64,000 nucleotides of DNA from the NCBI GenBank assembly GCA_002898235.1, contig BEIL01000002.1, positions 51,264 through 115,263 of the forward strand, given 5' to 3'. Positions 1 through 64,000 of the stretch are shown here, piece by piece. The translations under genes and the position numbers were made by a program. The notes under the pieces are model-generated. The model was not told the DNA's origin. It made no database searches and saw only the letters and a list, made by a program, of their open reading frames with translations. The stretch is from a bacterium HR35. Lineage in GTDB: Bacteria; Patescibacteriota; Minisyncoccia; UBA6257; HR35. Position 1 is the first letter of the stretch. The number at the start of each line of letters is the position of its first letter.

Positions 1-399
1 TATTTGAATATTCTTTAAAAGAGGCAGTCTGATCAAAAACAAGCCTAAAGTTAAAACTAAGAACAATAAAGAAAGAGAATTTAAGGTTAAAAATTCAGCT
101 AAAGATGGCAGTAAAGGAAAGATAAAAGAAGCAATTTCAAAAATTAGATTAAACCAAAGATTAAATAAGGTAAAGAATAAATGAAGATAATTTTCTAAAC
201 CTAATAATAGATAAAGAACGAAAATTAAAACTAAAATATCTTTTTTATTTAAAAAATAATTTTTTCCTTTTAAAGAAAAATAGTCAGCTAAAACCCGAGG
301 GAAAAGCCAGTTTTTTATTTGAAAAAGTCGAAAGATAGGTAATCCGCTTAAGAAAAAGCCAAACAAAGTTAAAACTAAACTTAAATTAATTGTTTCCAT
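1..399 (-). CDS. membrane protein, N-terminal ~130 aa only (gene runs off window start)
   Basis: Minus-strand ATG at 397-399; translation METINLSLVLTLFGFFLSGLPIF... is hydrophobic and TM-rich with no stop before the window edge. Not in the ORF track because it is incomplete. Confidence 0.35.
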   Translation of the reverse strand, partial: METINLSLVLTLFGFFLSGLPIFRLFQIKNWLFPRVLADYFSLKGKNYFLNKKDILVLIFVLYLLLGLENYLHLFFTLFNLWFNLIFEIASFIFPLLPSLAEFLTLNSLSLLFLVLTLGLFLIRLPLLKNIQI

Positions 400-1111
400 T
401 TTCTAAAATAATTTTACTTAAAATTTTGGCAAAATTTTCTGGTTCTTCTTTATGATAACTATGCCCGCCATCTAAAATTATTAGTTCAGCATCGGGCATG
501 ATTTTTTTTAAAAAATAACCATGTTTTAAAGGAGTAATTTTGTCTTTCTTTCCCCAAAGAAGATAGGTTTTGTTTTTAACCATTTTAGCCTCTTCCCTTA
601 GATCTTTTCTAATATTAGCTAAAGTTTTTCTTAAATTTTCATCAGCTAAAAAATAATCATAACTTTTAATAATAAATTTATAAAAAGCTTTTTTAATTAA
701 AAAGACAAAATTTTTTGGCAAGAACAAAAAAATTGGTTTAACTATTTTACTTAAGAAATTAAAAATTTTAATTTTAAAAGTATTTGGTCTTAAGATAGCT
801 GGATTGTATAAAATTAATTTTTCTACTTGCTGAGGATGTTTGAGGGTATAAAGCAAGGCTAAGGCTCCTCCAAAAGAATGTCCTAAAAGAATAAATTTTT
901 CGATTTTTCTTAAATGGAGCTCTTTATTTAAATGCTCTTCTAAAAATTCTAAATAATCTTCTAAAGTATAAGGTCGATTTAAAGGAACTTCGCCAAATCC
1001 TGGTAAATCAAAAATAATCGGCTCAATGCTTTTATCTAAAAATTCTAAAACAGGCAAAAAACTTTTGGAACTACTACCCCAACCATGAAGCATCACTAAG
1101 GTTTTTTTCAT
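386..1111 (-). CDS. alpha/beta-fold hydrolase (esterase/BioH-MenH-like)
   Basis: HGWGSS oxyanion region, nucleophile elbow GHSFGG, C-terminal DGGH; 241 aa. Confidence 0.7.
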   Translation of the reverse strand: MKKTLVMLHGWGSSSKSFLPVLEFLDKSIEPIIFDLPGFGEVPLNRPYTLEDYLEFLEEHLNKELHLRKIEKFILLGHSFGGALALLYTLKHPQQVEKLILYNPAILRPNTFKIKIFNFLSKIVKPIFLFLPKNFVFLIKKAFYKFIIKSYDYFLADENLRKTLANIRKDLREEAKMVKNKTYLLWGKKDKITPLKHGYFLKKIMPDAELIILDGGHSYHKEEPENFAKILSKIILENGNN

Positions 1112-1127
1112 CGTTTATAATTTTCTT

Positions 1128-3221
1128 ATGAAACTTGAAGAATTAGAAATTCCTATAAGAGAATTAAAAATAATTTCGTCCAAAGTTGCTTCAAAACTAG
1201 AAAAAAAGAAAATAAAAACAGTTAAGGACCTTCTTTTTTATTTTCCCTTTAATTATTTAGATTTTACTAAAATTAAAAAAATAAAAGAAATTAAAATTGA
1301 AGAAAAAGCTTTGATTAGTGGAAAAATTACTGATGTCCAAACATTTCTTTCACCCAAAAATAAAGTTTTTATTCTCCAAGCAACTTTAAGTGATGAAACT
1401 GGTTCAGTGAGGGTTATTTGGTTTAATCAACCTTATTTAGCTAAACAAATTAAGAGAGAAAAAAAACTTTTGGTTTTTGGCAAATTGACAAAGTCTTCAA
1501 GTCATCTCTACTTTCAGCCGATAAAATTTCATTTCTTAGAAGATGAAGGGGAAGAAATTTTTTTTCAAAAAATTGTTCCTGTTTATGAAGAAATTCAAGG
1601 CTTAAAAAGTAAATATTTAGAAAGACTCATCAATTATCTTTTTAACACTTATGAAATAGAAAACTTAGAAGACCCTTTACCTGAAATTATTTTGAAAGAA
1701 AAGAACTTCCCCTCTTTAGGTTCAGCTCTTAAAGAGATCCATCAGCCTTCAAGTTTTGAAAATTTAGAAAGAGCTAAAAAAAGACTTATTTTTGAAGAAC
1801 TTCTTTATATAGAATTAGCTCTTCTTTTGGAAAGACAAGATTTATCTCAAAATCAAGCCCCAATAATTTTAAAAGATAAAAGTTTAATCCAAGAATTTAT
1901 GAAACAATTTCCTTTTGATTTAACTCCAGGTCAAAAAAGAGTTTTAGATGAAATTTTTGCTGATTTTGAAAAAGGCAAACCAGCTAATCGCTTAATCCAA
2001 GGAGAAACTGGAGCAGGTAAGACTTTAGTTATTGAAATTGTTGCTCTTCATTTCCTTCACAATGGTTATCAAGTGGTTTTTATGGCACCAACTGAAATTT
2101 TAGCTCAACAACATTTTCAAAGATGCTTAACTCATTTTGCTTCTTATGATTTCGGCTTGGGCTTAATTACTTCAGGTCAAACTTATTTTGGTTTAAAAGG
2201 TTATCGAGTTTCAAAATCAATTTATGAACTTTTACGACTAATAGCTCAAGGAAGAATAAGTTTTTTGATAGGTACTCATGCTTTAATCGAAAATGAACTT
2301 CAATTTAAAAATGTTGGCTTAATTGTCATTGATGAACAACAGCGTTTTGGAGTAAGACAAAGACAAAAACTTTTAGAAAACACCAATCAAAATTTTTTGC
2401 CTCATTTTCTTTCAATTACCGCTACCCCTATCCCTCGAAGTTTAGCTTTGGCTCTTTATGGTGATTTAGATTTTTCCTATTTAGAAGATAAACCCCATGG
2501 CGTTAAAGAAGTAAAAACCTTTTTAATTCTCAATAAAGAAAAGGCAAAGTTAATGTATAAACTTTGTTTTCATGAGCTTCAAGAGGGCCATCAAATTTTT
2601 ATTATTTGCCCTAGAGTTGAAGATAAAGAAGATGAAAAAGCTTCAGTTAAAAAAGAATTCGAATTAGCTAAAAAAATTTTTAAAGACTATCAAGTTGCTT
2701 ATCTTTATGGCAAAATGTCTTCTTTTGAGAAAGAATCAATATTAAAAAAAATGCAAAGAAATGAAATTCAAGTTTTAGTTAGTTCTTCGGTTGTTGAAGT
2801 TGGTATTGATTTACCTTTAGCGACCGTCATTATAATCAAATCGCCAGAAAACTTTGGTTTGGCTCAACTTTATCAACTTCGCGGTCGTGTTGGTCGAAGT
2901 GTTCATCAAGGTTATTGTTTTTTAGTTCCTTCAAAATTAACCGAAAAAGCAAAATTAAGATTAAAATATTTTCTTCAAGCCAAATCAGCATTAGAACTTT
3001 CTGAATATGACCTTAAAATAAGAGGAGCCGGAGATTTTTTAGGCGAGAGACAAGCAGGTTTGCCTGATTTAGTAATGGAACATCTTAAGGATTTAAAATT
3101 AACTGCTGAAGTAAAAAAAACAGCGGAGAAAATATTAAATTTTTCTCAAGATTTAGCTCATTTCCCTAATTTAAAAAAGGAAGTTCTTAAAAGAAAAAAA
3201 GAGCTTTTAACTTTAGCCTAA
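1128..3221 (+). CDS. recG: ATP-dependent DNA helicase RecG
   Basis: Walker A GETGAGKT, DEQQ box (VIDEQQRFGV), helicase motif VI QLRGRVGRS; 697 aa with N-terminal wedge-like region. Confidence 0.85.
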   Translation: MKLEELEIPIRELKIISSKVASKLEKKKIKTVKDLLFYFPFNYLDFTKIKKIKEIKIEEKALISGKITDVQTFLSPKNKVFILQATLSDETGSVRVIWFNQPYLAKQIKREKKLLVFGKLTKSSSHLYFQPIKFHFLEDEGEEIFFQKIVPVYEEIQGLKSKYLERLINYLFNTYEIENLEDPLPEIILKEKNFPSLGSALKEIHQPSSFENLERAKKRLIFEELLYIELALLLERQDLSQNQAPIILKDKSLIQEFMKQFPFDLTPGQKRVLDEIFADFEKGKPANRLIQGETGAGKTLVIEIVALHFLHNGYQVVFMAPTEILAQQHFQRCLTHFASYDFGLGLITSGQTYFGLKGYRVSKSIYELLRLIAQGRISFLIGTHALIENELQFKNVGLIVIDEQQRFGVRQRQKLLENTNQNFLPHFLSITATPIPRSLALALYGDLDFSYLEDKPHGVKEVKTFLILNKEKAKLMYKLCFHELQEGHQIFIICPRVEDKEDEKASVKKEFELAKKIFKDYQVAYLYGKMSSFEKESILKKMQRNEIQVLVSSSVVEVGIDLPLATVIIIKSPENFGLAQLYQLRGRVGRSVHQGYCFLVPSKLTEKAKLRLKYFLQAKSALELSEYDLKIRGAGDFLGERQAGLPDLVMEHLKDLKLTAEVKKTAEKILNFSQDLAHFPNLKKEVLKRKKELLTLA

Positions 3222-3311
3222 TTTTCCACATTTTTAATTGATTTTTAAAAAAACCTTATTTAAAATTAAAAATTACTAGGGCGAAAAATTAACAAAAAAT
3301 TAACATTTTGC

Positions 3312-3340
3312 TTGACTTTTTTGAAATTGTAGGTTATAAA
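3312..3340 (+). promoter_or_regulatory. sigma70-like promoter (TTGACT, 17-bp spacer, TATAAA) upstream of surface-protein gene
   Basis: ttgact 3312-3317, tataaa 3335-3340, read directly from the sequence. Confidence 0.4.
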
Positions 3341-3394
3341 AATTTATATAAAAGGTCGTTAATTAAATCGGAAACACTAAATTAACAAATAAAA

Positions 3395-3436
3395 TTTCCT
3401 TCTGCCTTGGGGAAATTAATGAAGGTAGAAGGAAAT
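3395..3436 (+). promoter_or_regulatory. 5'-UTR hairpin (about 11-bp stem, 18-nt loop) just upstream of the start codon at 3454
   Basis: tttccttctgcc (3395-3406) pairs with ggtagaaggaaa (3425-3436) with one mismatch; no U-tract follows, so not a terminator. Confidence 0.3.
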
Positions 3437-3453
3437 AAATAAAAATTAAAACA

Positions 3454-5289
3454 ATGAAAAAACTCTCTTTATTTTTAGGTCTCTCACTTTTAGCTTTTTC
3501 TTTCTTTCCTGGTTTTGCTACTAAAGCACAAACTTGCAATCCCGATGCTTTAGTTCCAGTTGCTTATGGCCAAAGAGGAGAAGCTGTTAGAAATGCTCAG
3601 GCTTGTTTAATGGAAGCTGGTTATGATATTCCAGCTGGAGCAACTGGTTATTATGGTTCTCAAACAAAAGCAGCTGTCAAAGCTTTTTATGCTGATTGGT
3701 ATGGAAATTGGGATGGAAGCAGATTGGGTCCTCAAGGAGTTCAACATCTTAAATCAGTTTTAGCAGGAGCTCCTTCTCAACCTTCTCAACCATCCCAACC
3801 ATCTCAACCATCTCAGCAAGATCAAACAGCTGCTCTCGTTGCTGCTGTTTTAGCTGCCCTTCAGCAAATGGGACTTCTTCCTTCAACTTCTACACAACAA
3901 CAAGCTTCTAAAGAGGAAGGCTTCTTGAGAGCAGAAAAAGATCCAACGGTTGCTGCTCCAGTTTTAAGAGAAGGTGAGAGTGGAAGAGTTGCTGGCTTTA
4001 GATTTAGAGCTGATAATGGAGCAGTTACTGTCCAATCCATCTTTTTGAGATGGGGAGGTTCAGTAGCTCCATATCGAGCTATTTCTGCTCTTAAGGTTGT
4101 TGACTCTTCTGGAAATACTCTTTATCAAACTCAAGTTGGTCCTTCAACTTTCCTTCAAGATTCTTCTCTTAATTACTACTTACCTATCACTGGTTTAAAT
4201 GTTCAAGTTCCTAAAAATGGCTACACCTCTGTTTTTGTTGAAGTAACAGTTGTGGGTACTCTTCCAAGCTCCGTTTCTTCAGGTCAATTCTATGTTAATC
4301 AAAATGATGTAAGAGGAGTTGATGGTGCTGGAGTTAATAGATTTGCTCCAGATAGCCCATTAACTTGGAATTTCTCTCTTCAACCATCACTTGCTGGCAA
4401 TGCTAGATTTGTTCTTTCTCTTAATCCCAATACACCAAAACAAGGATATGTTTTTGGCGATCCAGTCGATGGAAAAGCTTATCGAGTAAAAGTTCTCTCT
4501 TTCGATCTTCAAGCTAAAAACGATAACCTAAGAGTTACTCGAGTTGAAGGTAGCGTTACAAATACTTCAACTGTAAATGCAGTTTATCTTGCTCAAGGTT
4601 CTAACGTTATGGATGTTAGAACACCTTCTGCTACCGGAACTTTTGTTTTTGATATCACTCCGTCTAATTTTGTAGTTAATCGAGACCAATCAGTAACCCT
4701 TGATGTTTTAGTTGATTTCACTGCTAATGCTGCTCCAAGCGTAGCTACCCTTACAGTCTCTGTAGCCACAACCTCTGGCGTTAATAGCCTTGGCGATAAT
4801 GTTCAAACTACTTCAACAGTTGTTACTTCTGAACTTTTGAGAGCAGTAAGACTTGGTCCTCGATTTGCAGCAGTTGAAAAAACAATATCTGTAACTCGAG
4901 ATCAAAATAATAGCACCACAACTGTTCAATCTGTTGTCTTTAGAATCAATGTTACAGCCGTAGGTGGAACTTTATATGTTCCAGTTTCTAATACAGCTAC
5001 TATTACTCTAGAAACTGCTTCTGGAACCACTTCTGAAGTTAATGTTTCACCAACAACTGTAAGAGTTGGTTCTACAGTTGTTAGCCCTTCTGGTAGCTAT
5101 TACACTGTTCCTGAGGGTTCCACCTATGAGTTTGAATTTAGAACTTCAGGACAAACATTTACTGGTGCTCAATCTGTAAGAGCTCGCTTCTCATCTTTCG
5201 CTTTTGATAATGATAATTCTGGCAGCGTAATGGATACCGCTTCATTCCTTAATGATCTTCCTGAATTCTGGACAAATTGGAGCAACTAA
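3454..5289 (+). CDS. secreted surface protein: signal peptide, PG_binding_1-like domain, (PSQ)5 linker, long S/T/V/N-rich beta-type region
   Basis: N-terminal MKKLSLFLGLSLLAFSFFPGFATKA signal; GQRGEAVRNAQACLMEAGYD...GYYGSQTKAAVKAF matches the peptidoglycan-binding domain consensus; PSQPSQPSQPSQPSQ repeat; GC and codon usage clearly higher than flanking genes. Confidence 0.6.
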   Translation: MKKLSLFLGLSLLAFSFFPGFATKAQTCNPDALVPVAYGQRGEAVRNAQACLMEAGYDIPAGATGYYGSQTKAAVKAFYADWYGNWDGSRLGPQGVQHLKSVLAGAPSQPSQPSQPSQPSQQDQTAALVAAVLAALQQMGLLPSTSTQQQASKEEGFLRAEKDPTVAAPVLREGESGRVAGFRFRADNGAVTVQSIFLRWGGSVAPYRAISALKVVDSSGNTLYQTQVGPSTFLQDSSLNYYLPITGLNVQVPKNGYTSVFVEVTVVGTLPSSVSSGQFYVNQNDVRGVDGAGVNRFAPDSPLTWNFSLQPSLAGNARFVLSLNPNTPKQGYVFGDPVDGKAYRVKVLSFDLQAKNDNLRVTRVEGSVTNTSTVNAVYLAQGSNVMDVRTPSATGTFVFDITPSNFVVNRDQSVTLDVLVDFTANAAPSVATLTVSVATTSGVNSLGDNVQTTSTVVTSELLRAVRLGPRFAAVEKTISVTRDQNNSTTTVQSVVFRINVTAVGGTLYVPVSNTATITLETASGTTSEVNVSPTTVRVGSTVVSPSGSYYTVPEGSTYEFEFRTSGQTFTGAQSVRARFSSFAFDNDNSGSVMDTASFLNDLPEFWTNWSN

Positions 5290-5318
5290 AGGTTTTATTT
5301 TTCTTTTTTAGCACCCAT

Positions 5319-5350
5319 AGCCCCTGCATCCAGCAGGGGCTATTTTTTTA
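5319..5350 (+). terminator. rho-independent terminator of the surface-protein gene
   Basis: agcccctgc/atcca/gcaggggct GC-rich hairpin followed by a T8 tract. Confidence 0.75.
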
Positions 5351-5429
5351 TGATAAAAATTTTTAATTTATAATTAACTTATGAAAGAAATAGAATTTTT
5401 AAAGAAAAAGGCACAAAAATTTTATAGAA

Positions 5430-5591
5430 ATGCAAAACAATAATCAATCACAAAAAAGCTTGACATCGATTAGAAAAAAGATAGTTGAAGAAAAAAGAAA
5501 ATATTTTGAAAATTATCTTGAATATGCGAGGAAAATAAAAGAAAAAGCAATTGAAGTTTTAGGTGAAGCAAGAGTTTTAGTTTTTGGTTGA
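5430..5591 (+). pseudogene. truncated nucleotidyltransferase (Pol-beta/MNT-like) remnant
   Basis: 53-aa ORF ...LEYARKIKEKAIEVLGEARVLVFG* stops right at the conserved G[SG]..D motif region of minimal nucleotidyltransferases. Confidence 0.3.
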
Positions 5592-5676
5592 GAAGAATTT
5601 CAAAACTGGTGGCAAAAATTTATAAAATCTGATTATCTTGAAGTATAATTAAAATTAGAAGCTAATAAGCTATTCT

Positions 5677-5749
5677 GCGGCGGTAGTTCAGCTGGTAGAA
5701 CGCCTCCCTTCCAAGGAGGAGGTCGCGGGTTCAAATCCCGTCCGCCGCT
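5677..5749 (+). tRNA. tRNA-Gly (anticodon TCC)
   Basis: 73-nt cloverleaf folded by hand: acceptor GCGGCGG/CCGCCGC, D-stem GTTC/GAAC, anticodon stem CCTCC/GGAGG with loop CTTCCAA, T-arm GCGGG-TTCAAAT-CCCGT, discriminator T, no encoded CCA. Confidence 0.9.
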
Positions 5750-5773
5750 CAAATTTTTTTAGATTTTAATTCA

Positions 5774-7873
5774 ATGTTAGTTCAAGATTTTAAAAACATT
5801 CTCCTTTTTTTAATCTTTCTAATTCCTTTTACTTTGCTTATTTTTGATCCAGCAGTTCTTTTTCCTTATATTACGACCAAGGCTTTAATTTTTAGAGTTT
5901 TAGTTACTCTTTCTTTACCTTTTCTTTTTTATATTCTCCTTTTAGACAAAAAACCATTTCAAAAAATTAAAAATTATCTTCTTTTAGCTTGTTTTTTCTA
6001 TTTTCTTGTTTATTCTCTTTCTGGCTTTTTAGGACTTAATCCTTATCGTTCTTTTTGGGGTAATGCTGAAAGAATGGAAGGAATTTGGTCTTTATTTTTC
6101 TATTTTCTTTATTTTTTTATTTTGTACCTTCTTTTCTCTTATGACCCAAAACTTAAAAAAACAATTTTTTGGTCTTTCGCTTTAGTCTCTTTTTTGATAA
6201 GCATTTTAGAAATTTATCAATATTTTACCTTGGGAGCTTTAAGGCCATCAGCTACTTTAGGTAATCCTACTTATATTGGTTTTTTTAATCTTTTAATGTT
6301 CTTTCTTTTACTTTATTTTTATTTTGAAACAAAAGATAAACTTGAAAAACCAATTTTTATTTTTTTGGCTCTTTTAAATCTTTTTTCTCTTTTTACTTCA
6401 GAAACTCGAGGAAGCATTTTGGGGCTCTTAGCTGGTCTTTTTATTTTTGGTTTTTATTATGCCATTTTTTCACAAAAAGAACTTAAAAACAGGATTAAAA
6501 TCATATCTTTATTCTTAGTTGCTATCATAGCTTTTGTTTTAATACTTTTAAGTCCAATTTCTGCTTTTCTTCCAGGAATTAATCGACTTAGTGAAACTTT
6601 AAGAAACCCAGTTTCTGTTTTTCCTCGATTGTTTGCTTGGAAAATCTTTTTTGATGGCTTTAAGTCCAGTCCATTAATTGGTTACGGTCCAGAAACAGAA
6701 CCAATTGTTTTTTTTAAGTTTTTCGACCCAAAAATTTACGAATATGAAGCGGCTATTTTTGATCGTCCCCATAATAAATTTGTTCAAATTTTAGTTAATT
6801 CAGGAATTTTAGGAATGATTAGTTGGCTTTCAATTTTTATTGCTTTTTTTTATTATCTTTTTCAAAACAAAGAAATGAATTCTCTTCAAAAAGCTTCTCT
6901 TTCAGGATTTATTTTTGCTTATCTAGTTCAAAACTTTTCTTTATTTGATATGCAAGCAAGCTATTTAGTTTTTTTCTTTGGCTTAAGTTTAGTTATTCCT
7001 AAATTAGAATTTAAGTTTGATGAAGAAAAATTTATTCGGCCTTATTTAATTTTAGTTGGTGGTTTAAGTTTAATCTTTTTAACTTTTCATTTTAGTCACT
7101 ATTACATTCTTTCCTCTTTGATTAAAACAAGTAAAATGACAGATTATAATAAAGCTGCCGAAGAATTTGAAAGACTTTCAGAAATTGCTGGACCATTTTT
7201 AACCGAGGAAGCTATTCATCTAGTCCATCCTTATTTTTTTAAAGTAATTGAAAGTGGAGATAAATCAGCTTTAGAAGCAATTTTCCGTCTTTACGAAGTA
7301 ATTAAAAAAGCCTATAAAAAAGAACCTCTTGATCAACGATTGATAACCAAATCTTCTTCTCTTGATTTATATTTAGCCAATTTATTTTTAGTTAATAATT
7401 TACCCAAATATAATGACTATTTAACTAGTTTTCAAGAAACCATAGAAAAATCGATTGAATTTTACCCAAAAAATTACGAATTAATTATTTTTTATGCCCA
7501 AAACCTTGTTTTTTTAGAAAAAAACTATCCAAAGAAATTTAATTTTAAAGATAAGGTAATAAATCTTGTAGTTTCTCGAGAAAAATATTTTGAAAATTTC
7601 CCTCCTTATTTTTTAAATGAAGCAAAAATTATTTCCTTTTATGACAAAGATTTAGCTAAAGAAAAATTAAAGTTAGCTATCAAAAAAGGCTTAAATTTAA
7701 AAAAGGAACAATATGTTTCAACTATTTTAGATGTTTTGTCAGAAATAAAGGATAAAGAAATTTTAATTCAAGTTGTTAAAATTGTGGAAAAAGAAAAATT
7801 TTCAACTCAAACTCAAGAAAAAATTGAAAAAATTAAACTTGAATTTCTTTCAACTAGCACTCTCCACAATTAA
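5774..7873 (+). CDS. Wzy_C / O-antigen ligase family polytopic membrane protein with ~280-aa C-terminal soluble helical-repeat domain (possible O-oligosaccharyltransferase)
   Basis: About 12 predicted TM helices; periplasmic-loop motif DRPHNKFVQILVNSGILGMISW resembles the Wzy_C/WaaL/PglL signature (HN.YLQ.L.E.GIIG). Confidence 0.55.
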   Translation: MLVQDFKNILLFLIFLIPFTLLIFDPAVLFPYITTKALIFRVLVTLSLPFLFYILLLDKKPFQKIKNYLLLACFFYFLVYSLSGFLGLNPYRSFWGNAERMEGIWSLFFYFLYFFILYLLFSYDPKLKKTIFWSFALVSFLISILEIYQYFTLGALRPSATLGNPTYIGFFNLLMFFLLLYFYFETKDKLEKPIFIFLALLNLFSLFTSETRGSILGLLAGLFIFGFYYAIFSQKELKNRIKIISLFLVAIIAFVLILLSPISAFLPGINRLSETLRNPVSVFPRLFAWKIFFDGFKSSPLIGYGPETEPIVFFKFFDPKIYEYEAAIFDRPHNKFVQILVNSGILGMISWLSIFIAFFYYLFQNKEMNSLQKASLSGFIFAYLVQNFSLFDMQASYLVFFFGLSLVIPKLEFKFDEEKFIRPYLILVGGLSLIFLTFHFSHYYILSSLIKTSKMTDYNKAAEEFERLSEIAGPFLTEEAIHLVHPYFFKVIESGDKSALEAIFRLYEVIKKAYKKEPLDQRLITKSSSLDLYLANLFLVNNLPKYNDYLTSFQETIEKSIEFYPKNYELIIFYAQNLVFLEKNYPKKFNFKDKVINLVVSREKYFENFPPYFLNEAKIISFYDKDLAKEKLKLAIKKGLNLKKEQYVSTILDVLSEIKDKEILIQVVKIVEKEKFSTQTQEKIEKIKLEFLSTSTLHN

Positions 7874-7944
7874 CATCCTTGACTTTAAAAAAATTTTTTT
7901 TAATAATGGAAGTACAAAAAAATTAAAAATCTATTGTTTTAAAA

Positions 7945-10900
7945 ATGAGACAAAAACAAAAAATTTCTTTTATTAAAAGGTTTTTTACCAAAGAAAATGT
8001 TCATCCCTACGACGAAGTAAATTGGATAAAAACTACAGCTGAAATTCCTGGTTCTGGTTTTAGAATGGAAGATGTAGAATTTCCTGATTTTTACAGCCAA
8101 AATGCAATTAATATCATTGCTTCTAAATATTTCAAAGTAAATAAAGGCAAACAAGAAAAAAGCTTAAAAGAACTTATTGATCGGGTTGTCAAAACCTCTA
8201 AAAAATGGGGATTAGAACAAGGATATTTTGATGAAAAAGAGGCAGAAATTTTTGAAGCAGAATTAACTTATATTTTACTTCATCAATATGCTGCTTTTAA
8301 TTCTCCTGTTTGGTTTAATTTTGGAGTTGAAGGAAGACCTCAAACTGGTGCTGCATGTTTTATCTTAGATGTTGAAGATAGTATGGAGTCAATTTTGGAT
8401 TGGATTAAAACCGAAGGAATGATTTTTAAAGGAGGTTCTGGTTCAGGAGTTAATTTATCAAAACTAAGAGCAAAAGGAGAACCACTTTCAACTGGTGGAG
8501 TTTCTTCAGGGGTTATTTCTTTTATGAAAGCAGCCGATGCTGTTGCTGGAAGTATAAAATCTGGAGGCACGACGAGGAGAGCGGCAAAAATGGTTGTTTT
8601 GAATGCTGACCATCCTGAAATTATGGATTATATTCGAGTTAAAGCTGAAGAAGAAAATAAAGTTAGAGCTTTGATGGAAGCAGGTTATGATATGACTGAT
8701 TTAAACAATCCTTTGTGGCAAAATATTTTCTTTCAAAATGCAAATAATTCAGTAAGAATTCCTGATGCTTTAATGGAGGCAGCAATGAAAGATGGTGAAT
8801 GGAAAACTTATTATCGCACCTCAGGTAAAGTAGCCCAAGTTTATAAAGCTAAAGATATTTTATGGGAAATTGCTAAAGCTGCTTGGGAATGTGGTGATCC
8901 AGGAGTTCAATTCGATGACACTATCCAAAAATGGCATACTTGTAAAAATTCAGGAAGAATTGAAGCAACTAATCCATGTGTTCCAGGTGATACCTTAATT
9001 GCAACAAATGAAGGTTGGAAAAGAATAAAAGATTTAGTTGGCAAAAATCCAATTATTATTACTCAGAAAATAGAAACGCGGACTACATACGGACTATACA
9101 CGGACTATACACGGACAGAACACAGACAACACACGGACAAAAAGGACAAAATAAATATGTCCGATAAATCTATGTCTAGTCCAAAAAAATCCATTAATAA
9201 GTCCGAACAGTCCGTGTTAAGTCCGATAGAGTCTGTTGAAAATCAGGTTGTTGAGAAAAGAGCTTTAAGAGTTTTTAAAACAGGAATCAAGCCAGTTTAT
9301 AAAATAATAACTCGTTCTGGTTATGAATTAAGAGCAACAGAGGACCACCCAATTTATATTGAAGGCAAAGGAGATGTTAAAGTTAAAGACCTTAAACCAG
9401 GAGATAAAGTAAGATTAATCGGTGCCGGCTTTGGTAATAAATCTTTAGATTCAGATATTGCTTTTATGATTGGTTATTTTGCTGGCGATGGAGCTATAAG
9501 TTATGATTACAACCATCAAAGATTTAGTATTTTCTTTACTGGAGGCAATGAAGATATTTATGCTTTAAATTACATCAAAAGCACAATAAATGAAAAACTT
9601 CAATCTAAACACAAAGCTCAAACTAATTTAAGAAGATTAATCTCAGAGTTTGTTGTTGCTACAAGTAGAGAAAATGTTGCTGAAATTTTAAATCAATATT
9701 TTGATTTTCAAAGAAAAATATTTAAAGATTCAGTTTTCGATTTAGACAAAGAATCAATCAAAAATATTCTTAAGGGATTATTTACTGCTGATGGAACAAT
9801 TACTGGTAATCCTCAAAAAGGATTTTATGTTGGTTTAGATAGTTCTTCTTTAGAGCTTTTAAAACAAGTACAGCTTTTGCTTTTAAATTTTGGCATTAAG
9901 TCAAAAATTTATAAAAATAGAAGAAGCAAATTAGAACAATACTTACCTGATTCTCAAAGAAAATTAAAACTTTATCAGGTAAAACAACAACATAGTTTAA
10001 GAATAACAAGAAGTTCAAGAGTAATTTTTGAAAAAGAAATTGGTTTTTATGAATTGCATCAAAAGCAAGAAAAATTAGAAAATATTAATCAAAAATATGA
10101 AGCTTATAAAGACCATCTTTATGATGAAATTAAAGAAATAGTTTTTGATGGCATTGAAGAAGTTTATGATTTAACTGAGCCAGAAACATCTCATTTTGTT
10201 GCTAATGGTATTTTAGTTCACAATTGTGCTGAATATATATTTCTTAACTGGACAAGCTGCAATCTTAGTTCAATTAATCTCTTAAAGTTTCTTAAAGATG
10301 ATAGTAAATTTGATGTTCCTGCATTTCTTCATACTGTTAGAGTAATGTTTTTAGCTCAAGATATTATGGTTTCTAAAGCTGATTATCCTCATCCAAAAAT
10401 TGCTGAAGAAACTAAAAAATACCGAACAATCGGCTTGGGTTATACAAATTTAGGTGCTTTGATTATGGCATTAGGCCTTCCTTATGATTCTGATGAAGCT
10501 CGAGATTTAGCTGCCAGCATTACAGCTTTAATGACAGGCGAAGCTTACAAACTTTCAACTGAAATTTCAGCCAAACTTGGTCCATTTCCTGAATATGAAA
10601 AAAATAAAGAACCAATGCTTGAAGTAATGGAGCTTCATCGTAAAGCATTAAAAAATGTTAATGAAAATGATTTTAATAAAGAGATTTTAAATAAAGCTAA
10701 AGAAGTATGGGATGAAGTAATTGAGCAAGGTAAAAAATATGGTTTTCGTAATGCTCAAGCAACAGTTATCGCGCCTACTGGGACAATAAGTTTTATGATG
10801 GATGCTGATACTACTGGAGTTGAACCTGATTTTGCTTTAGTTAAAATGAAACAACTTGTCGGCGGTGGTTATATGAAAATTGTAAATAAAACAGTTCCTC

Positions 10901-11841
10901 TTGCTTTAAGAAGGCTTGGTTATAGCGAAAAGGAAATCGAAGATATTGTTAAACACTTAGAAGAAACCCAAAATATTGAAACAGCTCCGCATCTTAAACC
11001 AGAACATTTACCTGTTTTTGATTGTGCTATTAAACCACCTGGAGGAAAAAGATATATTCATTGGTTAGGACATGTAAAGATGGTTGCTGCTATTCAACCC
11101 TTCATAAGTGGTGGAATTTCAAAAACCTTCAATATGCCTAATGAAACAACAATTCAAGAAATTTATGATGCTTACTTTACTGCTTGGAAATTAGGAATTA
11201 AATGTTTTTCTGTTTATCGTGATGGTTCAAAAGCAACTCAAGCTTTATATACTGAAAAGAAGGAAAAGAAACCTCAAGAAAAACTTGGTAGAAGAAGGTT
11301 ACCTGATATTAGGCCATCTGAAACTCATAAATTCTCAGTTGGTGGTCATGAGGGTTATCTAACTTATAGCACTTTTGAAGATGGCAGTCTTGGAGAAATC
11401 TTCATCCGAATGGCAAAGCAGGGCAGTACTTTAGCAGGCCTTTTAGATGCTTTTGCAATTGCAGTTTCAATTGCTCTTCAATATGGAGTGCCCTTAAAAG
11501 AACTTGCTAGTAAATTCATTAATATGAGATTTGAACCATTGGGCTTAACTAATAATGAAAAAATAAAAACAGCTACCTCAATAGTGGATTACATATTTAA
11601 ATATTTAGCTTACCGTTTTCTTTCTAAAGATGAATTAGAAGAATTGGGTCTTTTGACTGAAGTTGATAAAGAAAAACTAGTTTTAAAAGAACATCCAACG
11701 CTATTTGAAATAAAAAATAATCCAAACAATAATTTAGCTGAAATTTCAGGCCCCCCATGTGTTCATTGTGGAGGAATAACAATTAAAACTGGTGCTTGTT
11801 ATACTTGTATAAGTTGCGGAGAAACTACAAGTTGTGGCTAA
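7945..11841 (+). CDS. nrdJ: adenosylcobalamin-dependent (class II) ribonucleotide reductase NrdJ, interrupted by an in-frame intein
   Basis: Extein junction TNP|C..HN|CAEYIFLNWTSCNLSSINL restores the RNR active-site motif NPCAE...CNL; C-terminal CxxC..CxxC zinc ribbon; extein length about 882 aa. Confidence 0.75.
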   Translation: MRQKQKISFIKRFFTKENVHPYDEVNWIKTTAEIPGSGFRMEDVEFPDFYSQNAINIIASKYFKVNKGKQEKSLKELIDRVVKTSKKWGLEQGYFDEKEAEIFEAELTYILLHQYAAFNSPVWFNFGVEGRPQTGAACFILDVEDSMESILDWIKTEGMIFKGGSGSGVNLSKLRAKGEPLSTGGVSSGVISFMKAADAVAGSIKSGGTTRRAAKMVVLNADHPEIMDYIRVKAEEENKVRALMEAGYDMTDLNNPLWQNIFFQNANNSVRIPDALMEAAMKDGEWKTYYRTSGKVAQVYKAKDILWEIAKAAWECGDPGVQFDDTIQKWHTCKNSGRIEATNPCVPGDTLIATNEGWKRIKDLVGKNPIIITQKIETRTTYGLYTDYTRTEHRQHTDKKDKINMSDKSMSSPKKSINKSEQSVLSPIESVENQVVEKRALRVFKTGIKPVYKIITRSGYELRATEDHPIYIEGKGDVKVKDLKPGDKVRLIGAGFGNKSLDSDIAFMIGYFAGDGAISYDYNHQRFSIFFTGGNEDIYALNYIKSTINEKLQSKHKAQTNLRRLISEFVVATSRENVAEILNQYFDFQRKIFKDSVFDLDKESIKNILKGLFTADGTITGNPQKGFYVGLDSSSLELLKQVQLLLLNFGIKSKIYKNRRSKLEQYLPDSQRKLKLYQVKQQHSLRITRSSRVIFEKEIGFYELHQKQEKLENINQKYEAYKDHLYDEIKEIVFDGIEEVYDLTEPETSHFVANGILVHNCAEYIFLNWTSCNLSSINLLKFLKDDSKFDVPAFLHTVRVMFLAQDIMVSKADYPHPKIAEETKKYRTIGLGYTNLGALIMALGLPYDSDEARDLAASITALMTGEAYKLSTEISAKLGPFPEYEKNKEPMLEVMELHRKALKNVNENDFNKEILNKAKEVWDEVIEQGKKYGFRNAQATVIAPTGTISFMMDADTTGVEPDFALVKMKQLVGGGYMKIVNKTVPLALRRLGYSEKEIEDIVKHLEETQNIETAPHLKPEHLPVFDCAIKPPGGKRYIHWLGHVKMVAAIQPFISGGISKTFNMPNETTIQEIYDAYFTAWKLGIKCFSVYRDGSKATQALYTEKKEKKPQEKLGRRRLPDIRPSETHKFSVGGHEGYLTYSTFEDGSLGEIFIRMAKQGSTLAGLLDAFAIAVSIALQYGVPLKELASKFINMRFEPLGLTNNEKIKTATSIVDYIFKYLAYRFLSKDELEELGLLTEVDKEKLVLKEHPTLFEIKNNPNNNLAEISGPPCVHCGGITIKTGACYTCISCGETTSCG
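8977..10224 (+). mobile_element. intein (416 aa) with LAGLIDADG homing-endonuclease domain inserted at the RNR catalytic Cys
   Basis: Block A CVPGDTLIATNEG, block B ATEDHPIYIEG, two LAGLIDADG motifs (IGYFAGDGAIS, LKGLFTADGTITG), block F/G ...SHFVANGILVHN followed by the +1 Cys. Confidence 0.85.
9078..9236. repeat. imperfect palindromic array of ~11-nt repeats (cggac units on the left, gtccg units on the right) lying in-frame inside the intein
   Basis: tacacggacta repeated in tandem about 6 times, then mirror-image gtccg-containing units; local centre ggacaaaataaatatgtcc near 9142-9160; GC-richer than surroundings. Confidence 0.6.
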
Positions 11842-11873
11842 AAAAATCTAAAAGTATTTTGTAAAATTGAATT

Positions 11874-13054
11874 ATGCCAAAAAGTAATGAACCCGTTAGA
11901 TTTGATGATTTTGAGAAACGTCTTAGAGAGAAAGAAAAGGAACATTTAGATTTAATCCATCTTCTTAATGATTTGAATTGGTTAAAAAACTCTTAGCTCT
12001 TTTTGAAGTTTTGTTTATTCATATAAAATCTAATTTGGATAAAATCAAAATTAGCGAAGACGACTATTTATTAAATTTAGAAAACTTTGAGAATTTAGTA
12101 GCACCTAATGTAGGAGAAGAAAATATCGGTATGATTTTAAATATTCTTAGAGAAAAAGGGGGACTACCGGCAAATATTAATGAAATAAAATGGAAAGAAT
12201 TTTTAGAATATCTCGAAAAAGCTTTTGAAAATTTATTTAATTCTATTAAAGGATTTTATGCCGACGAAGAATTAAAAAATAAAGTATTAGAAACTCTTAA
12301 CGAACTTATGTCTCAAATTGATTTATATTTAGAATGTCTCCCCGAACTTTTGCCATTTGATCAGATTTTAATTAAAGATCATTCATCTCCAATTATCAGA
12401 AATATTAGAGAAAAATATAGAGAATTTTTAAAAAGGATTAAGAAAGAAGCAGAAGATATTAAAGATATGTTTGAAGATGAGGTTTTTGGGTATTTGAGAG
12501 AAAGAATAGATGAATTTCAGGAAAGAATAAATACCAAAGTTAAATCTGGTTTTAATAATTCATTAGAAGATATAGATAAAATTATTAAACTTTCTGAAAG
12601 GCTAATAGATAACATCAAATCAAACCCTGAAATAATAGAAAAATTTATTAATGTTTTTTATAGTAGAATATGCGTCATCTATTTCGAATTATTCTATTAT
12701 AGAATTCAAGTTGGTAATATTACTAGAGATCTATCTAAGTTATCTAGAGAAGTTGATACTAGAAGATTAAAAAAGAAAGAGAAAGCCCAAAATTTATTTG
12801 ATAGTTTGAAAAAAAGTTTTGAAATAGTTTTAAAAAAAATAGAGGAAATCAAAAAGAAAATTAATTCCTTAATTTCTGAAATCAATCGGTTAGAAAATTT
12901 ATCAGTAGAAGTTCCTAAATATGAAAAAAGTCTAAAAGAATTTTTATTAAAAAATTTTGAAGATTTAATAAAATCATTAGATAATGTTCTAGATGAAATT
13001 CAAAATTTATTTAAAGTGATAGAATCAATAAAAGAGAGTATATCTTCAAAATAA
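11874..13054 (+). CDS. hypothetical all-alpha/coiled-coil protein; apparent frameshift at an A6 run (11984-11989) splits a 40-aa ATG-initiated N-terminal piece from the 358-aa track ORF (11978-13054, TTG start)
   Basis: Adding one A joins ...LNDLNWLKK to LLALFEV...; the upstream ORF has a proper ATG and no other reason to exist. Confidence 0.4.
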
Positions 13055-13099
13055 GAAATAAAAAATGAAATTTGAAAAATTCGGGAAATTTTTAAAACA

Positions 13100-13597
13100 A
13101 TGAAAAGAAGCCCAGAAAGAAGAAAAAATATAAGAAGACAAATTGAACAAAGAACAAATATACCAGAAGATTATAAAGTGATAATTGAGCAAATTGAAAA
13201 ATTAATTAAAGATTTAAAAGAGTCAGTTGAAAGTTTATTAATAACCTGCCAAACACTAGTTGAAAGTTTACAATATCTTATAGGTCTGCTTAATAGAATC
13301 ATCACTCGTCAAGCCCGTGAGGGAAATATAATATACAAAGGAGGAAGTTTAAATCCAGAAATATTTCGAGATGACTTAGAAGGAGGAGAAAATTTAGAAA
13401 GCTATTTGAATGAAGTTTTTGGAATAGAAGGAGGCAGAAATATTACTTTAGAAGATATAAAAAAGCGAATTGAGGAATTATTAGGGATAGAGGAAAAAGT
13501 AGATGAAATTATAAAATTAATAAATGAATTAGAAGAAAAGAAACAATATTTTCAAAGTTTAGATAAACCACAAAAAAGCCACTGCAACCAAGATTAA
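13100..13597 (+). CDS. hypothetical protein (165 aa, K/E-rich)
   Basis: ORF only; no recognisable motif. Confidence 0.35.
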   Translation: MKRSPERRKNIRRQIEQRTNIPEDYKVIIEQIEKLIKDLKESVESLLITCQTLVESLQYLIGLLNRIITRQAREGNIIYKGGSLNPEIFRDDLEGGENLESYLNEVFGIEGGRNITLEDIKKRIEELLGIEEKVDEIIKLINELEEKKQYFQSLDKPQKSHCNQD

Positions 13598-13602
13598 ATG
13601 TA

Positions 13603-13905
13603 GTGCAAAGAGAAATAAATAGAATCAAATCTGATAGAGAATTATTACAATTACCTCGGACTTTTAGAGACCTTGAATCAAAAATAAAGTCTTCTAAGTT
13701 AAAGCCAACATTTGATAATTTTTCTAAGCTAGTGTCAGGATTAAATAATCATCCAAATCTTTCGTCTTACAGAGATTTTTTTGTTCAGCTTGAAGGAGAA
13801 ATAAGAGGATGGTTAGAAAACATAAGAGGATTTATAGAAAATATCTCTCGTAAAATTAATGATTTAATTCAAAATTTAGAAGAAAACTCATCTAATCTCT
13901 TTTAG
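13603..13905 (+). CDS. hypothetical protein (100 aa)
   Basis: ORF 5 nt after the previous one, likely co-transcribed. Confidence 0.35.
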   Translation: MQREINRIKSDRELLQLPRTFRDLESKIKSSKLKPTFDNFSKLVSGLNNHPNLSSYRDFFVQLEGEIRGWLENIRGFIENISRKINDLIQNLEENSSNLF

Positions 13906-13934
13906 TAATTTAATTCCTTTAATCTTTCTAATTC

Positions 13935-14342
13935 TTAATGTAATCGTTCTAGAAGCTTCTTTTTTAAGGTAGATAAAGCTTCTTCAAATTCCTCCTGACC
14001 AGGAAGTTGTGCTGGCTTATTTTCAAATTGTCCTAATTTTTCTAGAAATCCATTTCTTCCTCTATTAAGTGTTTCTTCAGAAAAATAGGCAGATAATATT
14101 GCTTTTGTTTGTTCGTCTAGGGAGCCTGCAATTTCATTAAAAATTGTATTAAAGTCTTTTATAGGCATTTCGCCCATCATGCCAAAGGCGGAAAGGTAAC
14201 CTTGCTTTCTTATCCCATCCATAACAGTATCAATAAAAGCAATTAATTGTTTTTTTACTTTTTCTAATTCTTCATCTAATTTTTTTTGTTCTACTCGACC
14301 CCCTTCTTCTCGTTTTAAAAACTTTGTCATCTTTTCGTTCAA
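13935..14342 (-). CDS. hypothetical protein (135 aa)
   Basis: ORF directly downstream of the recombinase gene on the minus strand. Confidence 0.35.
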   Translation of the reverse strand: MNEKMTKFLKREEGGRVEQKKLDEELEKVKKQLIAFIDTVMDGIRKQGYLSAFGMMGEMPIKDFNTIFNEIAGSLDEQTKAILSAYFSEETLNRGRNGFLEKLGQFENKPAQLPGQEEFEEALSTLKKKLLERLH

Positions 14343-14374
14343 TTATTAATTATCGCCCCTTATGTTTAAAATAA

Positions 14375-15271
14375 TTATAAAATATTTTTCCTCCTTTTGC
14401 CATGGAAGGCGCGGTGAATTTCTTTAAGTTCTTTATTGGTTAAATGAGTATAAATTTGGGTTGTTTGTAAATTTTTATGGCCTAATAATAGTTGAATAGC
14501 TCTTAAATCAGCTCCAGCCATCAATAAATCAGTTGCAAATTGATGCCTTAGGGTATGAGGAGTTATTTTTTTTAAGATTCCTGATTTTTTTGCATAATAC
14601 TTAATTATTTTTTGAACTCCCCGAGGAGTTATTCTAGTAAATTTTTTGTTTTTGCTTAAATTAATAAAAAGAGCTGGATTATTATCAGTTCTTTTCTCTA
14701 AATATTTTTTTAAATAAAGTTTAGCTAAGGGTGATAAAAAAACAATTCTTATTTTTCCGCCTTTTCCTTTGACTGGTATTTCTCCCTTTTTTAAATCAAT
14801 ATCTCTGTTTAAACTACAAATTTCAGAAACCCTAAGTCCAGTACTAAATAAAGTTTCTAATAAAGCTCGGTCTCTTAAAGATTTTAAATCTTCACCTTCA
14901 GCTGATTTTAAAAATCTATCTAATTCTTCATCGGTTAGAATATTAATTTCTCTTTCAGGAATTTTAGGTAATTCAATTTTTTCTGGATCAAGAACTTCAT
15001 AGCCTTTTTTCTTTAAAAATCTTAAAAAACTTCTTAAAGTAATTAAATAATAACTTTGGGTTTTGATTGAGATGTTTTTTTTGTCAAGATAAAAACGGAA
15101 TTTAAAAATACTTTCTTCATCTAAAGAAGTAAAATTGTTAGTTTTTAACCAGTCAATAATTTTTTTTAATCGTGAAAGATAAACCTTAATTGTTCCTTGG
15201 CTTTTATTTTTTTCCAATCTTAAATAGGCTTCGAAACGAGGTAAAAACGACTCTATTTGTTTTAAATCCAT
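14375..15271 (-). CDS. tyrosine site-specific recombinase (XerC/XerD family)
   Basis: C-terminal catalytic region HTLRHQFATDLLMAGADLRAIQLLLGHKNLQTTQIYTHL (R, H-x-x-R, Y); N-terminal SAM-like core-binding domain. Confidence 0.8.
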   Translation of the reverse strand: MDLKQIESFLPRFEAYLRLEKNKSQGTIKVYLSRLKKIIDWLKTNNFTSLDEESIFKFRFYLDKKNISIKTQSYYLITLRSFLRFLKKKGYEVLDPEKIELPKIPEREINILTDEELDRFLKSAEGEDLKSLRDRALLETLFSTGLRVSEICSLNRDIDLKKGEIPVKGKGGKIRIVFLSPLAKLYLKKYLEKRTDNNPALFINLSKNKKFTRITPRGVQKIIKYYAKKSGILKKITPHTLRHQFATDLLMAGADLRAIQLLLGHKNLQTTQIYTHLTNKELKEIHRAFHGKRRKNIL

Positions 15272-15295
15272 TTTATGTTAAAATAATTATAAACT

Positions 15296-15559
15296 ATGCC
15301 AATTACAAAAGAAAAAATTAGAGAAATTATTAAAAAATATGGGAAGAATGAAAATGATTCCGGTTCTCCTGAAGTTCAAATTGCTTTATTGACAGAAGAA
15401 ATCCTAAATTTAGCTGAACATTTGAAAAAACATAAAAAAGATAAAAATTCTAAGAGAGGATTGATTTTAAAAATTGCTCATCGAAAAAAACTTCTAAAAT
15501 ATTTACAAAAAGTTTCTTTTGAAAGATATAAGAAAATTACTAAAGAATTAGGATTATGA
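15296..15559 (+). CDS. rpsO: 30S ribosomal protein S15
   Basis: 87 aa, ...[25 protein letters not shown].. typical S15. Confidence 0.9.
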
Positions 15560-16062
15560 ACTTTTTCGCTACTCCAGATCAAAGGGTTAATATTTTTATC
15601 GATACTCAAAATATCTATCATTCAGCTAAAAATCTTTATAATAAAAAGGTTGATTTTGGTAAATTAGTTTCTCTTTTAGTTGGACCAAGAAAACTAATTA
15701 AAGCTTTTGCTTATGTGATTAAATCAGATTTTACTCCTAAAGAAATTGATTTTTTTGAAGCTTTAATTAATCAAGGAATCCAACTGAGAATTAAGGAACT
15801 CCAAGTTTATCCTGATGGTAGCAAGAAGGCTGATTGGGATGTCGGTATAGCTGTTGATGTTATTCGCTTTAGTCAGTTGGTTGATGTTGTTATTTTAGTT
15901 ACTGGCGATGGTGATTTTTCTCATCTTGTTGAATATTTACAAAATCAAGGTAAACAAGTTGAAATTGCTGGTTTTTCTCAGACAACTTCAGTAAAATTAA
16001 AAGAATTAGCTGATTTTTATTATGACCTTAATGAATTGAGAAATATAATCTTAATATCATGA
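15556..16062 (+). CDS. NYN-domain (LabA-like, PIN-fold) protein
   Basis: [12 protein letters not shown]...[28 protein letters not shown]; ATGA overlaps with rpsO upstream and pnp downstream. Confidence 0.75.
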
Positions 16063-18125
16063 AAAAGAATTTTGTTTATCAAAGTCCGAAATATAATTAT
16101 GAAATTGAATTTGAAATTAATGATTGGGCAGAAAGATCTTTTTTATCTTTATTGACTAAATTTAAAGATACAAGAATTTTGACTATTTTAAATTTCGGTT
16201 CAGAAATTCCTGATTTAGAATTTTTACCCTTAACAGTTGATTATGAAGAAAAATTTTATGCTGTTGGTAAAATTTATGGCAGTCGATTTATTAGGCGTGA
16301 AGGAAAACCGTCAATTAACGCTATTTTAAATGCAAGACTTATTGATAGAGCCATTCGCCCTCTTTTTCCTCCTATTTTTAGAAAACAACTCCATTTAGTT
16401 AATATTGTCTTATCTTATGATTTTAGTTTAGATCCTGGAGTTTTGGCTCTTTTAGGCTCTTCTTTAGCCCTTCATTTAGCTGGTATCCCCCTTATTTCAC
16501 CAATCGGTGCTATTAAAGTCATTTATAAAGATGGTGAATTTTTCTTTAATCAAAATTTAGATGATTTTCAAATGGAACTTCTTTTTTCAGCAACTTCAAA
16601 TAAAGTTAATATGATTGAACTCGAGGGTAAGGAAATAAAAGAAGAAATAGTTTTAGAAGGATTGAAATTGGGTTTTGAGGAAATTAAAAATTTTGTTAGT
16701 TTTGTAAAATCAATCGAACCCCTATTTAAAGACCAAATTAAAATCGAAGAAGATTTATTTAATCAAGGAGAAGCAGCTTTAAATAAGTTTTTAGAAGAAA
16801 ATAAATTTGATTTAGAAAAGAAACTTTTTAGTTTTGAAGAAGGGGATAGGCCATGGCAAGAAGTTTTTGAATTAGTTAATCAAGAAGAAAAATTTGGTGA
16901 GCTTAAACCTTATGTAATTAATGCTTTAAATAGGAGATTTAAAAAAATATTTCAAGAAAAAATTTTAAAAGATGGAATTAGGCCAGATGGCAGAAAGCTG
17001 GATGAAATTAGATCTTTGAAAATGGAAATTGGAATTTTGCCTCGAGTTCATGGTTCGGCTTTATTTATGAGAGGTTTAACTCATATTCTTTCAACTGTCA
17101 CTTTAGCTGCTCCTGGAGAAGAACTTTGGTTAAGAGATATTGAATATGAAGGTTTTAAAAGATTTATTCATCATTATAATTTTCCTCCTTTTTCTACCGG
17201 CGAATTAGGTAGCTCTAAAGGACCTTCAAGAAGAGAGATCGGTCATGGTGAATTAGCTGAAAAGGCTTTAAGAAATTTAATTCCTCCTCAAGAAGAATTT
17301 CCTTATACTATTAGAGTTGTTTCTGAGGTTTTATCTTCAAATGGTTCAACTTCAATGGGTTCTGTTTGTGGCTCTTCTTTGGCTTTAATGGATGCCGGTG
17401 TGCCCCTTAAAAAACATATAGCCGGAATTAGTATCGGTATGGTTTATCAAGATGATGACAATTATAAACTTTTGACTGATATTCAAGGACCAGAAGATTT
17501 TTTTGGAGCTATGGATTTTAAAGTAGCTGGAACCGATCTAGGAATTACTGCTATTCAACTTGATGTTAAAATTGAGGGTTTAACTTTAAAACAAATAGAA
17601 GAAACTTTTGAAAAGGCTAAACAAGCCAGAATTTTTCTTTTAGAAAAAATGTCATCTTTGATTGAAAAACCAAAATCTTTAAGCATTTATGCTCCTCAAA
17701 TAGAAGTTTTGAAAATTGATCCTTTAAAAATAGGTTTAGTTATAGGAACAGGTGGTAGAACAATTAATGAAATTATTGCAGCTACTAATGTTAAGATTGA
17801 TATTCATCCCGATGGCCTTCTTTATATTATTGGCGATAAAAATTCTAATTTTGAATTAGCTAAGAATTGGATTAAAAGTATTGCTGAAGCTTTTAATGTT
17901 GGAGATTTAGTTAAAGGAAAGGTTACTAAAATTTTGCCTTTTGGAGCAATTTTAGAATTAGCACCCAATAGAACAGCTTTGCTTCATATTTCCGAAATAA
18001 CTAACAAAAAAATAGAAAACATTGAAGAAGAAATAAAGATAGGCGATGAACTTTTAGTGATGATAAAGAATATTAGCGAAGACGGAAAAATTTATGTTTC
18101 TTTAAAAGATGTCCGAGGAAAGTAA
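16059..18125 (+). CDS. pnp: polynucleotide phosphorylase
   Basis: Two RNase-PH domains, KH and C-terminal S1 (GDLVKGKVTKILPFGAILEL); 688 aa. Confidence 0.9.
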   Translation: MKKNFVYQSPKYNYEIEFEINDWAERSFLSLLTKFKDTRILTILNFGSEIPDLEFLPLTVDYEEKFYAVGKIYGSRFIRREGKPSINAILNARLIDRAIRPLFPPIFRKQLHLVNIVLSYDFSLDPGVLALLGSSLALHLAGIPLISPIGAIKVIYKDGEFFFNQNLDDFQMELLFSATSNKVNMIELEGKEIKEEIVLEGLKLGFEEIKNFVSFVKSIEPLFKDQIKIEEDLFNQGEAALNKFLEENKFDLEKKLFSFEEGDRPWQEVFELVNQEEKFGELKPYVINALNRRFKKIFQEKILKDGIRPDGRKLDEIRSLKMEIGILPRVHGSALFMRGLTHILSTVTLAAPGEELWLRDIEYEGFKRFIHHYNFPPFSTGELGSSKGPSRREIGHGELAEKALRNLIPPQEEFPYTIRVVSEVLSSNGSTSMGSVCGSSLALMDAGVPLKKHIAGISIGMVYQDDDNYKLLTDIQGPEDFFGAMDFKVAGTDLGITAIQLDVKIEGLTLKQIEETFEKAKQARIFLLEKMSSLIEKPKSLSIYAPQIEVLKIDPLKIGLVIGTGGRTINEIIAATNVKIDIHPDGLLYIIGDKNSNFELAKNWIKSIAEAFNVGDLVKGKVTKILPFGAILELAPNRTALLHISEITNKKIENIEEEIKIGDELLVMIKNISEDGKIYVSLKDVRGK

Positions 18126-19341
18126 AAAAGAAGAATTCAAATATACTTTTATTGGACCAGGTTCTTTAATAGGCAAAGAGGAAGACGAAAAAAAAGAAAT
18201 GACTGAATTTAAATCTGTTTCCTTTTCTAAAGAGGAAATACCAATAAATGAACAAGTTATTGCTTCCTCTCCTCCTTTAGAGGAAAAAACTGAAATTAAA
18301 GAAGGCAAATTAACTCTTCAAACGCCTCCAGAAAGAATAGAAGAATTGAAATTAGAAGAAGAGAAAAAAGAAAGTTTTCAACCACCAAATTTAAGCGAAA
18401 TTACTTTTAAAAGAGAAGAGAGGTTTACTCGTCCACGAAAAGAACTTTTAGAAGAAGCAGCAGCTAATTTACCAGAAGAAAAATCTCGTAAAATTGATTT
18501 TTCTAGGTATCTACTTTACCTAATTCCTGCTCTTGTCTTTTTCGTTTTAATTTTTCTTATTATTTATTTCAAGCCTTATCAAGAAATTGTTAAACTATTT
18601 CAAACTAAAAAAGAACCAACTCCTCCGCCTCCAGAAGAACCAATAATCTTACCTAAAGCTGAAGAAAAACAATCAGAAACTAGCACTGAAGAAAAAAGAG
18701 TTGAAACAATTTCTTTGCCTATTGAAAAGCAAAAAACTGAAAATCAAATTTTAAATCAACCACTAACTCCTTCCCAACCAACTTCTCAAATAAAATTATT
18801 TCCCTTTCTTCCTCAATATCAAATTAAATTAACTAACCCAACAGAAGGAGAAATTCAAAAAGCTTTAGAAGAATTTAATTCTCGTTATCAACTTCCAAAT
18901 AACTTCTTAGTTTTAAATTTAAATTACCAAAATCAAAAACTTCCTATTGATTTACTTCTAAATTATTTTTTCAAAGATAAAAACTTCCAGGAAAAAATAA
19001 AACCCAATCTTTCAACCAATTATGAAATTTTAGTTTACCAATCTCTATCTCGTAAATATTTAGTTTTAGTTTTTGAAATAAATAATTTTCAAGAAATAGA
19101 AAAATTAAATTTAGCTTGGGAAAAAACTTTTTCTTTAGAAAAAATAAAGAATTTTTATTTTGATTTTAAACCGACGAAAGTTTTGTCTAAAAACTTTATT
19201 TCTGAAAGTTATGATAAGATTAAATATAGGGTGATTTTTTTAGACAATAATAATGTTTTCGCTTGGTTTATTTTTAAAAATTATTTAGTTTATTTGACTT
19301 CAGAAAAAACAATTCCTCAATTAAATAATCTTCTTAGATGA
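18109..19341 (+). CDS. hypothetical single-pass membrane-anchored protein
   Basis: E/K-rich N-terminus, one TM (YLLYLIPALVFFVLIFLIIYF), Pro-rich linker. Confidence 0.4.
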   Translation: MSEESKKEEFKYTFIGPGSLIGKEEDEKKEMTEFKSVSFSKEEIPINEQVIASSPPLEEKTEIKEGKLTLQTPPERIEELKLEEEKKESFQPPNLSEITFKREERFTRPRKELLEEAAANLPEEKSRKIDFSRYLLYLIPALVFFVLIFLIIYFKPYQEIVKLFQTKKEPTPPPPEEPIILPKAEEKQSETSTEEKRVETISLPIEKQKTENQILNQPLTPSQPTSQIKLFPFLPQYQIKLTNPTEGEIQKALEEFNSRYQLPNNFLVLNLNYQNQKLPIDLLLNYFFKDKNFQEKIKPNLSTNYEILVYQSLSRKYLVLVFEINNFQEIEKLNLAWEKTFSLEKIKNFYFDFKPTKVLSKNFISESYDKIKYRVIFLDNNNVFAWFIFKNYLVYLTSEKTIPQLNNLLR

Positions 19342-19670
19342 AGGATTTAGAAACATTTAAAGCAAAATTAATTAAAGAAAGAGAAGAGATAGCTTTTCTT
19401 TTAGAAACTTTAAACAAAGAAGAGACCGATGTTCTTAGGGAAGAAGCCTACGAAACTAGTGATTGGGCTAATAAATATGAATTAAGAGAAGAATTTCATT
19501 TACAAAAAGAAGATTTAGAGAAGAGACTGGAATTAATAGATAAAGCTTTAAAGAAAATCGAAAATAACTCTTATGGTTTTTGTGAAAATTGCGGCAAGGA
19601 AATTGAAGAAGCTCGATTAGAAATTGATCCAGCTGCTCCTTATTGTCGAAACTGCGCTTCTAAATTTTAA
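19338..19670 (+). CDS. DksA/TraR-family C4 zinc-finger protein
   Basis: CENCGKEIEEARLEIDPAAPYCRNC preceded by a coiled-coil region. Confidence 0.6.
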   Translation: MKDLETFKAKLIKEREEIAFLLETLNKEETDVLREEAYETSDWANKYELREEFHLQKEDLEKRLELIDKALKKIENNSYGFCENCGKEIEEARLEIDPAAPYCRNCASKF

Positions 19671-20119
19671 CTTAAAAAAATTTGAATTTCTTTACTTGGG
19701 TTTGAGATTTCTTTAAGGTTTTTAAAAATAAGAGAGTTCTGGAGATTATTTTTTTCTACTTCTATTTCAAAGAAAAGATAAAGCTCCCCATCCTTTAATT
19801 TTGATTTCAATAAATTTCTTATTTTCGAAATTAAAACCTTATTTTTTTCCCAAACTCTTTTTCTTAAAGCCTCAAATAAGCCCTCACCTTTTTTCCAAAG
19901 ACCGCCACAAAATTCATATTGCCCATTATTTTGCCACACTAAATATTTATCATCCAATTTTTTAGTTCCATAGATAAAAACTTTTTTAGGCCCAAATTTT
20001 AAAAAATGTTTAAGAATAAACTCATCCTTTTTAACTTTCATTTTTATAAAAAAGAGAATAAAGACCGCTTTTAATATTATTTTATCATAAAACTGAGCTT
20101 TCTCTTGGATAAACTTCAA
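19667..20119 (-). CDS. hypothetical protein, weak NUDIX-box-like segment
   Basis: GGLWKKGEGLFEALRKRVWEKNKV loosely fits Gx5Ex7REVxEExGV. Confidence 0.3.
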   Translation of the reverse strand: MKFIQEKAQFYDKIILKAVFILFFIKMKVKKDEFILKHFLKFGPKKVFIYGTKKLDDKYLVWQNNGQYEFCGGLWKKGEGLFEALRKRVWEKNKVLISKIRNLLKSKLKDGELYLFFEIEVEKNNLQNSLIFKNLKEISNPSKEIQIFLS

Positions 20120-21125
20120 TTTCTTCCGGTTTTTTAATTAATACTTTTGTTTTGAAAAGTAAATAACCACCAATAGCAATATTAAGACCATTATCAGTTG
20201 ATAATTCTCTTTGGGGGAAAATTATTTTTTTATTCTTTAAAACTTTTTTAGTCAATTTTCTTAAAGTTTGATTAGCGGCCACTCCGCCAGTAATAACAAT
20301 TGTTTTTGGTTTGTAAATTTCTTCGGCTTTTTTTAATTTATAAAGTAAGATTTCAAAAATTGTTTTTTGTAAAGAAGCCGAGAGATTATTAATGTCTTTT
20401 TCCTCTAAATCGCCTTTAATTTTTTTGATTTCGTTAATTGTTTCAATAAAAGCAGTTTTTAAACCAGAAAAACTAAAATTAAATCCTTTTTCTAAAAGGG
20501 GCTTGGGTAGAGCATAGAAATTTTTTGCTAATTTAGCTCTTCTTTCGATAATTGGACCACCAGGATAACCTAAACCTAAAGCTCTAGCTCCTTTATCCAA
20601 TGTTTCACCAGCAGCATCATCAATTGTTTGCCCAATTCTTTTATAATTTATCCAATCTTTAAATAGATAAAGATTAGTATGACCACCAGAAACTATTAAA
20701 ACCAAAGCAGGGAATTCAATTTTTTTAATAGTTTGCCAAACATTAAGTCTATTTTTTATAACCACTGAAGCAAAATGAGCAAAAAGATGATTAACAGGAA
20801 TAATATTTTTATTTAGTTTCTTAGCTAAAGAAGCAACAAATTCTTTACCGCTAACTAGAGCGGGTAAAAGTCCTGGTCCAACTGAAAAAGATAAATAGTC
20901 AATTTTTTTTAAATCAAAAAATTTTTTAACTCTTTCAAGTAAAATAGGCAAATTTTTTCTATGTTCCCGAGCAGCTAAAATTGGAACCACTCCACCATAA
21001 GGAGAATGGATTTTTATTTGGCTTCTTAGCTCATTAGCTAAAATTTTAATTTTATTTTCTTGAGCTTCAATTAAAGCAATGCCGCTTTCATCACAAGTTG
21101 ATTCAATGCCTAAAATGTAAACCAT
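20085..21125 (-). CDS. tsaD: tRNA N6-adenosine threonylcarbamoyltransferase TsaD (Kae1/YgjD)
   Basis: MVYILGIESTCDESGIALIE..., HxxAH region (HLFAHFA), ASKH/actin-like fold. Confidence 0.85.
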   Translation of the reverse strand: MVYILGIESTCDESGIALIEAQENKIKILANELRSQIKIHSPYGGVVPILAAREHRKNLPILLERVKKFFDLKKIDYLSFSVGPGLLPALVSGKEFVASLAKKLNKNIIPVNHLFAHFASVVIKNRLNVWQTIKKIEFPALVLIVSGGHTNLYLFKDWINYKRIGQTIDDAAGETLDKGARALGLGYPGGPIIERRAKLAKNFYALPKPLLEKGFNFSFSGLKTAFIETINEIKKIKGDLEEKDINNLSASLQKTIFEILLYKLKKAEEIYKPKTIVITGGVAANQTLRKLTKKVLKNKKIIFPQRELSTDNGLNIAIGGYLLFKTKVLIKKPEEIEVYPRESSVL

Positions 21126-21217
21126 ATACTAAATTTTAGCAAATTGTGTTATAATTAAAAAACCCAGTCGAAGAAGAGATATTTTTTTATTTTTTAAAAC
21201 TGATAGATCCAGAAATA

Positions 21218-21697
21218 TTGAAATTAAAGCCGAAAGAGGTAAGATTAATTGGAGTTGATGGTAAACAGAAGGGAATATTTAGTTTTGAAGAAGCTCAGAA
21301 AATTGCTGAAAGTGAAAATCTTGATTTAATTTTGGTGAATGCTAATCAAAAACCAATAATTGTTAAACTGGGTAATTATAAAGAGTGGCTTTATCAAAAG
21401 AAGAAAAAAGAAAAAAGCATAAAAAAGAAACCTAAAGAAACAAAAGAAATAAGAATAGGTTTTAATGAGGCTTTGCATGATTTTGAAAGAAAAGCTAAGC
21501 AGGCAGCTGAATTTTTAGAAGAAGGCCATCAAGTACAAATCAGAATGGTTTTAAAGTCAAGAGAAAAATTGTTTATTGATTTAGCGGAAAAAAAATTAAA
21601 TCAATTTTTAGAACTAATCCCTATTCCTTTTAAAATAACTAGCCCACTGAAAAAATTTCCTGGTCTTTTAGTTATTACCATAGCAAAACAAAAATGA
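21218..21697 (+). CDS. infC: translation initiation factor IF-3
   Basis: VRLIGVDGKQKGIFSFEEAQKIAESENLDLILV...; non-ATG start (TTG at 21218, or in-frame ATA at 21215). Confidence 0.85.
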   Translation: MKLKPKEVRLIGVDGKQKGIFSFEEAQKIAESENLDLILVNANQKPIIVKLGNYKEWLYQKKKKEKSIKKKPKETKEIRIGFNEALHDFERKAKQAAEFLEEGHQVQIRMVLKSREKLFIDLAEKKLNQFLELIPIPFKITSPLKKFPGLLVITIAKQK

Positions 21698-21870
21698 ACC
21701 GAAAAGCTTTTTTAAAAAGATTCAAAATTACTAAGAAAGGAAAATTGATAAGAAGAATAGCTGGTGTTGGTCATAATTTTAGCAAAAAGCGAGCTTTAGA
21801 AATTTTAAGAAAAAGAAAAAAAGTTAGGGAAGACAAATTGGTTCTTAATTATTCAAAGCTTCCTAAATAA
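21694..21870 (+). CDS. rpmI: 50S ribosomal protein L35
   Basis: 58-aa basic ORF MNRKAFLKRFKITKKGKLIRRIAGVGHNF...; ATGA overlap with the infC stop; below the ORF-track length cutoff. Confidence 0.7.
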   Translation: MNRKAFLKRFKITKKGKLIRRIAGVGHNFSKKRALEILRKRKKVREDKLVLNYSKLPK

Positions 21871-22439
21871 TGATTGAACCTATTTTTTCTAATATCAAAA
21901 TTGTTATTTCTGGAGCTGCAGTAACTACTCCTTGCCGAGAAGATGTTCATCAACTAGCATATGAAATTGGTAAAGAATTAGCTAATCATCGAGTAATTGT
22001 TTTAACTGGAGCTACTACTGGTACTCCTCTTTGGGCAGCTAAAGGAGCTTATGAAAATGGAGGAATAGTTATTGGTCTTTCTCCAGCCCGAAGCTATAAA
22101 GAACATCTTAATGTTTATAAATTGCCAATTGATTATCATCACACTATTTTATATACCGGTGAGGGTTATAGTGGAAGAAATTTGCTTTTAACTAAAATGG
22201 GTGATGGAGTAATTTTTATTTGTGGAAGGATTGGAACTTTAAATGAATTTACCATTGCTTTTGAAGAGGAAAAACCAATGGGTGTTTTAGTTGGTTCTGG
22301 AGGAACAGAAGAATATTTTATGGAAATAGTTGAAAAAGCTAAAAGGGGAAGGGGAAAAATAATTTGGGAAAGAGACCCAAAAGTTTTAGTAGAAAAATTA
22401 ATTGAACTTGTTAAAATAGAGATAGAGGAAAAAATTTAA
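21870..22439 (+). CDS. LOG/SLOG (TIGR00725-like) Rossmann-fold protein
   Basis: VLTGATTGTPLWAAKGA and ICGRIGTLNEF resemble the GGGxG / PGGxGTxxE elements of the LOG/DprA-like fold; occupies the position where rplT usually sits. Confidence 0.45.
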   Translation: MIEPIFSNIKIVISGAAVTTPCREDVHQLAYEIGKELANHRVIVLTGATTGTPLWAAKGAYENGGIVIGLSPARSYKEHLNVYKLPIDYHHTILYTGEGYSGRNLLLTKMGDGVIFICGRIGTLNEFTIAFEEEKPMGVLVGSGGTEEYFMEIVEKAKRGRGKIIWERDPKVLVEKLIELVKIEIEEKI

Positions 22440-22441
22440 TA

Positions 22442-22867
22442 ATGGAAAAAATAGAAATTATTTACCGTTTTATTTTAGCAGCTATTTTGGGAGGAATTAT
22501 TGGTACTGAAAGGAGCTTTTTTAAAAAACAAGCTGGTTTAAGAACTTTTGCTTTAGTAAGTTTGGGGGCTTGTCTTTTTGGTTATTTGGGTTATCGACTT
22601 TCTTTTATTGATCCAGCTTCAACTTCAAGAATAATTTCTAACTTAGTTGTAGGTATTGGTTTTTTAGGAGCTGGTCTTATTTTTTTACATGAAGAAAAAA
22701 TTTTTGGCTTAACAACAGCTGCTGCTCTTTGGACAACAGCTGCTATTGGCGGAGCAGTTGGTTTAGGCTATTATTTTGAAGCTTTTTTAGTTACGCTGCT
22801 GACGGTCATCATTTTAACTTTATGGTACTATTTTGAAAAGTTAATAAAGAAAGATGAAAATCAGTAA
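22442..22867 (+). CDS. MgtC/SapB-family membrane protein
   Basis: ILAAILGGIIGTERSFFKKQAGLRTFALVSLGACLF matches the MgtC N-terminal signature. Confidence 0.65.
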   Translation: MEKIEIIYRFILAAILGGIIGTERSFFKKQAGLRTFALVSLGACLFGYLGYRLSFIDPASTSRIISNLVVGIGFLGAGLIFLHEEKIFGLTTAAALWTTAAIGGAVGLGYYFEAFLVTLLTVIILTLWYYFEKLIKKDENQ

Positions 22868-23948
22868 AGAAATTGAAAGTATTTTTATTTTTTTAAGCAC
22901 AATTATTGGTTTAGGAGTTTTTGTTTTACCTTATGCTTTTTTACAAGGCAAGTTGTGGTTTATTTTTTGGTTAGGTTTTTGGTTTATTGTTTTTTATATA
23001 ATCCATTTAATTTTTGCTGAAATTATTTTTCAAACAAAAGAAAAACATAATTTACCTGGTTTAGCTGCAATTTATCTTCATCCTAATCTTAAGCATTTAG
23101 TATGGATTTTTGATTATTTTGGAATGATGGGTGTTTTTTGGATTTATCTTTTATCCTTAGAAAAATTTTGGGGGACTATCTTTCCTGATAAAACTTTCTT
23201 AGTTAAACTTATTTTTGTCTTTTTTAATCTTTTTTTTATTACTAAAAATCTCAAAATTTTTGCTGGCTTTGAAACTATTTTAGGAATAAGCATTATTTTT
23301 CTTTTTTTGATAATTTCTTTTTGGTTCGGAATTAAAGCTGATATTAATAACTTTACCAATCTTTTTAATTTCCAAGGAGATTTCTTTTTGCCTTACGGAG
23401 TTCTACTTTTTGCTTTTTCAGGTATTTCAGCTGTACCCCTTGTTTTTGATCTTGTTGGCAAAGAAAAAGAAAAATTCAGAAAAATCAATTTATTTTCTTT
23501 AGTTTTAGTGACTTCAATTTATCTTTTTTATTCTTTAAGTATCATTGGCTTTTTAGGAAATAAAACTTCCGAAATTTCTTTAGATGTTTTAAAACCCTTT
23601 ATCCCCTTGCCTCTTTTTCTATTTATTTTGATTTTAGTTACTTTTAATATTATGTTAGTTGATTTAGCTTTTTATTTAAAAAGAGGTCTGCAAGCTGATT
23701 ATGGTCTTTCAGAAAGAAGAACTAATTTAATATTAATTTTTTCGATTTTACTTCTCCTTTTTCTTCCCGCAAATTCTTTAATTAAAATTATTAGTCTTAT
23801 TAGCGATGTTTTTCTTGGTTTCAATCTTTTGATTTTAAATTTAATTTATTTAAAACTTAAAGAAAAAAAATTTTTTATTTTCCCTAAGTTTTTAATTATT
23901 TTTATTTCTTTAATTTTGTTTTTGGGAATGATCTATGAAATTTTTTAA
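22854..23948 (+). CDS. polytopic membrane protein (about 10 TM), possible permease
   Basis: Hydrophobic ORF; no diagnostic motif identified. Confidence 0.35.
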   Translation: MKISKEIESIFIFLSTIIGLGVFVLPYAFLQGKLWFIFWLGFWFIVFYIIHLIFAEIIFQTKEKHNLPGLAAIYLHPNLKHLVWIFDYFGMMGVFWIYLLSLEKFWGTIFPDKTFLVKLIFVFFNLFFITKNLKIFAGFETILGISIIFLFLIISFWFGIKADINNFTNLFNFQGDFFLPYGVLLFAFSGISAVPLVFDLVGKEKEKFRKINLFSLVLVTSIYLFYSLSIIGFLGNKTSEISLDVLKPFIPLPLFLFILILVTFNIMLVDLAFYLKRGLQADYGLSERRTNLILIFSILLLLFLPANSLIKIISLISDVFLGFNLLILNLIYLKLKEKKFFIFPKFLIIFISLILFLGMIYEIF

Positions 23949-25161
23949 ACCTAAAGGATTTACTATTATTGAAATTTTAATTGTACTTTTTGTAATTTCA
24001 GTTTTGGCTGTTATTTTATTTTTTGCCTTTAACACTACTGACATTATTAAAAGAACTAGAGATGCTAAAAGACTTAATGATCTTCAAGCAATTAATTCTG
24101 CTATTCAAGCTTTACTTAATCAAAATCCTGAAATCAATCTGGGTACAGATAATTTGGTTTATCTTTCCTTGCCTGATTCTAATCCTAATTGCTCTTCTTA
24201 TCCAAATTTACCGCCCATATTTTCTCCTTTTTCTTATCGCTGTGCTTCTACTTCAACTTTTAGAAAAACTGATGGTAATGGTTGGCTACCTTTAAATTTT
24301 TCCAGCTCTCTTTTTTCTTTTTCTTCTTTACCAATCGATCCTTTAAATAATGGTGATTATTTTTATGTTTATTTTAAGCAAGGAAATAAATATAAACTGA
24401 CAGCCAGAATGGAATCAGAAGCCTTTGGTTATCAAATGATTAATGATGGTGGCATTGAACCTCTTTTATATGAGTTAGGAAATGATTTAAGTTTGCCAAC
24501 ACCCCAAAGCGGTTTGGTTTTATATTTACCTTTTGAAGAAGGAACAGGAACAATAACTTACGATTTAAGTGGATATAATAATAACGGCACTCTTTATAAT
24601 TTTAATTTTACTACTTCTTCGGGCTGGGTAAAGGGAAAAATAGGTTGGGGTTTAGCTTTCGATGGTGTGGATGATTATGTAAGTGTAGCCACCTCAACCA
24701 CTTTGGATTTAAGAAATAAAGATTTTTCAGTTATCTATTGGATTTATAGATTTTCTACGACTTCTAATTATCAAAGAGTTTTTTCTCAAAACGAAGAAAG
24801 CAGTACTGATTGTACTAATTTGAATTTTGGTATTTCTAATTCAGATACTGCTTATTTTGATATTTATAATTGTGGAGGTACTACAGGTTTAAGAGGAACT
24901 ATTTTTTTAAATAAAAATCAGTGGTGGAATTTAGTATTTGTTAATAATAAATCAACTTCTATCAATGATTATGTTTTTGTAAATGGAAAATTAGATATTA
25001 ATGGCTACAGGGATCCTTATCAAGGGCCTCCTGGTGATATTAAACTAAGCGTTCCTTGGACAGCTTATCAATTTTATGGAGTTATCGATGAAGTGAGGGT
25101 TTATTTAAGATCACTTAATAATCTTGAAGCAAAATTGATTTACCTTTATGGTATTAAATAG
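23935..25161 (+). CDS. type IV pilin-like protein with C-terminal LamG/concanavalin-like domain
   Basis: Prepilin leader and N-terminal helix KG|FTIIEILIVLFVISVLAV; beta-rich C-terminal domain. Confidence 0.6.
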   Translation: MKFFKPKGFTIIEILIVLFVISVLAVILFFAFNTTDIIKRTRDAKRLNDLQAINSAIQALLNQNPEINLGTDNLVYLSLPDSNPNCSSYPNLPPIFSPFSYRCASTSTFRKTDGNGWLPLNFSSSLFSFSSLPIDPLNNGDYFYVYFKQGNKYKLTARMESEAFGYQMINDGGIEPLLYELGNDLSLPTPQSGLVLYLPFEEGTGTITYDLSGYNNNGTLYNFNFTTSSGWVKGKIGWGLAFDGVDDYVSVATSTTLDLRNKDFSVIYWIYRFSTTSNYQRVFSQNEESSTDCTNLNFGISNSDTAYFDIYNCGGTTGLRGTIFLNKNQWWNLVFVNNKSTSINDYVFVNGKLDINGYRDPYQGPPGDIKLSVPWTAYQFYGVIDEVRVYLRSLNNLEAKLIYLYGIK

Positions 25162-25178
25162 TGAGTTAAAATAAAAAG

Positions 25179-26960
25179 ATGATGGAAAAAATAAGAAATT
25201 TTGCTATTATTGCTCATATTGATCATGGAAAATCAACTTTAGCTGATAGATTTTTAGAAATTACTGGAACTATACCTAAAGAAAAACTCGAACCTCAATA
25301 TTTAGATAGATTGTCATTGGAAAGAGAAAGAGGAATAACAATTAAAATGCAGCCCGTAACAATGGAATATCGGGGTTATCTTTTGAACTTAATTGATACT
25401 CCCGGTCATGTAGATTTTTCTTATGAAGTTTCAAGAGCTTTAGCAGCAGTTGAGGGAGTTATTTTACTTATTGATGGCACTCAAGGAATTCAGGCTCAAA
25501 CAATAGCTAATTTAGAATTAGCTAAAAAACAAAACTTAGTTATTATTCCAGCAATTAATAAAATTGACTTAGATATAAAAAATTTGGATGATCTTTTAGA
25601 AGAAATTTTTTATTTAACCGGAGAAGAAAATGTTTATCTTATATCAGCAAAATTAGGAACAGGCGTTGAAGAATTATTAAAAGCAATTATTGAAAAAATT
25701 CCACCACCAAAAGAGTATAAAAATCACCCGGATAGCATAAGGGGAAAAGCATTAGTTTTTGATTCTCATTTTGATTCTTATAAAGGAATAATTGCTCATG
25801 TAAGAGTTTTTTCTGGAGAATTTTCTAAAAATCAATTAGCTTATTTTCGAAGAAAAAAATATCAATTCAAAATTTTGGAAGTTGGTATTTTTAAACCAGA
25901 TTTAAAAGAAAAAGATAAACTTGAAGCAGGAATGATTGGCTATATAGCTACGGGGATTAAAGATGCTGGTATTTTAAAAATTGGAGAAACAATAACTTTA
26001 GATTTAGAAACAGAGCCATTACCTGGCTATGAAGAACCTTTACCAAATGTTTTTGCCAATATTTATCCTGCTCAAGAAGAAAAATTCGAATCTTTTGAAG
26101 AAAGCATTCGTCAACTCTGTCTTAACGATCCGGCTATCTTTTTAGAAAAAATCTCTCATCCGATTTTAGGTAGAGGTTTTCAAGTAGGAGCTTTGGGGTT
26201 ATTACACTTAGATATTTTTCAAGAAAGATTAAAAAGAGAATTCGGAACAGAAATTATTATAACCCTACCTTCGGTTAAATATTTAATTAAATTAAAAAAT
26301 GGAAGCCAACAAGAAATAACAAATCCCCAAGATTTACCTTCGATTGATCAAATTCTTGAAATTCAAGAACCAATTGCTAAAGTTGAAATTTTTACACCTC
26401 AAGAATATTTAGAAGGAATTTCGGAAATAATTAAAAAGTCAAGGGGCAAAATAGTTGAAATTAATTATGAAGCCAAAATTTTAAAAATAGAATCTTTTTT
26501 GCCTTTAGATGAATTAATTGCTGGTTTTTTCGATGAATTAAAATCAATCTCTTCAGGTTATGCGTCTTTGAGATGGCAACTTTCTCATTATGAAAAATCT
26601 GATTTAGTTAAACTTGATATTTTAATAGCGGAAGAAAAAGAACCCAGTCTTTCAAGATTAGTTCATAGAAGCCAAGCTCAAGCTATTGGAAGAAAAATTT
26701 TATTGGTTTTAAAAGAAAATTTAGAAAGAAGAGAATTTCCCATTAAACTTCAGGCAAGTATTAACGGAAAAATTATTGCCCGGGAAACAATCCCGGCTAT
26801 TTATCGAGATATAGCTGGTTGGCTTTATGGTGGTGATCGAACAAGAAAAATGAAGTTGTGGCAAAAACAAAAAAAGGGCAAAAAGAAATTAGAAAAACTT
26901 TTTAAAGGAAAAGTTAAAATTCCTAATGAAGTTCTAATTAAGGTTTTTAAAGTTAAATGA
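25179..26960 (+). CDS. lepA: elongation factor 4 (LepA)
   Basis: NFAIIAHIDHGKSTLADRFL, DTPGHVDF, LepA-specific C-terminal domain. Confidence 0.9.
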   Translation: MMEKIRNFAIIAHIDHGKSTLADRFLEITGTIPKEKLEPQYLDRLSLERERGITIKMQPVTMEYRGYLLNLIDTPGHVDFSYEVSRALAAVEGVILLIDGTQGIQAQTIANLELAKKQNLVIIPAINKIDLDIKNLDDLLEEIFYLTGEENVYLISAKLGTGVEELLKAIIEKIPPPKEYKNHPDSIRGKALVFDSHFDSYKGIIAHVRVFSGEFSKNQLAYFRRKKYQFKILEVGIFKPDLKEKDKLEAGMIGYIATGIKDAGILKIGETITLDLETEPLPGYEEPLPNVFANIYPAQEEKFESFEESIRQLCLNDPAIFLEKISHPILGRGFQVGALGLLHLDIFQERLKREFGTEIIITLPSVKYLIKLKNGSQQEITNPQDLPSIDQILEIQEPIAKVEIFTPQEYLEGISEIIKKSRGKIVEINYEAKILKIESFLPLDELIAGFFDELKSISSGYASLRWQLSHYEKSDLVKLDILIAEEKEPSLSRLVHRSQAQAIGRKILLVLKENLERREFPIKLQASINGKIIARETIPAIYRDIAGWLYGGDRTRKMKLWQKQKKGKKKLEKLFKGKVKIPNEVLIKVFKVK

Positions 26961-27385
26961 AATTTTTAATTCAAAAAGTAAAAAATATAAAGATTGAAAG
27001 TGATTTAGAAGATGTCTATCCAAATAACATATTATTAATTTATATTGGCGTTGGAAGAGGAGATGAGAAAAAGAATTTAGAAGAAATTGTAAGTTTTTTA
27101 GAAAATTTACAAATAATTGATGAAAATAATAAATTCCTTCGAAAATTAAAGGAAGTAAAGCCAACCTTAATTTTTATTTCCAACATAACATTATTAGCTA
27201 GTTTCGAAAAAGGAAGAATAAATTTTAATCAAGCTTTAGAGCCAAAATTAGCCAAAGAAATTTACGAGAAGCTAATTGGGATTTTTAAAAAAAGAAATTA
27301 TCAAGTTTTTTCAAAAGAATTTGGCAGTTATTTAGAAATAACTTCAACAAACATCGGCCCAATAAACTTCTTTATTGAAATCTAA
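26957..27385 (+). CDS. dtd: D-aminoacyl-tRNA deacylase
   Basis: Overall fit to Dtd; SNITLLAS (compare SQFTL) and NIGPINF (compare NDGPVT). Confidence 0.7.
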   Translation: MKFLIQKVKNIKIESDLEDVYPNNILLIYIGVGRGDEKKNLEEIVSFLENLQIIDENNKFLRKLKEVKPTLIFISNITLLASFEKGRINFNQALEPKLAKEIYEKLIGIFKKRNYQVFSKEFGSYLEITSTNIGPINFFIEI

Positions 27386-27429
27386 CATACCACCCAACTT
27401 TTTGTTTTAAATTTTACTATAAGATTGTG

Positions 27430-27794
27430 GGGTGGAAATTACGATTTTTATAGAAAGAAAAGAACAGAAGAATTTGAAGCCAGAACGAGAGCTTGCGAAG
27501 CTCAAGAAAAAAAGAAGAAACAACTTTTAGAATCTATTGAAAAATTAAAAAAACAAGCTCAAAGGTTTGAAAAAATAAACGTAGATGCTTTTTAGAAGAA
27601 TACAAATAGCGGCTATTCTTTCAAAGAACTCTTATGTTTTAATTTTAGATGAACCAACTAATCATTTAGATGTTTATACTGTTGAAGAATTAGTGGAAGC
27701 TTTAAGAGATTATCAAGGAACAATAATTCTTGTCTCTCATGACGAATCTTTTATTAACGATATCCAACCCAATAAGGTTATAGATTTGCTATAA
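27430..27794 (+). pseudogene. ABC-F ATPase remnant (linker-like segment plus Walker B/H-loop) with internal deletion and frameshift
   Basis: ...EKLKKQAQRFEKINVDAF* then ..RRIQIAAILSKNSYVLILDEPTNHLD...ILVSHDESFIN; Walker A and signature regions are missing. Confidence 0.55.
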
Positions 27795-27879
27795 AAATTA
27801 AATTTTTACTTCAGGATTATTTCTACATTATTTCTCAATTTCTTAAGAAATTAAGAAATATAGAAAACTAATAAAACCC

Positions 27880-28160
27880 TCAATTTCCCTTCAATTTTTA
27901 ATCTTGGTTATTGCAATGTATAATTAGCGATCCACAATACCATTCGTGAGATAGCAAAGAGCGCCAGCATTGAAGGCCGGCGATCTCTTCGCCGAACTCT
28001 ATCGGTATGTAATCGGACAAGATTGCAGACCGAAGGTCGGTTGGCTCTTCGAAACATTGGGACGAGACAAAGTTCTCCATCTTCTTGCGTAAAACTTGAG
28101 AGCGGAGTATACTGCTTCGTCATCTTTTAATTTAATTCTTTAATCCTATAAGTTTTATCC
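27880..28160. other. GC-rich (~45-50%) segment of unknown nature between two pseudogenes; open in three of six reading frames, several GC hairpins
   Basis: For example cggcga-tctct-tcgccg hairpin; composition very different from flanking ~28% GC DNA. Confidence 0.3.
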
Positions 28161-28790
28161 TATAGCTGTCGCCCTTTGCTGTTTATTATAATGGTTTGTG
28201 AATTCGAAATACTAATAACTTTATTTGATGTAGTCTTTTGATAGTAAGACAATTCTCTACCATAAGAAGGATTATAATGAGGCAAAATTTCAAAGTCAAT
28301 TAATACAAGACCTTCAAAATCAGTTAAACCAACATCATTGTGGTCAGGATCTATTGAAACTGCAATTTGGATTGTTGGTGCAAGTATAATTGCTCCAATA
28401 CTTCCGCCAATATATATTTCCGCCGCTATCAAGTAATTTTACTATCGTATCTTTAAAATGTGCTTCGCGAGCATACTTTAATAACCTAAACGTATTACCA
28501 CCGCAGACATAAATTAAGTTTTATTTTGAAAAATCTGCATGCGGTTTATTTTCAATATCGATAAAATCGATAGTACTAAAACCAAAGCTCCGAAATTGGG
28601 ACTCAGATAGTTTTGAATATTTGTTATTCTCTTTTCCCTCGGCGGCTGTAGTTACAACAGCAACAGATTTATGTGGTAATAAATTAAAAAATCTTTCTGC
28701 TGCCTGTTGGACTGGTTCGGCTGACAAACCCGTTGAAGTAAGGATAATTATTCCTCGGTTATTCGTTGTAAAAATAATTTATAAGAATTA
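28160..28790 (-). pseudogene. peptidase S51 (PepE/cyanophycinase-like) pseudogene, interrupted by stop/frameshift
   Basis: IYIGGSIGAIILAPTIQIAVSIDPDHNDVGLTDFEGLVLIDFEILPHYNP aligns with PepE [43 protein letters not shown]; N-terminal piece SVAVVTTAAEGKE lies in another frame. Confidence 0.6.
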
Positions 28791-28839
28791 TGATGATATT
28801 AGAAGATCGTTTAATATTAATAATATTTTTGATATTTAT

Positions 28840-30141
28840 TTATGCATAATTTTGTTTTCTAAGTTGAGAAAGATCTCTCTGAAAATTTTTTATAAAATCA
28901 TAAGTGTTATATCTAATAAGATGTTTTTTATAATAAAATGCGATTAGAATGTAGCCTATACATAAAAACAAAAAATTTTTATCCAAGGTAGAGTATGCTA
29001 AAAGATTATGGATCATTTTATGCAAATAAATTTTTTTAACTTGTTTATATATTCTTTTTTTGTCAGGATTCATTAAAGAATAGGCTTTGTTCCAAGAATT
29101 TTTATATTTTATCCTCGTTATTGACCAAGATAATAAAGAGTCTTTTACAGGATGGACTACTAAATTATTTTTGCTTGTACCTATAAACTCACAGCTTTTT
29201 GTCTCTTTAATTTTTAGTATATCTTGAGTACTTAAATTGTTAAAAGAATACGTGTTTAAATAAATTCCTGGTAGAATTAAATTTGGTATTTTTGATGGAA
29301 GGTTCATTAAATTAACTAAAGTTCCACCCCCACCGCCCCGACAATATGGAACTTCATATAGTATTGCCGTTTGTTTATGATAAGGAAAACTAGCAAAACT
29401 ATGGAAGTTAGTAATGTTTGCTCTTCCATCAATACACTCACCGCTTATAAGCTTTTTACCACATTGAAGTTCTAGAATCAAATTATCAAAATGATTGTTA
29501 GTGCTACTATTGTTTATAATTGTACAATCATCATCTATAAGAGCTAAAAATTTTTTTTCTTTATTTTTAAAATGAAGTTTGTTTATGATTGTTAATATGA
29601 CTGATATAAATGTTGAGTAATCATAATTACCCTTGCATTTTATATTTACTAATGTTATGATTTTTTCTTTTTGTTTGAGATTACGTATCTTAGCTCTCCA
29701 AATATTTTCATTATTAATAAATTTTATAATAAGAAAAGAGGTCGTTAAAGTTGAATTACAACAAGCTTTTAATACATTTCTAAAATTATATGAGGAGAGT
29801 TTATTTTTTAAAGAATCAACAAAAACAACAACTACCGAAAATTTGTCGTTGTCAATATGATTAAAGATTTTATTATTAAACAGGATCCTTTTAATAAATA
29901 ATTTTAATTCTGTATCTGCTTTTTCGCTAATATCAAAATTTTTAAATTTATTTAGAAATTTAATAGCTTTATAAAAATTTTTTTCAGCAAAAATCTCATC
30001 TAGTAATAGAAAAACAATATGGTTTATATATCTTTTCAATTCACTTAGTTTTATAAAATTTTTATATAAACAAAAATAATCTTCTAAGAAATCGTTCTTA
30101 GCTTTTTCAAATAGAAATTTCACAAAAGATGTCCTGAACAT
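28840..30141 (-). CDS. hypothetical protein, possibly nucleotide-sugar (GT-A-like) transferase
   Basis: FSVVVVFVD... and LALIDDDCTII resemble a GT-A N-terminal strand and DxD motif; unusual G5 run. Confidence 0.3.
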   Translation of the reverse strand: MFRTSFVKFLFEKAKNDFLEDYFCLYKNFIKLSELKRYINHIVFLLLDEIFAEKNFYKAIKFLNKFKNFDISEKADTELKLFIKRILFNNKIFNHIDNDKFSVVVVFVDSLKNKLSSYNFRNVLKACCNSTLTTSFLIIKFINNENIWRAKIRNLKQKEKIITLVNIKCKGNYDYSTFISVILTIINKLHFKNKEKKFLALIDDDCTIINNSSTNNHFDNLILELQCGKKLISGECIDGRANITNFHSFASFPYHKQTAILYEVPYCRGGGGGTLVNLMNLPSKIPNLILPGIYLNTYSFNNLSTQDILKIKETKSCEFIGTSKNNLVVHPVKDSLLSWSITRIKYKNSWNKAYSLMNPDKKRIYKQVKKIYLHKMIHNLLAYSTLDKNFLFLCIGYILIAFYYKKHLIRYNTYDFIKNFQRDLSQLRKQNYA

Positions 30142-30315
30142 TTGAGCACATTTTAAAATCTATTTATTGGCATAATTTCTTTATTCTTTTTAAAATTATT
30201 TATAATATATAGTATAGTATAAATAGTATAACATATATTATAATGATTATTATTTAAATGTTTATAATTAAAGCTATATAAAAAGCTTCATTAATATCGT
30301 TTTTTATTTCGCAAA

Positions 30316-31089
30316 ATGAATTACATGTGGCCGTATAGTAAAAGCTCCCCGTTCGTAGACATCTTATCGGCTAATAAAACTGCAAGGCAAATTAATTTTA
30401 TTAAAAAGATTATAACCACTTATTTTTATAATAAAAAAATAATAATAATAGATGCAGGCTGTGGTACTGGTAGATTGACTATACCTCTGTGTAGACTATC
30501 GCAAGTTAAAGAAATTATAGGTTTTGATAAAAGTGTAAAAATGTTGGAAATAGCTCAAAAAAAAGCCGCTGAGTGTAAAAGTATGAAAATTAAATTTATA
30601 AAAGGGGATTTAACTAAGCCTTTACTTTTGCCAAAAGCAGATCTAGTAATATGTATGTATACTACTTTTAATTATTTAACAAAAGATAGTGATATTATAA
30701 GCGGTTTAAAAAATATTAAAAATTACCTCAAAGGAACGGGGCTTGCTCTTATAGATTTAAGTAACTTATTCTATTATTCTTTCATATCGCAACCTAATAA
30801 GCCGATTATAAAAATATATAAACGCGGTTCTTTGCTTATCAAGGAAGTAATAACTGTAGAATACCAAATATCTAAAAATATATGGTTACACAAAATGAAA
30901 TTGATGGTTAAAAATAAATCTAATCAAAAATATACCGTTATTAAAGAACTTCATAAATTGAGATATATTTCTATTACAGAAATGAAATACTTTGCTAAAG
31001 AAGCTGGTTTAAATATAGAAAAGATTTTTTTTGATTATAATTTTAAAAATTTAAATGGCCATCGATTAATTTTTTTATTAAAAAAATGA
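30316..31089 (+). CDS. class I SAM-dependent methyltransferase
   Basis: Motif I IIDAGCGTGRLT, motif post-I IGFDKS. Confidence 0.75.
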   Translation: MNYMWPYSKSSPFVDILSANKTARQINFIKKIITTYFYNKKIIIIDAGCGTGRLTIPLCRLSQVKEIIGFDKSVKMLEIAQKKAAECKSMKIKFIKGDLTKPLLLPKADLVICMYTTFNYLTKDSDIISGLKNIKNYLKGTGLALIDLSNLFYYSFISQPNKPIIKIYKRGSLLIKEVITVEYQISKNIWLHKMKLMVKNKSNQKYTVIKELHKLRYISITEMKYFAKEAGLNIEKIFFDYNFKNLNGHRLIFLLKK

Positions 31090-32078
31090 GAGATATCCAC
31101 ATATCTATTATAATACCCACCTTTAACTCAGCTACGTATATCAAAAGAGGTTTTTTTGATAAATATATAAAAAATTGTAAAAAGCTAATAAGAAATAGAT
31201 ATCGAGTATCATTTATAGTATTTGATAATGCCTCTGGTGACAATACTAGAGATTTAATAGTTTCTAAGTATCCGAATATAGATTTAATATATTCATTTTA
31301 TAATCTGGGATACGCTAAAGCTGTTAATTATGCTATCCAGTACTCGTTTCATAAATATAATAGTGACTTTTTTATAGTAAGCGATCATGATGCTTATCCC
31401 GGTAATGGTTGTTTTTATAAAATAATAAAATTCATGGAAAATGATCCTAAAGCAGCATTCGTACAGCCTTTAGTTAAACAATTACCTAATAAAAAGAAAA
31501 TTTATTCAGCTGGGCATACTTACTTGTCCAATGGGAATTGTGTAACCATCAAAAATTACAATAAATCTTTAGAATTTGTAGAAATACTGAGCGGTTCAAT
31601 TTTATGTACCGGAATTAAAGCTAAAGCTCTTTTAAAAACTGGTTTATTGGATGAAAGGTTTTATATTTATTTTGAAAGCAATGATATATGTTTTAGATTC
31701 AGAAAGGCTGGATTTAAAAATTATTGTTTATTAAAAGCCACGGCATATCACGAAAGAGATTTAGATAGAAATACGCTTATTCAAAAATTTTTTATTAAAA
31801 GGAATAAATTATTATTTTGGTATAAACACGATAAGAAAAAATTTAAAAAATTTCTCGATTTAGCAAAGAGGGAATTTAAAGAATTTGAAAAATATTTCAA
31901 CAAAGTTGATTATATTACTACTCAAGATGAGGTAAACCTGGTTAAATATCTAGCGCTTAAAGAATCACTTTGCTATCTATCAGAGTTAAAACATAGTAAA
32001 TATAAAGAGCCTTCGTTAAAAGATTTTGCAAAGTTTAATCAAATTGTGTATAATGATAAAAAAGTATTTATAAGTTAA
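31086..32078 (+). CDS. glycosyltransferase family 2
   Basis: SIIIPTFNSATYI, FDNASGDNT (DxD region), GYAKAVNYA. Confidence 0.7.
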   Translation: MRDIHISIIIPTFNSATYIKRGFFDKYIKNCKKLIRNRYRVSFIVFDNASGDNTRDLIVSKYPNIDLIYSFYNLGYAKAVNYAIQYSFHKYNSDFFIVSDHDAYPGNGCFYKIIKFMENDPKAAFVQPLVKQLPNKKKIYSAGHTYLSNGNCVTIKNYNKSLEFVEILSGSILCTGIKAKALLKTGLLDERFYIYFESNDICFRFRKAGFKNYCLLKATAYHERDLDRNTLIQKFFIKRNKLLFWYKHDKKKFKKFLDLAKREFKEFEKYFNKVDYITTQDEVNLVKYLALKESLCYLSELKHSKYKEPSLKDFAKFNQIVYNDKKVFIS

Positions 32079-32113
32079 AAACAAAAATTAGTTTTTATAT
32101 TAAAATTTAAAAA

Positions 32114-35086
32114 ATGGAATCATTAATTAACAATATAGAACAAAAAATCCTAGAATTTTGGAAAAAAGAAAATATATTTAAGAAATCATTAGCGCAAAAT
32201 AGAAAAGGAAATTTTTTTAGCTTTTTTGATGGCCCTCCCTTTGCCACTGGTTTGCCTCACTACGGTCACATTTTAGCATCTACGCTTAAAGATTTGTATT
32301 GCAGATATGCTTCTATGAAAGGTTATTATGTACCAAGAAGATGGGGGTGGGACTGTCACGGACTACCAATTGAAAACTTAGTAGAGCAAGAAATGGAGGT
32401 TAAAACCAAAAAAGATATCGAGAAAATTGGGATAGAAAAATTTAACGCTATTTGTAAATCTAAGGTTTTAAAATTTGCTAGTGAATGGGAAGATATGGTA
32501 GATAGAATAGGGAGATGGATAGAATTTAAAAATGCTTATAAAACTATGGATACTTCTTATATGGAGTCTGTTTGGTGGGCATTTAAGCAATTTTGGAATA
32601 AGGGATTAATTTATGAAGGAATAAAACCTCTTTTATACTGTCCTAGGTGCCAAACTCCGGTTTCTAAATTTGAAATTATAATGGACAAAAATTATAAAGA
32701 AATAGAAGTAGATTCCATCGTTGTCAAATTCCCGCTTGTTAAAGAAAAAACTCAATTACTAAAAAAGCAAAATTTATCAAAACCGGTTTATCTTTTAGTA
32801 TGGACTACCACTCCTTGGACTTTACCGAGTAATGTGGCTATAGGAATAAGGAAAGATTTGGATTATTTATTGGTAGAAAATGATGAGGGTTTTTTTATAA
32901 TTCATAAACAAGCTTTAAAATTATTTGATAGACGTCCGAGATTAATAAAAGTTATAAAAGGTAAGGAATTAATAGGGAGTAAATATCTATTATTGTTTTC
33001 TAGAAAAGATCATGAAACGGGATTGATTATAGAAGATCCTTACATTACAGAAGAGGGAACTGGGTTAGTTCATTTAGCCCCCGCGTATGGAGAAGAAGAT
33101 TTTCATCTATGCAGAAAACACAGATTACCTATAATCACCACATTGAATGAAGGGGGTATTTTTGAATTTAATTGTCCAGATTTTCTAAAAGGAGCATATT
33201 TTGAAAAGGCGAATGAAATTATTATTAATTTTCTTTCTTCTAATAATATGCTCTTTAAAGTAATAAAATTTAAACACAGATATCCTTTTTGTTGGAGATG
33301 TGGAACAGCTTTATACTATAATGCAGTTACTTCTTGGTTTATAGATATTAAAAAAATAAAAAAAATGCTAGTGGAGCTTAATAAAACAATAGATTGGCAC
33401 CCAGCCCATCTTAAATATGGTAGATTTCTTAAGGGTTTGCAAAGTGCGCCTGATTGGAATATTTCCCGATGGAGATTCTGGGCTACACCGATCCCTTTAT
33501 GGAGATGTCAAAATATTAATTGTAGAAATATAGTCTGTATCGGAAGTATAAAAGAACTTCGTAATAAAGCAATTAATTTTGATAAAGTCTATCCTGATTA
33601 TCATAAGAATATAATCGATTTACATAGGCCTTATATAGATATGGTTTTATTGAGATGCGAAAAATGTAAAGATATTATGGTAAGAGTAAAAGATGTTCTT
33701 GATTGTTGGTTTGAATCAGCTAGTATGCCGTTTGCTGAAATTCATTATCCATTTGAGAATAAAAAATTTTTTGAAAAGAGATATCCGGCCGATTTCGTAG
33801 CTGAATATATAGCCCAAACAAGGGCGTGGTTTTATGTTATGCTTGTAGTAAACGGTGTTTTATTTCATCAAGCTCCGTTTAAACATGTATTAACGACAGG
33901 CACTGTACTTAACGAAAAAGGAGAAAAGCTTTCCAAATCTAGAAAGAATTTTCCAGACCCATGGCATATTATTCACAAATACGGAGCAGATGCTCTAAGG
34001 TTCTATCTTTTATCGTCTCCTGTAATTGAAGCTAGAGATTTGTTTTTTTCAGAAGAAGGAGTAAAAAATGTTTATAGAAAAATAGTTAATATTCTCTTGA
34101 ATCTAGTAGCTCTATACAAATTTTATGAAATGGGCGCTTTGGCTAAAAAATTAAATATAGAAAAATTTAACTTTAAAACTGGTATTAAAGATACTCTTCA
34201 TAAATGGATTTTATCTTATATTTACTATAAAAAGAATCTAATTAAAGATGCTCTTGATAATTATGAAACTAAAAAGGCTTGTAAAGAGATAGAAAATTGT
34301 ATTAATATGATTTCTCTATGGTATGTTAAGTTTATAAAGGATTTAATTAAAATTAAAGATCAAGAGAGTATTGTGGTATACAGTTGGATTCTTTATCAGT
34401 TATCTAAAATAATAGCTCCGTTTATGCCATTTATGGGGGAATATTTATATCAATCATTGAATTTTGTGACAAAAAAATCTGTTCACTTAGAAAAATTGGA
34501 AGATATTAATTATTTAGTAAATAAAAAACTTATTGACGATATGGAGAAGGTAAAAAAAATAATACAATTAGGCTTATCAGCAAAAAAACCAGTGGTATAA
34601 AATTAAAATATCCTGTAAGCCAAATTATAATCAATATTAAATTAAAGCCTAGCTTAATTTCTTTAATTAAAAAAATATTAAATGTTGAGAAGGTTATAGT
34701 AGATCCAAATGCTGAATACGAAAATTACAAAGAAGATTATATAAAAGCAGAAGATGGTAATGTTAAAATTTTTATTAAAAAAACCGCTGATTTTAATTTA
34801 ATTATAAAAGGAATTTTAAGAGAATTTACAAGATATATAAATTCAATTAGAAAAAAACTACAACTTACGCCAAAAGACAAAATAATTACAGAAATTTTTA
34901 TTTATGATGAGACGTTATTTAAAAATTTAACTGAAACTAGTTTAAGTGAACTAAAGACTAATACATATTCTGAAGACCTTAAAATAACAAAAATTGAAAA
35001 AGAAATATATGAACCGAATGTTTTAGAGTTTAAAGTAGGCCCCAATAAAGAATTTAAAGTTAAAATTAAAATCACTAAAATATGAA
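32114..35086 (+). CDS. ileS: isoleucyl-tRNA synthetase, eukaryote-like type 2; reading frame broken at an A7 run (34582-34588). Track ORF is 32114-34600; the C-terminal ~160 aa continue to 35086 in another frame
   Basis: GPPFATGLPHYGHIL (HIGH), KLSKS, CP1 editing domain; adding one A gives ...LSAKKTSGIKLKYPVSQ... matching the IleRS ..GIKVRQPL.. region. Confidence 0.8.
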
Positions 35087-36196
35087 GTACAAAATACCTA
35101 TTTTGAGACCTTTTATGCCTAAAGGCATTATAAATAAACTAAGAAAGGTTTTATACTCAGGATGGATAGGCGAAGGTCCTGTAGTTAAACAATTTGAACA
35201 AGCTTTGAAAGATTACCTAGGAAATAGATACATTGTTTCTGTTAATAGCGGAACTAGTGCTCTTTGGATAGCTTATCATTTAGCTGGGATTAAAAAGGGT
35301 GATGTTGTAATAACAACCCCCCTAACTTGTAGTGCTACAAATATACCCTTGTTACATTTGGGAGCTAAAATAGTCTGGGCAGATATAGACATCAATACCG
35401 GTAATATAGACCCTCTTGATGTTGAAAATAAAGTTAAAAAGATAAAAAAAGTAAAAGCTATTGTAATTGTAGATTATGGTGGTATGCCGTGTGATATGGA
35501 TCGATTAATATTTATTTCAAAAAAATATAAAATACCTATAATAGAAGATGCTGCTCAGGCATTGGGAGCAGAATATAAAGGCATTAAGATAGGAAATCAT
35601 AATGATTATGTTTGTTTTAGCTTTCAAGCTGTTAAAACTATTACTACTGTAGACGGAGGCGCTCTATGTCTTAAAAATAGAAAAGATTATGAAAGAGCAA
35701 AAAACTTAGGTGGTTTGGTATTGATAGAGATAAAAAATATTCGAAGAAAAAACCCTGGCAATACAATATAACAGAAGCGGGATATAAAATGCATTTAAAT
35801 GATGTTTTAGCTACAATAGGCTTAGAACAATTAAAGTATGTAGATTTATTAGTAAATAAACAACGGCGTGGGGCTGAATATTACTATAAAAACCTACAAA
35901 ATATGAAAGAAATTAGAGTTTTGAAAGAACCCGATGGCTGTAAGTCTTCTTATTGGTTATTTACTGTGTTAGTCGAGCGGAGAGAAAAATTTATTAATAC
36001 ATTAAATGCGTATGGAATAGAATGTAGTCCAGTTCATCAAAGAAATGATAAACTCTCTATATTTGGCAAACTTGATAAATCATTAAAAAATACTGATATT
36101 TTTAACAAAAAAGCAGTATGTTTACCTAATGGCTATTGGGTTAGCCAAAAAGATAGAAGATTTATAGTGGACACTATTAAAAGAAATTTTGCTTAG
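35082..36196 (+). CDS. DegT/DnrJ/EryC1/StrS-family PLP-dependent sugar aminotransferase; frame broken at an A6 run (35699-35704); track ORFs are 35082-35771 and 35789-36196
   Basis: SFQAVKTITT (PLP-lysine); corrected frame gives ...ERAKKLRWFGIDRDKKYSKKKPWQYNITEAGYKMHLNDVLATIGLEQL matching the family consensus. Confidence 0.75.
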
Positions 36197-36231
36197 GGGT
36201 TAGTATAAAAAATAGGCCTTTTAGTTAAAAT

Positions 36232-37317
36232 CTAAAAATCAATTCTCCGTTTCATCTTTTCTAACAAGATTTTTCTAATATCTAGGAAGGTTTTTCTGAA
36301 ACATATTGAATGACATACATTAAATTCTTGTCTCTTTAGCACATTATCTATAATTCGGTTAAAAATAAAACTTATTTGTAAAGGATTTATATAAAAAGCA
36401 TTTTTATTTCCAGCCTTTAAAATTCTTAAATAAAATTCACTAAAAATTCTATGGAGTACCATAAGGTTAGTTAATTTTAAAAAATATTTTGCTAAGCTAG
36501 TGTCTATTGTTTTATAAATAATTTTATCTATTATTTCAAAAATTTTTTGGCATTCATTCATGCTGTACTCTAACGCACGACGTTTAAGAATACTATAATC
36601 TATGGCTTGAGAGGATATGCACGATCTTTTCCAATCAGTAATAATAAATTTACTGCCATTTTTTATTACGTGTTCATCCTTTAAGTTGCCGTTAATTAAA
36701 CAAAGTGTTTTATTGAAAACATCTTTAGAATCTAAATAACTATACTCGTAATGATCCCAAAAGCAACTATTCCCTATAAGAAGTTTTCTGTATTTATTTA
36801 TTATTGATTTTACGGAGCTATATGTCTCTTTAGATCCTTTATAAAAATAAATTTTCCAATCTCTAAAAGGGAATATTTTTAAAAAGATTTTATTTTTATG
36901 ATTATTTTCATAAATTGTTTTTAGAGTTAACAGTATACTTTTTAGTAGTGCCGAATTATATAAAAATTGTGGTTGTTCAAAATCGGTATTTTGGTAATAT
37001 CTGCTCAAAAAAATACTTCCGTATCTTGTTTTAAATATTCCCAAATTTTGTGGCACTTTTATCCTGGTATTTTTTAATTTTATTAGTGAGTTGTGTAGAA
37101 ATTCTGTTTTTAACCTCTCTTCATTTAAAATTATATTAATTTCTTCATCGTAACCTATTTTGGCTAAATAAAAACCCTTGCCTTTTTTCAAAATAAAACA
37201 ATCATAGTGTTTAATGAAACCTGCGCGATAATAATTAGCAAATTGAATACATTTTTTTACTTTAAATCCCTTACTCTGTAAAATTTTGATTATTTTATAC
37301 CTTTTTTTATTAAACAT
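36232..37317 (-). CDS. kinase-fold protein (APH/choline-kinase/LPS-kinase-like) with degenerate catalytic loop
   Basis: LCLINGNLKDEHVIKNGSKFIITDWKRS parallels LCHGDLHPGNIL....IDWE, with HGD replaced by NGN. Confidence 0.35.
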   Translation of the reverse strand: MFNKKRYKIIKILQSKGFKVKKCIQFANYYRAGFIKHYDCFILKKGKGFYLAKIGYDEEINIILNEERLKTEFLHNSLIKLKNTRIKVPQNLGIFKTRYGSIFLSRYYQNTDFEQPQFLYNSALLKSILLTLKTIYENNHKNKIFLKIFPFRDWKIYFYKGSKETYSSVKSIINKYRKLLIGNSCFWDHYEYSYLDSKDVFNKTLCLINGNLKDEHVIKNGSKFIITDWKRSCISSQAIDYSILKRRALEYSMNECQKIFEIIDKIIYKTIDTSLAKYFLKLTNLMVLHRIFSEFYLRILKAGNKNAFYINPLQISFIFNRIIDNVLKRQEFNVCHSICFRKTFLDIRKILLEKMKRRIDF

Positions 37318-37330
37318 TCTTTAATTTTTA

Positions 37331-37370
37331 TTATAAATTAACATTGTTTATTGTAAATTAACATTGTATA
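37331..37370. repeat. tandem direct repeat, 2 copies of ~17 bp (taaattaacattgt core) in the upstream region of the kinase-like gene
   Basis: ttataaattaacattgttta / ttgtaaattaacattgtata. Confidence 0.5.
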
Positions 37371-37377
37371 GTCTATC

Positions 37378-37993
37378 TTATATGAATAAAGGCTTTATCT
37401 TTTCAAAAATTTTTTGATGTCCTTTTTCATTAGGATGAATTCCATCCTCAGAGAGTAAATCTAAATAATCAATTTTTAGCCACTCCTCAATTACGCTAAA
37501 TAAAAATGTATTTCGTTTCTTACATTCCTCGCTAATAATTTCTTCATATTCCTTAATTCTTTCATTTAGGAAATAAAAATCATCTATAGACATTGTTTTT
37601 TGTTCATTAACTGGGGTTAAGCCAACAAAGATAATATGATCAGTATATTTTTTTGCCTTTTCAATAAGTAAATTTATGTTATTTTTAAAAACTTCTTTGC
37701 TTGTAATAGGATTATCTTTGGATTTTTATACCTTTTGTGTCATTTAAGCCTATAGCAAAAATAATTGAAGAATGATCATTAGGATAAATTTTCCTACACC
37801 TCGCTTTAGCCTCAACTTGAAATCTTTCAAGTACATCGTTGATTGTGTTTCCAGGAATACTTAAATTATGAATTAAAGTAAAGTCTTTATCTTTTTCATC
37901 AAAAAACTGGGCTAAAAGAAAAGGCCAGGATTTTGCTTTATTTACTCTTCTTCCTGCTGCAATACTATCATCAAATATTAATATGTTATACAT
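37378..37993 (-). CDS. SGNH/GDSL hydrolase; frame broken at a T5/A5 run (37723-37727); track ORFs are 37712-37993 and 37378-37593
   Basis: Block I FDDSIAAG, block III GLNDT, block V DGIHPN..GH; the middle segment KDNPITSKEVFKNNINLLIEKAKKYTDHIIFVGLTPV is in-frame with the 3' ORF. Confidence 0.65.
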
Positions 37994-38195
37994 TGGTAAT
38001 TTTCAAATAAATTTAATTTTTCCTTACGATTATTTAATATAATTCTAACTTAAAAATTAAAAAGTTTAAAATATTAAAGTACAACATAAATTATCTTTTA
38101 GAAAATTAAAATCAGAAAAAATTTAAAAAATTAAGATATAATTAAATAATGAGAAATTGATCAGTTGATTTAAAGGGGATGAGATCAAATTAAAC

Positions 38196-38726
38196 ATGAA
38201 AATTGTTTTGCTTGGTGGCAATAGTTCTAAAAATATTTTTTGGCTTGAGTCTATAGAAGCTGAACTTAAAAAGAAATATAATGATGTTTTTATTCATTAT
38301 TATTCTCATTGGAATACAAATTCTCCAACTATTGATCTTGATAAAGAAATAGAAAGTCTTAGAAAAGAGTTAGAAAATATAAAACAGTATGTAATTATAG
38401 CTAAATCAGCTGGAGTTCTTTTAGCCTTAAAGGGAGTTTCTGAACAAAAACTTTTTCCTGCAGTATGTGTTTTTATCGGGATTTCGGTAATGTGGGCTCG
38501 GGAAAATAATTTTAATATCAATCAATGGCTGAAAAGTTTTTTTATACCAACATTTTTTATTCAAGAGGTAAATGATCCAGCTATATCATCAAATGAACTT
38601 GAAGATTTATTAAAAGAATTGGAAGTTCAGAATTATAAAATTCAAACAATCCCCGGGGATAAACATGAATATTCACAATACCAAGAATTGGGTAAAATAA
38701 TAATCTCCTTTTTAGAAAACCTATAG
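38196..38726 (+). CDS. hypothetical protein, possible small alpha/beta serine hydrolase
   Basis: IIAKSAGVLLAL (GxSxG-like AKSAG). Confidence 0.3.
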   Translation: MKIVLLGGNSSKNIFWLESIEAELKKKYNDVFIHYYSHWNTNSPTIDLDKEIESLRKELENIKQYVIIAKSAGVLLALKGVSEQKLFPAVCVFIGISVMWARENNFNINQWLKSFFIPTFFIQEVNDPAISSNELEDLLKELEVQNYKIQTIPGDKHEYSQYQELGKIIISFLENL

Positions 38727-38789
38727 GAAAACCTCGTTGGTTTTTATTTTTGGTGAAAAATTTTTGATTATTGATTAAAATAATTTATT

Positions 38790-40619
38790 ATGGAAAAAAA
38801 TTTGGAAAATATTAGACATTCATTAGCTCATCTTTTAGCTTCAGCTGTTTTAAGGATTGATCCTCAAGCAAAATTAGGAATTGGGCCAACAACTGAAGAT
38901 GGTTTTTATTATGATTTTCTTTTTTCAATTAAAGTTGATGAAAGTTTTTTGCCAAAATTGGAGTCGATAATGAAAGATTTAATTTCTCAAAATTTAAGAT
39001 TTGTTGGTAAAAAAGTTTCTTTTGCTCAGGCAAAAAAAATTTTTCAAAATCAACCATTTAAATTAGAGTTAATTAATGATTTAAAAAAATATGGCACAAC
39101 TGATTTTAATGAAATTCAATTAATTAAAGCTAAGAAGAAAAAAGCAAAAAAATTAAAGCAAGTGACAATTTATCAGACAGGAGATTTTATTGATTTATGT
39201 CGCGGAGGTCATATTAAAAGCACTAAAGAAATAAATCCTCAAGCTTTTAAATTAATAAAGATCGCTGGTGCCTATTGGCGAGGAGATGAAAAAAATCCAA
39301 TGCTAACAAGAATTTATGGTGTTGCTTTTGAAACTGAAGAGGAGCTTCAAGAATATCTAAAAAGACAAGAAGAAGCAGAAAAATATAATCATCGAGTTTT
39401 AGGAGAAAAATTAAAAATTTTTATGATTTCAGAAGAAGTAGGAAGAGGATTGCCCCTTTTGCTTCCAAATGGTGAAAAGATAAAAAATATCTTAATTGAT
39501 TTTATGAGAGAAAAAGAAGAAAAAAGAGGTTATAAGTATGTAGCCACACCCCATTTGGCTTCAGCTAAACTTTATGAGAGAAGCGGTCATTTAGCCTATT
39601 ATCGAGAAAATATGTTTAGAGTTTTAGATCCTGAAGGAGAAGAATATTTTGTTAAACCAATGAATTGTCCTCATCACCATATGATTTTCCAAAAATTGGT
39701 CAGAAGTTATCGAGATTTACCATTAAAGTTAGCTGAAGCTGGAGCTGTTTATCGTTATGAAAAATCAGGAGAACTTGTAGGTTTAATGAGAGTTAGAGGA
39801 CCAATTACTCAAAATGATTCTCATATTTATGTTGATCCAGAAAATTTAGAAAACGAATTTTTAGATGTTATTGAGCTTTTTGAAGAAACATTTAAGGAGC
39901 TTAAAGTCTTTGAAAACAAGTATTGGTTTCGACTTTCATTGCCTGATTTTAAAGGAAAAAATAAAGAAAAATACGGAGGTGATTTAAAGTTATGGCAATG
40001 GGCAAGTAAAGTAATTGAAAATGCTTGCAAGAAAAAAAATTTAAATTTAGTTCCTGGAATAGGTGAAGCTGCTTTTTATGGACCAAAGCTCGATATTCAA
40101 ATAAGAAATATTTATGGAAAAGAAGAAACATTAGCAACAGTTCAAATTGATATCTTGGTTCCTAAAAGAATGGGACTTTATTATTTTGATAAGAATAATA
40201 AAAAAGAATCGCCTATAGTTATTCATCGAGCAATTGTTGGTTCTTATGAAAGATTTATTGGTTTTCTTTTAGAGGTGACTAAGGGAGAATTACCGTTTTG
40301 GCTTTCACCAATCCAATTTGTTATTTTGCCGGTAAGTGAGAGAAATTTAAAATATACTAATGAGGTCAATTATCTCTTAAAAGAAAAGGGTTTTCGAGGA
40401 GAGATAAGGGTTGAGGAGACTCTTTCTAAAAGAATTTTGGTAGCTGAGGAAGAAAAAATTCCTTTTATTTTAGTTATTGGTGATAAGGAAGAAAGTAATA
40501 GTTCAGTAGCTTTAAGAGTAAGAAAAAAGGGAGATTTGGGAGAGAAGAAAATAGAAGAGGTAGTTAAAATATTTGAAAAATTAGAAGAAAATAAAGATTG
40601 GGAGATAAAAATAAATTGA
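38790..40619 (+). CDS. thrS: threonyl-tRNA synthetase
   Basis: RHSLAHLLASAV second-additional-domain motif, class II core, C-terminal anticodon-binding domain; 609 aa, lacks the N-terminal TGS domain. Confidence 0.9.
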   Translation: MEKNLENIRHSLAHLLASAVLRIDPQAKLGIGPTTEDGFYYDFLFSIKVDESFLPKLESIMKDLISQNLRFVGKKVSFAQAKKIFQNQPFKLELINDLKKYGTTDFNEIQLIKAKKKKAKKLKQVTIYQTGDFIDLCRGGHIKSTKEINPQAFKLIKIAGAYWRGDEKNPMLTRIYGVAFETEEELQEYLKRQEEAEKYNHRVLGEKLKIFMISEEVGRGLPLLLPNGEKIKNILIDFMREKEEKRGYKYVATPHLASAKLYERSGHLAYYRENMFRVLDPEGEEYFVKPMNCPHHHMIFQKLVRSYRDLPLKLAEAGAVYRYEKSGELVGLMRVRGPITQNDSHIYVDPENLENEFLDVIELFEETFKELKVFENKYWFRLSLPDFKGKNKEKYGGDLKLWQWASKVIENACKKKNLNLVPGIGEAAFYGPKLDIQIRNIYGKEETLATVQIDILVPKRMGLYYFDKNNKKESPIVIHRAIVGSYERFIGFLLEVTKGELPFWLSPIQFVILPVSERNLKYTNEVNYLLKEKGFRGEIRVEETLSKRILVAEEEKIPFILVIGDKEESNSSVALRVRKKGDLGEKKIEEVVKIFEKLEENKDWEIKIN

Positions 40620-40644
40620 CTTTAAAATAAAAGAATGTTAAAAT
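40616..40644 (+). promoter_or_regulatory. sigma70-like promoter (TTGACT, 17 bp, TAAAAT) ahead of tuf/S10 operon
   Basis: ttgact 40616-40621, taaaat 40639-40644. Confidence 0.4.
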
Positions 40645-40692
40645 ATTATTTAAGCTTCGAGGTCGTTTTTTATTTTCACTTAAAAAATTGAA

Positions 40693-41889
40693 ATGGCAGC
40701 CAAATTTGAAAGAACAAAACCTCATATTAATGTCGGAACAATTGGTCATATTGATCACGGAAAAACAACCCTAACTTCGGCTATAACTCATATTTTAAAA
40801 CTTAAAGGATTAGCTGAAAGAGCTTTGGCTTATGAAGAAATTGATAAGGCACCAGAAGAAAAAGCTCGAGGAATTACTATTAATATCCATCACTGTGAAT
40901 ATGAAACAGAAAAAAGACACTATGCTCATATTGACTGTCCAGGACATGCTGACTATGTTAAGAATATGATTGTTGGTGCTGCTCAAATGGATGGAGCTAT
41001 TTTAGTTGTTGCTGCTAATGATGGGGTAATGGCTCAAACAAGAGAACATATTTTACTTGCTCGTCAGGTTAATGTTCCAGCAATTGTTGTTTTTATTAAT
41101 AAAGTTGATTTGGTTCTTGATAAAGAATTGATTGATTTAGTCGAAGAAGATGTTAGGGCTGAACTTAAAAAACATGGTTATCCTGGAGATGAAGTTCCAG
41201 TTATTCGTGGTTCAGCTTTAAAAGCTTTGGAAGCTAAATCATTAGATGATCCTTGGGCTAAGCCTATTTTAGAGCTTTTAGATGCTTTGGATAATTACAT
41301 TCCTGAACCAGTAAGAGAAATTGATAAACCATTTCTTCTTCCAATTGAAGATATTTTTGTTATTGAAGGACGAGGTACAGTAGTTACCGGAAGAGTTGAA
41401 AGAGGAAAAATTACCCTTAACGAAGAAGTTGAATTAGTTGGTTTAAGACACGAGCCATTTAAAACAGTAGTTACCGGTATTCAAATGTTCCATAAAGATA
41501 TGGATGAAGCAATTGCTGGTGATAACGTTGGATTACTTTTAAGAGGGGTTAAAAAAGAAGATGTTGAAAGAGGAATGGTAGTAGCTAAACCAGGAACAAT
41601 TACTCCACATACTGAATTTGAAGCTGAGGTTTATGTTTTAACTCCAGAAGAAGGAGGAAGACATACTCCTTTTACTTCAGGTTATAAACCTCAATTCTAT
41701 TTCCGAACTACTGATGTTACTGGTGAAATTAAGCTATCAGAAGGAATTGAATTTATCAATCCTGGTGACAATGCTAAAATTAAAGTAACTTTGATTTATC
41801 CCATTGCCTTAGAAGAAGGCTTAAGGTTTGCTATTCGTGAAGGAGGAAAAACCGTAGGAGCTGGAGTAGTAACGAAGATTATAAAGTAA
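40693..41889 (+). CDS. tuf: elongation factor Tu
   Basis: [23 protein letters not shown]; 398 aa. Confidence 0.95.
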
Positions 41890-41904
41890 AATAAAAGATT
41901 AAAA

Positions 41905-42234
41905 ATGCCAAAAGCAACCTCAAAAACAGAAAATAAAGTTAGAATTAGATTTAAATCTTACGACCACCGTCTTTTAGATAAATATCTTAAAGAAATAGTT
42001 AATTTGCTAGCAAAAGAAGGAATTCAAGTTATTGGTCCTATTCCTTTACCTACTGAGTATCGCCGCTATACAGTTAACAGATCGCCTTTTATTTACAAAG
42101 ATTCACGAGAGCAATTCGAAATTACCATTCATAAAAGAATTATTGATATAGTTAATCCAAGTCAAAGAGTTTTAGAACTTTTAAATTCACTTGATTTACC
42201 GGCAGGTATTGAAGTAGAAATTAAACTTCTTTAA
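41905..42234 (+). CDS. rpsJ: 30S ribosomal protein S10
   Basis: IRIRFKSYDHRLLDKY... Confidence 0.9.
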   Translation: MPKATSKTENKVRIRFKSYDHRLLDKYLKEIVNLLAKEGIQVIGPIPLPTEYRRYTVNRSPFIYKDSREQFEITIHKRIIDIVNPSQRVLELLNSLDLPAGIEVEIKLL

Positions 42235-42251
42235 AAGATAGAATTTCAAAA

Positions 42252-42941
42252 ATGATTTCAGTTGAAAATTTAAAACCAAAATTTTTATTAGGAAGAAAAA
42301 TTGGAATGACTCAAATTTTTAAGGATGATTTTCTTATTCCAGTAACTGTTATTTTAGCTGGTCCTTGTAAGGTTATCGGTTTGAAATTTAAAGAAAAAGA
42401 TGGTTATTCAGCTGTAGTTTTGGGTTTTGAAGAAAGCAAAAAAATACCTAAACCAGTTAAGGGTATTTTGAAAGATTTAGGCAATTTCAGAATTTTGAAA
42501 GAATTCCGTTTACCTCAAGATCCTAATGATTTTCAAATAGGCGATGTTTTGGATGTTGATATTTTTCAAGTAGGTGAATTTGTTAATGTTACTTCTAAAA
42601 GAAAAGCTAAAGGTTTTCAGGGACCAGTTAAAAGGCATGGCTTTTCCGGTGGACCTAAATCTCATGGACAGGAAGATAGATTAAGACATCCTGGTTCAAT
42701 TGGAGCAACAACTCCCCAAAGAGTGATTAAAGGAAAAAAAATGGCTGGCAAGGTTTCAATGCAAAAAGTAACAGTGAAAAATTTAGAGATAGTTGATATT
42801 TTGCCAGAAGACCACCTTTTGGTAGTTAAAGGTAGTGTTCCTGGATCTAATGGTCGATTGGTGGAAATCAGAAGCAATTTTCTTTCAAATAGAGGAAATA
42901 TTTTTCTAACAAGAGAAATTATTAAAACTCTAAAGAAGTAA
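42252..42941 (+). CDS. rplC: 50S ribosomal protein L3
   Basis: LGRKIGMTQIF...KGKGFQG. Confidence 0.9.
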   Translation: MISVENLKPKFLLGRKIGMTQIFKDDFLIPVTVILAGPCKVIGLKFKEKDGYSAVVLGFEESKKIPKPVKGILKDLGNFRILKEFRLPQDPNDFQIGDVLDVDIFQVGEFVNVTSKRKAKGFQGPVKRHGFSGGPKSHGQEDRLRHPGSIGATTPQRVIKGKKMAGKVSMQKVTVKNLEIVDILPEDHLLVVKGSVPGSNGRLVEIRSNFLSNRGNIFLTREIIKTLKK

Positions 42942-42942
42942 A

Positions 42943-43593
42943 ATGAAAGTTCCGGTTTATAATAAAGAAGGACAAGTGATTGAAGAGATTGAAATTCCTA
43001 AAGAAATAAGTGAACTTGAATTTAATAAAGATTTAGTTCATCAAGTAATGAGATGGCAAATGCTGAATAGCTATTTTCCTTATGCTCACACTAAAACAAG
43101 AGCCGAAGTTAGAGGAGGAGGAAGAAAGCCTTGGCCCCAAAAACATACCGGTCGAGCTCGCCATGGTTCTATTAGATCACCCATTTGGAGAAAAGGAGGA
43201 GTAACTTTTGGTCCAAGAAAAGAAAAGATAAGAAATATTAAAGTTAATAAAAAAATGAGAAGAAAAGCAATTTTAATGGTTTTAGCTGAAAAATTAAGAA
43301 GGAATTATTTAAAAATTTTTGATGATTTAAATTTTGCTAATGGTAAAACTAAAGAAGTAGCAAAATTTTTAGCAAAATTTTTAGCAAAAAGAAAAACAAA
43401 GAAAAAAAGAGAAACAGCCCTTTTGGTTTTAGAAAATAATAATCGAGAAACAATTAGAGGAACAAGAAACTTGCCTTATGCTGATGCTATTGAGGCAAGA
43501 AATTTAAATATCTTATCTTTACTTAATCACAAATATGTTTTTTTAGAAAAGAGAGCAATTAATAAAATTTTGACAACTTTTAAAATAAAATAA
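42943..43593 (+). CDS. rplD: 50S ribosomal protein L4 (contains 12-nt tandem duplication encoding AKFLAKFLAK at ~43359-43388)
   Basis: RGGGRKPWPQKHTGRARHGS. Confidence 0.9.
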   Translation: MKVPVYNKEGQVIEEIEIPKEISELEFNKDLVHQVMRWQMLNSYFPYAHTKTRAEVRGGGRKPWPQKHTGRARHGSIRSPIWRKGGVTFGPRKEKIRNIKVNKKMRRKAILMVLAEKLRRNYLKIFDDLNFANGKTKEVAKFLAKFLAKRKTKKKRETALLVLENNNRETIRGTRNLPYADAIEARNLNILSLLNHKYVFLEKRAINKILTTFKIK

Positions 43594-43594
43594 A

Positions 43595-43996
43595 ATGTCT
43601 TTATGGGATAAAATCTGGGGAGGTAAAATTTGGGGTAAAAAGAAAGAAGAGGAAGAGAAAAAGAAAAAAGAAGAAGATTTTAAAGTTGATGAGAAAAAAA
43701 TTTCTTTAAAATCGTCTTTGACAGCTAATTATCTATTTGTGCCTTTAATTACTGAGAAATCGATGAATCTTATTAGGGAGCAAAATGCTTATACTTTTAT
43801 TGTTGATCATCGACTGAATAAAAACCAAATAAAAAAAATTGTCAAAGAGCTTTTTGGAGTAAAAATTAAGAAGATAAGAACAGCTAATTATAAAAAAAGA
43901 GTTAGAGGAATTTATTTAATTAAATCAACTCGACCAAGGTTTAAAAAAGCTGTTATTTTTCTTGAAGCTGGAGAAAAAATCCCTATTTTTGAATAA
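43595..43996 (+). CDS. rplW: 50S ribosomal protein L23 with K/E-rich N-terminal extension
   Basis: PLITEKSMNL... Confidence 0.85.
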   Translation: MSLWDKIWGGKIWGKKKEEEEKKKKEEDFKVDEKKISLKSSLTANYLFVPLITEKSMNLIREQNAYTFIVDHRLNKNQIKKIVKELFGVKIKKIRTANYKKRVRGIYLIKSTRPRFKKAVIFLEAGEKIPIFE

Positions 43997-44055
43997 ATAA
44001 TTTTATGTTATAATTAAAAAATAGCGCGAAAAAGTTTTTTTATTTTGCTTATAAA

Positions 44056-44892
44056 ATGCCGGTTAAAACAGTTAAATCAAGAAGTAAAAGCAAGATTGTT
44101 AAGACAGTTATTGATTATAAGAGTGTTTTGACTACTGATGAACCTTATAAGCCCCTTTTAATTAGTTTAAAAAAAAGAATAGCTCGCAATAATCAGGGAA
44201 GAATTACTACTCGGTTTCGAGCTAATCCTTACCACCGAAGACTTTATCGTTTGATTGATTTTTCTCGAAGAGATAGATTAAATATTCCAGCTAAAGTAGA
44301 AACAATCGAATATGATCCTAATCGAACTGCCTTTATTATGCTTGTTTGTTATCAAGATGGTGTCCGAAGATATCATTTGGCTCCTGAAGGAATTAAAGTA
44401 GGAGAAACTATTATTTGTAGTGAAAATGCTGAACAAAAAATTGGAAATAGATTGCCCTTAAAAAACATTAATCCAGGAACAGAAATTTATGAAATTGAAA
44501 TTTTCCCAGGTTCTGGAGGAAAACTTGTTAGAGCTGCTGGTAGTTTCGCTACCATGATGGGAATTGAAGGTGATTACGCAATTATTAAAATGCCATCAAA
44601 AGAAATAAGAAAATTTCATAAAGACTGTTTGGCAACAATTGGCAGAGTTTCTAATTCTGATCATCGAAATGTGAGAAGAGGTAAAGCTGGAAGAAATAGA
44701 TGGAAAGGTATTAGACCAAATGTTCGAGGAAGTGCTATGAATGCCCGTGATCATCCATATGGTGGTGGTGAAGGTAAAACCACAAGGGGTACCAGAAAGC
44801 CAAAAGATAAATGGGGAAATGTTACCGGTGGAAGAAAAACAAGAAATCCAAGAAAACCGTCAACTAAATTTATTATCCAAAGAAGAAAATAA
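44056..44892 (+). CDS. rplB: 50S ribosomal protein L2
   Basis: [22 protein letters not shown].., GGGEGK. Confidence 0.95.
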
Positions 44893-44894
44893 AA

Positions 44895-45221
44895 ATGGGA
44901 AGAAGCCTAAAAAAAGGACCATTTGTTGATTCCAAACTTTTAAAGAAAGTAATGAAAGTTAGAAGTTTGCCAAGAGATGAATGGGATAAATATCCAATAA
45001 AAACTTATTCTCGTGCTTCAATGATTACTCCTGAAATGGTTGGCTTAACATTTTTAGTTCATAATGGCAAAGATTTTGTTAAAGTTAAAGCAATTGATGA
45101 TATGGTTGGTCATCGATTAGGTGAATTTGCTTTGACAAGAAAATTCATTCGCCATGGTGGTAAAGCATTTCGAGAATTAGAAAAGAAATTAGGTCAAGCT
45201 TCAACAGCAATGAAACAATAA
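44895..45221 (+). CDS. rpsS: 30S ribosomal protein S19
   Basis: [11 protein letters not shown]...HNGKDF. Confidence 0.9.
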
Positions 45222-45223
45222 AA

Positions 45224-45559
45224 ATGGCTGAGATTAAAGCTATTTTAAGATATTTCAGAATGTCACCCAGAAAAGTTAGAATGGTAGCCAAGATGATAAA
45301 AGGTTTACCAGTTAAAAGAGCTGAAAAAGAGCTTTTGTTTAGAAATAAGAAAGCAGCTAAAGCTTTGCTTAAACTTTTAAAATCAGCAGTAAATAATGCA
45401 GTTAATAAGGGTTTAGCTGAAGATGAATTAGTAGTTAAAAATGTCTTAGTCAATAAAGGACCGGTTTATAAAAGATATTATCCTAAAGCTCAGGGAAGAG
45501 TTGGTTTGATTAATAGGCAAACGTCGCATATCGAAATTATTTTAGAAAACAAAAAATAA
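45224..45559 (+). CDS. rplV: 50S ribosomal protein L22
   Basis: MSPRKVRMV. Confidence 0.9.
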   Translation: MAEIKAILRYFRMSPRKVRMVAKMIKGLPVKRAEKELLFRNKKAAKALLKLLKSAVNNAVNKGLAEDELVVKNVLVNKGPVYKRYYPKAQGRVGLINRQTSHIEIILENKK

Positions 45560-45560
45560 A

Positions 45561-46244
45561 ATGGGTCATAAAGTTTCCCCTTATGCTTTAAGAATTGGAA
45601 TTAATCGTAATTGGCGTTCTCGCTGGTTTTTTAGCAAATTCCTTCCCGTTTTTCTGGAAGCTGATTATCTTATTAGAAAAGAGATTGAGAAAGCATTTCC
45701 TCGCCACGGAATTATTGATGTTATTATTGAAAGAAAAAGTTTAGATCAATGTAAAGTTGAAATTTACGCTGCTAAACCAGGAGTTATTGTTGGTAAAGAA
45801 GGTCAAAATTTAAAAAACCTTTACCAAAAACTTAATAAAGTTCTTAAACCTCTTTTTGAAAAAACTAAACTGACTTATCCTCAATTAGAAATCGCAGTTA
45901 TTGAAATTAAAAAACCATATCTTTATGCTCCTTATTTAGCTGAACAGGTGGCTCTTCAAATCGAAAAAGGAGTTCGAACAAGAATTGCTATTAAAAATAT
46001 TATTAATAAGGTAAAAGAAATTAAAGAAATTCAGGGAATTAAAGTTAAAGTTTCTGGAAGAATTGATGGTGCTACTATTCATCGCCAAGAAACTTTAAGT
46101 TGGGGAAAACTTCCTTTATCTAAATTAACAGCTGATATAGATTATGGTTTTAAAGTGGCTATGACAAAATATGGAACAATTGGTGTTAAGGTTTGGCTTT
46201 ATCGGGGCGATAAAAAGGGTTATTTAGAAAATGCTCCAGCCTAG
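45561..46244 (+). CDS. rpsC: 30S ribosomal protein S3
   Basis: GHKVSPYALRIGINRNWRSRWF, KH domain. Confidence 0.95.
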   Translation: MGHKVSPYALRIGINRNWRSRWFFSKFLPVFLEADYLIRKEIEKAFPRHGIIDVIIERKSLDQCKVEIYAAKPGVIVGKEGQNLKNLYQKLNKVLKPLFEKTKLTYPQLEIAVIEIKKPYLYAPYLAEQVALQIEKGVRTRIAIKNIINKVKEIKEIQGIKVKVSGRIDGATIHRQETLSWGKLPLSKLTADIDYGFKVAMTKYGTIGVKVWLYRGDKKGYLENAPA

Positions 46245-46644
46245 AAAATTAAAATATCGAAAAGCTTTTAAAGGAAGGTCTTTAAATAGAAAGATAACTA
46301 CCAAAGGCCATCTTTTAGCTTATGGAGAAATGGGGCTTAAGGCTTTAGAAACTAAAATGGTTGATTCTCGAGAAATCGAAGCAGTAATTAATGAACTTAA
46401 AAGAAGATTGGGGAAAAGAGGTAGATATTGGTTAAGAATTTTTCCTCATAAACCAAAAACTAAAAAACCTCCGGAAGTAAGAATGGGTGGTGGCAAAGGA
46501 GATGTTGAAACCTATGTTGCTCTTGTAAGGCCAGGAACAATTATGTTTGAAGTAAGCGGTCTGCCCAAAGAAACCCTTAAGGAAATTCTTAGAGGAGTTC
46601 AGCATAAACTTTCGGTCAAAACAAAAATTGTTAGTGAAGAATGA
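46231..46644 (+). CDS. rplP: 50S ribosomal protein L16
   Basis: MLQPRKLKYRKAFKGR. Confidence 0.9.
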   Translation: MLQPRKLKYRKAFKGRSLNRKITTKGHLLAYGEMGLKALETKMVDSREIEAVINELKRRLGKRGRYWLRIFPHKPKTKKPPEVRMGGGKGDVETYVALVRPGTIMFEVSGLPKETLKEILRGVQHKLSVKTKIVSEE

Positions 46645-46835
46645 AAGCCAAAGAATTAAGAAATAAATCATTGGAAGAACTTAAAAGATTAGAAGGAGAA
46701 TTAAGAAAAAAAATCCAAGAATTAAAAATGCTTAAAGCTTTAAAAAAACTTGATAAACCCCATCTTTTAAAATTAACTCGAAAAGATTTAGCTCGGGTCT
46801 TAACTGTTATTAAAGAAAAATTAATTCAAAAATGA
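46641..46835 (+). CDS. rpmC: 50S ribosomal protein L29
   Basis: ELRNKSLEELKRLEGELRKKI. Confidence 0.85.
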   Translation: MKAKELRNKSLEELKRLEGELRKKIQELKMLKALKKLDKPHLLKLTRKDLARVLTVIKEKLIQK

Positions 46836-47077
46836 GAAAACAAGTTATTGGAAAAGTAATTTCAGATAAGATGCAAAAAACAAGAGTAGTTGTAAGTGAA
46901 ACTTTAAGAAAGCATCCTTTATATAAGAAATATTATCGTCATCGAACTAAATATTATGTTCATGATGAAAGAGAAGAATCAAAAATTGGTGATCTTGTTT
47001 TAATCGAAGAAACTCGACCTTTATCTAAGCTTAAAAGGTGGCGTTTAGTAAAAATTATTAAAAGAAGCGAAAAATGA
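46832..47077 (+). CDS. rpsQ: 30S ribosomal protein S17
   Basis: QVIGKVISDKMQKTRVV. Confidence 0.85.
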   Translation: MRKQVIGKVISDKMQKTRVVVSETLRKHPLYKKYYRHRTKYYVHDEREESKIGDLVLIEETRPLSKLKRWRLVKIIKRSEK

Positions 47078-47442
47078 TTCAAAGAAGAACAATTTTAAAA
47101 TGCGCCGATAACTCAGGAGCAATTAAGCTTCAATGTATAGGAATTGTTGGTAAAGGAAATGCTAAATATGCCCAGATTGGTGATATTATTACTTGTTCAG
47201 TTAAAGAAGCTGAACCGAGAAGAGAAGTTAAAAAAGGAATGGTGGTTAGATGTTTAGTTGTAAGGCAAAAAAAACCTTTTAGACGAAAAGATGGTACTTA
47301 TATTCGTTTTGAAGAGAATAGTTGTGTTATTTTAAAAGGAGATAAAGATATTTATGGAACCAGAATTTTTGGTCCAATTCCTCGAGAAATTAAAGATTTG
47401 GGATACGATAAAATCGCTAATTTAGCCCCAGAAATTGTTTAA
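47074..47442 (+). CDS. rplN: 50S ribosomal protein L14
   Basis: MIQRRTILKCADNSGA. Confidence 0.95.
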   Translation: MIQRRTILKCADNSGAIKLQCIGIVGKGNAKYAQIGDIITCSVKEAEPRREVKKGMVVRCLVVRQKKPFRRKDGTYIRFEENSCVILKGDKDIYGTRIFGPIPREIKDLGYDKIANLAPEIV

Positions 47443-47755
47443 AATGCAAAAATTTAAAAAAGGTGATACAGTTTTAATTAAAAAAGGAAAAGATAGAGGA
47501 AAAACTGGCAAAATTTTAAAAGTTTTTCCAAAAGAAATGAAAGTTTTAGTTGAGGGTTTAAATTTAGTGAAAAAACACTTAAAACCAAAAAGAGTTGGCG
47601 AGAAAGGTAAAATTATTGAAATACCTGCTCCAATTTCTTGGGCTAATTTAAGACTTATCTGTCCTTCTTGCCAAAAACCAACAAGAGTAGGTTTTCGTTT
47701 TGAAAATGAAAAAAAGGTCAGATATTGTAAAAAATGTAATAAGAGAATAGATTAA
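47435..47755 (+). CDS. rplX: 50S ribosomal protein L24 with C-terminal C4 zinc-ribbon extension
   Basis: KOW GDTVLIKKGKDRGKTGKI; CPSCQ...CKKC tail. Confidence 0.85.
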   Translation: MFKMQKFKKGDTVLIKKGKDRGKTGKILKVFPKEMKVLVEGLNLVKKHLKPKRVGEKGKIIEIPAPISWANLRLICPSCQKPTRVGFRFENEKKVRYCKKCNKRID

Positions 47756-47757
47756 TC

Positions 47758-48315
47758 ATGAGCCTAAGAGAAAAATTTTACCAAGAAATTTTACCTCAGC
47801 TTAAGAAAGAATTAAACTTAAAGAATGATTTAAGAGTGCCTCGCCCAATTAAAGCAATTGTTCAAATTGGAATTGGAAAAATGATAGCTAATCATCCTGA
47901 GGCTAAAGACAAAATTATTGAAGATGCTTCTTACGTTCTTTCAATGATGACTGGGCAAAAACCAAAAATAGTTACTGCTAAAAAATCAGTTGCAGGTTTT
48001 AAGCTTAGAAAGGGAATGCCAGTTGCTGTTTTGGTAACTTTAAGAAGAAAAAGGCTCTTAGATTTTATCGAAAGACTTTTAGTTTACGCTTTGCCTCGAG
48101 CAAAAGATTTTAAGGGTTTGACAAATGATAATTTTGATAGCAAAGGAAATATTAATTTAGGCTTAAGAGAAACCAATATCTTTCCAGAGACAATTTCTGA
48201 TAAAATTAAATATAGCTTTGGTTTTAGTGTTAATTTGGTCGGTTCAGGAAAAACAAAAGAAGAAAATCTTAAACTTTGGGAAAAATTAGGTTTTCCCTTA
48301 AAGATTAAAAAATAA
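47758..48315 (+). CDS. rplE: 50S ribosomal protein L5
   Basis: Typical L5 order and sequence. Confidence 0.9.
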
Positions 48316-48500
48316 TGCCTAGCAAAGCCCAAATTGAGAGGTGGAAAAAAGAACCAAAATTTAAAACTAGAAAAAGAAATTTTTGCTTTCGCTGTGGTCG
48401 AACTCGAGGTTACTTTCGAGATTTTAATTTGTGTCGAATTTGTTTAAGAGAAATGGCTCACCGGGGAGAAATTCCCGGTTTGAAAAAAGCCAGCTGGTAA
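48315..48500 (+). CDS. rpsN: 30S ribosomal protein S14 type Z (zinc-binding)
   Basis: [10 protein letters not shown]...CRIC, 61 aa. Confidence 0.9.
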
Positions 48501-48502
48501 TC

Positions 48503-48901
48503 ATGACAATGACTGATCCAATTGCTGACTTTTTGACAAGAATTAGAAATGGTTTAAGAGTTAAAAAGAAAAAGACATCTGCTCCTTATTCAAAATTAAA
48601 ATTAGCTATTTGCAAAATTTTAAAGGAGAAAGAATTAATTAACGATTTTAAAATTCAAGAAAATGAAGGTAAAAAAACTTTAATTGTTTTTTTGAAATAT
48701 GATGAAAACGGGGAACCTTTAATTGAAGATATCAAAAGAATTTCTAAACCAGGCAGAAGAGTATATTTAGGCTATCGAGAACTTAAACCTGTAAGGGGTG
48801 GTTTTGGCTTTAGGATTATTTCAACTTCTCGAGGAATAATGACCGATGTTGAGGCTCGAAAAAGAAAACTTGGCGGCGAAGTAATTTGCGAAATTATATA
48901 A
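48503..48901 (+). CDS. rpsH: 30S ribosomal protein S8 (start trimmed from track ORF 48431)
   Basis: MTMTDPIADFLTRIRNG; in-frame ATG at 48503 right after the rpsN stop. Confidence 0.85.
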   Translation: MTMTDPIADFLTRIRNGLRVKKKKTSAPYSKLKLAICKILKEKELINDFKIQENEGKKTLIVFLKYDENGEPLIEDIKRISKPGRRVYLGYRELKPVRGGFGFRIISTSRGIMTDVEARKRKLGGEVICEII

Positions 48902-48904
48902 TTA

Positions 48905-49465
48905 ATGTCCAAAATAGGCAAAAAACCAATAATTATTCCAGAAAAAGTTGAGATTGTAAGAAGAAATAGTGAAATTTTAATTAAAGGTCCTTTGGGTGAG
49001 CTAAATTTTTCTTATCCTGAAGATATTTTTAAAATTGAAATAACCAATAAAGAAATTAAAATTTTTCCTAAAAATCTTGAAGAATTAGATAGAAAAACAA
49101 AGGCTTTATGGGGAACTTTAAGAGCTTTGCTCCAAAATAAAATAACTGGAGTTACAACTGGTTTTTCTAAAACTTTAATACTTCAAGGTTTAGGATACAA
49201 TGCTGAAGTTAAAGGTAGAGAGATAATTTTTAAGCTTGGTTATTCTCATCCAGTATCTTTACCAATTCCCGAAGGAATTGAAGTGGAAATAAAACAAGAA
49301 AAAGGAAGGGTTTTAATTATTGTTAAAGGAATTGATAAAGAAAAAGTCGGTAATTTTGCAGCTAAAATTAAAGAACTTAAACCAGCTGATCGTTATCATC
49401 TGAAAGGCTTTATGTACGAAGGCGAATTCATTCCTACTAAACCAGTTAAAAAATTAGGTAAATAA
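48905..49465 (+). CDS. rplF: 50S ribosomal protein L6
   Basis: SKIGKKPIIIP..., two-domain L6. Confidence 0.9.
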   Translation: MSKIGKKPIIIPEKVEIVRRNSEILIKGPLGELNFSYPEDIFKIEITNKEIKIFPKNLEELDRKTKALWGTLRALLQNKITGVTTGFSKTLILQGLGYNAEVKGREIIFKLGYSHPVSLPIPEGIEVEIKQEKGRVLIIVKGIDKEKVGNFAAKIKELKPADRYHLKGFMYEGEFIPTKPVKKLGK

Positions 49466-49469
49466 AAAG

Positions 49470-49826
49470 ATGATTAATAAACTAAGTAAAAAAGAAAAAA
49501 GAATTAGAAGACACAAAAAGATAAGAAAGAAAATCAGAGGAACAGTTGAAAGACCACGTTTGAGTTTCTTTAAATCCAATCAACATGTTTATGCTCAAGT
49601 AATTAATGATGATGAAGGAAGAACTTTAGTTTCGGCTTCAAGTTTAGAATTGAAGAAAGAAAAATTAACCAATAAAGAAAAAGTTATAAAAACTGCTGAA
49701 ATTTTAGCTCAAAGGTTAAAGGAAAAAGGAATTACCCAGATAGTTTTTGACAGAGGTGGTTTTTCTTATAAAGGTCGAACAAAGCTTTTTGCTGAGAAAT
49801 TAAGAGAATTAGGGATTAAATTTTAA
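49470..49826 (+). CDS. rplR: 50S ribosomal protein L18
   Basis: Basic N-terminus, RPRLSFFKSNQHVYAQV. Confidence 0.9.
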   Translation: MINKLSKKEKRIRRHKKIRKKIRGTVERPRLSFFKSNQHVYAQVINDDEGRTLVSASSLELKKEKLTNKEKVIKTAEILAQRLKEKGITQIVFDRGGFSYKGRTKLFAEKLRELGIKF

Positions 49827-49828
49827 AA

Positions 49829-50341
49829 ATGACTATTAAAGACGATTTTGAACATTTTGTCGTTGATTTAGCTCGGGTAGCTAAAGTAACTGAGGGAGGT
49901 AAAACTTTAAGAATTAGAGCAGCGGTGGTTATTGGCGATCGTCAAGGAAATGTTGGTTTTGGTATAGGTAAAGGTTATGATACAGCCGAAGCTGTTAGAA
50001 AAGCTATTAATGAAGCTAAGAAAAATTTAATTAAAGTACCAATTGTTAATGGAACAGTTCCTTTTGAAATTAAAGCTAAATTTAAAAGTGCAGCTGTTTT
50101 GATAAAACCAGCAAGACCAGGTAAAGGTTTAATTGCTGGCAGTGTTATTAGGTCAATTCTTTATTTAGCTGGCTATACTGATGTAAGCGCAAAAATCATT
50201 GGGGTAACTAAAAATTCCTTAGTTAATGCTTTAGCTGGAATTAGAGCTTTAGAGAAATTAGCTAAAACTTATGAAAATAAATTAAAATTAAAAGAGCAAT
50301 TAGCCGTTAAAAAGAAAAATGATTCAAATACATCAAATTGA
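49829..50341 (+). CDS. rpsE: 30S ribosomal protein S5
   Basis: RVAKVTEGGKTLRIRAAVVIGD...GIGKG. Confidence 0.9.
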   Translation: MTIKDDFEHFVVDLARVAKVTEGGKTLRIRAAVVIGDRQGNVGFGIGKGYDTAEAVRKAINEAKKNLIKVPIVNGTVPFEIKAKFKSAAVLIKPARPGKGLIAGSVIRSILYLAGYTDVSAKIIGVTKNSLVNALAGIRALEKLAKTYENKLKLKEQLAVKKKNDSNTSN

Positions 50342-50747
50342 TTTTAAATTAAAAAAGAAAAAAAGAATTGGTCGGGGAGGAAAAAGAGGTAATTATTCGG
50401 GTAGAGGAATAAAAGGACAAAAAGCAAGAGCTGGAGCTAGAATTCGTCCAGCTTTAAGGGATGTTATTTTAAAGTTTCCTAAATTAAGAGGAAGTGGCAA
50501 TAAAAAAATTGAAAAAAAATTAATAACTATCAATATTGAAGCAATAGATAAAAATTTTCAAGCTGGAGAATCGGTTAATCAGGAAACACTTCGAAGAGTT
50601 ATTAAAATTCCTAAAAGTTGGAAAAGCTTTCGAGTTAAAATTTTAGGTAAAGGTAAATTAACCAAATCTTTAATCTTTTCAAAGGATTTTCTTTTTTCAG
50701 CCAAAGCTTTAGAAGAAATTAAAAAAAGCGGCAGTGAAATTAAATGA
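50319..50747 (+). CDS. rplO: 50S ribosomal protein L15 (directly after rpsE; no rpmD/L30)
   Basis: GRGGKRGNYSGRGIKGQKARAG. Confidence 0.9.
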   Translation: MIQIHQIDFKLKKKKRIGRGGKRGNYSGRGIKGQKARAGARIRPALRDVILKFPKLRGSGNKKIEKKLITINIEAIDKNFQAGESVNQETLRRVIKIPKSWKSFRVKILGKGKLTKSLIFSKDFLFSAKALEEIKKSGSEIK

Positions 50748-52018
50748 ATTTTTTAAAAGTTTTAACTAATATTTTCAAAATAAAAGATTTGCGAAAAAGA
50801 TTTTTGATAGTTATTTTTTTTCTTTTAATTTATCGTTTTTTCGTTCATATTCCTTTACCTAATGTTGATTTAGAGAGATTCAGAGAACTTTTTTCTGCTA
50901 ATCAATTTTTCGGTCTAGTTAATATTTTTTCTGGTGGAGCTCTAGCCCAAGCTTCAATTTTTTCTTTAGGAGTTGGTCCTTATATTACTGCTTCGATTAT
51001 TATTCAATTATTAACTTTAATTAATCCTCAACTTAAGAGACTTTATTATGAAGAAGGAGAAACTGGGAGAGCAAAAGTTAATCAATATGCTCGCTATCTT
51101 ACTTTTCCAATCGCTCTTATTCAAGGAATTGGATTTCTTAATCTTCTTAATTTGAATAATATTGTTTTTTTTGAATCTTATTGGGAAATTATTAGAGATG
51201 CTCTTTTAATGGGAGTAGGTTCTCTGATAATGATGTGGCTAGGAGAATTGATTACCGAACAAAAAATTGGTAATGGAATTTCTTTACTTGTTTTTTCAGG
51301 AATTGTTGCCTCCTTGCCTCAAGCTTTATTAGCCCTCTACCTTACTTTTACTTTAGATAAACTATTAATCTACTTACCATTTTTGATTGTCTCTTTAGCA
51401 ACAATTGCTTTGGTAGTTTTTGTTAATGAAGCTGAAAAAAGGATACCCCTTGTTTCTGCTAAAAGAGTTATGGGTAGAAGGCTTTACGGTGGAGTTAATA
51501 CTTATCTACCTTTAAAAATTACTCAAGCAGGTGTTATTCCTATTATCTTTGCCATTGCTCTTCTTGTTTTTCCTCAAACCTTAGCTCAATTTCTTTCAAT
51601 TTTTAGAATAGAATTTTTAAATTTGGTAGCTCAAGAAATTAATAGTTTTCTATCGAATAAAATAATTTTTGCTTCTCTTTATTTTGGTCTAGTTTTTGGT
51701 TTTACTTATCTTTATACTAAAGCTACTTTTAATTCTGAAGAAATAGCTAAAAACTTTCAAAAAAGCGGGGTTTTTATTCCGGGTATCAGACCTGGTTTAG
51801 AAACTCAAAAGTATTTAGAAAATAGTCTTAATAAAATTAATTTTTTTGGAGGGATATTTTTAGGCTTTTTAGCTCTTCTTCCTTATTTAACAAGTTATTT
51901 AACCCAAACTAATTTTTTGGCTATTGGCGGAACTTCACTTTTAATTTTGATCTCTGTAGCTATTGAAACAATTAACCAAATTAAAGCTGAAATTTCTCTT
52001 CATCGTTATGAAGTTTAA
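50744..52018 (+). CDS. secY: preprotein translocase subunit SecY
   Basis: 10-TM profile, 424 aa, in the conserved position after rplO. Confidence 0.9.
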   Translation: MNFLKVLTNIFKIKDLRKRFLIVIFFLLIYRFFVHIPLPNVDLERFRELFSANQFFGLVNIFSGGALAQASIFSLGVGPYITASIIIQLLTLINPQLKRLYYEEGETGRAKVNQYARYLTFPIALIQGIGFLNLLNLNNIVFFESYWEIIRDALLMGVGSLIMMWLGELITEQKIGNGISLLVFSGIVASLPQALLALYLTFTLDKLLIYLPFLIVSLATIALVVFVNEAEKRIPLVSAKRVMGRRLYGGVNTYLPLKITQAGVIPIIFAIALLVFPQTLAQFLSIFRIEFLNLVAQEINSFLSNKIIFASLYFGLVFGFTYLYTKATFNSEEIAKNFQKSGVFIPGIRPGLETQKYLENSLNKINFFGGIFLGFLALLPYLTSYLTQTNFLAIGGTSLLILISVAIETINQIKAEISLHRYEV

Positions 52019-52625
52019 TAAGGGATTAATTATTTTTTTAACTGGAGGACCAGCTTCTGGTAAAGATACTCAAGCAGCTCTTTTGGCTAAAAAACTAAAA
52101 GCTAAAAAACTAAATGTTTCTGAAATTTTGGATAGTTTTTTTCAACAAACTAAAAAAAGATATTTACGAATAGGTAAAAAATTGATTAATCTTCAAAGAG
52201 AAAGGGAAAAAAGATTTAGTGGTAATTTGGTTTCTTTTGATTTAGTTGCTTATTTAATGAAAGAAGAAATTTTTAAAAATTTTTCTCTTAACCGACCATT
52301 AATAGTTTTAGGCGGTCCTCGGAGTTTAAAAGAGGCTAAAACCTATCTTAATTTAGTTAAAAAATTAAAATGTTCATTTCTTTTTATTTATTTAGAAGTA
52401 AGTGAAGAAGAAATGATAAGAAGATCGCTTAAAAGACAAAGAAGCGATGCTCTTGACGAGCCAGCTAAAATTAAAAAAAGAATAGAACTCTTTAAAAAAT
52501 ATACCCTACCAGCTTTAAATTTTTTGAAAAAAAGAAAACTTTTAACTCAAATTAATGGCGAGGGGGAAGTAAAAGAAATTCATCAAGAGATTTGGCAAAA
52601 AATAAAAAATTTTTCAAATTTCTAA
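52008..52625 (+). CDS. adk: adenylate kinase (start trimmed from track ORF 51963)
   Basis: P-loop GGPASGKDTQA; short-LID form; follows secY. Confidence 0.7.
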   Translation: MKFNKGLIIFLTGGPASGKDTQAALLAKKLKAKKLNVSEILDSFFQQTKKRYLRIGKKLINLQREREKRFSGNLVSFDLVAYLMKEEIFKNFSLNRPLIVLGGPRSLKEAKTYLNLVKKLKCSFLFIYLEVSEEEMIRRSLKRQRSDALDEPAKIKKRIELFKKYTLPALNFLKKRKLLTQINGEGEVKEIHQEIWQKIKNFSNF

Positions 52626-54350
52626 TGGGTTAATTTTTATTTTTTCAAATTGATAAATCTTTAAAACTTCTTGAAGTTTGAAATCCTCTTTTTGAGTTCG
52701 AATAATAATTTCTAAAAAATATCTTTTTTTAAATCTAAAAGGTTTAGCTAAAATAGGTCCGATAACTTCAGCTTCTTTCAAAATATTTTTAAGTTCTTGA
52801 CTAATTTTCAGCATTTGTTTTTGAAGTTTATCAAAATCGCTACTTCCGTTAATTAGCTTAATTATTTTATAAAAAGGATTCAATCTTAAAAGTTCTCGTT
52901 CTTTAATTATTTCTTGAAAATAACTGCCTTGATAAATTTTTTTTTCAATTTCTAAATTTCTTAAATTGCTAACCAAAAAAATATTTTTGACTTTTTCCTG
53001 AAAGAAAGCTAGGATTCTTAAATACTTTTCTCTTAAAAAAGGATCAGAAGTCAAATAAAAGTTTTCAAAATTAAAGAAAATTAAAACTTCGGCTTCTGGT
53101 AAATGACCAGAAATAAGATTTAAACTGCCTAGAAGAAAAAATTTACTTTTGTTTTTTAAGACCTTTAAAATTTTTTTTCTCTTTTTTAGCACTAAATAAG
53201 TTTCTTCAGGATAATTTTTTTTAAGGAATTTATAAAAAGAAATTAAACCTAATCTTTTAAAACCCAATTCGAGCTTTTGCTGACAAAAAGGACAAAGGTT
53301 TTTATCAAATTTTATCTCTCGAGAACAAAGAAGACAAAAAATTTTATCTTCTTTAAAAACTAAATTGCTTTGACATCGAGGACACTTTAGAGAATTGAAA
53401 CAAAGTTCGCATCTAAGACCATAAACTATTTTTTGGGGGAAAAAGAAAATTATTTTTTGATAAGTTTTGATTATTTTTAAAATTTCTTCTAAATCATTAA
53501 TTACTTCGATTTTTAACGGCAGTTTAATTTCTAGTTTTAAAAACTTTACTGATTGCAAAGAAGGCAGGCGGTCTATTAAAATGAGAGGTATTCTCTTTAT
53601 TTGGGCTAACTTAAAAATTAAATCACGATAATCAAAATTAACTTTTTTAAAATTATCATAATAGAAAAAACTACCTTCTCGAAAAACAATTAACTGATCA
53701 ATATTTTTCCAAGGCAAAAAAACTAAATGCTTAGGAATTAAAATTGTTTTCTTATCTCTTTTTTCTAATTCCTGGGCTAATTTTTTTATTTTTTCTTTAT
53801 TCCAAGGCGGAGAGAATTTTAAATAAGGCAATTTTAGTTTTTCAAAGAATTGAGAAACTTCTTCGAAAAAACTAATTTCTGGCACAATTAAAAGATTTCT
53901 TTTTTTAACTAAAATCTTTGAATCTAAATCTTCTCTAAAAGAAATTTTAAAATTTCTCTTTATTTTTTTTTCAGAAGCTTGACTATTAATTTCTAAAAAA
54001 GCTTTAGCTGGAAAATAAAAAAAGGAAAATATCGAAGCTAAAGAAAAACCAAAATAACCAGCCAAAAATTGAGCAAATTGAATTTCTTCTTTTCTGATTA
54101 GAGTTTTTTCTTTAATTATTTTTCTTATTTTTTTTAATTTAGGAATCAAGTTAATTATTTCTTGACGAGATTTTTCTAATTCTTTTATCTCGAAAACATA
54201 CCCAGGGATAATTTTTTTCCGAAAATCAATTTCTACCAAAGCTCCCTTTTTTAAGGGAAAATCAGAAAAATAAGTAAAGTAGTCTGGCGAATTGGGAGGT
54301 AAAGGAATTAGTGGTATAATATTAGCAATTAAATATTTTCTTTTAATCAT
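52614..54350 (-). CDS. PriA-like primosomal protein N' homolog with degenerate helicase motifs
   Basis: N-terminal 3'-DNA-binding-like region; LLIVPEISFFEEV resembles motif Ia LVLVPEIALTPQ; LIVFREGSFFYY in place of VVVDEEHDSSYK; four CxxC zinc-binding pairs; PriA-like C-terminus; no GxGKT Walker A. Confidence 0.5.
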   Translation of the reverse strand: MIKRKYLIANIIPLIPLPPNSPDYFTYFSDFPLKKGALVEIDFRKKIIPGYVFEIKELEKSRQEIINLIPKLKKIRKIIKEKTLIRKEEIQFAQFLAGYFGFSLASIFSFFYFPAKAFLEINSQASEKKIKRNFKISFREDLDSKILVKKRNLLIVPEISFFEEVSQFFEKLKLPYLKFSPPWNKEKIKKLAQELEKRDKKTILIPKHLVFLPWKNIDQLIVFREGSFFYYDNFKKVNFDYRDLIFKLAQIKRIPLILIDRLPSLQSVKFLKLEIKLPLKIEVINDLEEILKIIKTYQKIIFFFPQKIVYGLRCELCFNSLKCPRCQSNLVFKEDKIFCLLCSREIKFDKNLCPFCQQKLELGFKRLGLISFYKFLKKNYPEETYLVLKKRKKILKVLKNKSKFFLLGSLNLISGHLPEAEVLIFFNFENFYLTSDPFLREKYLRILAFFQEKVKNIFLVSNLRNLEIEKKIYQGSYFQEIIKERELLRLNPFYKIIKLINGSSDFDKLQKQMLKISQELKNILKEAEVIGPILAKPFRFKKRYFLEIIIRTQKEDFKLQEVLKIYQFEKIKINPLEI

Positions 54351-55359
54351 GATTTTTAAATTAGGAATTGATTTGGGAACAGCTAATTCTAATGTTTATC
54401 TTCCGGAAAGAGGAGTAGTTTTAAGCGAACCAACAGTTGTTGCTTATGATGAAAAGACTAATAGAATAATTGCTGTTGGGAAAGAAGCAAAAGAAATGAT
54501 TGGCAAAACTCCAAGAGAGATTAAAATTTATAGACCTCTGAAGGAAGGTGTTATTGCTGATTATAAGGCTACTTTAGCTATTTTAAGATACTTTCTAAGT
54601 AAAGTCAAAATTACTAGATTTTTTAAACCAATTTTAGTAATTTCAGTTCCAGCCGGAATTAGTTCAACTGAAAGACGAGCTATAATTGATGCCGGTCTAG
54701 AAGCTGGTGCTCGAGAAGTTTATCCAATTAAAGAACCAATTTTAGCTGCTTTAGGAGCAGAAATGCCAATTCAAAGTCCGGCTGGAAATATGATTGTTAA
54801 TATTGGTGGAGGTACAAGTGAAATAGCTGTTATTTCTTTGGGAGGAATAGTTACTTTTGAATCACTAAAGATTGCTGGAGATAAAATGGATGAAGCTATT
54901 AGGGAGTACTTGAGAAGGAAATTTAATTTAGCTGTTGGTGAAAAAACAGCTGAGATGATCAAAATTCAAGTTGGTTCAGCTTTGCCTTTAAGAAACAATA
55001 ATCATAAAAACGGAGAATTAGAAATGGTAGTTAATGGTGTAGATTATTTAACTGGTCTACCCAAAAGTATTAAAATTAATTCTAATCAAGTAGCTGAAGC
55101 TTTGCAAAAAGAATTAAAAGAAATAATTAATGGCATAAAAAGAGTTTTGGCATTAACCCCACCAGAACTCGTAGCGGATGTTATGGAAAGGGGAATTGTT
55201 CTTTCAGGAGGAGGGGCTCTTTTAAGAAAAATTGATGAGCTTATTAGTCTTCAAACTTCAATTAAATCTATTGTAGCTGAAGATCCTTTATTTGCAGTTG
55301 CTCGAGGAACTGGTAAAGTTTTAGAAAAAATTGACCTCTATCAAAAATTAGTTTCATGA
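54349..55359 (+). CDS. MreB/Mbl-family actin-like protein (paralog 1; start trimmed from track ORF 54292)
   Basis: GIDLGTANSNVYL..., phosphate-binding loops, NIGGGTSEIAV. Confidence 0.85.
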   Translation: MIFKLGIDLGTANSNVYLPERGVVLSEPTVVAYDEKTNRIIAVGKEAKEMIGKTPREIKIYRPLKEGVIADYKATLAILRYFLSKVKITRFFKPILVISVPAGISSTERRAIIDAGLEAGAREVYPIKEPILAALGAEMPIQSPAGNMIVNIGGGTSEIAVISLGGIVTFESLKIAGDKMDEAIREYLRRKFNLAVGEKTAEMIKIQVGSALPLRNNNHKNGELEMVVNGVDYLTGLPKSIKINSNQVAEALQKELKEIINGIKRVLALTPPELVADVMERGIVLSGGGALLRKIDELISLQTSIKSIVAEDPLFAVARGTGKVLEKIDLYQKLVS

Positions 55360-56207
55360 TTTATGGCAACGAAGAAGCCCAAAAATTAGTTAAAGATTGG
55401 TTAGAAACGGAAAAAAGAGGAGCTTTGCTTATAGCTGGTCCTGAAGGTGTAGGTAAATTTTCTTTTGTTAAGGAATTTCTTAAAACAAAAATCGATTGGG
55501 AAGTTATTACTTTAAGGTCAGAGAAAAAAATGTTTTACATTGAAACTGCTCGCTTTTTTACTAAAATTACCCAAACTAAAACTAAAAATAAAAGAGTTAT
55601 TTTAATTGATGAAGTTCATAAATTTCGTGAAGAAAGCCAAAATGTTCTTTTAAAAACAATTGAGGAACCCTCCTCGACAACCTTGTTTGTTTTAATTTCT
55701 CATCGAACTCAGAAAATATTACCAACTATCCGTTCAAGATCTTTAGCTGTTAAATTTACTTTTGTTCCTCAGGAGCTAAATTTTAAATTTTTAAAAGAAA
55801 AAAATTTTTCTGAAGCTGAAATCGATTTTGCTCTTCTTTTTTATCCTTATCAACCAGGAAAAGCTTATCATCTTATTAAGGATAAACATAAAATTGATTT
55901 TTTTAAAAGGTTTTTAAATCTATCGACTACAGCTGAAAAAATTGAAATCTTAAAAGAGGCTACTAGTTATTTTAAATTAGATGAAAATTTAAATTTTAGT
56001 GACAAATTTAGTAAAATTTATAAAGAAATAATAGAAATCTTGATTTTAAAAAAAAGAAAAAATTTGATTGAAAAATTAAAAAATAAAAAACAGCTTAATT
56101 ATCACGAAATTGAAGAAATAAAAGAATTAATCGATTTTTATAATGAAACTGAATATGATTATCATTGGTTTTTACAATTAACTAATTTTTTGCTCACCTA
56201 TGGATAA
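55356..56207 (+). CDS. holB: DNA polymerase III delta-prime-like clamp-loader subunit
   Basis: LLIAGPEGVGKFSF (P-loop), ILIDEVHKF, SRC-like TIRSRS. Confidence 0.7.
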   Translation: MIYGNEEAQKLVKDWLETEKRGALLIAGPEGVGKFSFVKEFLKTKIDWEVITLRSEKKMFYIETARFFTKITQTKTKNKRVILIDEVHKFREESQNVLLKTIEEPSSTTLFVLISHRTQKILPTIRSRSLAVKFTFVPQELNFKFLKEKNFSEAEIDFALLFYPYQPGKAYHLIKDKHKIDFFKRFLNLSTTAEKIEILKEATSYFKLDENLNFSDKFSKIYKEIIEILILKKRKNLIEKLKNKKQLNYHEIEEIKELIDFYNETEYDYHWFLQLTNFLLTYG

Positions 56208-56358
56208 AGCCTGGTCGGTTCTTAAAAAATATTTTCTTTTTATTCTTATTCTTTTTATTTTAAAAACAATTTTTCAAATCCCAACAGTTAATAAAGAAAT
56301 GAAAAAAATCTGGGAAAAGGAGATTAAAGTTTATTTTAAAAGTCGATCGGTTAAATAA
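56200..56358 (+). CDS. small hydrophobic protein (52 aa), hypothetical
   Basis: ATG overlaps the holB stop; one TM segment FLFILILFILKTIF; below the track cutoff. Confidence 0.2.
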   Translation: MDKAWSVLKKYFLFILILFILKTIFQIPTVNKEMKKIWEKEIKVYFKSRSVK

Positions 56359-56368
56359 CTAATAAGAA

Positions 56369-56911
56369 ATGATTAATGACTTTAAAAAAGCTTTAGAAAG
56401 TCTGTTAAATGAATTTAAAGAAAAATTAAAAGAAATAAGAGGTCACCGCTTAAATTTAACTTTTTTAGAAAATTTGGAAATTGAAGTTTATGGCAAAGAT
56501 TATCCCTTAAAAGCCTTAGGTTTTCTATCGCAACTTGATCCTTTAACTTTTAAACTTGATGTTTTTGATGAAACTCTTTTGAGTTCAATTGAAGCTGGTT
56601 TAAATAATAGAAATCTAGGTTTATCTTTATCAAAAGAAAAAAGAAGTTTAATAATTAAATTTCCTCCCTTAACCGAAGAAACAAGAAAGAAAATTATTAA
56701 AAATTTAAACGAACTTAAAGAAGAAATCAGAATTAAAGCAAGAAAATTAAGAGATGATTTTTTAAAGGATTTGAAAGCTCAAAAAGAAAAAAAAGAAATC
56801 TCTGAAGATAATTTTTATAAAACTAAAGAAGCTTTTGACAAGGAAATCGAGAATTTTAATAAAAAAGTCGAAGAGTTATTTCAAGCTAAGGAGAAAGAGA
56901 TTTTAAGCTAA
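56369..56911 (+). CDS. frr: ribosome recycling factor
   Basis: RINLTFLENLEIEVYGKDYPLKALG... Confidence 0.85.
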   Translation: MINDFKKALESLLNEFKEKLKEIRGHRLNLTFLENLEIEVYGKDYPLKALGFLSQLDPLTFKLDVFDETLLSSIEAGLNNRNLGLSLSKEKRSLIIKFPPLTEETRKKIIKNLNELKEEIRIKARKLRDDFLKDLKAQKEKKEISEDNFYKTKEAFDKEIENFNKKVEELFQAKEKEILS

Positions 56912-57951
56912 TGGAAATAGTTTTAAGCTTTCTTTTTTTTCTTAACTTAATAATTTTTTTTCACGAACTTGGTCATTTTCTTTTAGCTAAAAAAATGAAA
57001 GTTGATGTGCTTGAATTTTCTCTAGGTTTTCCTCCTTTTATTTTTAGAAAAAAAATTGGCGAAACTATTTATAGTTTAGGTTTAACTCTTTTAGGTGGCT
57101 ATGTTAAACTCAAAGGTGAAGAAAATCTAGAAGAAAATGGTTTTTTAGCTTCACCTCCAAAAGTGAGAAGCTTTATAGTTTTAGGAGGAATTTTGATGAA
57201 TGTTTTTTTAGCTTATTTTCTTTTTTCTTTAAGTTATTTAATAGCTTTTCCTCAACCTTCAGAAAAAATAATTGTTAGCGGTTTTTTAGAAGGAAGTCCA
57301 GCTAAGGGTTTTTTAAATAAAGGAGATGTTTTAAGAAGCTTTCAAATTGAGAACAAAAAATATTATTTTAAAGATCCTTTAGAGGTTTCTCAGTTTTTTA
57401 GAAATAATTTAGGCAAAGAAATAAAAATAGAAATTGAAAGGCAGGGAGAAATAAAAGAAATAACTTTACGTTTACCAGAAAAACCATTAAATTCGCAAGC
57501 TGTTTTAGGAATTTATCTTTCTAATTTCGAATTGGTTAAGAAAAGCTTTCCTCTTAATTTTTATTTTGCCCTAAAAGAGTTGGTCAATCAGACCAAAAAA
57601 ACAATTTTTGGTTTTTATTTAATCTTTAAAAATTTTTTTACCAAAGAAAAAGCACCAGTTGAAGTTGTTGGTCCAGTAGGTATCTTTAATTATTATCGAA
57701 ATATTCAAGAATTTGGTTTGGGTTACATTTTTTATTTTATTGGCAGTCTTTCTCTTTATTTAGCTTTCTTTAATCTTTTACCTCTACCAGCTTTAGATGG
57801 TGGAAGATTAATTTTTATTCTTTTTGAGATGATTTTCAAAAAGAGATTGGAGCTAAAGATAGAAGCTTTAATCCATTCTCTTGGTTTCTTACTTCTTTTC
57901 TCTCTTTTAGTTTTGATAACCTTAAAAGATATTTTAAAATTATTTAGATGA
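56911..57951 (+). CDS. rseP: RseP-type site-2 protease (M50)
   Basis: HELGHF zinc motif, PDZ-like segment, LPLPALDGGRL. Confidence 0.85.
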   Translation: MEIVLSFLFFLNLIIFFHELGHFLLAKKMKVDVLEFSLGFPPFIFRKKIGETIYSLGLTLLGGYVKLKGEENLEENGFLASPPKVRSFIVLGGILMNVFLAYFLFSLSYLIAFPQPSEKIIVSGFLEGSPAKGFLNKGDVLRSFQIENKKYYFKDPLEVSQFFRNNLGKEIKIEIERQGEIKEITLRLPEKPLNSQAVLGIYLSNFELVKKSFPLNFYFALKELVNQTKKTIFGFYLIFKNFFTKEKAPVEVVGPVGIFNYYRNIQEFGLGYIFYFIGSLSLYLAFFNLLPLPALDGGRLIFILFEMIFKKRLELKIEALIHSLGFLLLFSLLVLITLKDILKLFR

Positions 57952-59372
57952 TTAGTTTTAAAAAAGAAGAAAATTTATCTGATTGGTATTTAGAGGTTTT
58001 AACCAAAGCTGATATTTTTGATTATGGTCCAGTAAAGGGAACGATTATTTTTAAACCTTATGGTTATGCTCTTTGGGAAAATATCCAAAAAATTTTAGAT
58101 TCTTTGATAAAAAAAGAAATTGGTGCTTTAAATTCTTATTTTCCTTTATTTATTCCTGAAAGTTATCTAAAGAAAGAAAAAGAGCATCTAGAAGGTTTTA
58201 GTCCAGAAGTAGCAGTTGTTACCTATGCAGGCGGCGAAGAACTTCAGGAAAAACTAATTGTTAGACCAACTTCAGAAACAATTATGTATGCTGCTTTTTC
58301 AAAATGGATAAAATCTTACCGAGATTTACCTTTAATTGTTAATCAATGGTGTAATGTCGTCAGATGGGAAAAAAGGCCATTTCCCTTTTTAAGAAATACG
58401 GAATTTCTTTGGCAAGAAGGCCATGGAGTCCATGCTACTCATGAAGATTCTTTAGAAACAGTTTTTAAAGCTTTAACTGTTTATCTTAAGGTTTATCAAG
58501 AATACTTAGGAATTTTTGGTTTTGGGGGACAAAAATCTGAAAGCGAAAAGTTTGCTGGCGCTTTAAAAACTTTTACTTATGAAATTTTAATGCCCGATGG
58601 CAAAGCTCTTCAAGGTTGTACTTCTCATGATTTAGGTCAAAACTTTTCTTTGCCTTTTGAAATTAGATTCCAGGATAAAGATATGAATTTAAAATATGTT
58701 TGGCAAAACTCTTGGGGATTTTCAACTAGATCTTTAGGTGCCATTTTTATGGTTCATGGAGATGAAAATGGTTTAATTTTGCCACCAACCATTGCTCCTT
58801 ATCAATTTGTTATTATTCCTATCTATGATGGACGGGTGGATAGAGAAATTGATGATTGGGCTAAAAAAATTATGGCTAGTCTTAAAGAAAAAAACTTTTC
58901 TGTTTTTTATGATACTTCAGAAGAAACACCTGGTTTTAAGTTTAATTTCTGGGAATTGAAAGGAGCTCCCTTTCGAATTGAGATTGGCAAAAAGGAGTTA
59001 GAAAATAAAAAGTTGACTTTGTTTAGAAGGGATAACAAAGAAAAAGAAACTTTAACTTTAGAAAACTTGATTGATAACTATCCTCGGTTGGAAAAAAATT
59101 TCATTCAAAATCTTTTTCAAAGATCTAAAGAATTTACCCTGAAAAATATTTCTGAACCTTCATCTTATTCAGAATTTAAAGAAATTATGGAAACTAAAAG
59201 GGGTTTTTTGAGGGTTTTCTGGTGCGAAAATGAAAAATGCGAAGCTAAAATTAAAGAAGAAACAAAAGCTACTACTCGTTGTTTACCTTTAGAGGAGAAA
59301 GAAGAGAAAGGAAAATGTATTTATTGCGGAAAAGAAGCTAAACGTCGCTGGCTTTTTGCTCAGGCTTACTAA
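57948..59372 (+). CDS. proS: prolyl-tRNA synthetase, archaeal/eukaryotic-type
   Basis: Class II motifs, RPTSETIMY, C-terminal Zn-binding tail ending ...AQAY. Confidence 0.85.
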   Translation: MISFKKEENLSDWYLEVLTKADIFDYGPVKGTIIFKPYGYALWENIQKILDSLIKKEIGALNSYFPLFIPESYLKKEKEHLEGFSPEVAVVTYAGGEELQEKLIVRPTSETIMYAAFSKWIKSYRDLPLIVNQWCNVVRWEKRPFPFLRNTEFLWQEGHGVHATHEDSLETVFKALTVYLKVYQEYLGIFGFGGQKSESEKFAGALKTFTYEILMPDGKALQGCTSHDLGQNFSLPFEIRFQDKDMNLKYVWQNSWGFSTRSLGAIFMVHGDENGLILPPTIAPYQFVIIPIYDGRVDREIDDWAKKIMASLKEKNFSVFYDTSEETPGFKFNFWELKGAPFRIEIGKKELENKKLTLFRRDNKEKETLTLENLIDNYPRLEKNFIQNLFQRSKEFTLKNISEPSSYSEFKEIMETKRGFLRVFWCENEKCEAKIKEETKATTRCLPLEEKEEKGKCIYCGKEAKRRWLFAQAY

Positions 59373-59374
59373 TA

Positions 59375-60391
59375 ATGGTTAAATTTTTAAAGGAGCTTTT
59401 TTTAGGAATTGATTTAGGCACAGCAACTACCAAAATTTATCTTAAAGGTAAAGGATTTCTTAAGGAAGTGCCAACAGTTATTGCTTTTAATAAAAGAAAT
59501 AACGAAATAATTGCTATTGGTTATGAAGCTCAAAAAATGCTCGGCCGAAGTCCGGCTAATATTGAAGTTGTTAAACCATTGACTCACGGAGTAGTGACTA
59601 ATTTTGATGAAGCTCTTTATTTTCTCAATTTTCTTTTAGAAGAATTAAAAAAAGATTATTTACCAATTTTGGGTACTAAATTTTTGATTGGAATTCCGTT
59701 AGATTTAACCGAGGTTCAAAAAAGAGGAGTTGTTGATGTAGGTTTAGGTGCTGGAGCTAATAAAGTTTATTTAATTGAAGAACCTATTGCCTTTGCTTTA
59801 GGAGCTAATCTTGACATCGAAGAAGCTAAGGGGCTTTTAGTTGTTGATATTGGCGGAGGTACAACTGATATTGCTTTAATTTCCTTAGGAGGCATTGTTT
59901 TAGGTAGAAGTATTAGAATTGGTGGAGAGACTTTTAATCAAAATATAATTGATTATTTAAAAGAAAAATATGAGGTAGTTATTGGCGAAGGTCAAGCAGA
60001 AAGAGCAAAAATCTCTATAGGGACAATTATTGAAAAAAACCCGAATACTTTTTTGATTAAGGGGAGAGATATTTATTCTGGCTTACCAAAAGAAATCAAT
60101 TTTACCTCTCAGGACTTAAAAGAAAGTATTACTGATTCTCTTTTAGAAATAGCTAACCATCTTAGGGATATAATAAATTTAGCTCCCCCAGATCTTTTAG
60201 GCGATATTAGTTCTTTGGGGATTTTTTTAGGAGGCGGTGGTTCTTTAATTGAGGGCATCGGCCAATTTTTAGAAAAAGAAATAAAAGTTAAAGTTAATTT
60301 AGTTGAGGAATCAAAATTTTCGGTTATTCGAGGTTTAGGTAAAATTATAGAAGATTTTAATCATTATCAAAAACTTCTTTTGAATATTTAA
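59375..60391 (+). CDS. mreB: rod-shape protein MreB (paralog 2, heads the mreB-mreC-mreD-mrdA cluster)
   Basis: GIDLGTATTKIYL, VDIGGGTTDIALIS. Confidence 0.85.
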   Translation: MVKFLKELFLGIDLGTATTKIYLKGKGFLKEVPTVIAFNKRNNEIIAIGYEAQKMLGRSPANIEVVKPLTHGVVTNFDEALYFLNFLLEELKKDYLPILGTKFLIGIPLDLTEVQKRGVVDVGLGAGANKVYLIEEPIAFALGANLDIEEAKGLLVVDIGGGTTDIALISLGGIVLGRSIRIGGETFNQNIIDYLKEKYEVVIGEGQAERAKISIGTIIEKNPNTFLIKGRDIYSGLPKEINFTSQDLKESITDSLLEIANHLRDIINLAPPDLLGDISSLGIFLGGGGSLIEGIGQFLEKEIKVKVNLVEESKFSVIRGLGKIIEDFNHYQKLLLNI

Positions 60392-60393
60392 TC

Positions 60394-61104
60394 ATGAAAA
60401 AGCTAATTATTTTTTTTCTAATTGGTTTAATTATTTTTAATCTGAGTAATCGAGTTTTAGCCGAAGAAGTAAACAATCTTCAATTTGTTTCTTTAAAAAT
60501 TCAAAAATTTTTTAATGATTTAGGAGAAGCAATTTTTACTTCTTTTTTAAAAAAAGAAGATGACCAATATAAAGAAAAATATTTTAGTCTTCTTCAAGAA
60601 TTAGCCGAATTGAAGCTTAATTTAAAAACAGCCGAAGAAAATCTTAAAGAACTATCCAGTTTAAAAAATCTTCAAAAACTCAATTTTCTTAAAAATGATA
60701 ATGTTGGTTATTATTATTTTGAAAATCTGGAAAAAGCCGAAGAAGGAGATATTGTAGTTGATAGAAAGTTAACTCTAATTGGTTTTATTTTAAAGAAAAC
60801 CAAAAACTACTTAATAGTTAAATCTTTGCTTTTTCCAGATTTAGAGTTTAATTTAGCTGATGCTGAAGGCGAGTTTTTAGGTTCTGGTAAAACCGTTGGT
60901 AACGGTTTTTTAGAAATTAATTATCCTCAAGCTAAAAAAATAGAAAAAAATCAACCAGTTTTTACTTTTGGCAATGATAATCTTTTCCCAGCTAACTTCT
61001 TAGTAGGTACAGTTTATGAAATTAAAAAAACTAATAATTCAGAAAGAGTTATTGTTAAACTTGAGGGAGCTTTTGAAGAAAAAGAATTTTATCTTTATAA
61101 ATGA
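60394..61104 (+). CDS. mreC: rod-shape protein MreC
   Basis: Signal/TM, coiled-coil, C-terminal beta domain with FPANFLVGTV. Confidence 0.65.
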   Translation: MKKLIIFFLIGLIIFNLSNRVLAEEVNNLQFVSLKIQKFFNDLGEAIFTSFLKKEDDQYKEKYFSLLQELAELKLNLKTAEENLKELSSLKNLQKLNFLKNDNVGYYYFENLEKAEEGDIVVDRKLTLIGFILKKTKNYLIVKSLLFPDLEFNLADAEGEFLGSGKTVGNGFLEINYPQAKKIEKNQPVFTFGNDNLFPANFLVGTVYEIKKTNNSERVIVKLEGAFEEKEFYLYK

Positions 61105-61502
61105 TTTATTTTCTCTTTTTACTTTTTCTTTTTTTAAATTTATTTTTGCCTTCAATTTTTTGGTTTAATTATCTTTTGTGGTTTTATTTTTTAAATAGAG
61201 AAGAGAAGAATTTTTTTAGCTTGCTCCTTTTTACTTCCTTTTTTTATGATTTTTACTATTTAAAAGATTTTGGTTATTTTTTAATGATTTTTTCGTTTCT
61301 TTTTTTAGTAATAAGCTTATTGAGAAAATTTTTACCTTTAGAAAATCCTCCTTTTCTTTTTTTGACATTCGCTTTTTTTCTTTTTTGTTTTTTAATAGCC
61401 TTTTTTTATCCTTTAAGTTTTCTAATTAAAATTTTTCTTTTAAACTTTTTAATATTTTTTCTTATCTTCCTCTTTTTACGCATTTTTCTTAAAATAATCT
61501 AG
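61101..61502 (+). CDS. mreD: MreD-like small polytopic membrane protein
   Basis: F/L-rich 133-aa membrane ORF between mreC and PBP2. Confidence 0.5.
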   Translation: MIYFLFLLFLFLNLFLPSIFWFNYLLWFYFLNREEKNFFSLLLFTSFFYDFYYLKDFGYFLMIFSFLFLVISLLRKFLPLENPPFLFLTFAFFLFCFLIAFFYPLSFLIKIFLLNFLIFFLIFLFLRIFLKII

Positions 61503-61505
61503 AAA

Positions 61506-63281
61506 ATGGATTTTCTTTTTTTGCCTCGAGGAAAAAAAGTTTTTCTTAATTTAAACTTCGCTTATCTTTATTTAATTATTTTTTTTATCTTAACTTTTTT
61601 TTTATCATTTATTGTTTTTTTAAACCTTCAATTTTTTTATAAAAGCGAAGCTCAGGAGGTTTTAAATTCTTCACGTTATTTAACATTTTTTTATTTCCCA
61701 CCAAGAGGTAAAATTTTTGATCGTTATGGAAAACTTTTAGCCGATTCTCGAAAGGTTTATGATCTTTATGCTAATTTTCAAAGTTTAACAGAAGAAGAAA
61801 AAAATATGTTAACAGAAATTTTAGAAAAAGAAAAACCGCTTTATTTTTATTGGGGAGATGAACTAATAATTAGATTTTTAGAGCTTAATCAAGTAAGTAA
61901 AATTTTAGCTAATAAAGAAAAATATCCTAATATTTTTTTGATTCCCAGTTATAAGAGAGTTTACTATGGCGGCGAGGCTTTTGGTAATCTAATAGGCTAT
62001 TTAGGCCTAAGCGAAAAAAACAATTTGGAATTTGAAGGAAAAATTGGGATTGAGTCTTTTTATGATGAAGTTTTAAAAGGTAAGCCTGGCAAAATAGTTT
62101 ATCAAAAAATTAAAGGTAAATTAGTAAAAGTTTTAGAAGAAGAACCGATTTCCGGGAATGATATTTATTTAACAATTGATAAAGAACTTCAAGAAGCTAT
62201 TTACCAAGAGTTTAAAAATTATTTTCAAGAAACTGGCTATCAAAAAGGTAGCTTTATTTTAACTGATCCTCGTAATGGAGAAGTAATAGCTCTGATTTCT
62301 TATCCTTCTTTTGATTCAAATATCTTCTTAGAAAAAAGAAAAGAAATTCAAAAAATTTTAACCAACCAAAATAATCCTCTCTTTAATAGAGCTATTAGTG
62401 GCCTTTATTCTCCCGGTTCAACTATTAAAATAATAATTGGTGGAGCTGCTTTAGAAGAAAAAGTTGTTACTCCTCAAACAAAAATTTATTCAGCCGGAGA
62501 AATTAGAATACCTCATCCTTATTTTCCAGGAATTTATTCTGTTTTTAAAGATAACAAAGTCCATGGCTGGACAGATATTTATAAAGCTATTTCTAATTCT
62601 GTTAATGTTTATTTTTATTTAGTAGGCGGTGGTTATCCTTATCCCAATGAAGAACTACCCATTAAGAACGGTTTAGGAATTGAGAGGCTTGTTAATTATT
62701 TTAAAAAATTCAATTTAGGAGAAAAGACCGGAATTGATTTTCCTGGAGAAAAAGCAGGAATTTTACCTCAGTGGGAAAACAAAACTTGGAGACTAGGAGA
62801 TACTTATAATGTTTCTATCGGTCAAGGAGAAATATTAGTAACTCCTTTGCAAATAAATCTTTGGACTTCTTATTTTACTTATGGGAAAATTTATCGTCCT
62901 CATCTTCTAAAAAAAATTGTGGATAATCAAGGAAAAACTGTTTTTGAAGCTAAAAGTTTAGTTTTGAGAGAAAATATTATTTCAGAAGAAAATTGGAAGA
63001 TAATTAAGGAAGCAATGAAATTAACAGTCACTCAAGGGACAGCCAAAATGTTAAACGATCTTCCTTTGAAATTGGCTGGCAAAAGCGGTTCTCCTCAAAT
63101 TTTAGGTAAAGAAAAGTTGAATGCTATTTTTACTGGCTTTGCTCCTTTTGATAAACCAGAAATAACAGCTACCATTTTAATCGAAGAAGTTCCTTATGGA
63201 TCAGTAGCTTCTTTGCCTTTATTTAAAAATATAATGGCTCTTTATTATCAATTAAAAGTAAATGGAAGAAATTCTTTTTAA
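61506..63281 (+). CDS. mrdA: penicillin-binding protein 2 (elongasome transpeptidase)
   Basis: N-terminal TM, dimerisation domain, SPGSTIK (SxxK), SNS, KSG motifs. Confidence 0.85.
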   Translation: MDFLFLPRGKKVFLNLNFAYLYLIIFFILTFFLSFIVFLNLQFFYKSEAQEVLNSSRYLTFFYFPPRGKIFDRYGKLLADSRKVYDLYANFQSLTEEEKNMLTEILEKEKPLYFYWGDELIIRFLELNQVSKILANKEKYPNIFLIPSYKRVYYGGEAFGNLIGYLGLSEKNNLEFEGKIGIESFYDEVLKGKPGKIVYQKIKGKLVKVLEEEPISGNDIYLTIDKELQEAIYQEFKNYFQETGYQKGSFILTDPRNGEVIALISYPSFDSNIFLEKRKEIQKILTNQNNPLFNRAISGLYSPGSTIKIIIGGAALEEKVVTPQTKIYSAGEIRIPHPYFPGIYSVFKDNKVHGWTDIYKAISNSVNVYFYLVGGGYPYPNEELPIKNGLGIERLVNYFKKFNLGEKTGIDFPGEKAGILPQWENKTWRLGDTYNVSIGQGEILVTPLQINLWTSYFTYGKIYRPHLLKKIVDNQGKTVFEAKSLVLRENIISEENWKIIKEAMKLTVTQGTAKMLNDLPLKLAGKSGSPQILGKEKLNAIFTGFAPFDKPEITATILIEEVPYGSVASLPLFKNIMALYYQLKVNGRNSF

Positions 63282-64000
63282 AAAACCAATATTTACAGAA
63301 GAAGAGGAATTTCTTTTGAAGCCATTTTTTACCAATCTAGATAAATCAGTCTATGCTCTTACTCTTTTGCCTCCAGAGCTTGTAGGAGCTCTAGCCTCTC
63401 GAGCTTCTCGGGCAAAAGATGATTTGAGGATAGTTTTTTTAAATGATTTTATTAAACCATTTTTAGACACACCTTCGGGACAAGCTTTTTATCAACTTTC
63501 TAATTTTTTTCATCAGTATCCTTACGAAGTTTTATTTGCTAATCCTAAAGCTCGAGAGTTTTATTTAAAGTGGTTAGCGGATTATGGCGATGATTCGATA
63601 GCTCAAATGAGTGGAGTCCATCTTGTTTTTTCTTCCTTGTCTCAAATAGCAATTAAACATTTTGAAAATCAAAGAATTGGTTTAGCGCCAATTGAAAAAT
63701 CAACTCGCTATGTTGATTTTTCGGAAAAGATAAATGGTCATTTTCTTTATTTGACTCCACCAGAAATCAAAAAATTAAATTTAGAAAAAGAATACGAAAA
63801 TTTAATGGATCAAGCTTTTACTCTTTATCTTTTAGCTTCAGAAAAATATTTAGAATTTTTAAAGAAAGAATATCCAGAAGAAAAAGAAAGAGTTTTAAAA
63901 ACTAAAGTTTACGATGAACTAAGAAGAATTTTGCCCTTGAGTACTTTAAGTCAAGTTGCTTTTTTTGGAAATGGTCAAGCTTTTGAATATTTAATTAATC
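63263..64000 (+). CDS. ThyX-family (flavin-dependent thymidylate synthase-like) protein, 5' part only
   Basis: FENQRIGLAPIEKSTRYV aligns to the ThyX FRHRIAS..ELSGRY motif, but RHR is replaced by NQR. Confidence 0.35.

Follow-up and report, generated by a model that had tools for sequence, protein, structure and literature searches.

The PriA ortholog of the Parcubacteria/Paceibacterota-type bacterium HR35 is probably an obligate pseudohelicase, which would act as an ATP-independent scaffold for fork recognition and helicase loading. The protein clearly descends from PriA and has lost the residues essential for ATP hydrolysis. Its gene, a complete priA-like ORF in the ORF list (52614..54350, minus strand, as are all features below; stop codon 52614..52616), lies in the window, i.e., the whole 64-kb stretch of DNA analyzed here. 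It encodes 578 aa from an ATG start at 54350, which is supported by the long N-terminus kept in all orthologs, and an identical 578-aa protein is present on a 61.6-kb Logan contig. An earlier note, made from the sequence by eye, had described a helicase-dead PriA, and this description holds: motifs I, II, III and VI are absent or replaced, and the PriA-specific domains and fold are retained.

Both terminal domains and the zinc-binding region could be recognized by profile searches. The 3'-DNA-binding domain (3'BD; residues 1-112, 54015..54350) was delimited by Pfam PF17764 and alignment to E. coli PriA; the PriA_3primeBD model (PF17764) matches residues 15-109 with 37.5 bits (gathering cut-off 22.7), in agreement with the previously noted resemblance of the N-terminus to this domain. 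Here, F26-T-Y27 is aligned to the F16-D17-Y18 pocket of E. coli and K73 to K61; the Y18 and K61 equivalents are kept, and Y27 is at least 90% conserved among 67 dead-family members. D17 of the E. coli 3'-end pocket, whose residues are named in PMC5778457, is Thr in HR35, and the intact PriAs in the alignment likewise have T or S. The C-terminal domain (CTD; residues 476-578, 52617..52925) is defined by PF18074, invariant columns and a pLDDT of 85-97. PriA_C (PF18074) matches residues 492-564 with 30.0 bits (cut-off 26.9), and R485, P492 and G531-P532 are common to intact PriAs. The cysteine-rich region (CRR; residues 312-360, 53271..53417), placed by alignment and by Pfam Zn_ribbon_6 (above the gathering score at residues 322-362), contains four CxxC pairs (C314/317, C323/326, C339/342 and C353/356) and two predicted Zn sites. 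Each of the eight cysteines is matched in the alignment by one of E. coli C436...C479; across the 67 dead-family members, C326 reaches at least 90% conservation and the other seven do not vary.

The remainder of the protein consists of a linker and the RecA-like lobes. Lobe 1, which appears catalytically dead, comprises residues 136-272 (53535..53945) according to the alignment and the strand order of the predicted sheet. Lobe 2 is interrupted by the CRR, with a first part at residues 273-311 (53418..53534; alignment and model) and a second part at residues 361-475 (52926..53270; alignment) that carries a clade-specific conserved block, FFNFENFYLTSDPFLREKYLRIL. A short low-confidence linker (residues 113-135, 53946..54014; pLDDT 54-60, alignment gaps opposite E. 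coli 106-231) lies at the place of the winged-helix (WH) domain and the Walker A P-loop. The WH domain itself (E. coli about 110-199) is missing, with about 15 residues opposite E. coli 106-200; the WH is shortened in nearby intact PriAs too, so that this domain is not universal.

Full-length PriA models scored below their cut-offs, at 86.2 bits for the priA equivalog TIGR00595 (cut-off 230.35) and 37-65 bits for other PriA NCBIfam models (cut-offs 763-1105), and no Pfam match to DEAD or Helicase_C was obtained in the 578-aa protein. The AlphaFold (AF2) model has a pLDDT of 85 and a pTM of 0.82. Its top 9 PDB matches in Foldseek are all PriA (E 1e-30 to 6e-21, TMq 0.61-0.71), and the next family reaches a TM of 0.31 only. 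Judged by model and alignment, the protein keeps the PriA fold: 3'BD, two RecA-like lobes, two-zinc CRR and CTD. Compared with canonical PriA (TIGR00595/PRK05580; 4NL4, 6DGD and 8FAK), domain order and fold are alike except for the WH (TM 0.70-0.71), including motif Ia and the motif IIa loop in lobe 1 and the insertion of the CRR in lobe 2, whereas the HR35 protein falls below the equivalog cut-off and is devoid of motifs I, II, III and VI and of the WH. The E. coli PriA delta-WH construct 6DCR ranks among the closest structures (E 1.9e-27, TMq 0.70), which fits the natural absence of the WH here; in 6DCR the domain was removed by engineering and the helicase is catalytically intact.

Examination of the helicase motifs revealed extensive losses. 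The segment of motif I (Walker A GxxGSGKT, with the catalytic K230 of E. coli) is absent from the alignment to E. coli PriA and intact homologs. Regular expressions run over the whole protein found no GK[ST], [AG]x4GK, DExH/D/Q or RxGR, and a P-loop is absent in any register or frame, the other two frames carrying 61-72 stops. The earlier note had seen no GxGKT and a motif II other than DEEH; both observations stand, and neither the regular expressions, the alignments nor the other frames disclosed a divergent but intact Walker A/B site that might have been overlooked by eye. At the motif II position, FREG (residues 223-226, within LIVFREGSFFYY at residues 220-231) is aligned by both HMMER and MAFFT to E. 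coli D320-E321-E322-H323, and is followed by an aromatic-enriched motif IIa/ARL segment, SFFYYDNFKKVNFDYRD (residues 227-243). Together they occupy 53622..53684, aligned to E. coli DEEH 320-323 and ARL K328-Y335, and G226, F229, Y230, F234, K235, F239 and Y241 in this region are invariant in the clade. In published work on PriA, the ARL crosslinks to the fork junction, and its function is described in PMC5175346. Motif Ia, LIVPEISFF (residues 152-161; LLIVPEISFFEEV at residues 152-164), is retained; this string, the four CxxC pairs and the PriA-like C-terminal domain had all been pointed out before and are all present. Motif III SAT is replaced by DRL at residues 260-262, and the arginine-finger segment of motif VI (QxxGRAGR) is deleted, six residues being gone and QEKV standing where GRAGRAGK is found. 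The changes in motifs III and VI and the absence of the WH go beyond what the earlier note had described.

Catalytic capacity is lost as firmly as sequence can show, and from the motif loss the 578-aa PriA is predicted to lack DNA-dependent ATPase and 3'-5' helicase activity. Since the WH, the P-loop, the DExH box, motif III and the arginine finger are lost, HR35 PriA, to judge from its motifs, cannot bind or hydrolyze ATP at the canonical site, translocate or unwind DNA. It is highly improbable that HR35 PriA retains NTPase or translocase activity based on some non-canonical nucleotide site, or that it binds DNA as a subunit on behalf of a motor acting in trans. A second, weaker nucleotide site has been reported for E. 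coli PriA (PMC5778457), the D-E residues of motif II are kept in 39 of the 131 members of the wider dead family, and the RecA lobes are under purifying selection equal to that on the rest of the protein. However, the clade of HR35 lacks the P-loop, the catalytic acidic pair (F-R-E-G), motif III and the arginine finger, a short linker of low confidence stands where the P-loop and its helix would be expected, and the single change K230R already abolishes the ATPase of E. coli PriA (PMC5778457).

Selection analysis argues for a functional protein. Across five ortholog pairs whose dS is unsaturated, all domains have a dN/dS of about 0.10-0.15, and constraint on the dead RecA lobes (about 0.10; lobe 1, 0.07-0.14; second part of lobe 2, 0.10-0.13) equals that on the 3'BD and CTD. 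The 578-codon ORF is unbroken in every ortholog, 62 columns are invariant among 12 sequences down to 33% identity, and the set of 8 Cys is complete in more than 130 diverged cluster representatives. With these values and a confident fold prediction, a decaying relic, i.e., a pseudogene in progress without function, is effectively refuted, although several catalytic motifs and a whole domain have been lost and the closest relatives are annotated by NCBI as hypothetical proteins; strong purifying selection and the large family of similar proteins likewise rule out a pseudogene. Degeneration merely reflecting fast CPR evolution was rejected as well, by the motif-intact RecG of the window and by the fully intact PriA of Peribacteria, another CPR lineage. 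In RecG, GETGAGKT/DEQQ is in place, and its TIGR00643 score of 604 bits is near the equivalog cut-off; thus, the motif loss is specific to PriA.

Far from being a one-off, the dead motor is the usual form of PriA in a large and varied assemblage of ultra-small bacteria (CPR/Patescibacteria). In 131 of 161 full-length relatives, none of the three catalytic motifs is left but the cysteines are kept. In an NJ tree, built quickly on a fast alignment and possibly affected by long-branch attraction, the dead forms constitute one large clade apart from intact PriAs. Few dead relatives are informatively named, and all of these belong to Patescibacteria, Parcubacteria or Yanofskybacteria; cluster records of the nearest intact and partial forms yielded hardly any taxonomy. 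When a profile of 67 dead forms was compared with a named-protein database, mostly canonical PriAs were returned at about 500 bits, which proves homology. Literature searches on PriA or on replication restart in CPR/Patescibacteria brought up no relevant work.

The dead priA lies directly after rpsE-rplO-secY-adk and is convergent to adk, and no infA/rpmJ/map/rpsM/rpoA signatures were detected anywhere in the 64-kb window, consistent with the earlier remark that the gene occupies, on the opposite strand, the place where the spc operon normally continues with map-infA-rpmJ. The synteny secY-adk / priA / mreB-holB-frr is retained among orthologous loci (57-96% identity). A promoter scan around priA gave 15 sites vs 9.2 +/- 2.8, not above the background of AT-rich DNA. 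On its other side, priA is divergent from an mreB paralog and holB, with overlapping start codons, and this arrangement is conserved. Such conservation, as well as the new, strictly conserved motifs that evolved in the dead lobes of the clade, would suit a specialized paralog serving, for example, as a fork regulator or competitor, or in an mreB-holB-linked role, while an intact PriA encoded elsewhere in the genome carries out restart. We consider this unlikely. CPR genomes are small and generally have few paralogs. Using five intact and two dead PriAs as tblastn queries, no second PriA-like sequence was found within the window, where the only other helicase match is RecG (a match at about 1870-2410, tried as a second PriA, was confirmed as RecG by NCBIfam), and an intact priA was also not found in the orthologous loci of about 20 kb. 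Besides, a single dead clade apart from intact PriAs is what orthologous replacement, not recurrent duplication, predicts, and in NCBI Parcubacteria/Yanofskybacteria MAGs it is the dead proteins that carry the annotation primosomal protein N'.

Motorless PriAs have precedents. Helicase motifs are conserved in nearly all bacterial PriAs, and Deinococcus-Thermus is the only published exception that we found (PMC4504706). In D. radiodurans, PriA is by nature a pseudohelicase: it has no ATPase or unwinding activity but binds ssDNA, fork DNA and DnaB (Lopper, Boone & Morrow 2015, PMC4504706). As in HR35, the Deinococcus-Thermus proteins have lost the catalytic residues of motifs I and II and kept the remainder of the protein; in contrast to HR35, they still possess the Walker A loop, in which Lys is changed to Arg, and match motifs I and II poorly (PMC4504706). 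HR35 PriA, with neither P-loop, motif VI nor WH and with a replaced motif III, is also much shorter (578 aa) and belongs to another, very large radiation, the Patescibacteria. By its motifs, the HR35 case is more extreme than that of Deinococcus-Thermus. The lesions differ in kind (K to R vs P-loop deletion), which suggests that the loss is likely independent of the Deinococcus-Thermus event.

Engineered mutants of E. coli point in the same direction. The K230R/A/D variants of E. coli PriA (priA300) are ATPase-, helicase- and translocase-dead, and still assemble the primosome and support PriA-PriB restart in vivo and in vitro (PMC5778457). Hence, PriA can serve as a scaffold without its motor. 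Unlike HR35 PriA, these variants are full-length point mutants with the remaining motifs intact, and they depend on PriB and DnaT. PriB and DnaT are not known outside a subset of Proteobacteria. The role as a fork-recognition or primosome scaffold put forward in the earlier note thus gains support by analogy with E. coli K230R (PMC5778457) and D. radiodurans PriA (PMC4504706); DNA binding, partner recruitment and a restart role are inferred for HR35 PriA.

The favored explanation, an ATP-independent scaffold, may operate as follows. The retained 3'BD, ARL, CRR and CTD suggest binding to ssDNA and forks as well as interaction with DnaB. The basic, aromatic-rich surface of the dead lobes, with its enlarged motif IIa loop, would grip the lagging-strand template ssDNA together with the CRR; in PriA, the lagging strand is encircled by the CRR, which also licenses the binding of partners. 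The protein is basic (charge +47, pI 9.8), which is only weak evidence, since basic proteins prevail in this AT-rich genome. The CRR/CTD surface may then recruit the replicative helicase DnaB, directly or via SSB or some adaptor. Pfam scans of 20 unannotated window ORFs revealed no DnaB, loader, SSB, DciA, PriB or DnaD, and no partner gene (DnaB, a loader, SSB, PriB/DnaT/DnaD) is encoded in the 64-kb window; therefore, the genomic context lends no support to the recruitment step. Replication restart would proceed without PriA motor activity, and fork remodeling would be left to other enzymes, for example the intact RecG of the same window. A broader and more tentative proposal, somewhat less likely than not, is that the sole PriA across Parcubacteria/Paceibacteria-type Patescibacteria, which make up a considerable share of bacterial diversity, is an ATP-independent adaptor whose dead RecA lobes have become an aromatic ssDNA clamp (enlarged motif IIa and the new conserved FFNFENFY...DPFLREKYLRIL block), so that restart, and possibly DnaB loading in general, might take place without a PriA motor and with partners other than PriB/DnaT or DnaD/DnaB/DnaI.

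In the field of replication restart, it is asked why the PriA motor is kept although laboratory strains manage without it. A family that is large, ancient and under strong constraint, and in which the ATP site has been physically discarded, represents a natural separation-of-function experiment; it speaks for recognition of forks and recruitment of the helicase as the part of PriA that cannot be dispensed with. The dead PriAs are also minimal scaffolds (about 580-640 aa) for structural work. As for annotation, they are currently labeled 'hypothetical protein', 'primosomal protein N'' or 'Helicase PriA essential for oriC/DnaA-independent DNA replication', and none of these labels reflects their predicted inability to be helicases. 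Finally, the dead PriAs point to a novel restart pathway in CPR bacteria.

The priA-like ORF at 52614..54350 on the minus strand (578 codons) encodes a protein that is very probably both derived from PriA and catalytically dead. Pfam domains scoring above the gathering score comprise the PriA 3'-DNA-binding domain (3'BD; residues 15-109, 37.5 bits), a double zinc ribbon (residues 322-362) and the PriA C-terminal domain (CTD; residues 492-564, 30 bits), and Pfam detected no DEAD or Helicase_C domain in the protein. Against TIGR00595, the curated PriA equivalog, it reaches 86 bits (cut-off 230), and a phmmer search of PDB sequences matched E. coli and Klebsiella PriA weakly (E ~1e-3), with FREG opposite DEEH. 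Motifs were mapped in an alignment of the window protein with 11 close homologs, two intermediate forms, five intact PriAs and E. coli PriA (MG1655). Walker A (E. coli G224-T231) falls within a deleted or replaced stretch, DEEH (E. coli 320-323) has become FREG (residues 223-226), motif III reads DRL in place of SAT, motif VI (QxxGRAGR) has been lost through a six-residue deletion, and the winged-helix (WH) domain of ~90 residues is absent. Motif Ia is partly kept (LIVPEISFF; LVPEIGLT in E. coli), and all eight cysteines of the E. coli cysteine-rich region (CRR) align. GK[ST], DExH/D/Q and RxGR do not occur anywhere in the protein by regex scan, and the gene's other frames are riddled with stop codons. 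The motif map and the scan thus bear out the earlier note, which had described a PriA-like protein without the Walker A and DEXH helicase motifs; divergent but intact Walker A/B motifs, which could have escaped the eye, appeared in neither, and the loss is wider than the note had listed, taking in motif III, motif VI and the WH domain. With four motifs and the P-loop helix gone, the protein is unlikely to be a cryptic NTPase.

An AlphaFold2 model built from a 17-sequence alignment was confident (mean pLDDT 85, pTM 0.82), its sole weak stretch being residues ~111-130 (pLDDT 54-60), the linker standing in for the WH domain and the P-loop. The best nine Foldseek matches of this model in the PDB were all PriA (8FAK, 6DCR, 4NL4, 6DGD, 4NL8; E 1e-30 to 6e-21, query-normalised TM 0.61-0.71), and the next family was WRN/RecQ-like (TM ~0.3). 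The second-best match, 6DCR, is a WH deletion construct of E. coli PriA, a rank that fits the predicted fold of a protein missing this domain.

The ORF is intact, at 572-579 codons, in every ortholog compared (96, 84, 58, 57, 50 and 46% identity), and these share the conserved N-terminus. The dN/dS of the gene is 0.10-0.15 (Nei-Gojobori, five pairs with unsaturated dS), with ~0.10 for the dead RecA lobes, 0.12-0.25 for the 3'BD and 0.06-0.12 for the CTD; the dead lobes are constrained as much as the 3'BD and CTD. The clade has 62 invariant columns, among them novel conserved blocks that stand exactly at the former catalytic-motif sites: EGSFFYYDxFKxxNFDYR follows dead motif II, and FFNFENFYLSSDPFLREKYLRIL occupies the motif V-VI position. 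As an internal control, RecG of the same window (1128-3221, plus strand, 697 aa) has intact GETGAGKT and DEQQ and scores 604 bits on TIGR00643, and a genome scan found GVTGSGKT, DEEH and GRAGR in a PriA of Peribacteria, another CPR lineage. The degeneration is therefore PriA-specific and lineage-specific, and mere fast evolution is ruled out.

A clade profile searched against 1.84 billion cluster representatives matched 7051 proteins at E<=1e-3 and 118 at E<=1e-30. When 161 full-length sequences from the searches were sorted by aligned motif state, 131 lacked Walker A, DExH/Q and GRxGR, 129 of which retain all eight cysteines; in this class ~15 residues fill the place of the WH domain. Fully intact PriAs numbered 18 (median 703 aa) and partial forms 12 (for example, no P-loop yet DEEQ retained). 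The median length was 631 aa for the 138 sequences without Walker A and GRxGR (the 131 plus seven DExH-only partials). A quick neighbour-joining tree places 140 of the 143 non-intact sequences in a single clade without any intact PriA; partial forms branch nearer the root, and the window protein belongs to a monophyletic subclade of 22 representatives, the most derived of all. This crude tree, which we hold loosely, suggests a single ancient loss and gradual erosion thereafter. With such breadth and the selection on the gene, a pseudogene or decaying relic is excluded. Informative labels of dead forms include Patescibacteria group, Paceibacterota and one 'Saccharibacteria'-labelled MAG, and the dead state was confirmed by regex for Candidatus Yanofskybacteria and Parcubacteria group bacteria proteins. 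Two dead forms (P0115, P0335) are labelled '[bacterium]' only. As the majority of representatives come from metagenomes and carry no label, the spread of the family across taxa is established only in part. Dead PriAs are also annotated inconsistently: labels among P0083, P0324 and P0026/P0168 include 'hypothetical protein' (Patescibacteria group), 'primosomal protein N'' (under the odd name 'Candidatus Pacearchaeota archaeon'; this is probably a CPR contig that was mis-binned) and, in Parcubacteria, 'Helicase PriA essential for oriC/DnaA-independent DNA replication' for a protein without helicase motifs.

E. coli PriA K230R, devoid of ATPase, helicase and translocase activity, still supports PriA-PriB restart in vivo and in vitro (PMC5778457), and the natural pseudohelicase PriA of D. 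radiodurans binds ssDNA (Kd ~215 nM), fork DNA (~108 nM) and DnaB (PMC4504706). The PriA CRR swings round the lagging-strand ssDNA, encircling the strand, and licenses partner binding (PMC13594977). In the window protein, Y18 and K61 of E. coli PriA are kept as Y27 and K73. Across the dead family, the conservation of Y27 is at least 90%, and no residues are better conserved than the CRR cysteines. The motif IIa loop (ARL) is retained and aromatic-enriched, F239, aligned to the essential E. coli Y335, is invariant in the clade, and the CTD is still recognisable. We consider it reasonably likely that the protein acts as a restart scaffold: an ATP-independent adaptor that would recognise abandoned forks or D-loops, clamp the lagging-strand template and recruit DnaB, directly or via SSB or some other factor. 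Any unwinding or fork regression would be left to other enzymes such as RecG; the RecG of the window is a candidate source of the fork remodelling that a dead PriA lacks. The protein may instead be a specialised paralog beside an intact PriA elsewhere in the genome, but this is opposed by the tree topology, by the fact that the dead proteins are what is annotated as PriA in their MAGs, and by the small genome size. No second PriA was found in the 64-kb window or the ~20-kb orthologous loci.

The window is AT-rich (25-35% GC). The gene is convergent to adk, where an S10/spc ribosomal-protein cluster (...rpsE-rplO-secY-adk) ends, and the 3' ends of the two genes overlap by 12 nt (52614-52625), an overlap of 11-12 nt also seen in orthologous loci L001, L009, L011 and L012. 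On the other side lies a divergent mreB paralog, then holB, frr and rseP; the order of flanking genes is kept in orthologous loci. The ATGs of the priA-like gene (54350..54348, minus) and the mreB paralog (54349..54351, plus) overlap in the palindrome CATG (54348-54351), which leaves no intergenic DNA, and since both N-termini are conserved in orthologs, the promoters of each must sit within the coding sequence of the other. One TTGGGA-17-TATAAT site, which has an extended -10, occurs at 54292-54320; promoter-like sites around the gene show no excess over background. This MreB paralog (54349-55359, in an operon-like run with holB) and a second one (59375-60391), both on the plus strand, lie within 6 kb, the latter followed by mreC, a 133-aa ORF and a PBP2-type transpeptidase, and this arrangement is kept in orthologous contigs. 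At 49829-50747, rplO (L15) directly follows rpsE (S5) with no rpmD (L30) in between; L30 is reported to be absent from CPR bacteria, and this order agrees with that and with the Patescibacteria assignment.

Elsewhere on the plus strand, a class II (B12-dependent) ribonucleotide reductase (7945-11841, 1298 aa) is interrupted by an intein (Intein_splicing 419-760; LAGLIDADG_3 homing-endonuclease domain 607-700). A secreted-looking protein of 611 aa (3454-5289), in which a peptidoglycan-binding domain accompanies a PSQPSQPSQPSQ repeat, is encoded where the GC content of the window is highest (0.33-0.35 vs ~0.27), and as its composition is unlike that of its neighbours, the gene may have come horizontally. 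Also on this strand are a 110-aa DksA/TraR-type C4 zinc-finger protein (19338-19670) and a 408-aa type IV pilin-like protein (23935-25161), whose N-terminal methylation motif is fused to a Laminin_G_3/ConA-like lectin domain. The run of short ORFs at 27425-28727, several of them minus-strand and without matches, includes an ABC-ATPase fragment (...ILDEPTNHLD..., 27585-27794) and has the look of gene remnants or of a region lacking annotation; Rfam at gathering thresholds found nothing there.

By family criteria, the window protein is a PriA homolog, as the fold and the PriA-specific domains are present, but it lacks the features that define the helicase, falls short of the equivalog threshold and should therefore not be filed as a 'replication restart helicase'. 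Its closest known counterpart is the PriA pseudohelicase of Deinococcus-Thermus, in which the P-loop is kept with a K-to-R change, whereas here the P-loop, motif VI and the WH domain are deleted, and the protein belongs to a different radiation and to a very large family. For CPR/Patescibacteria, a full-text literature search turned up no paper that deals with PriA or replication restart. The dead PriA is useful as a natural separation-of-function system.
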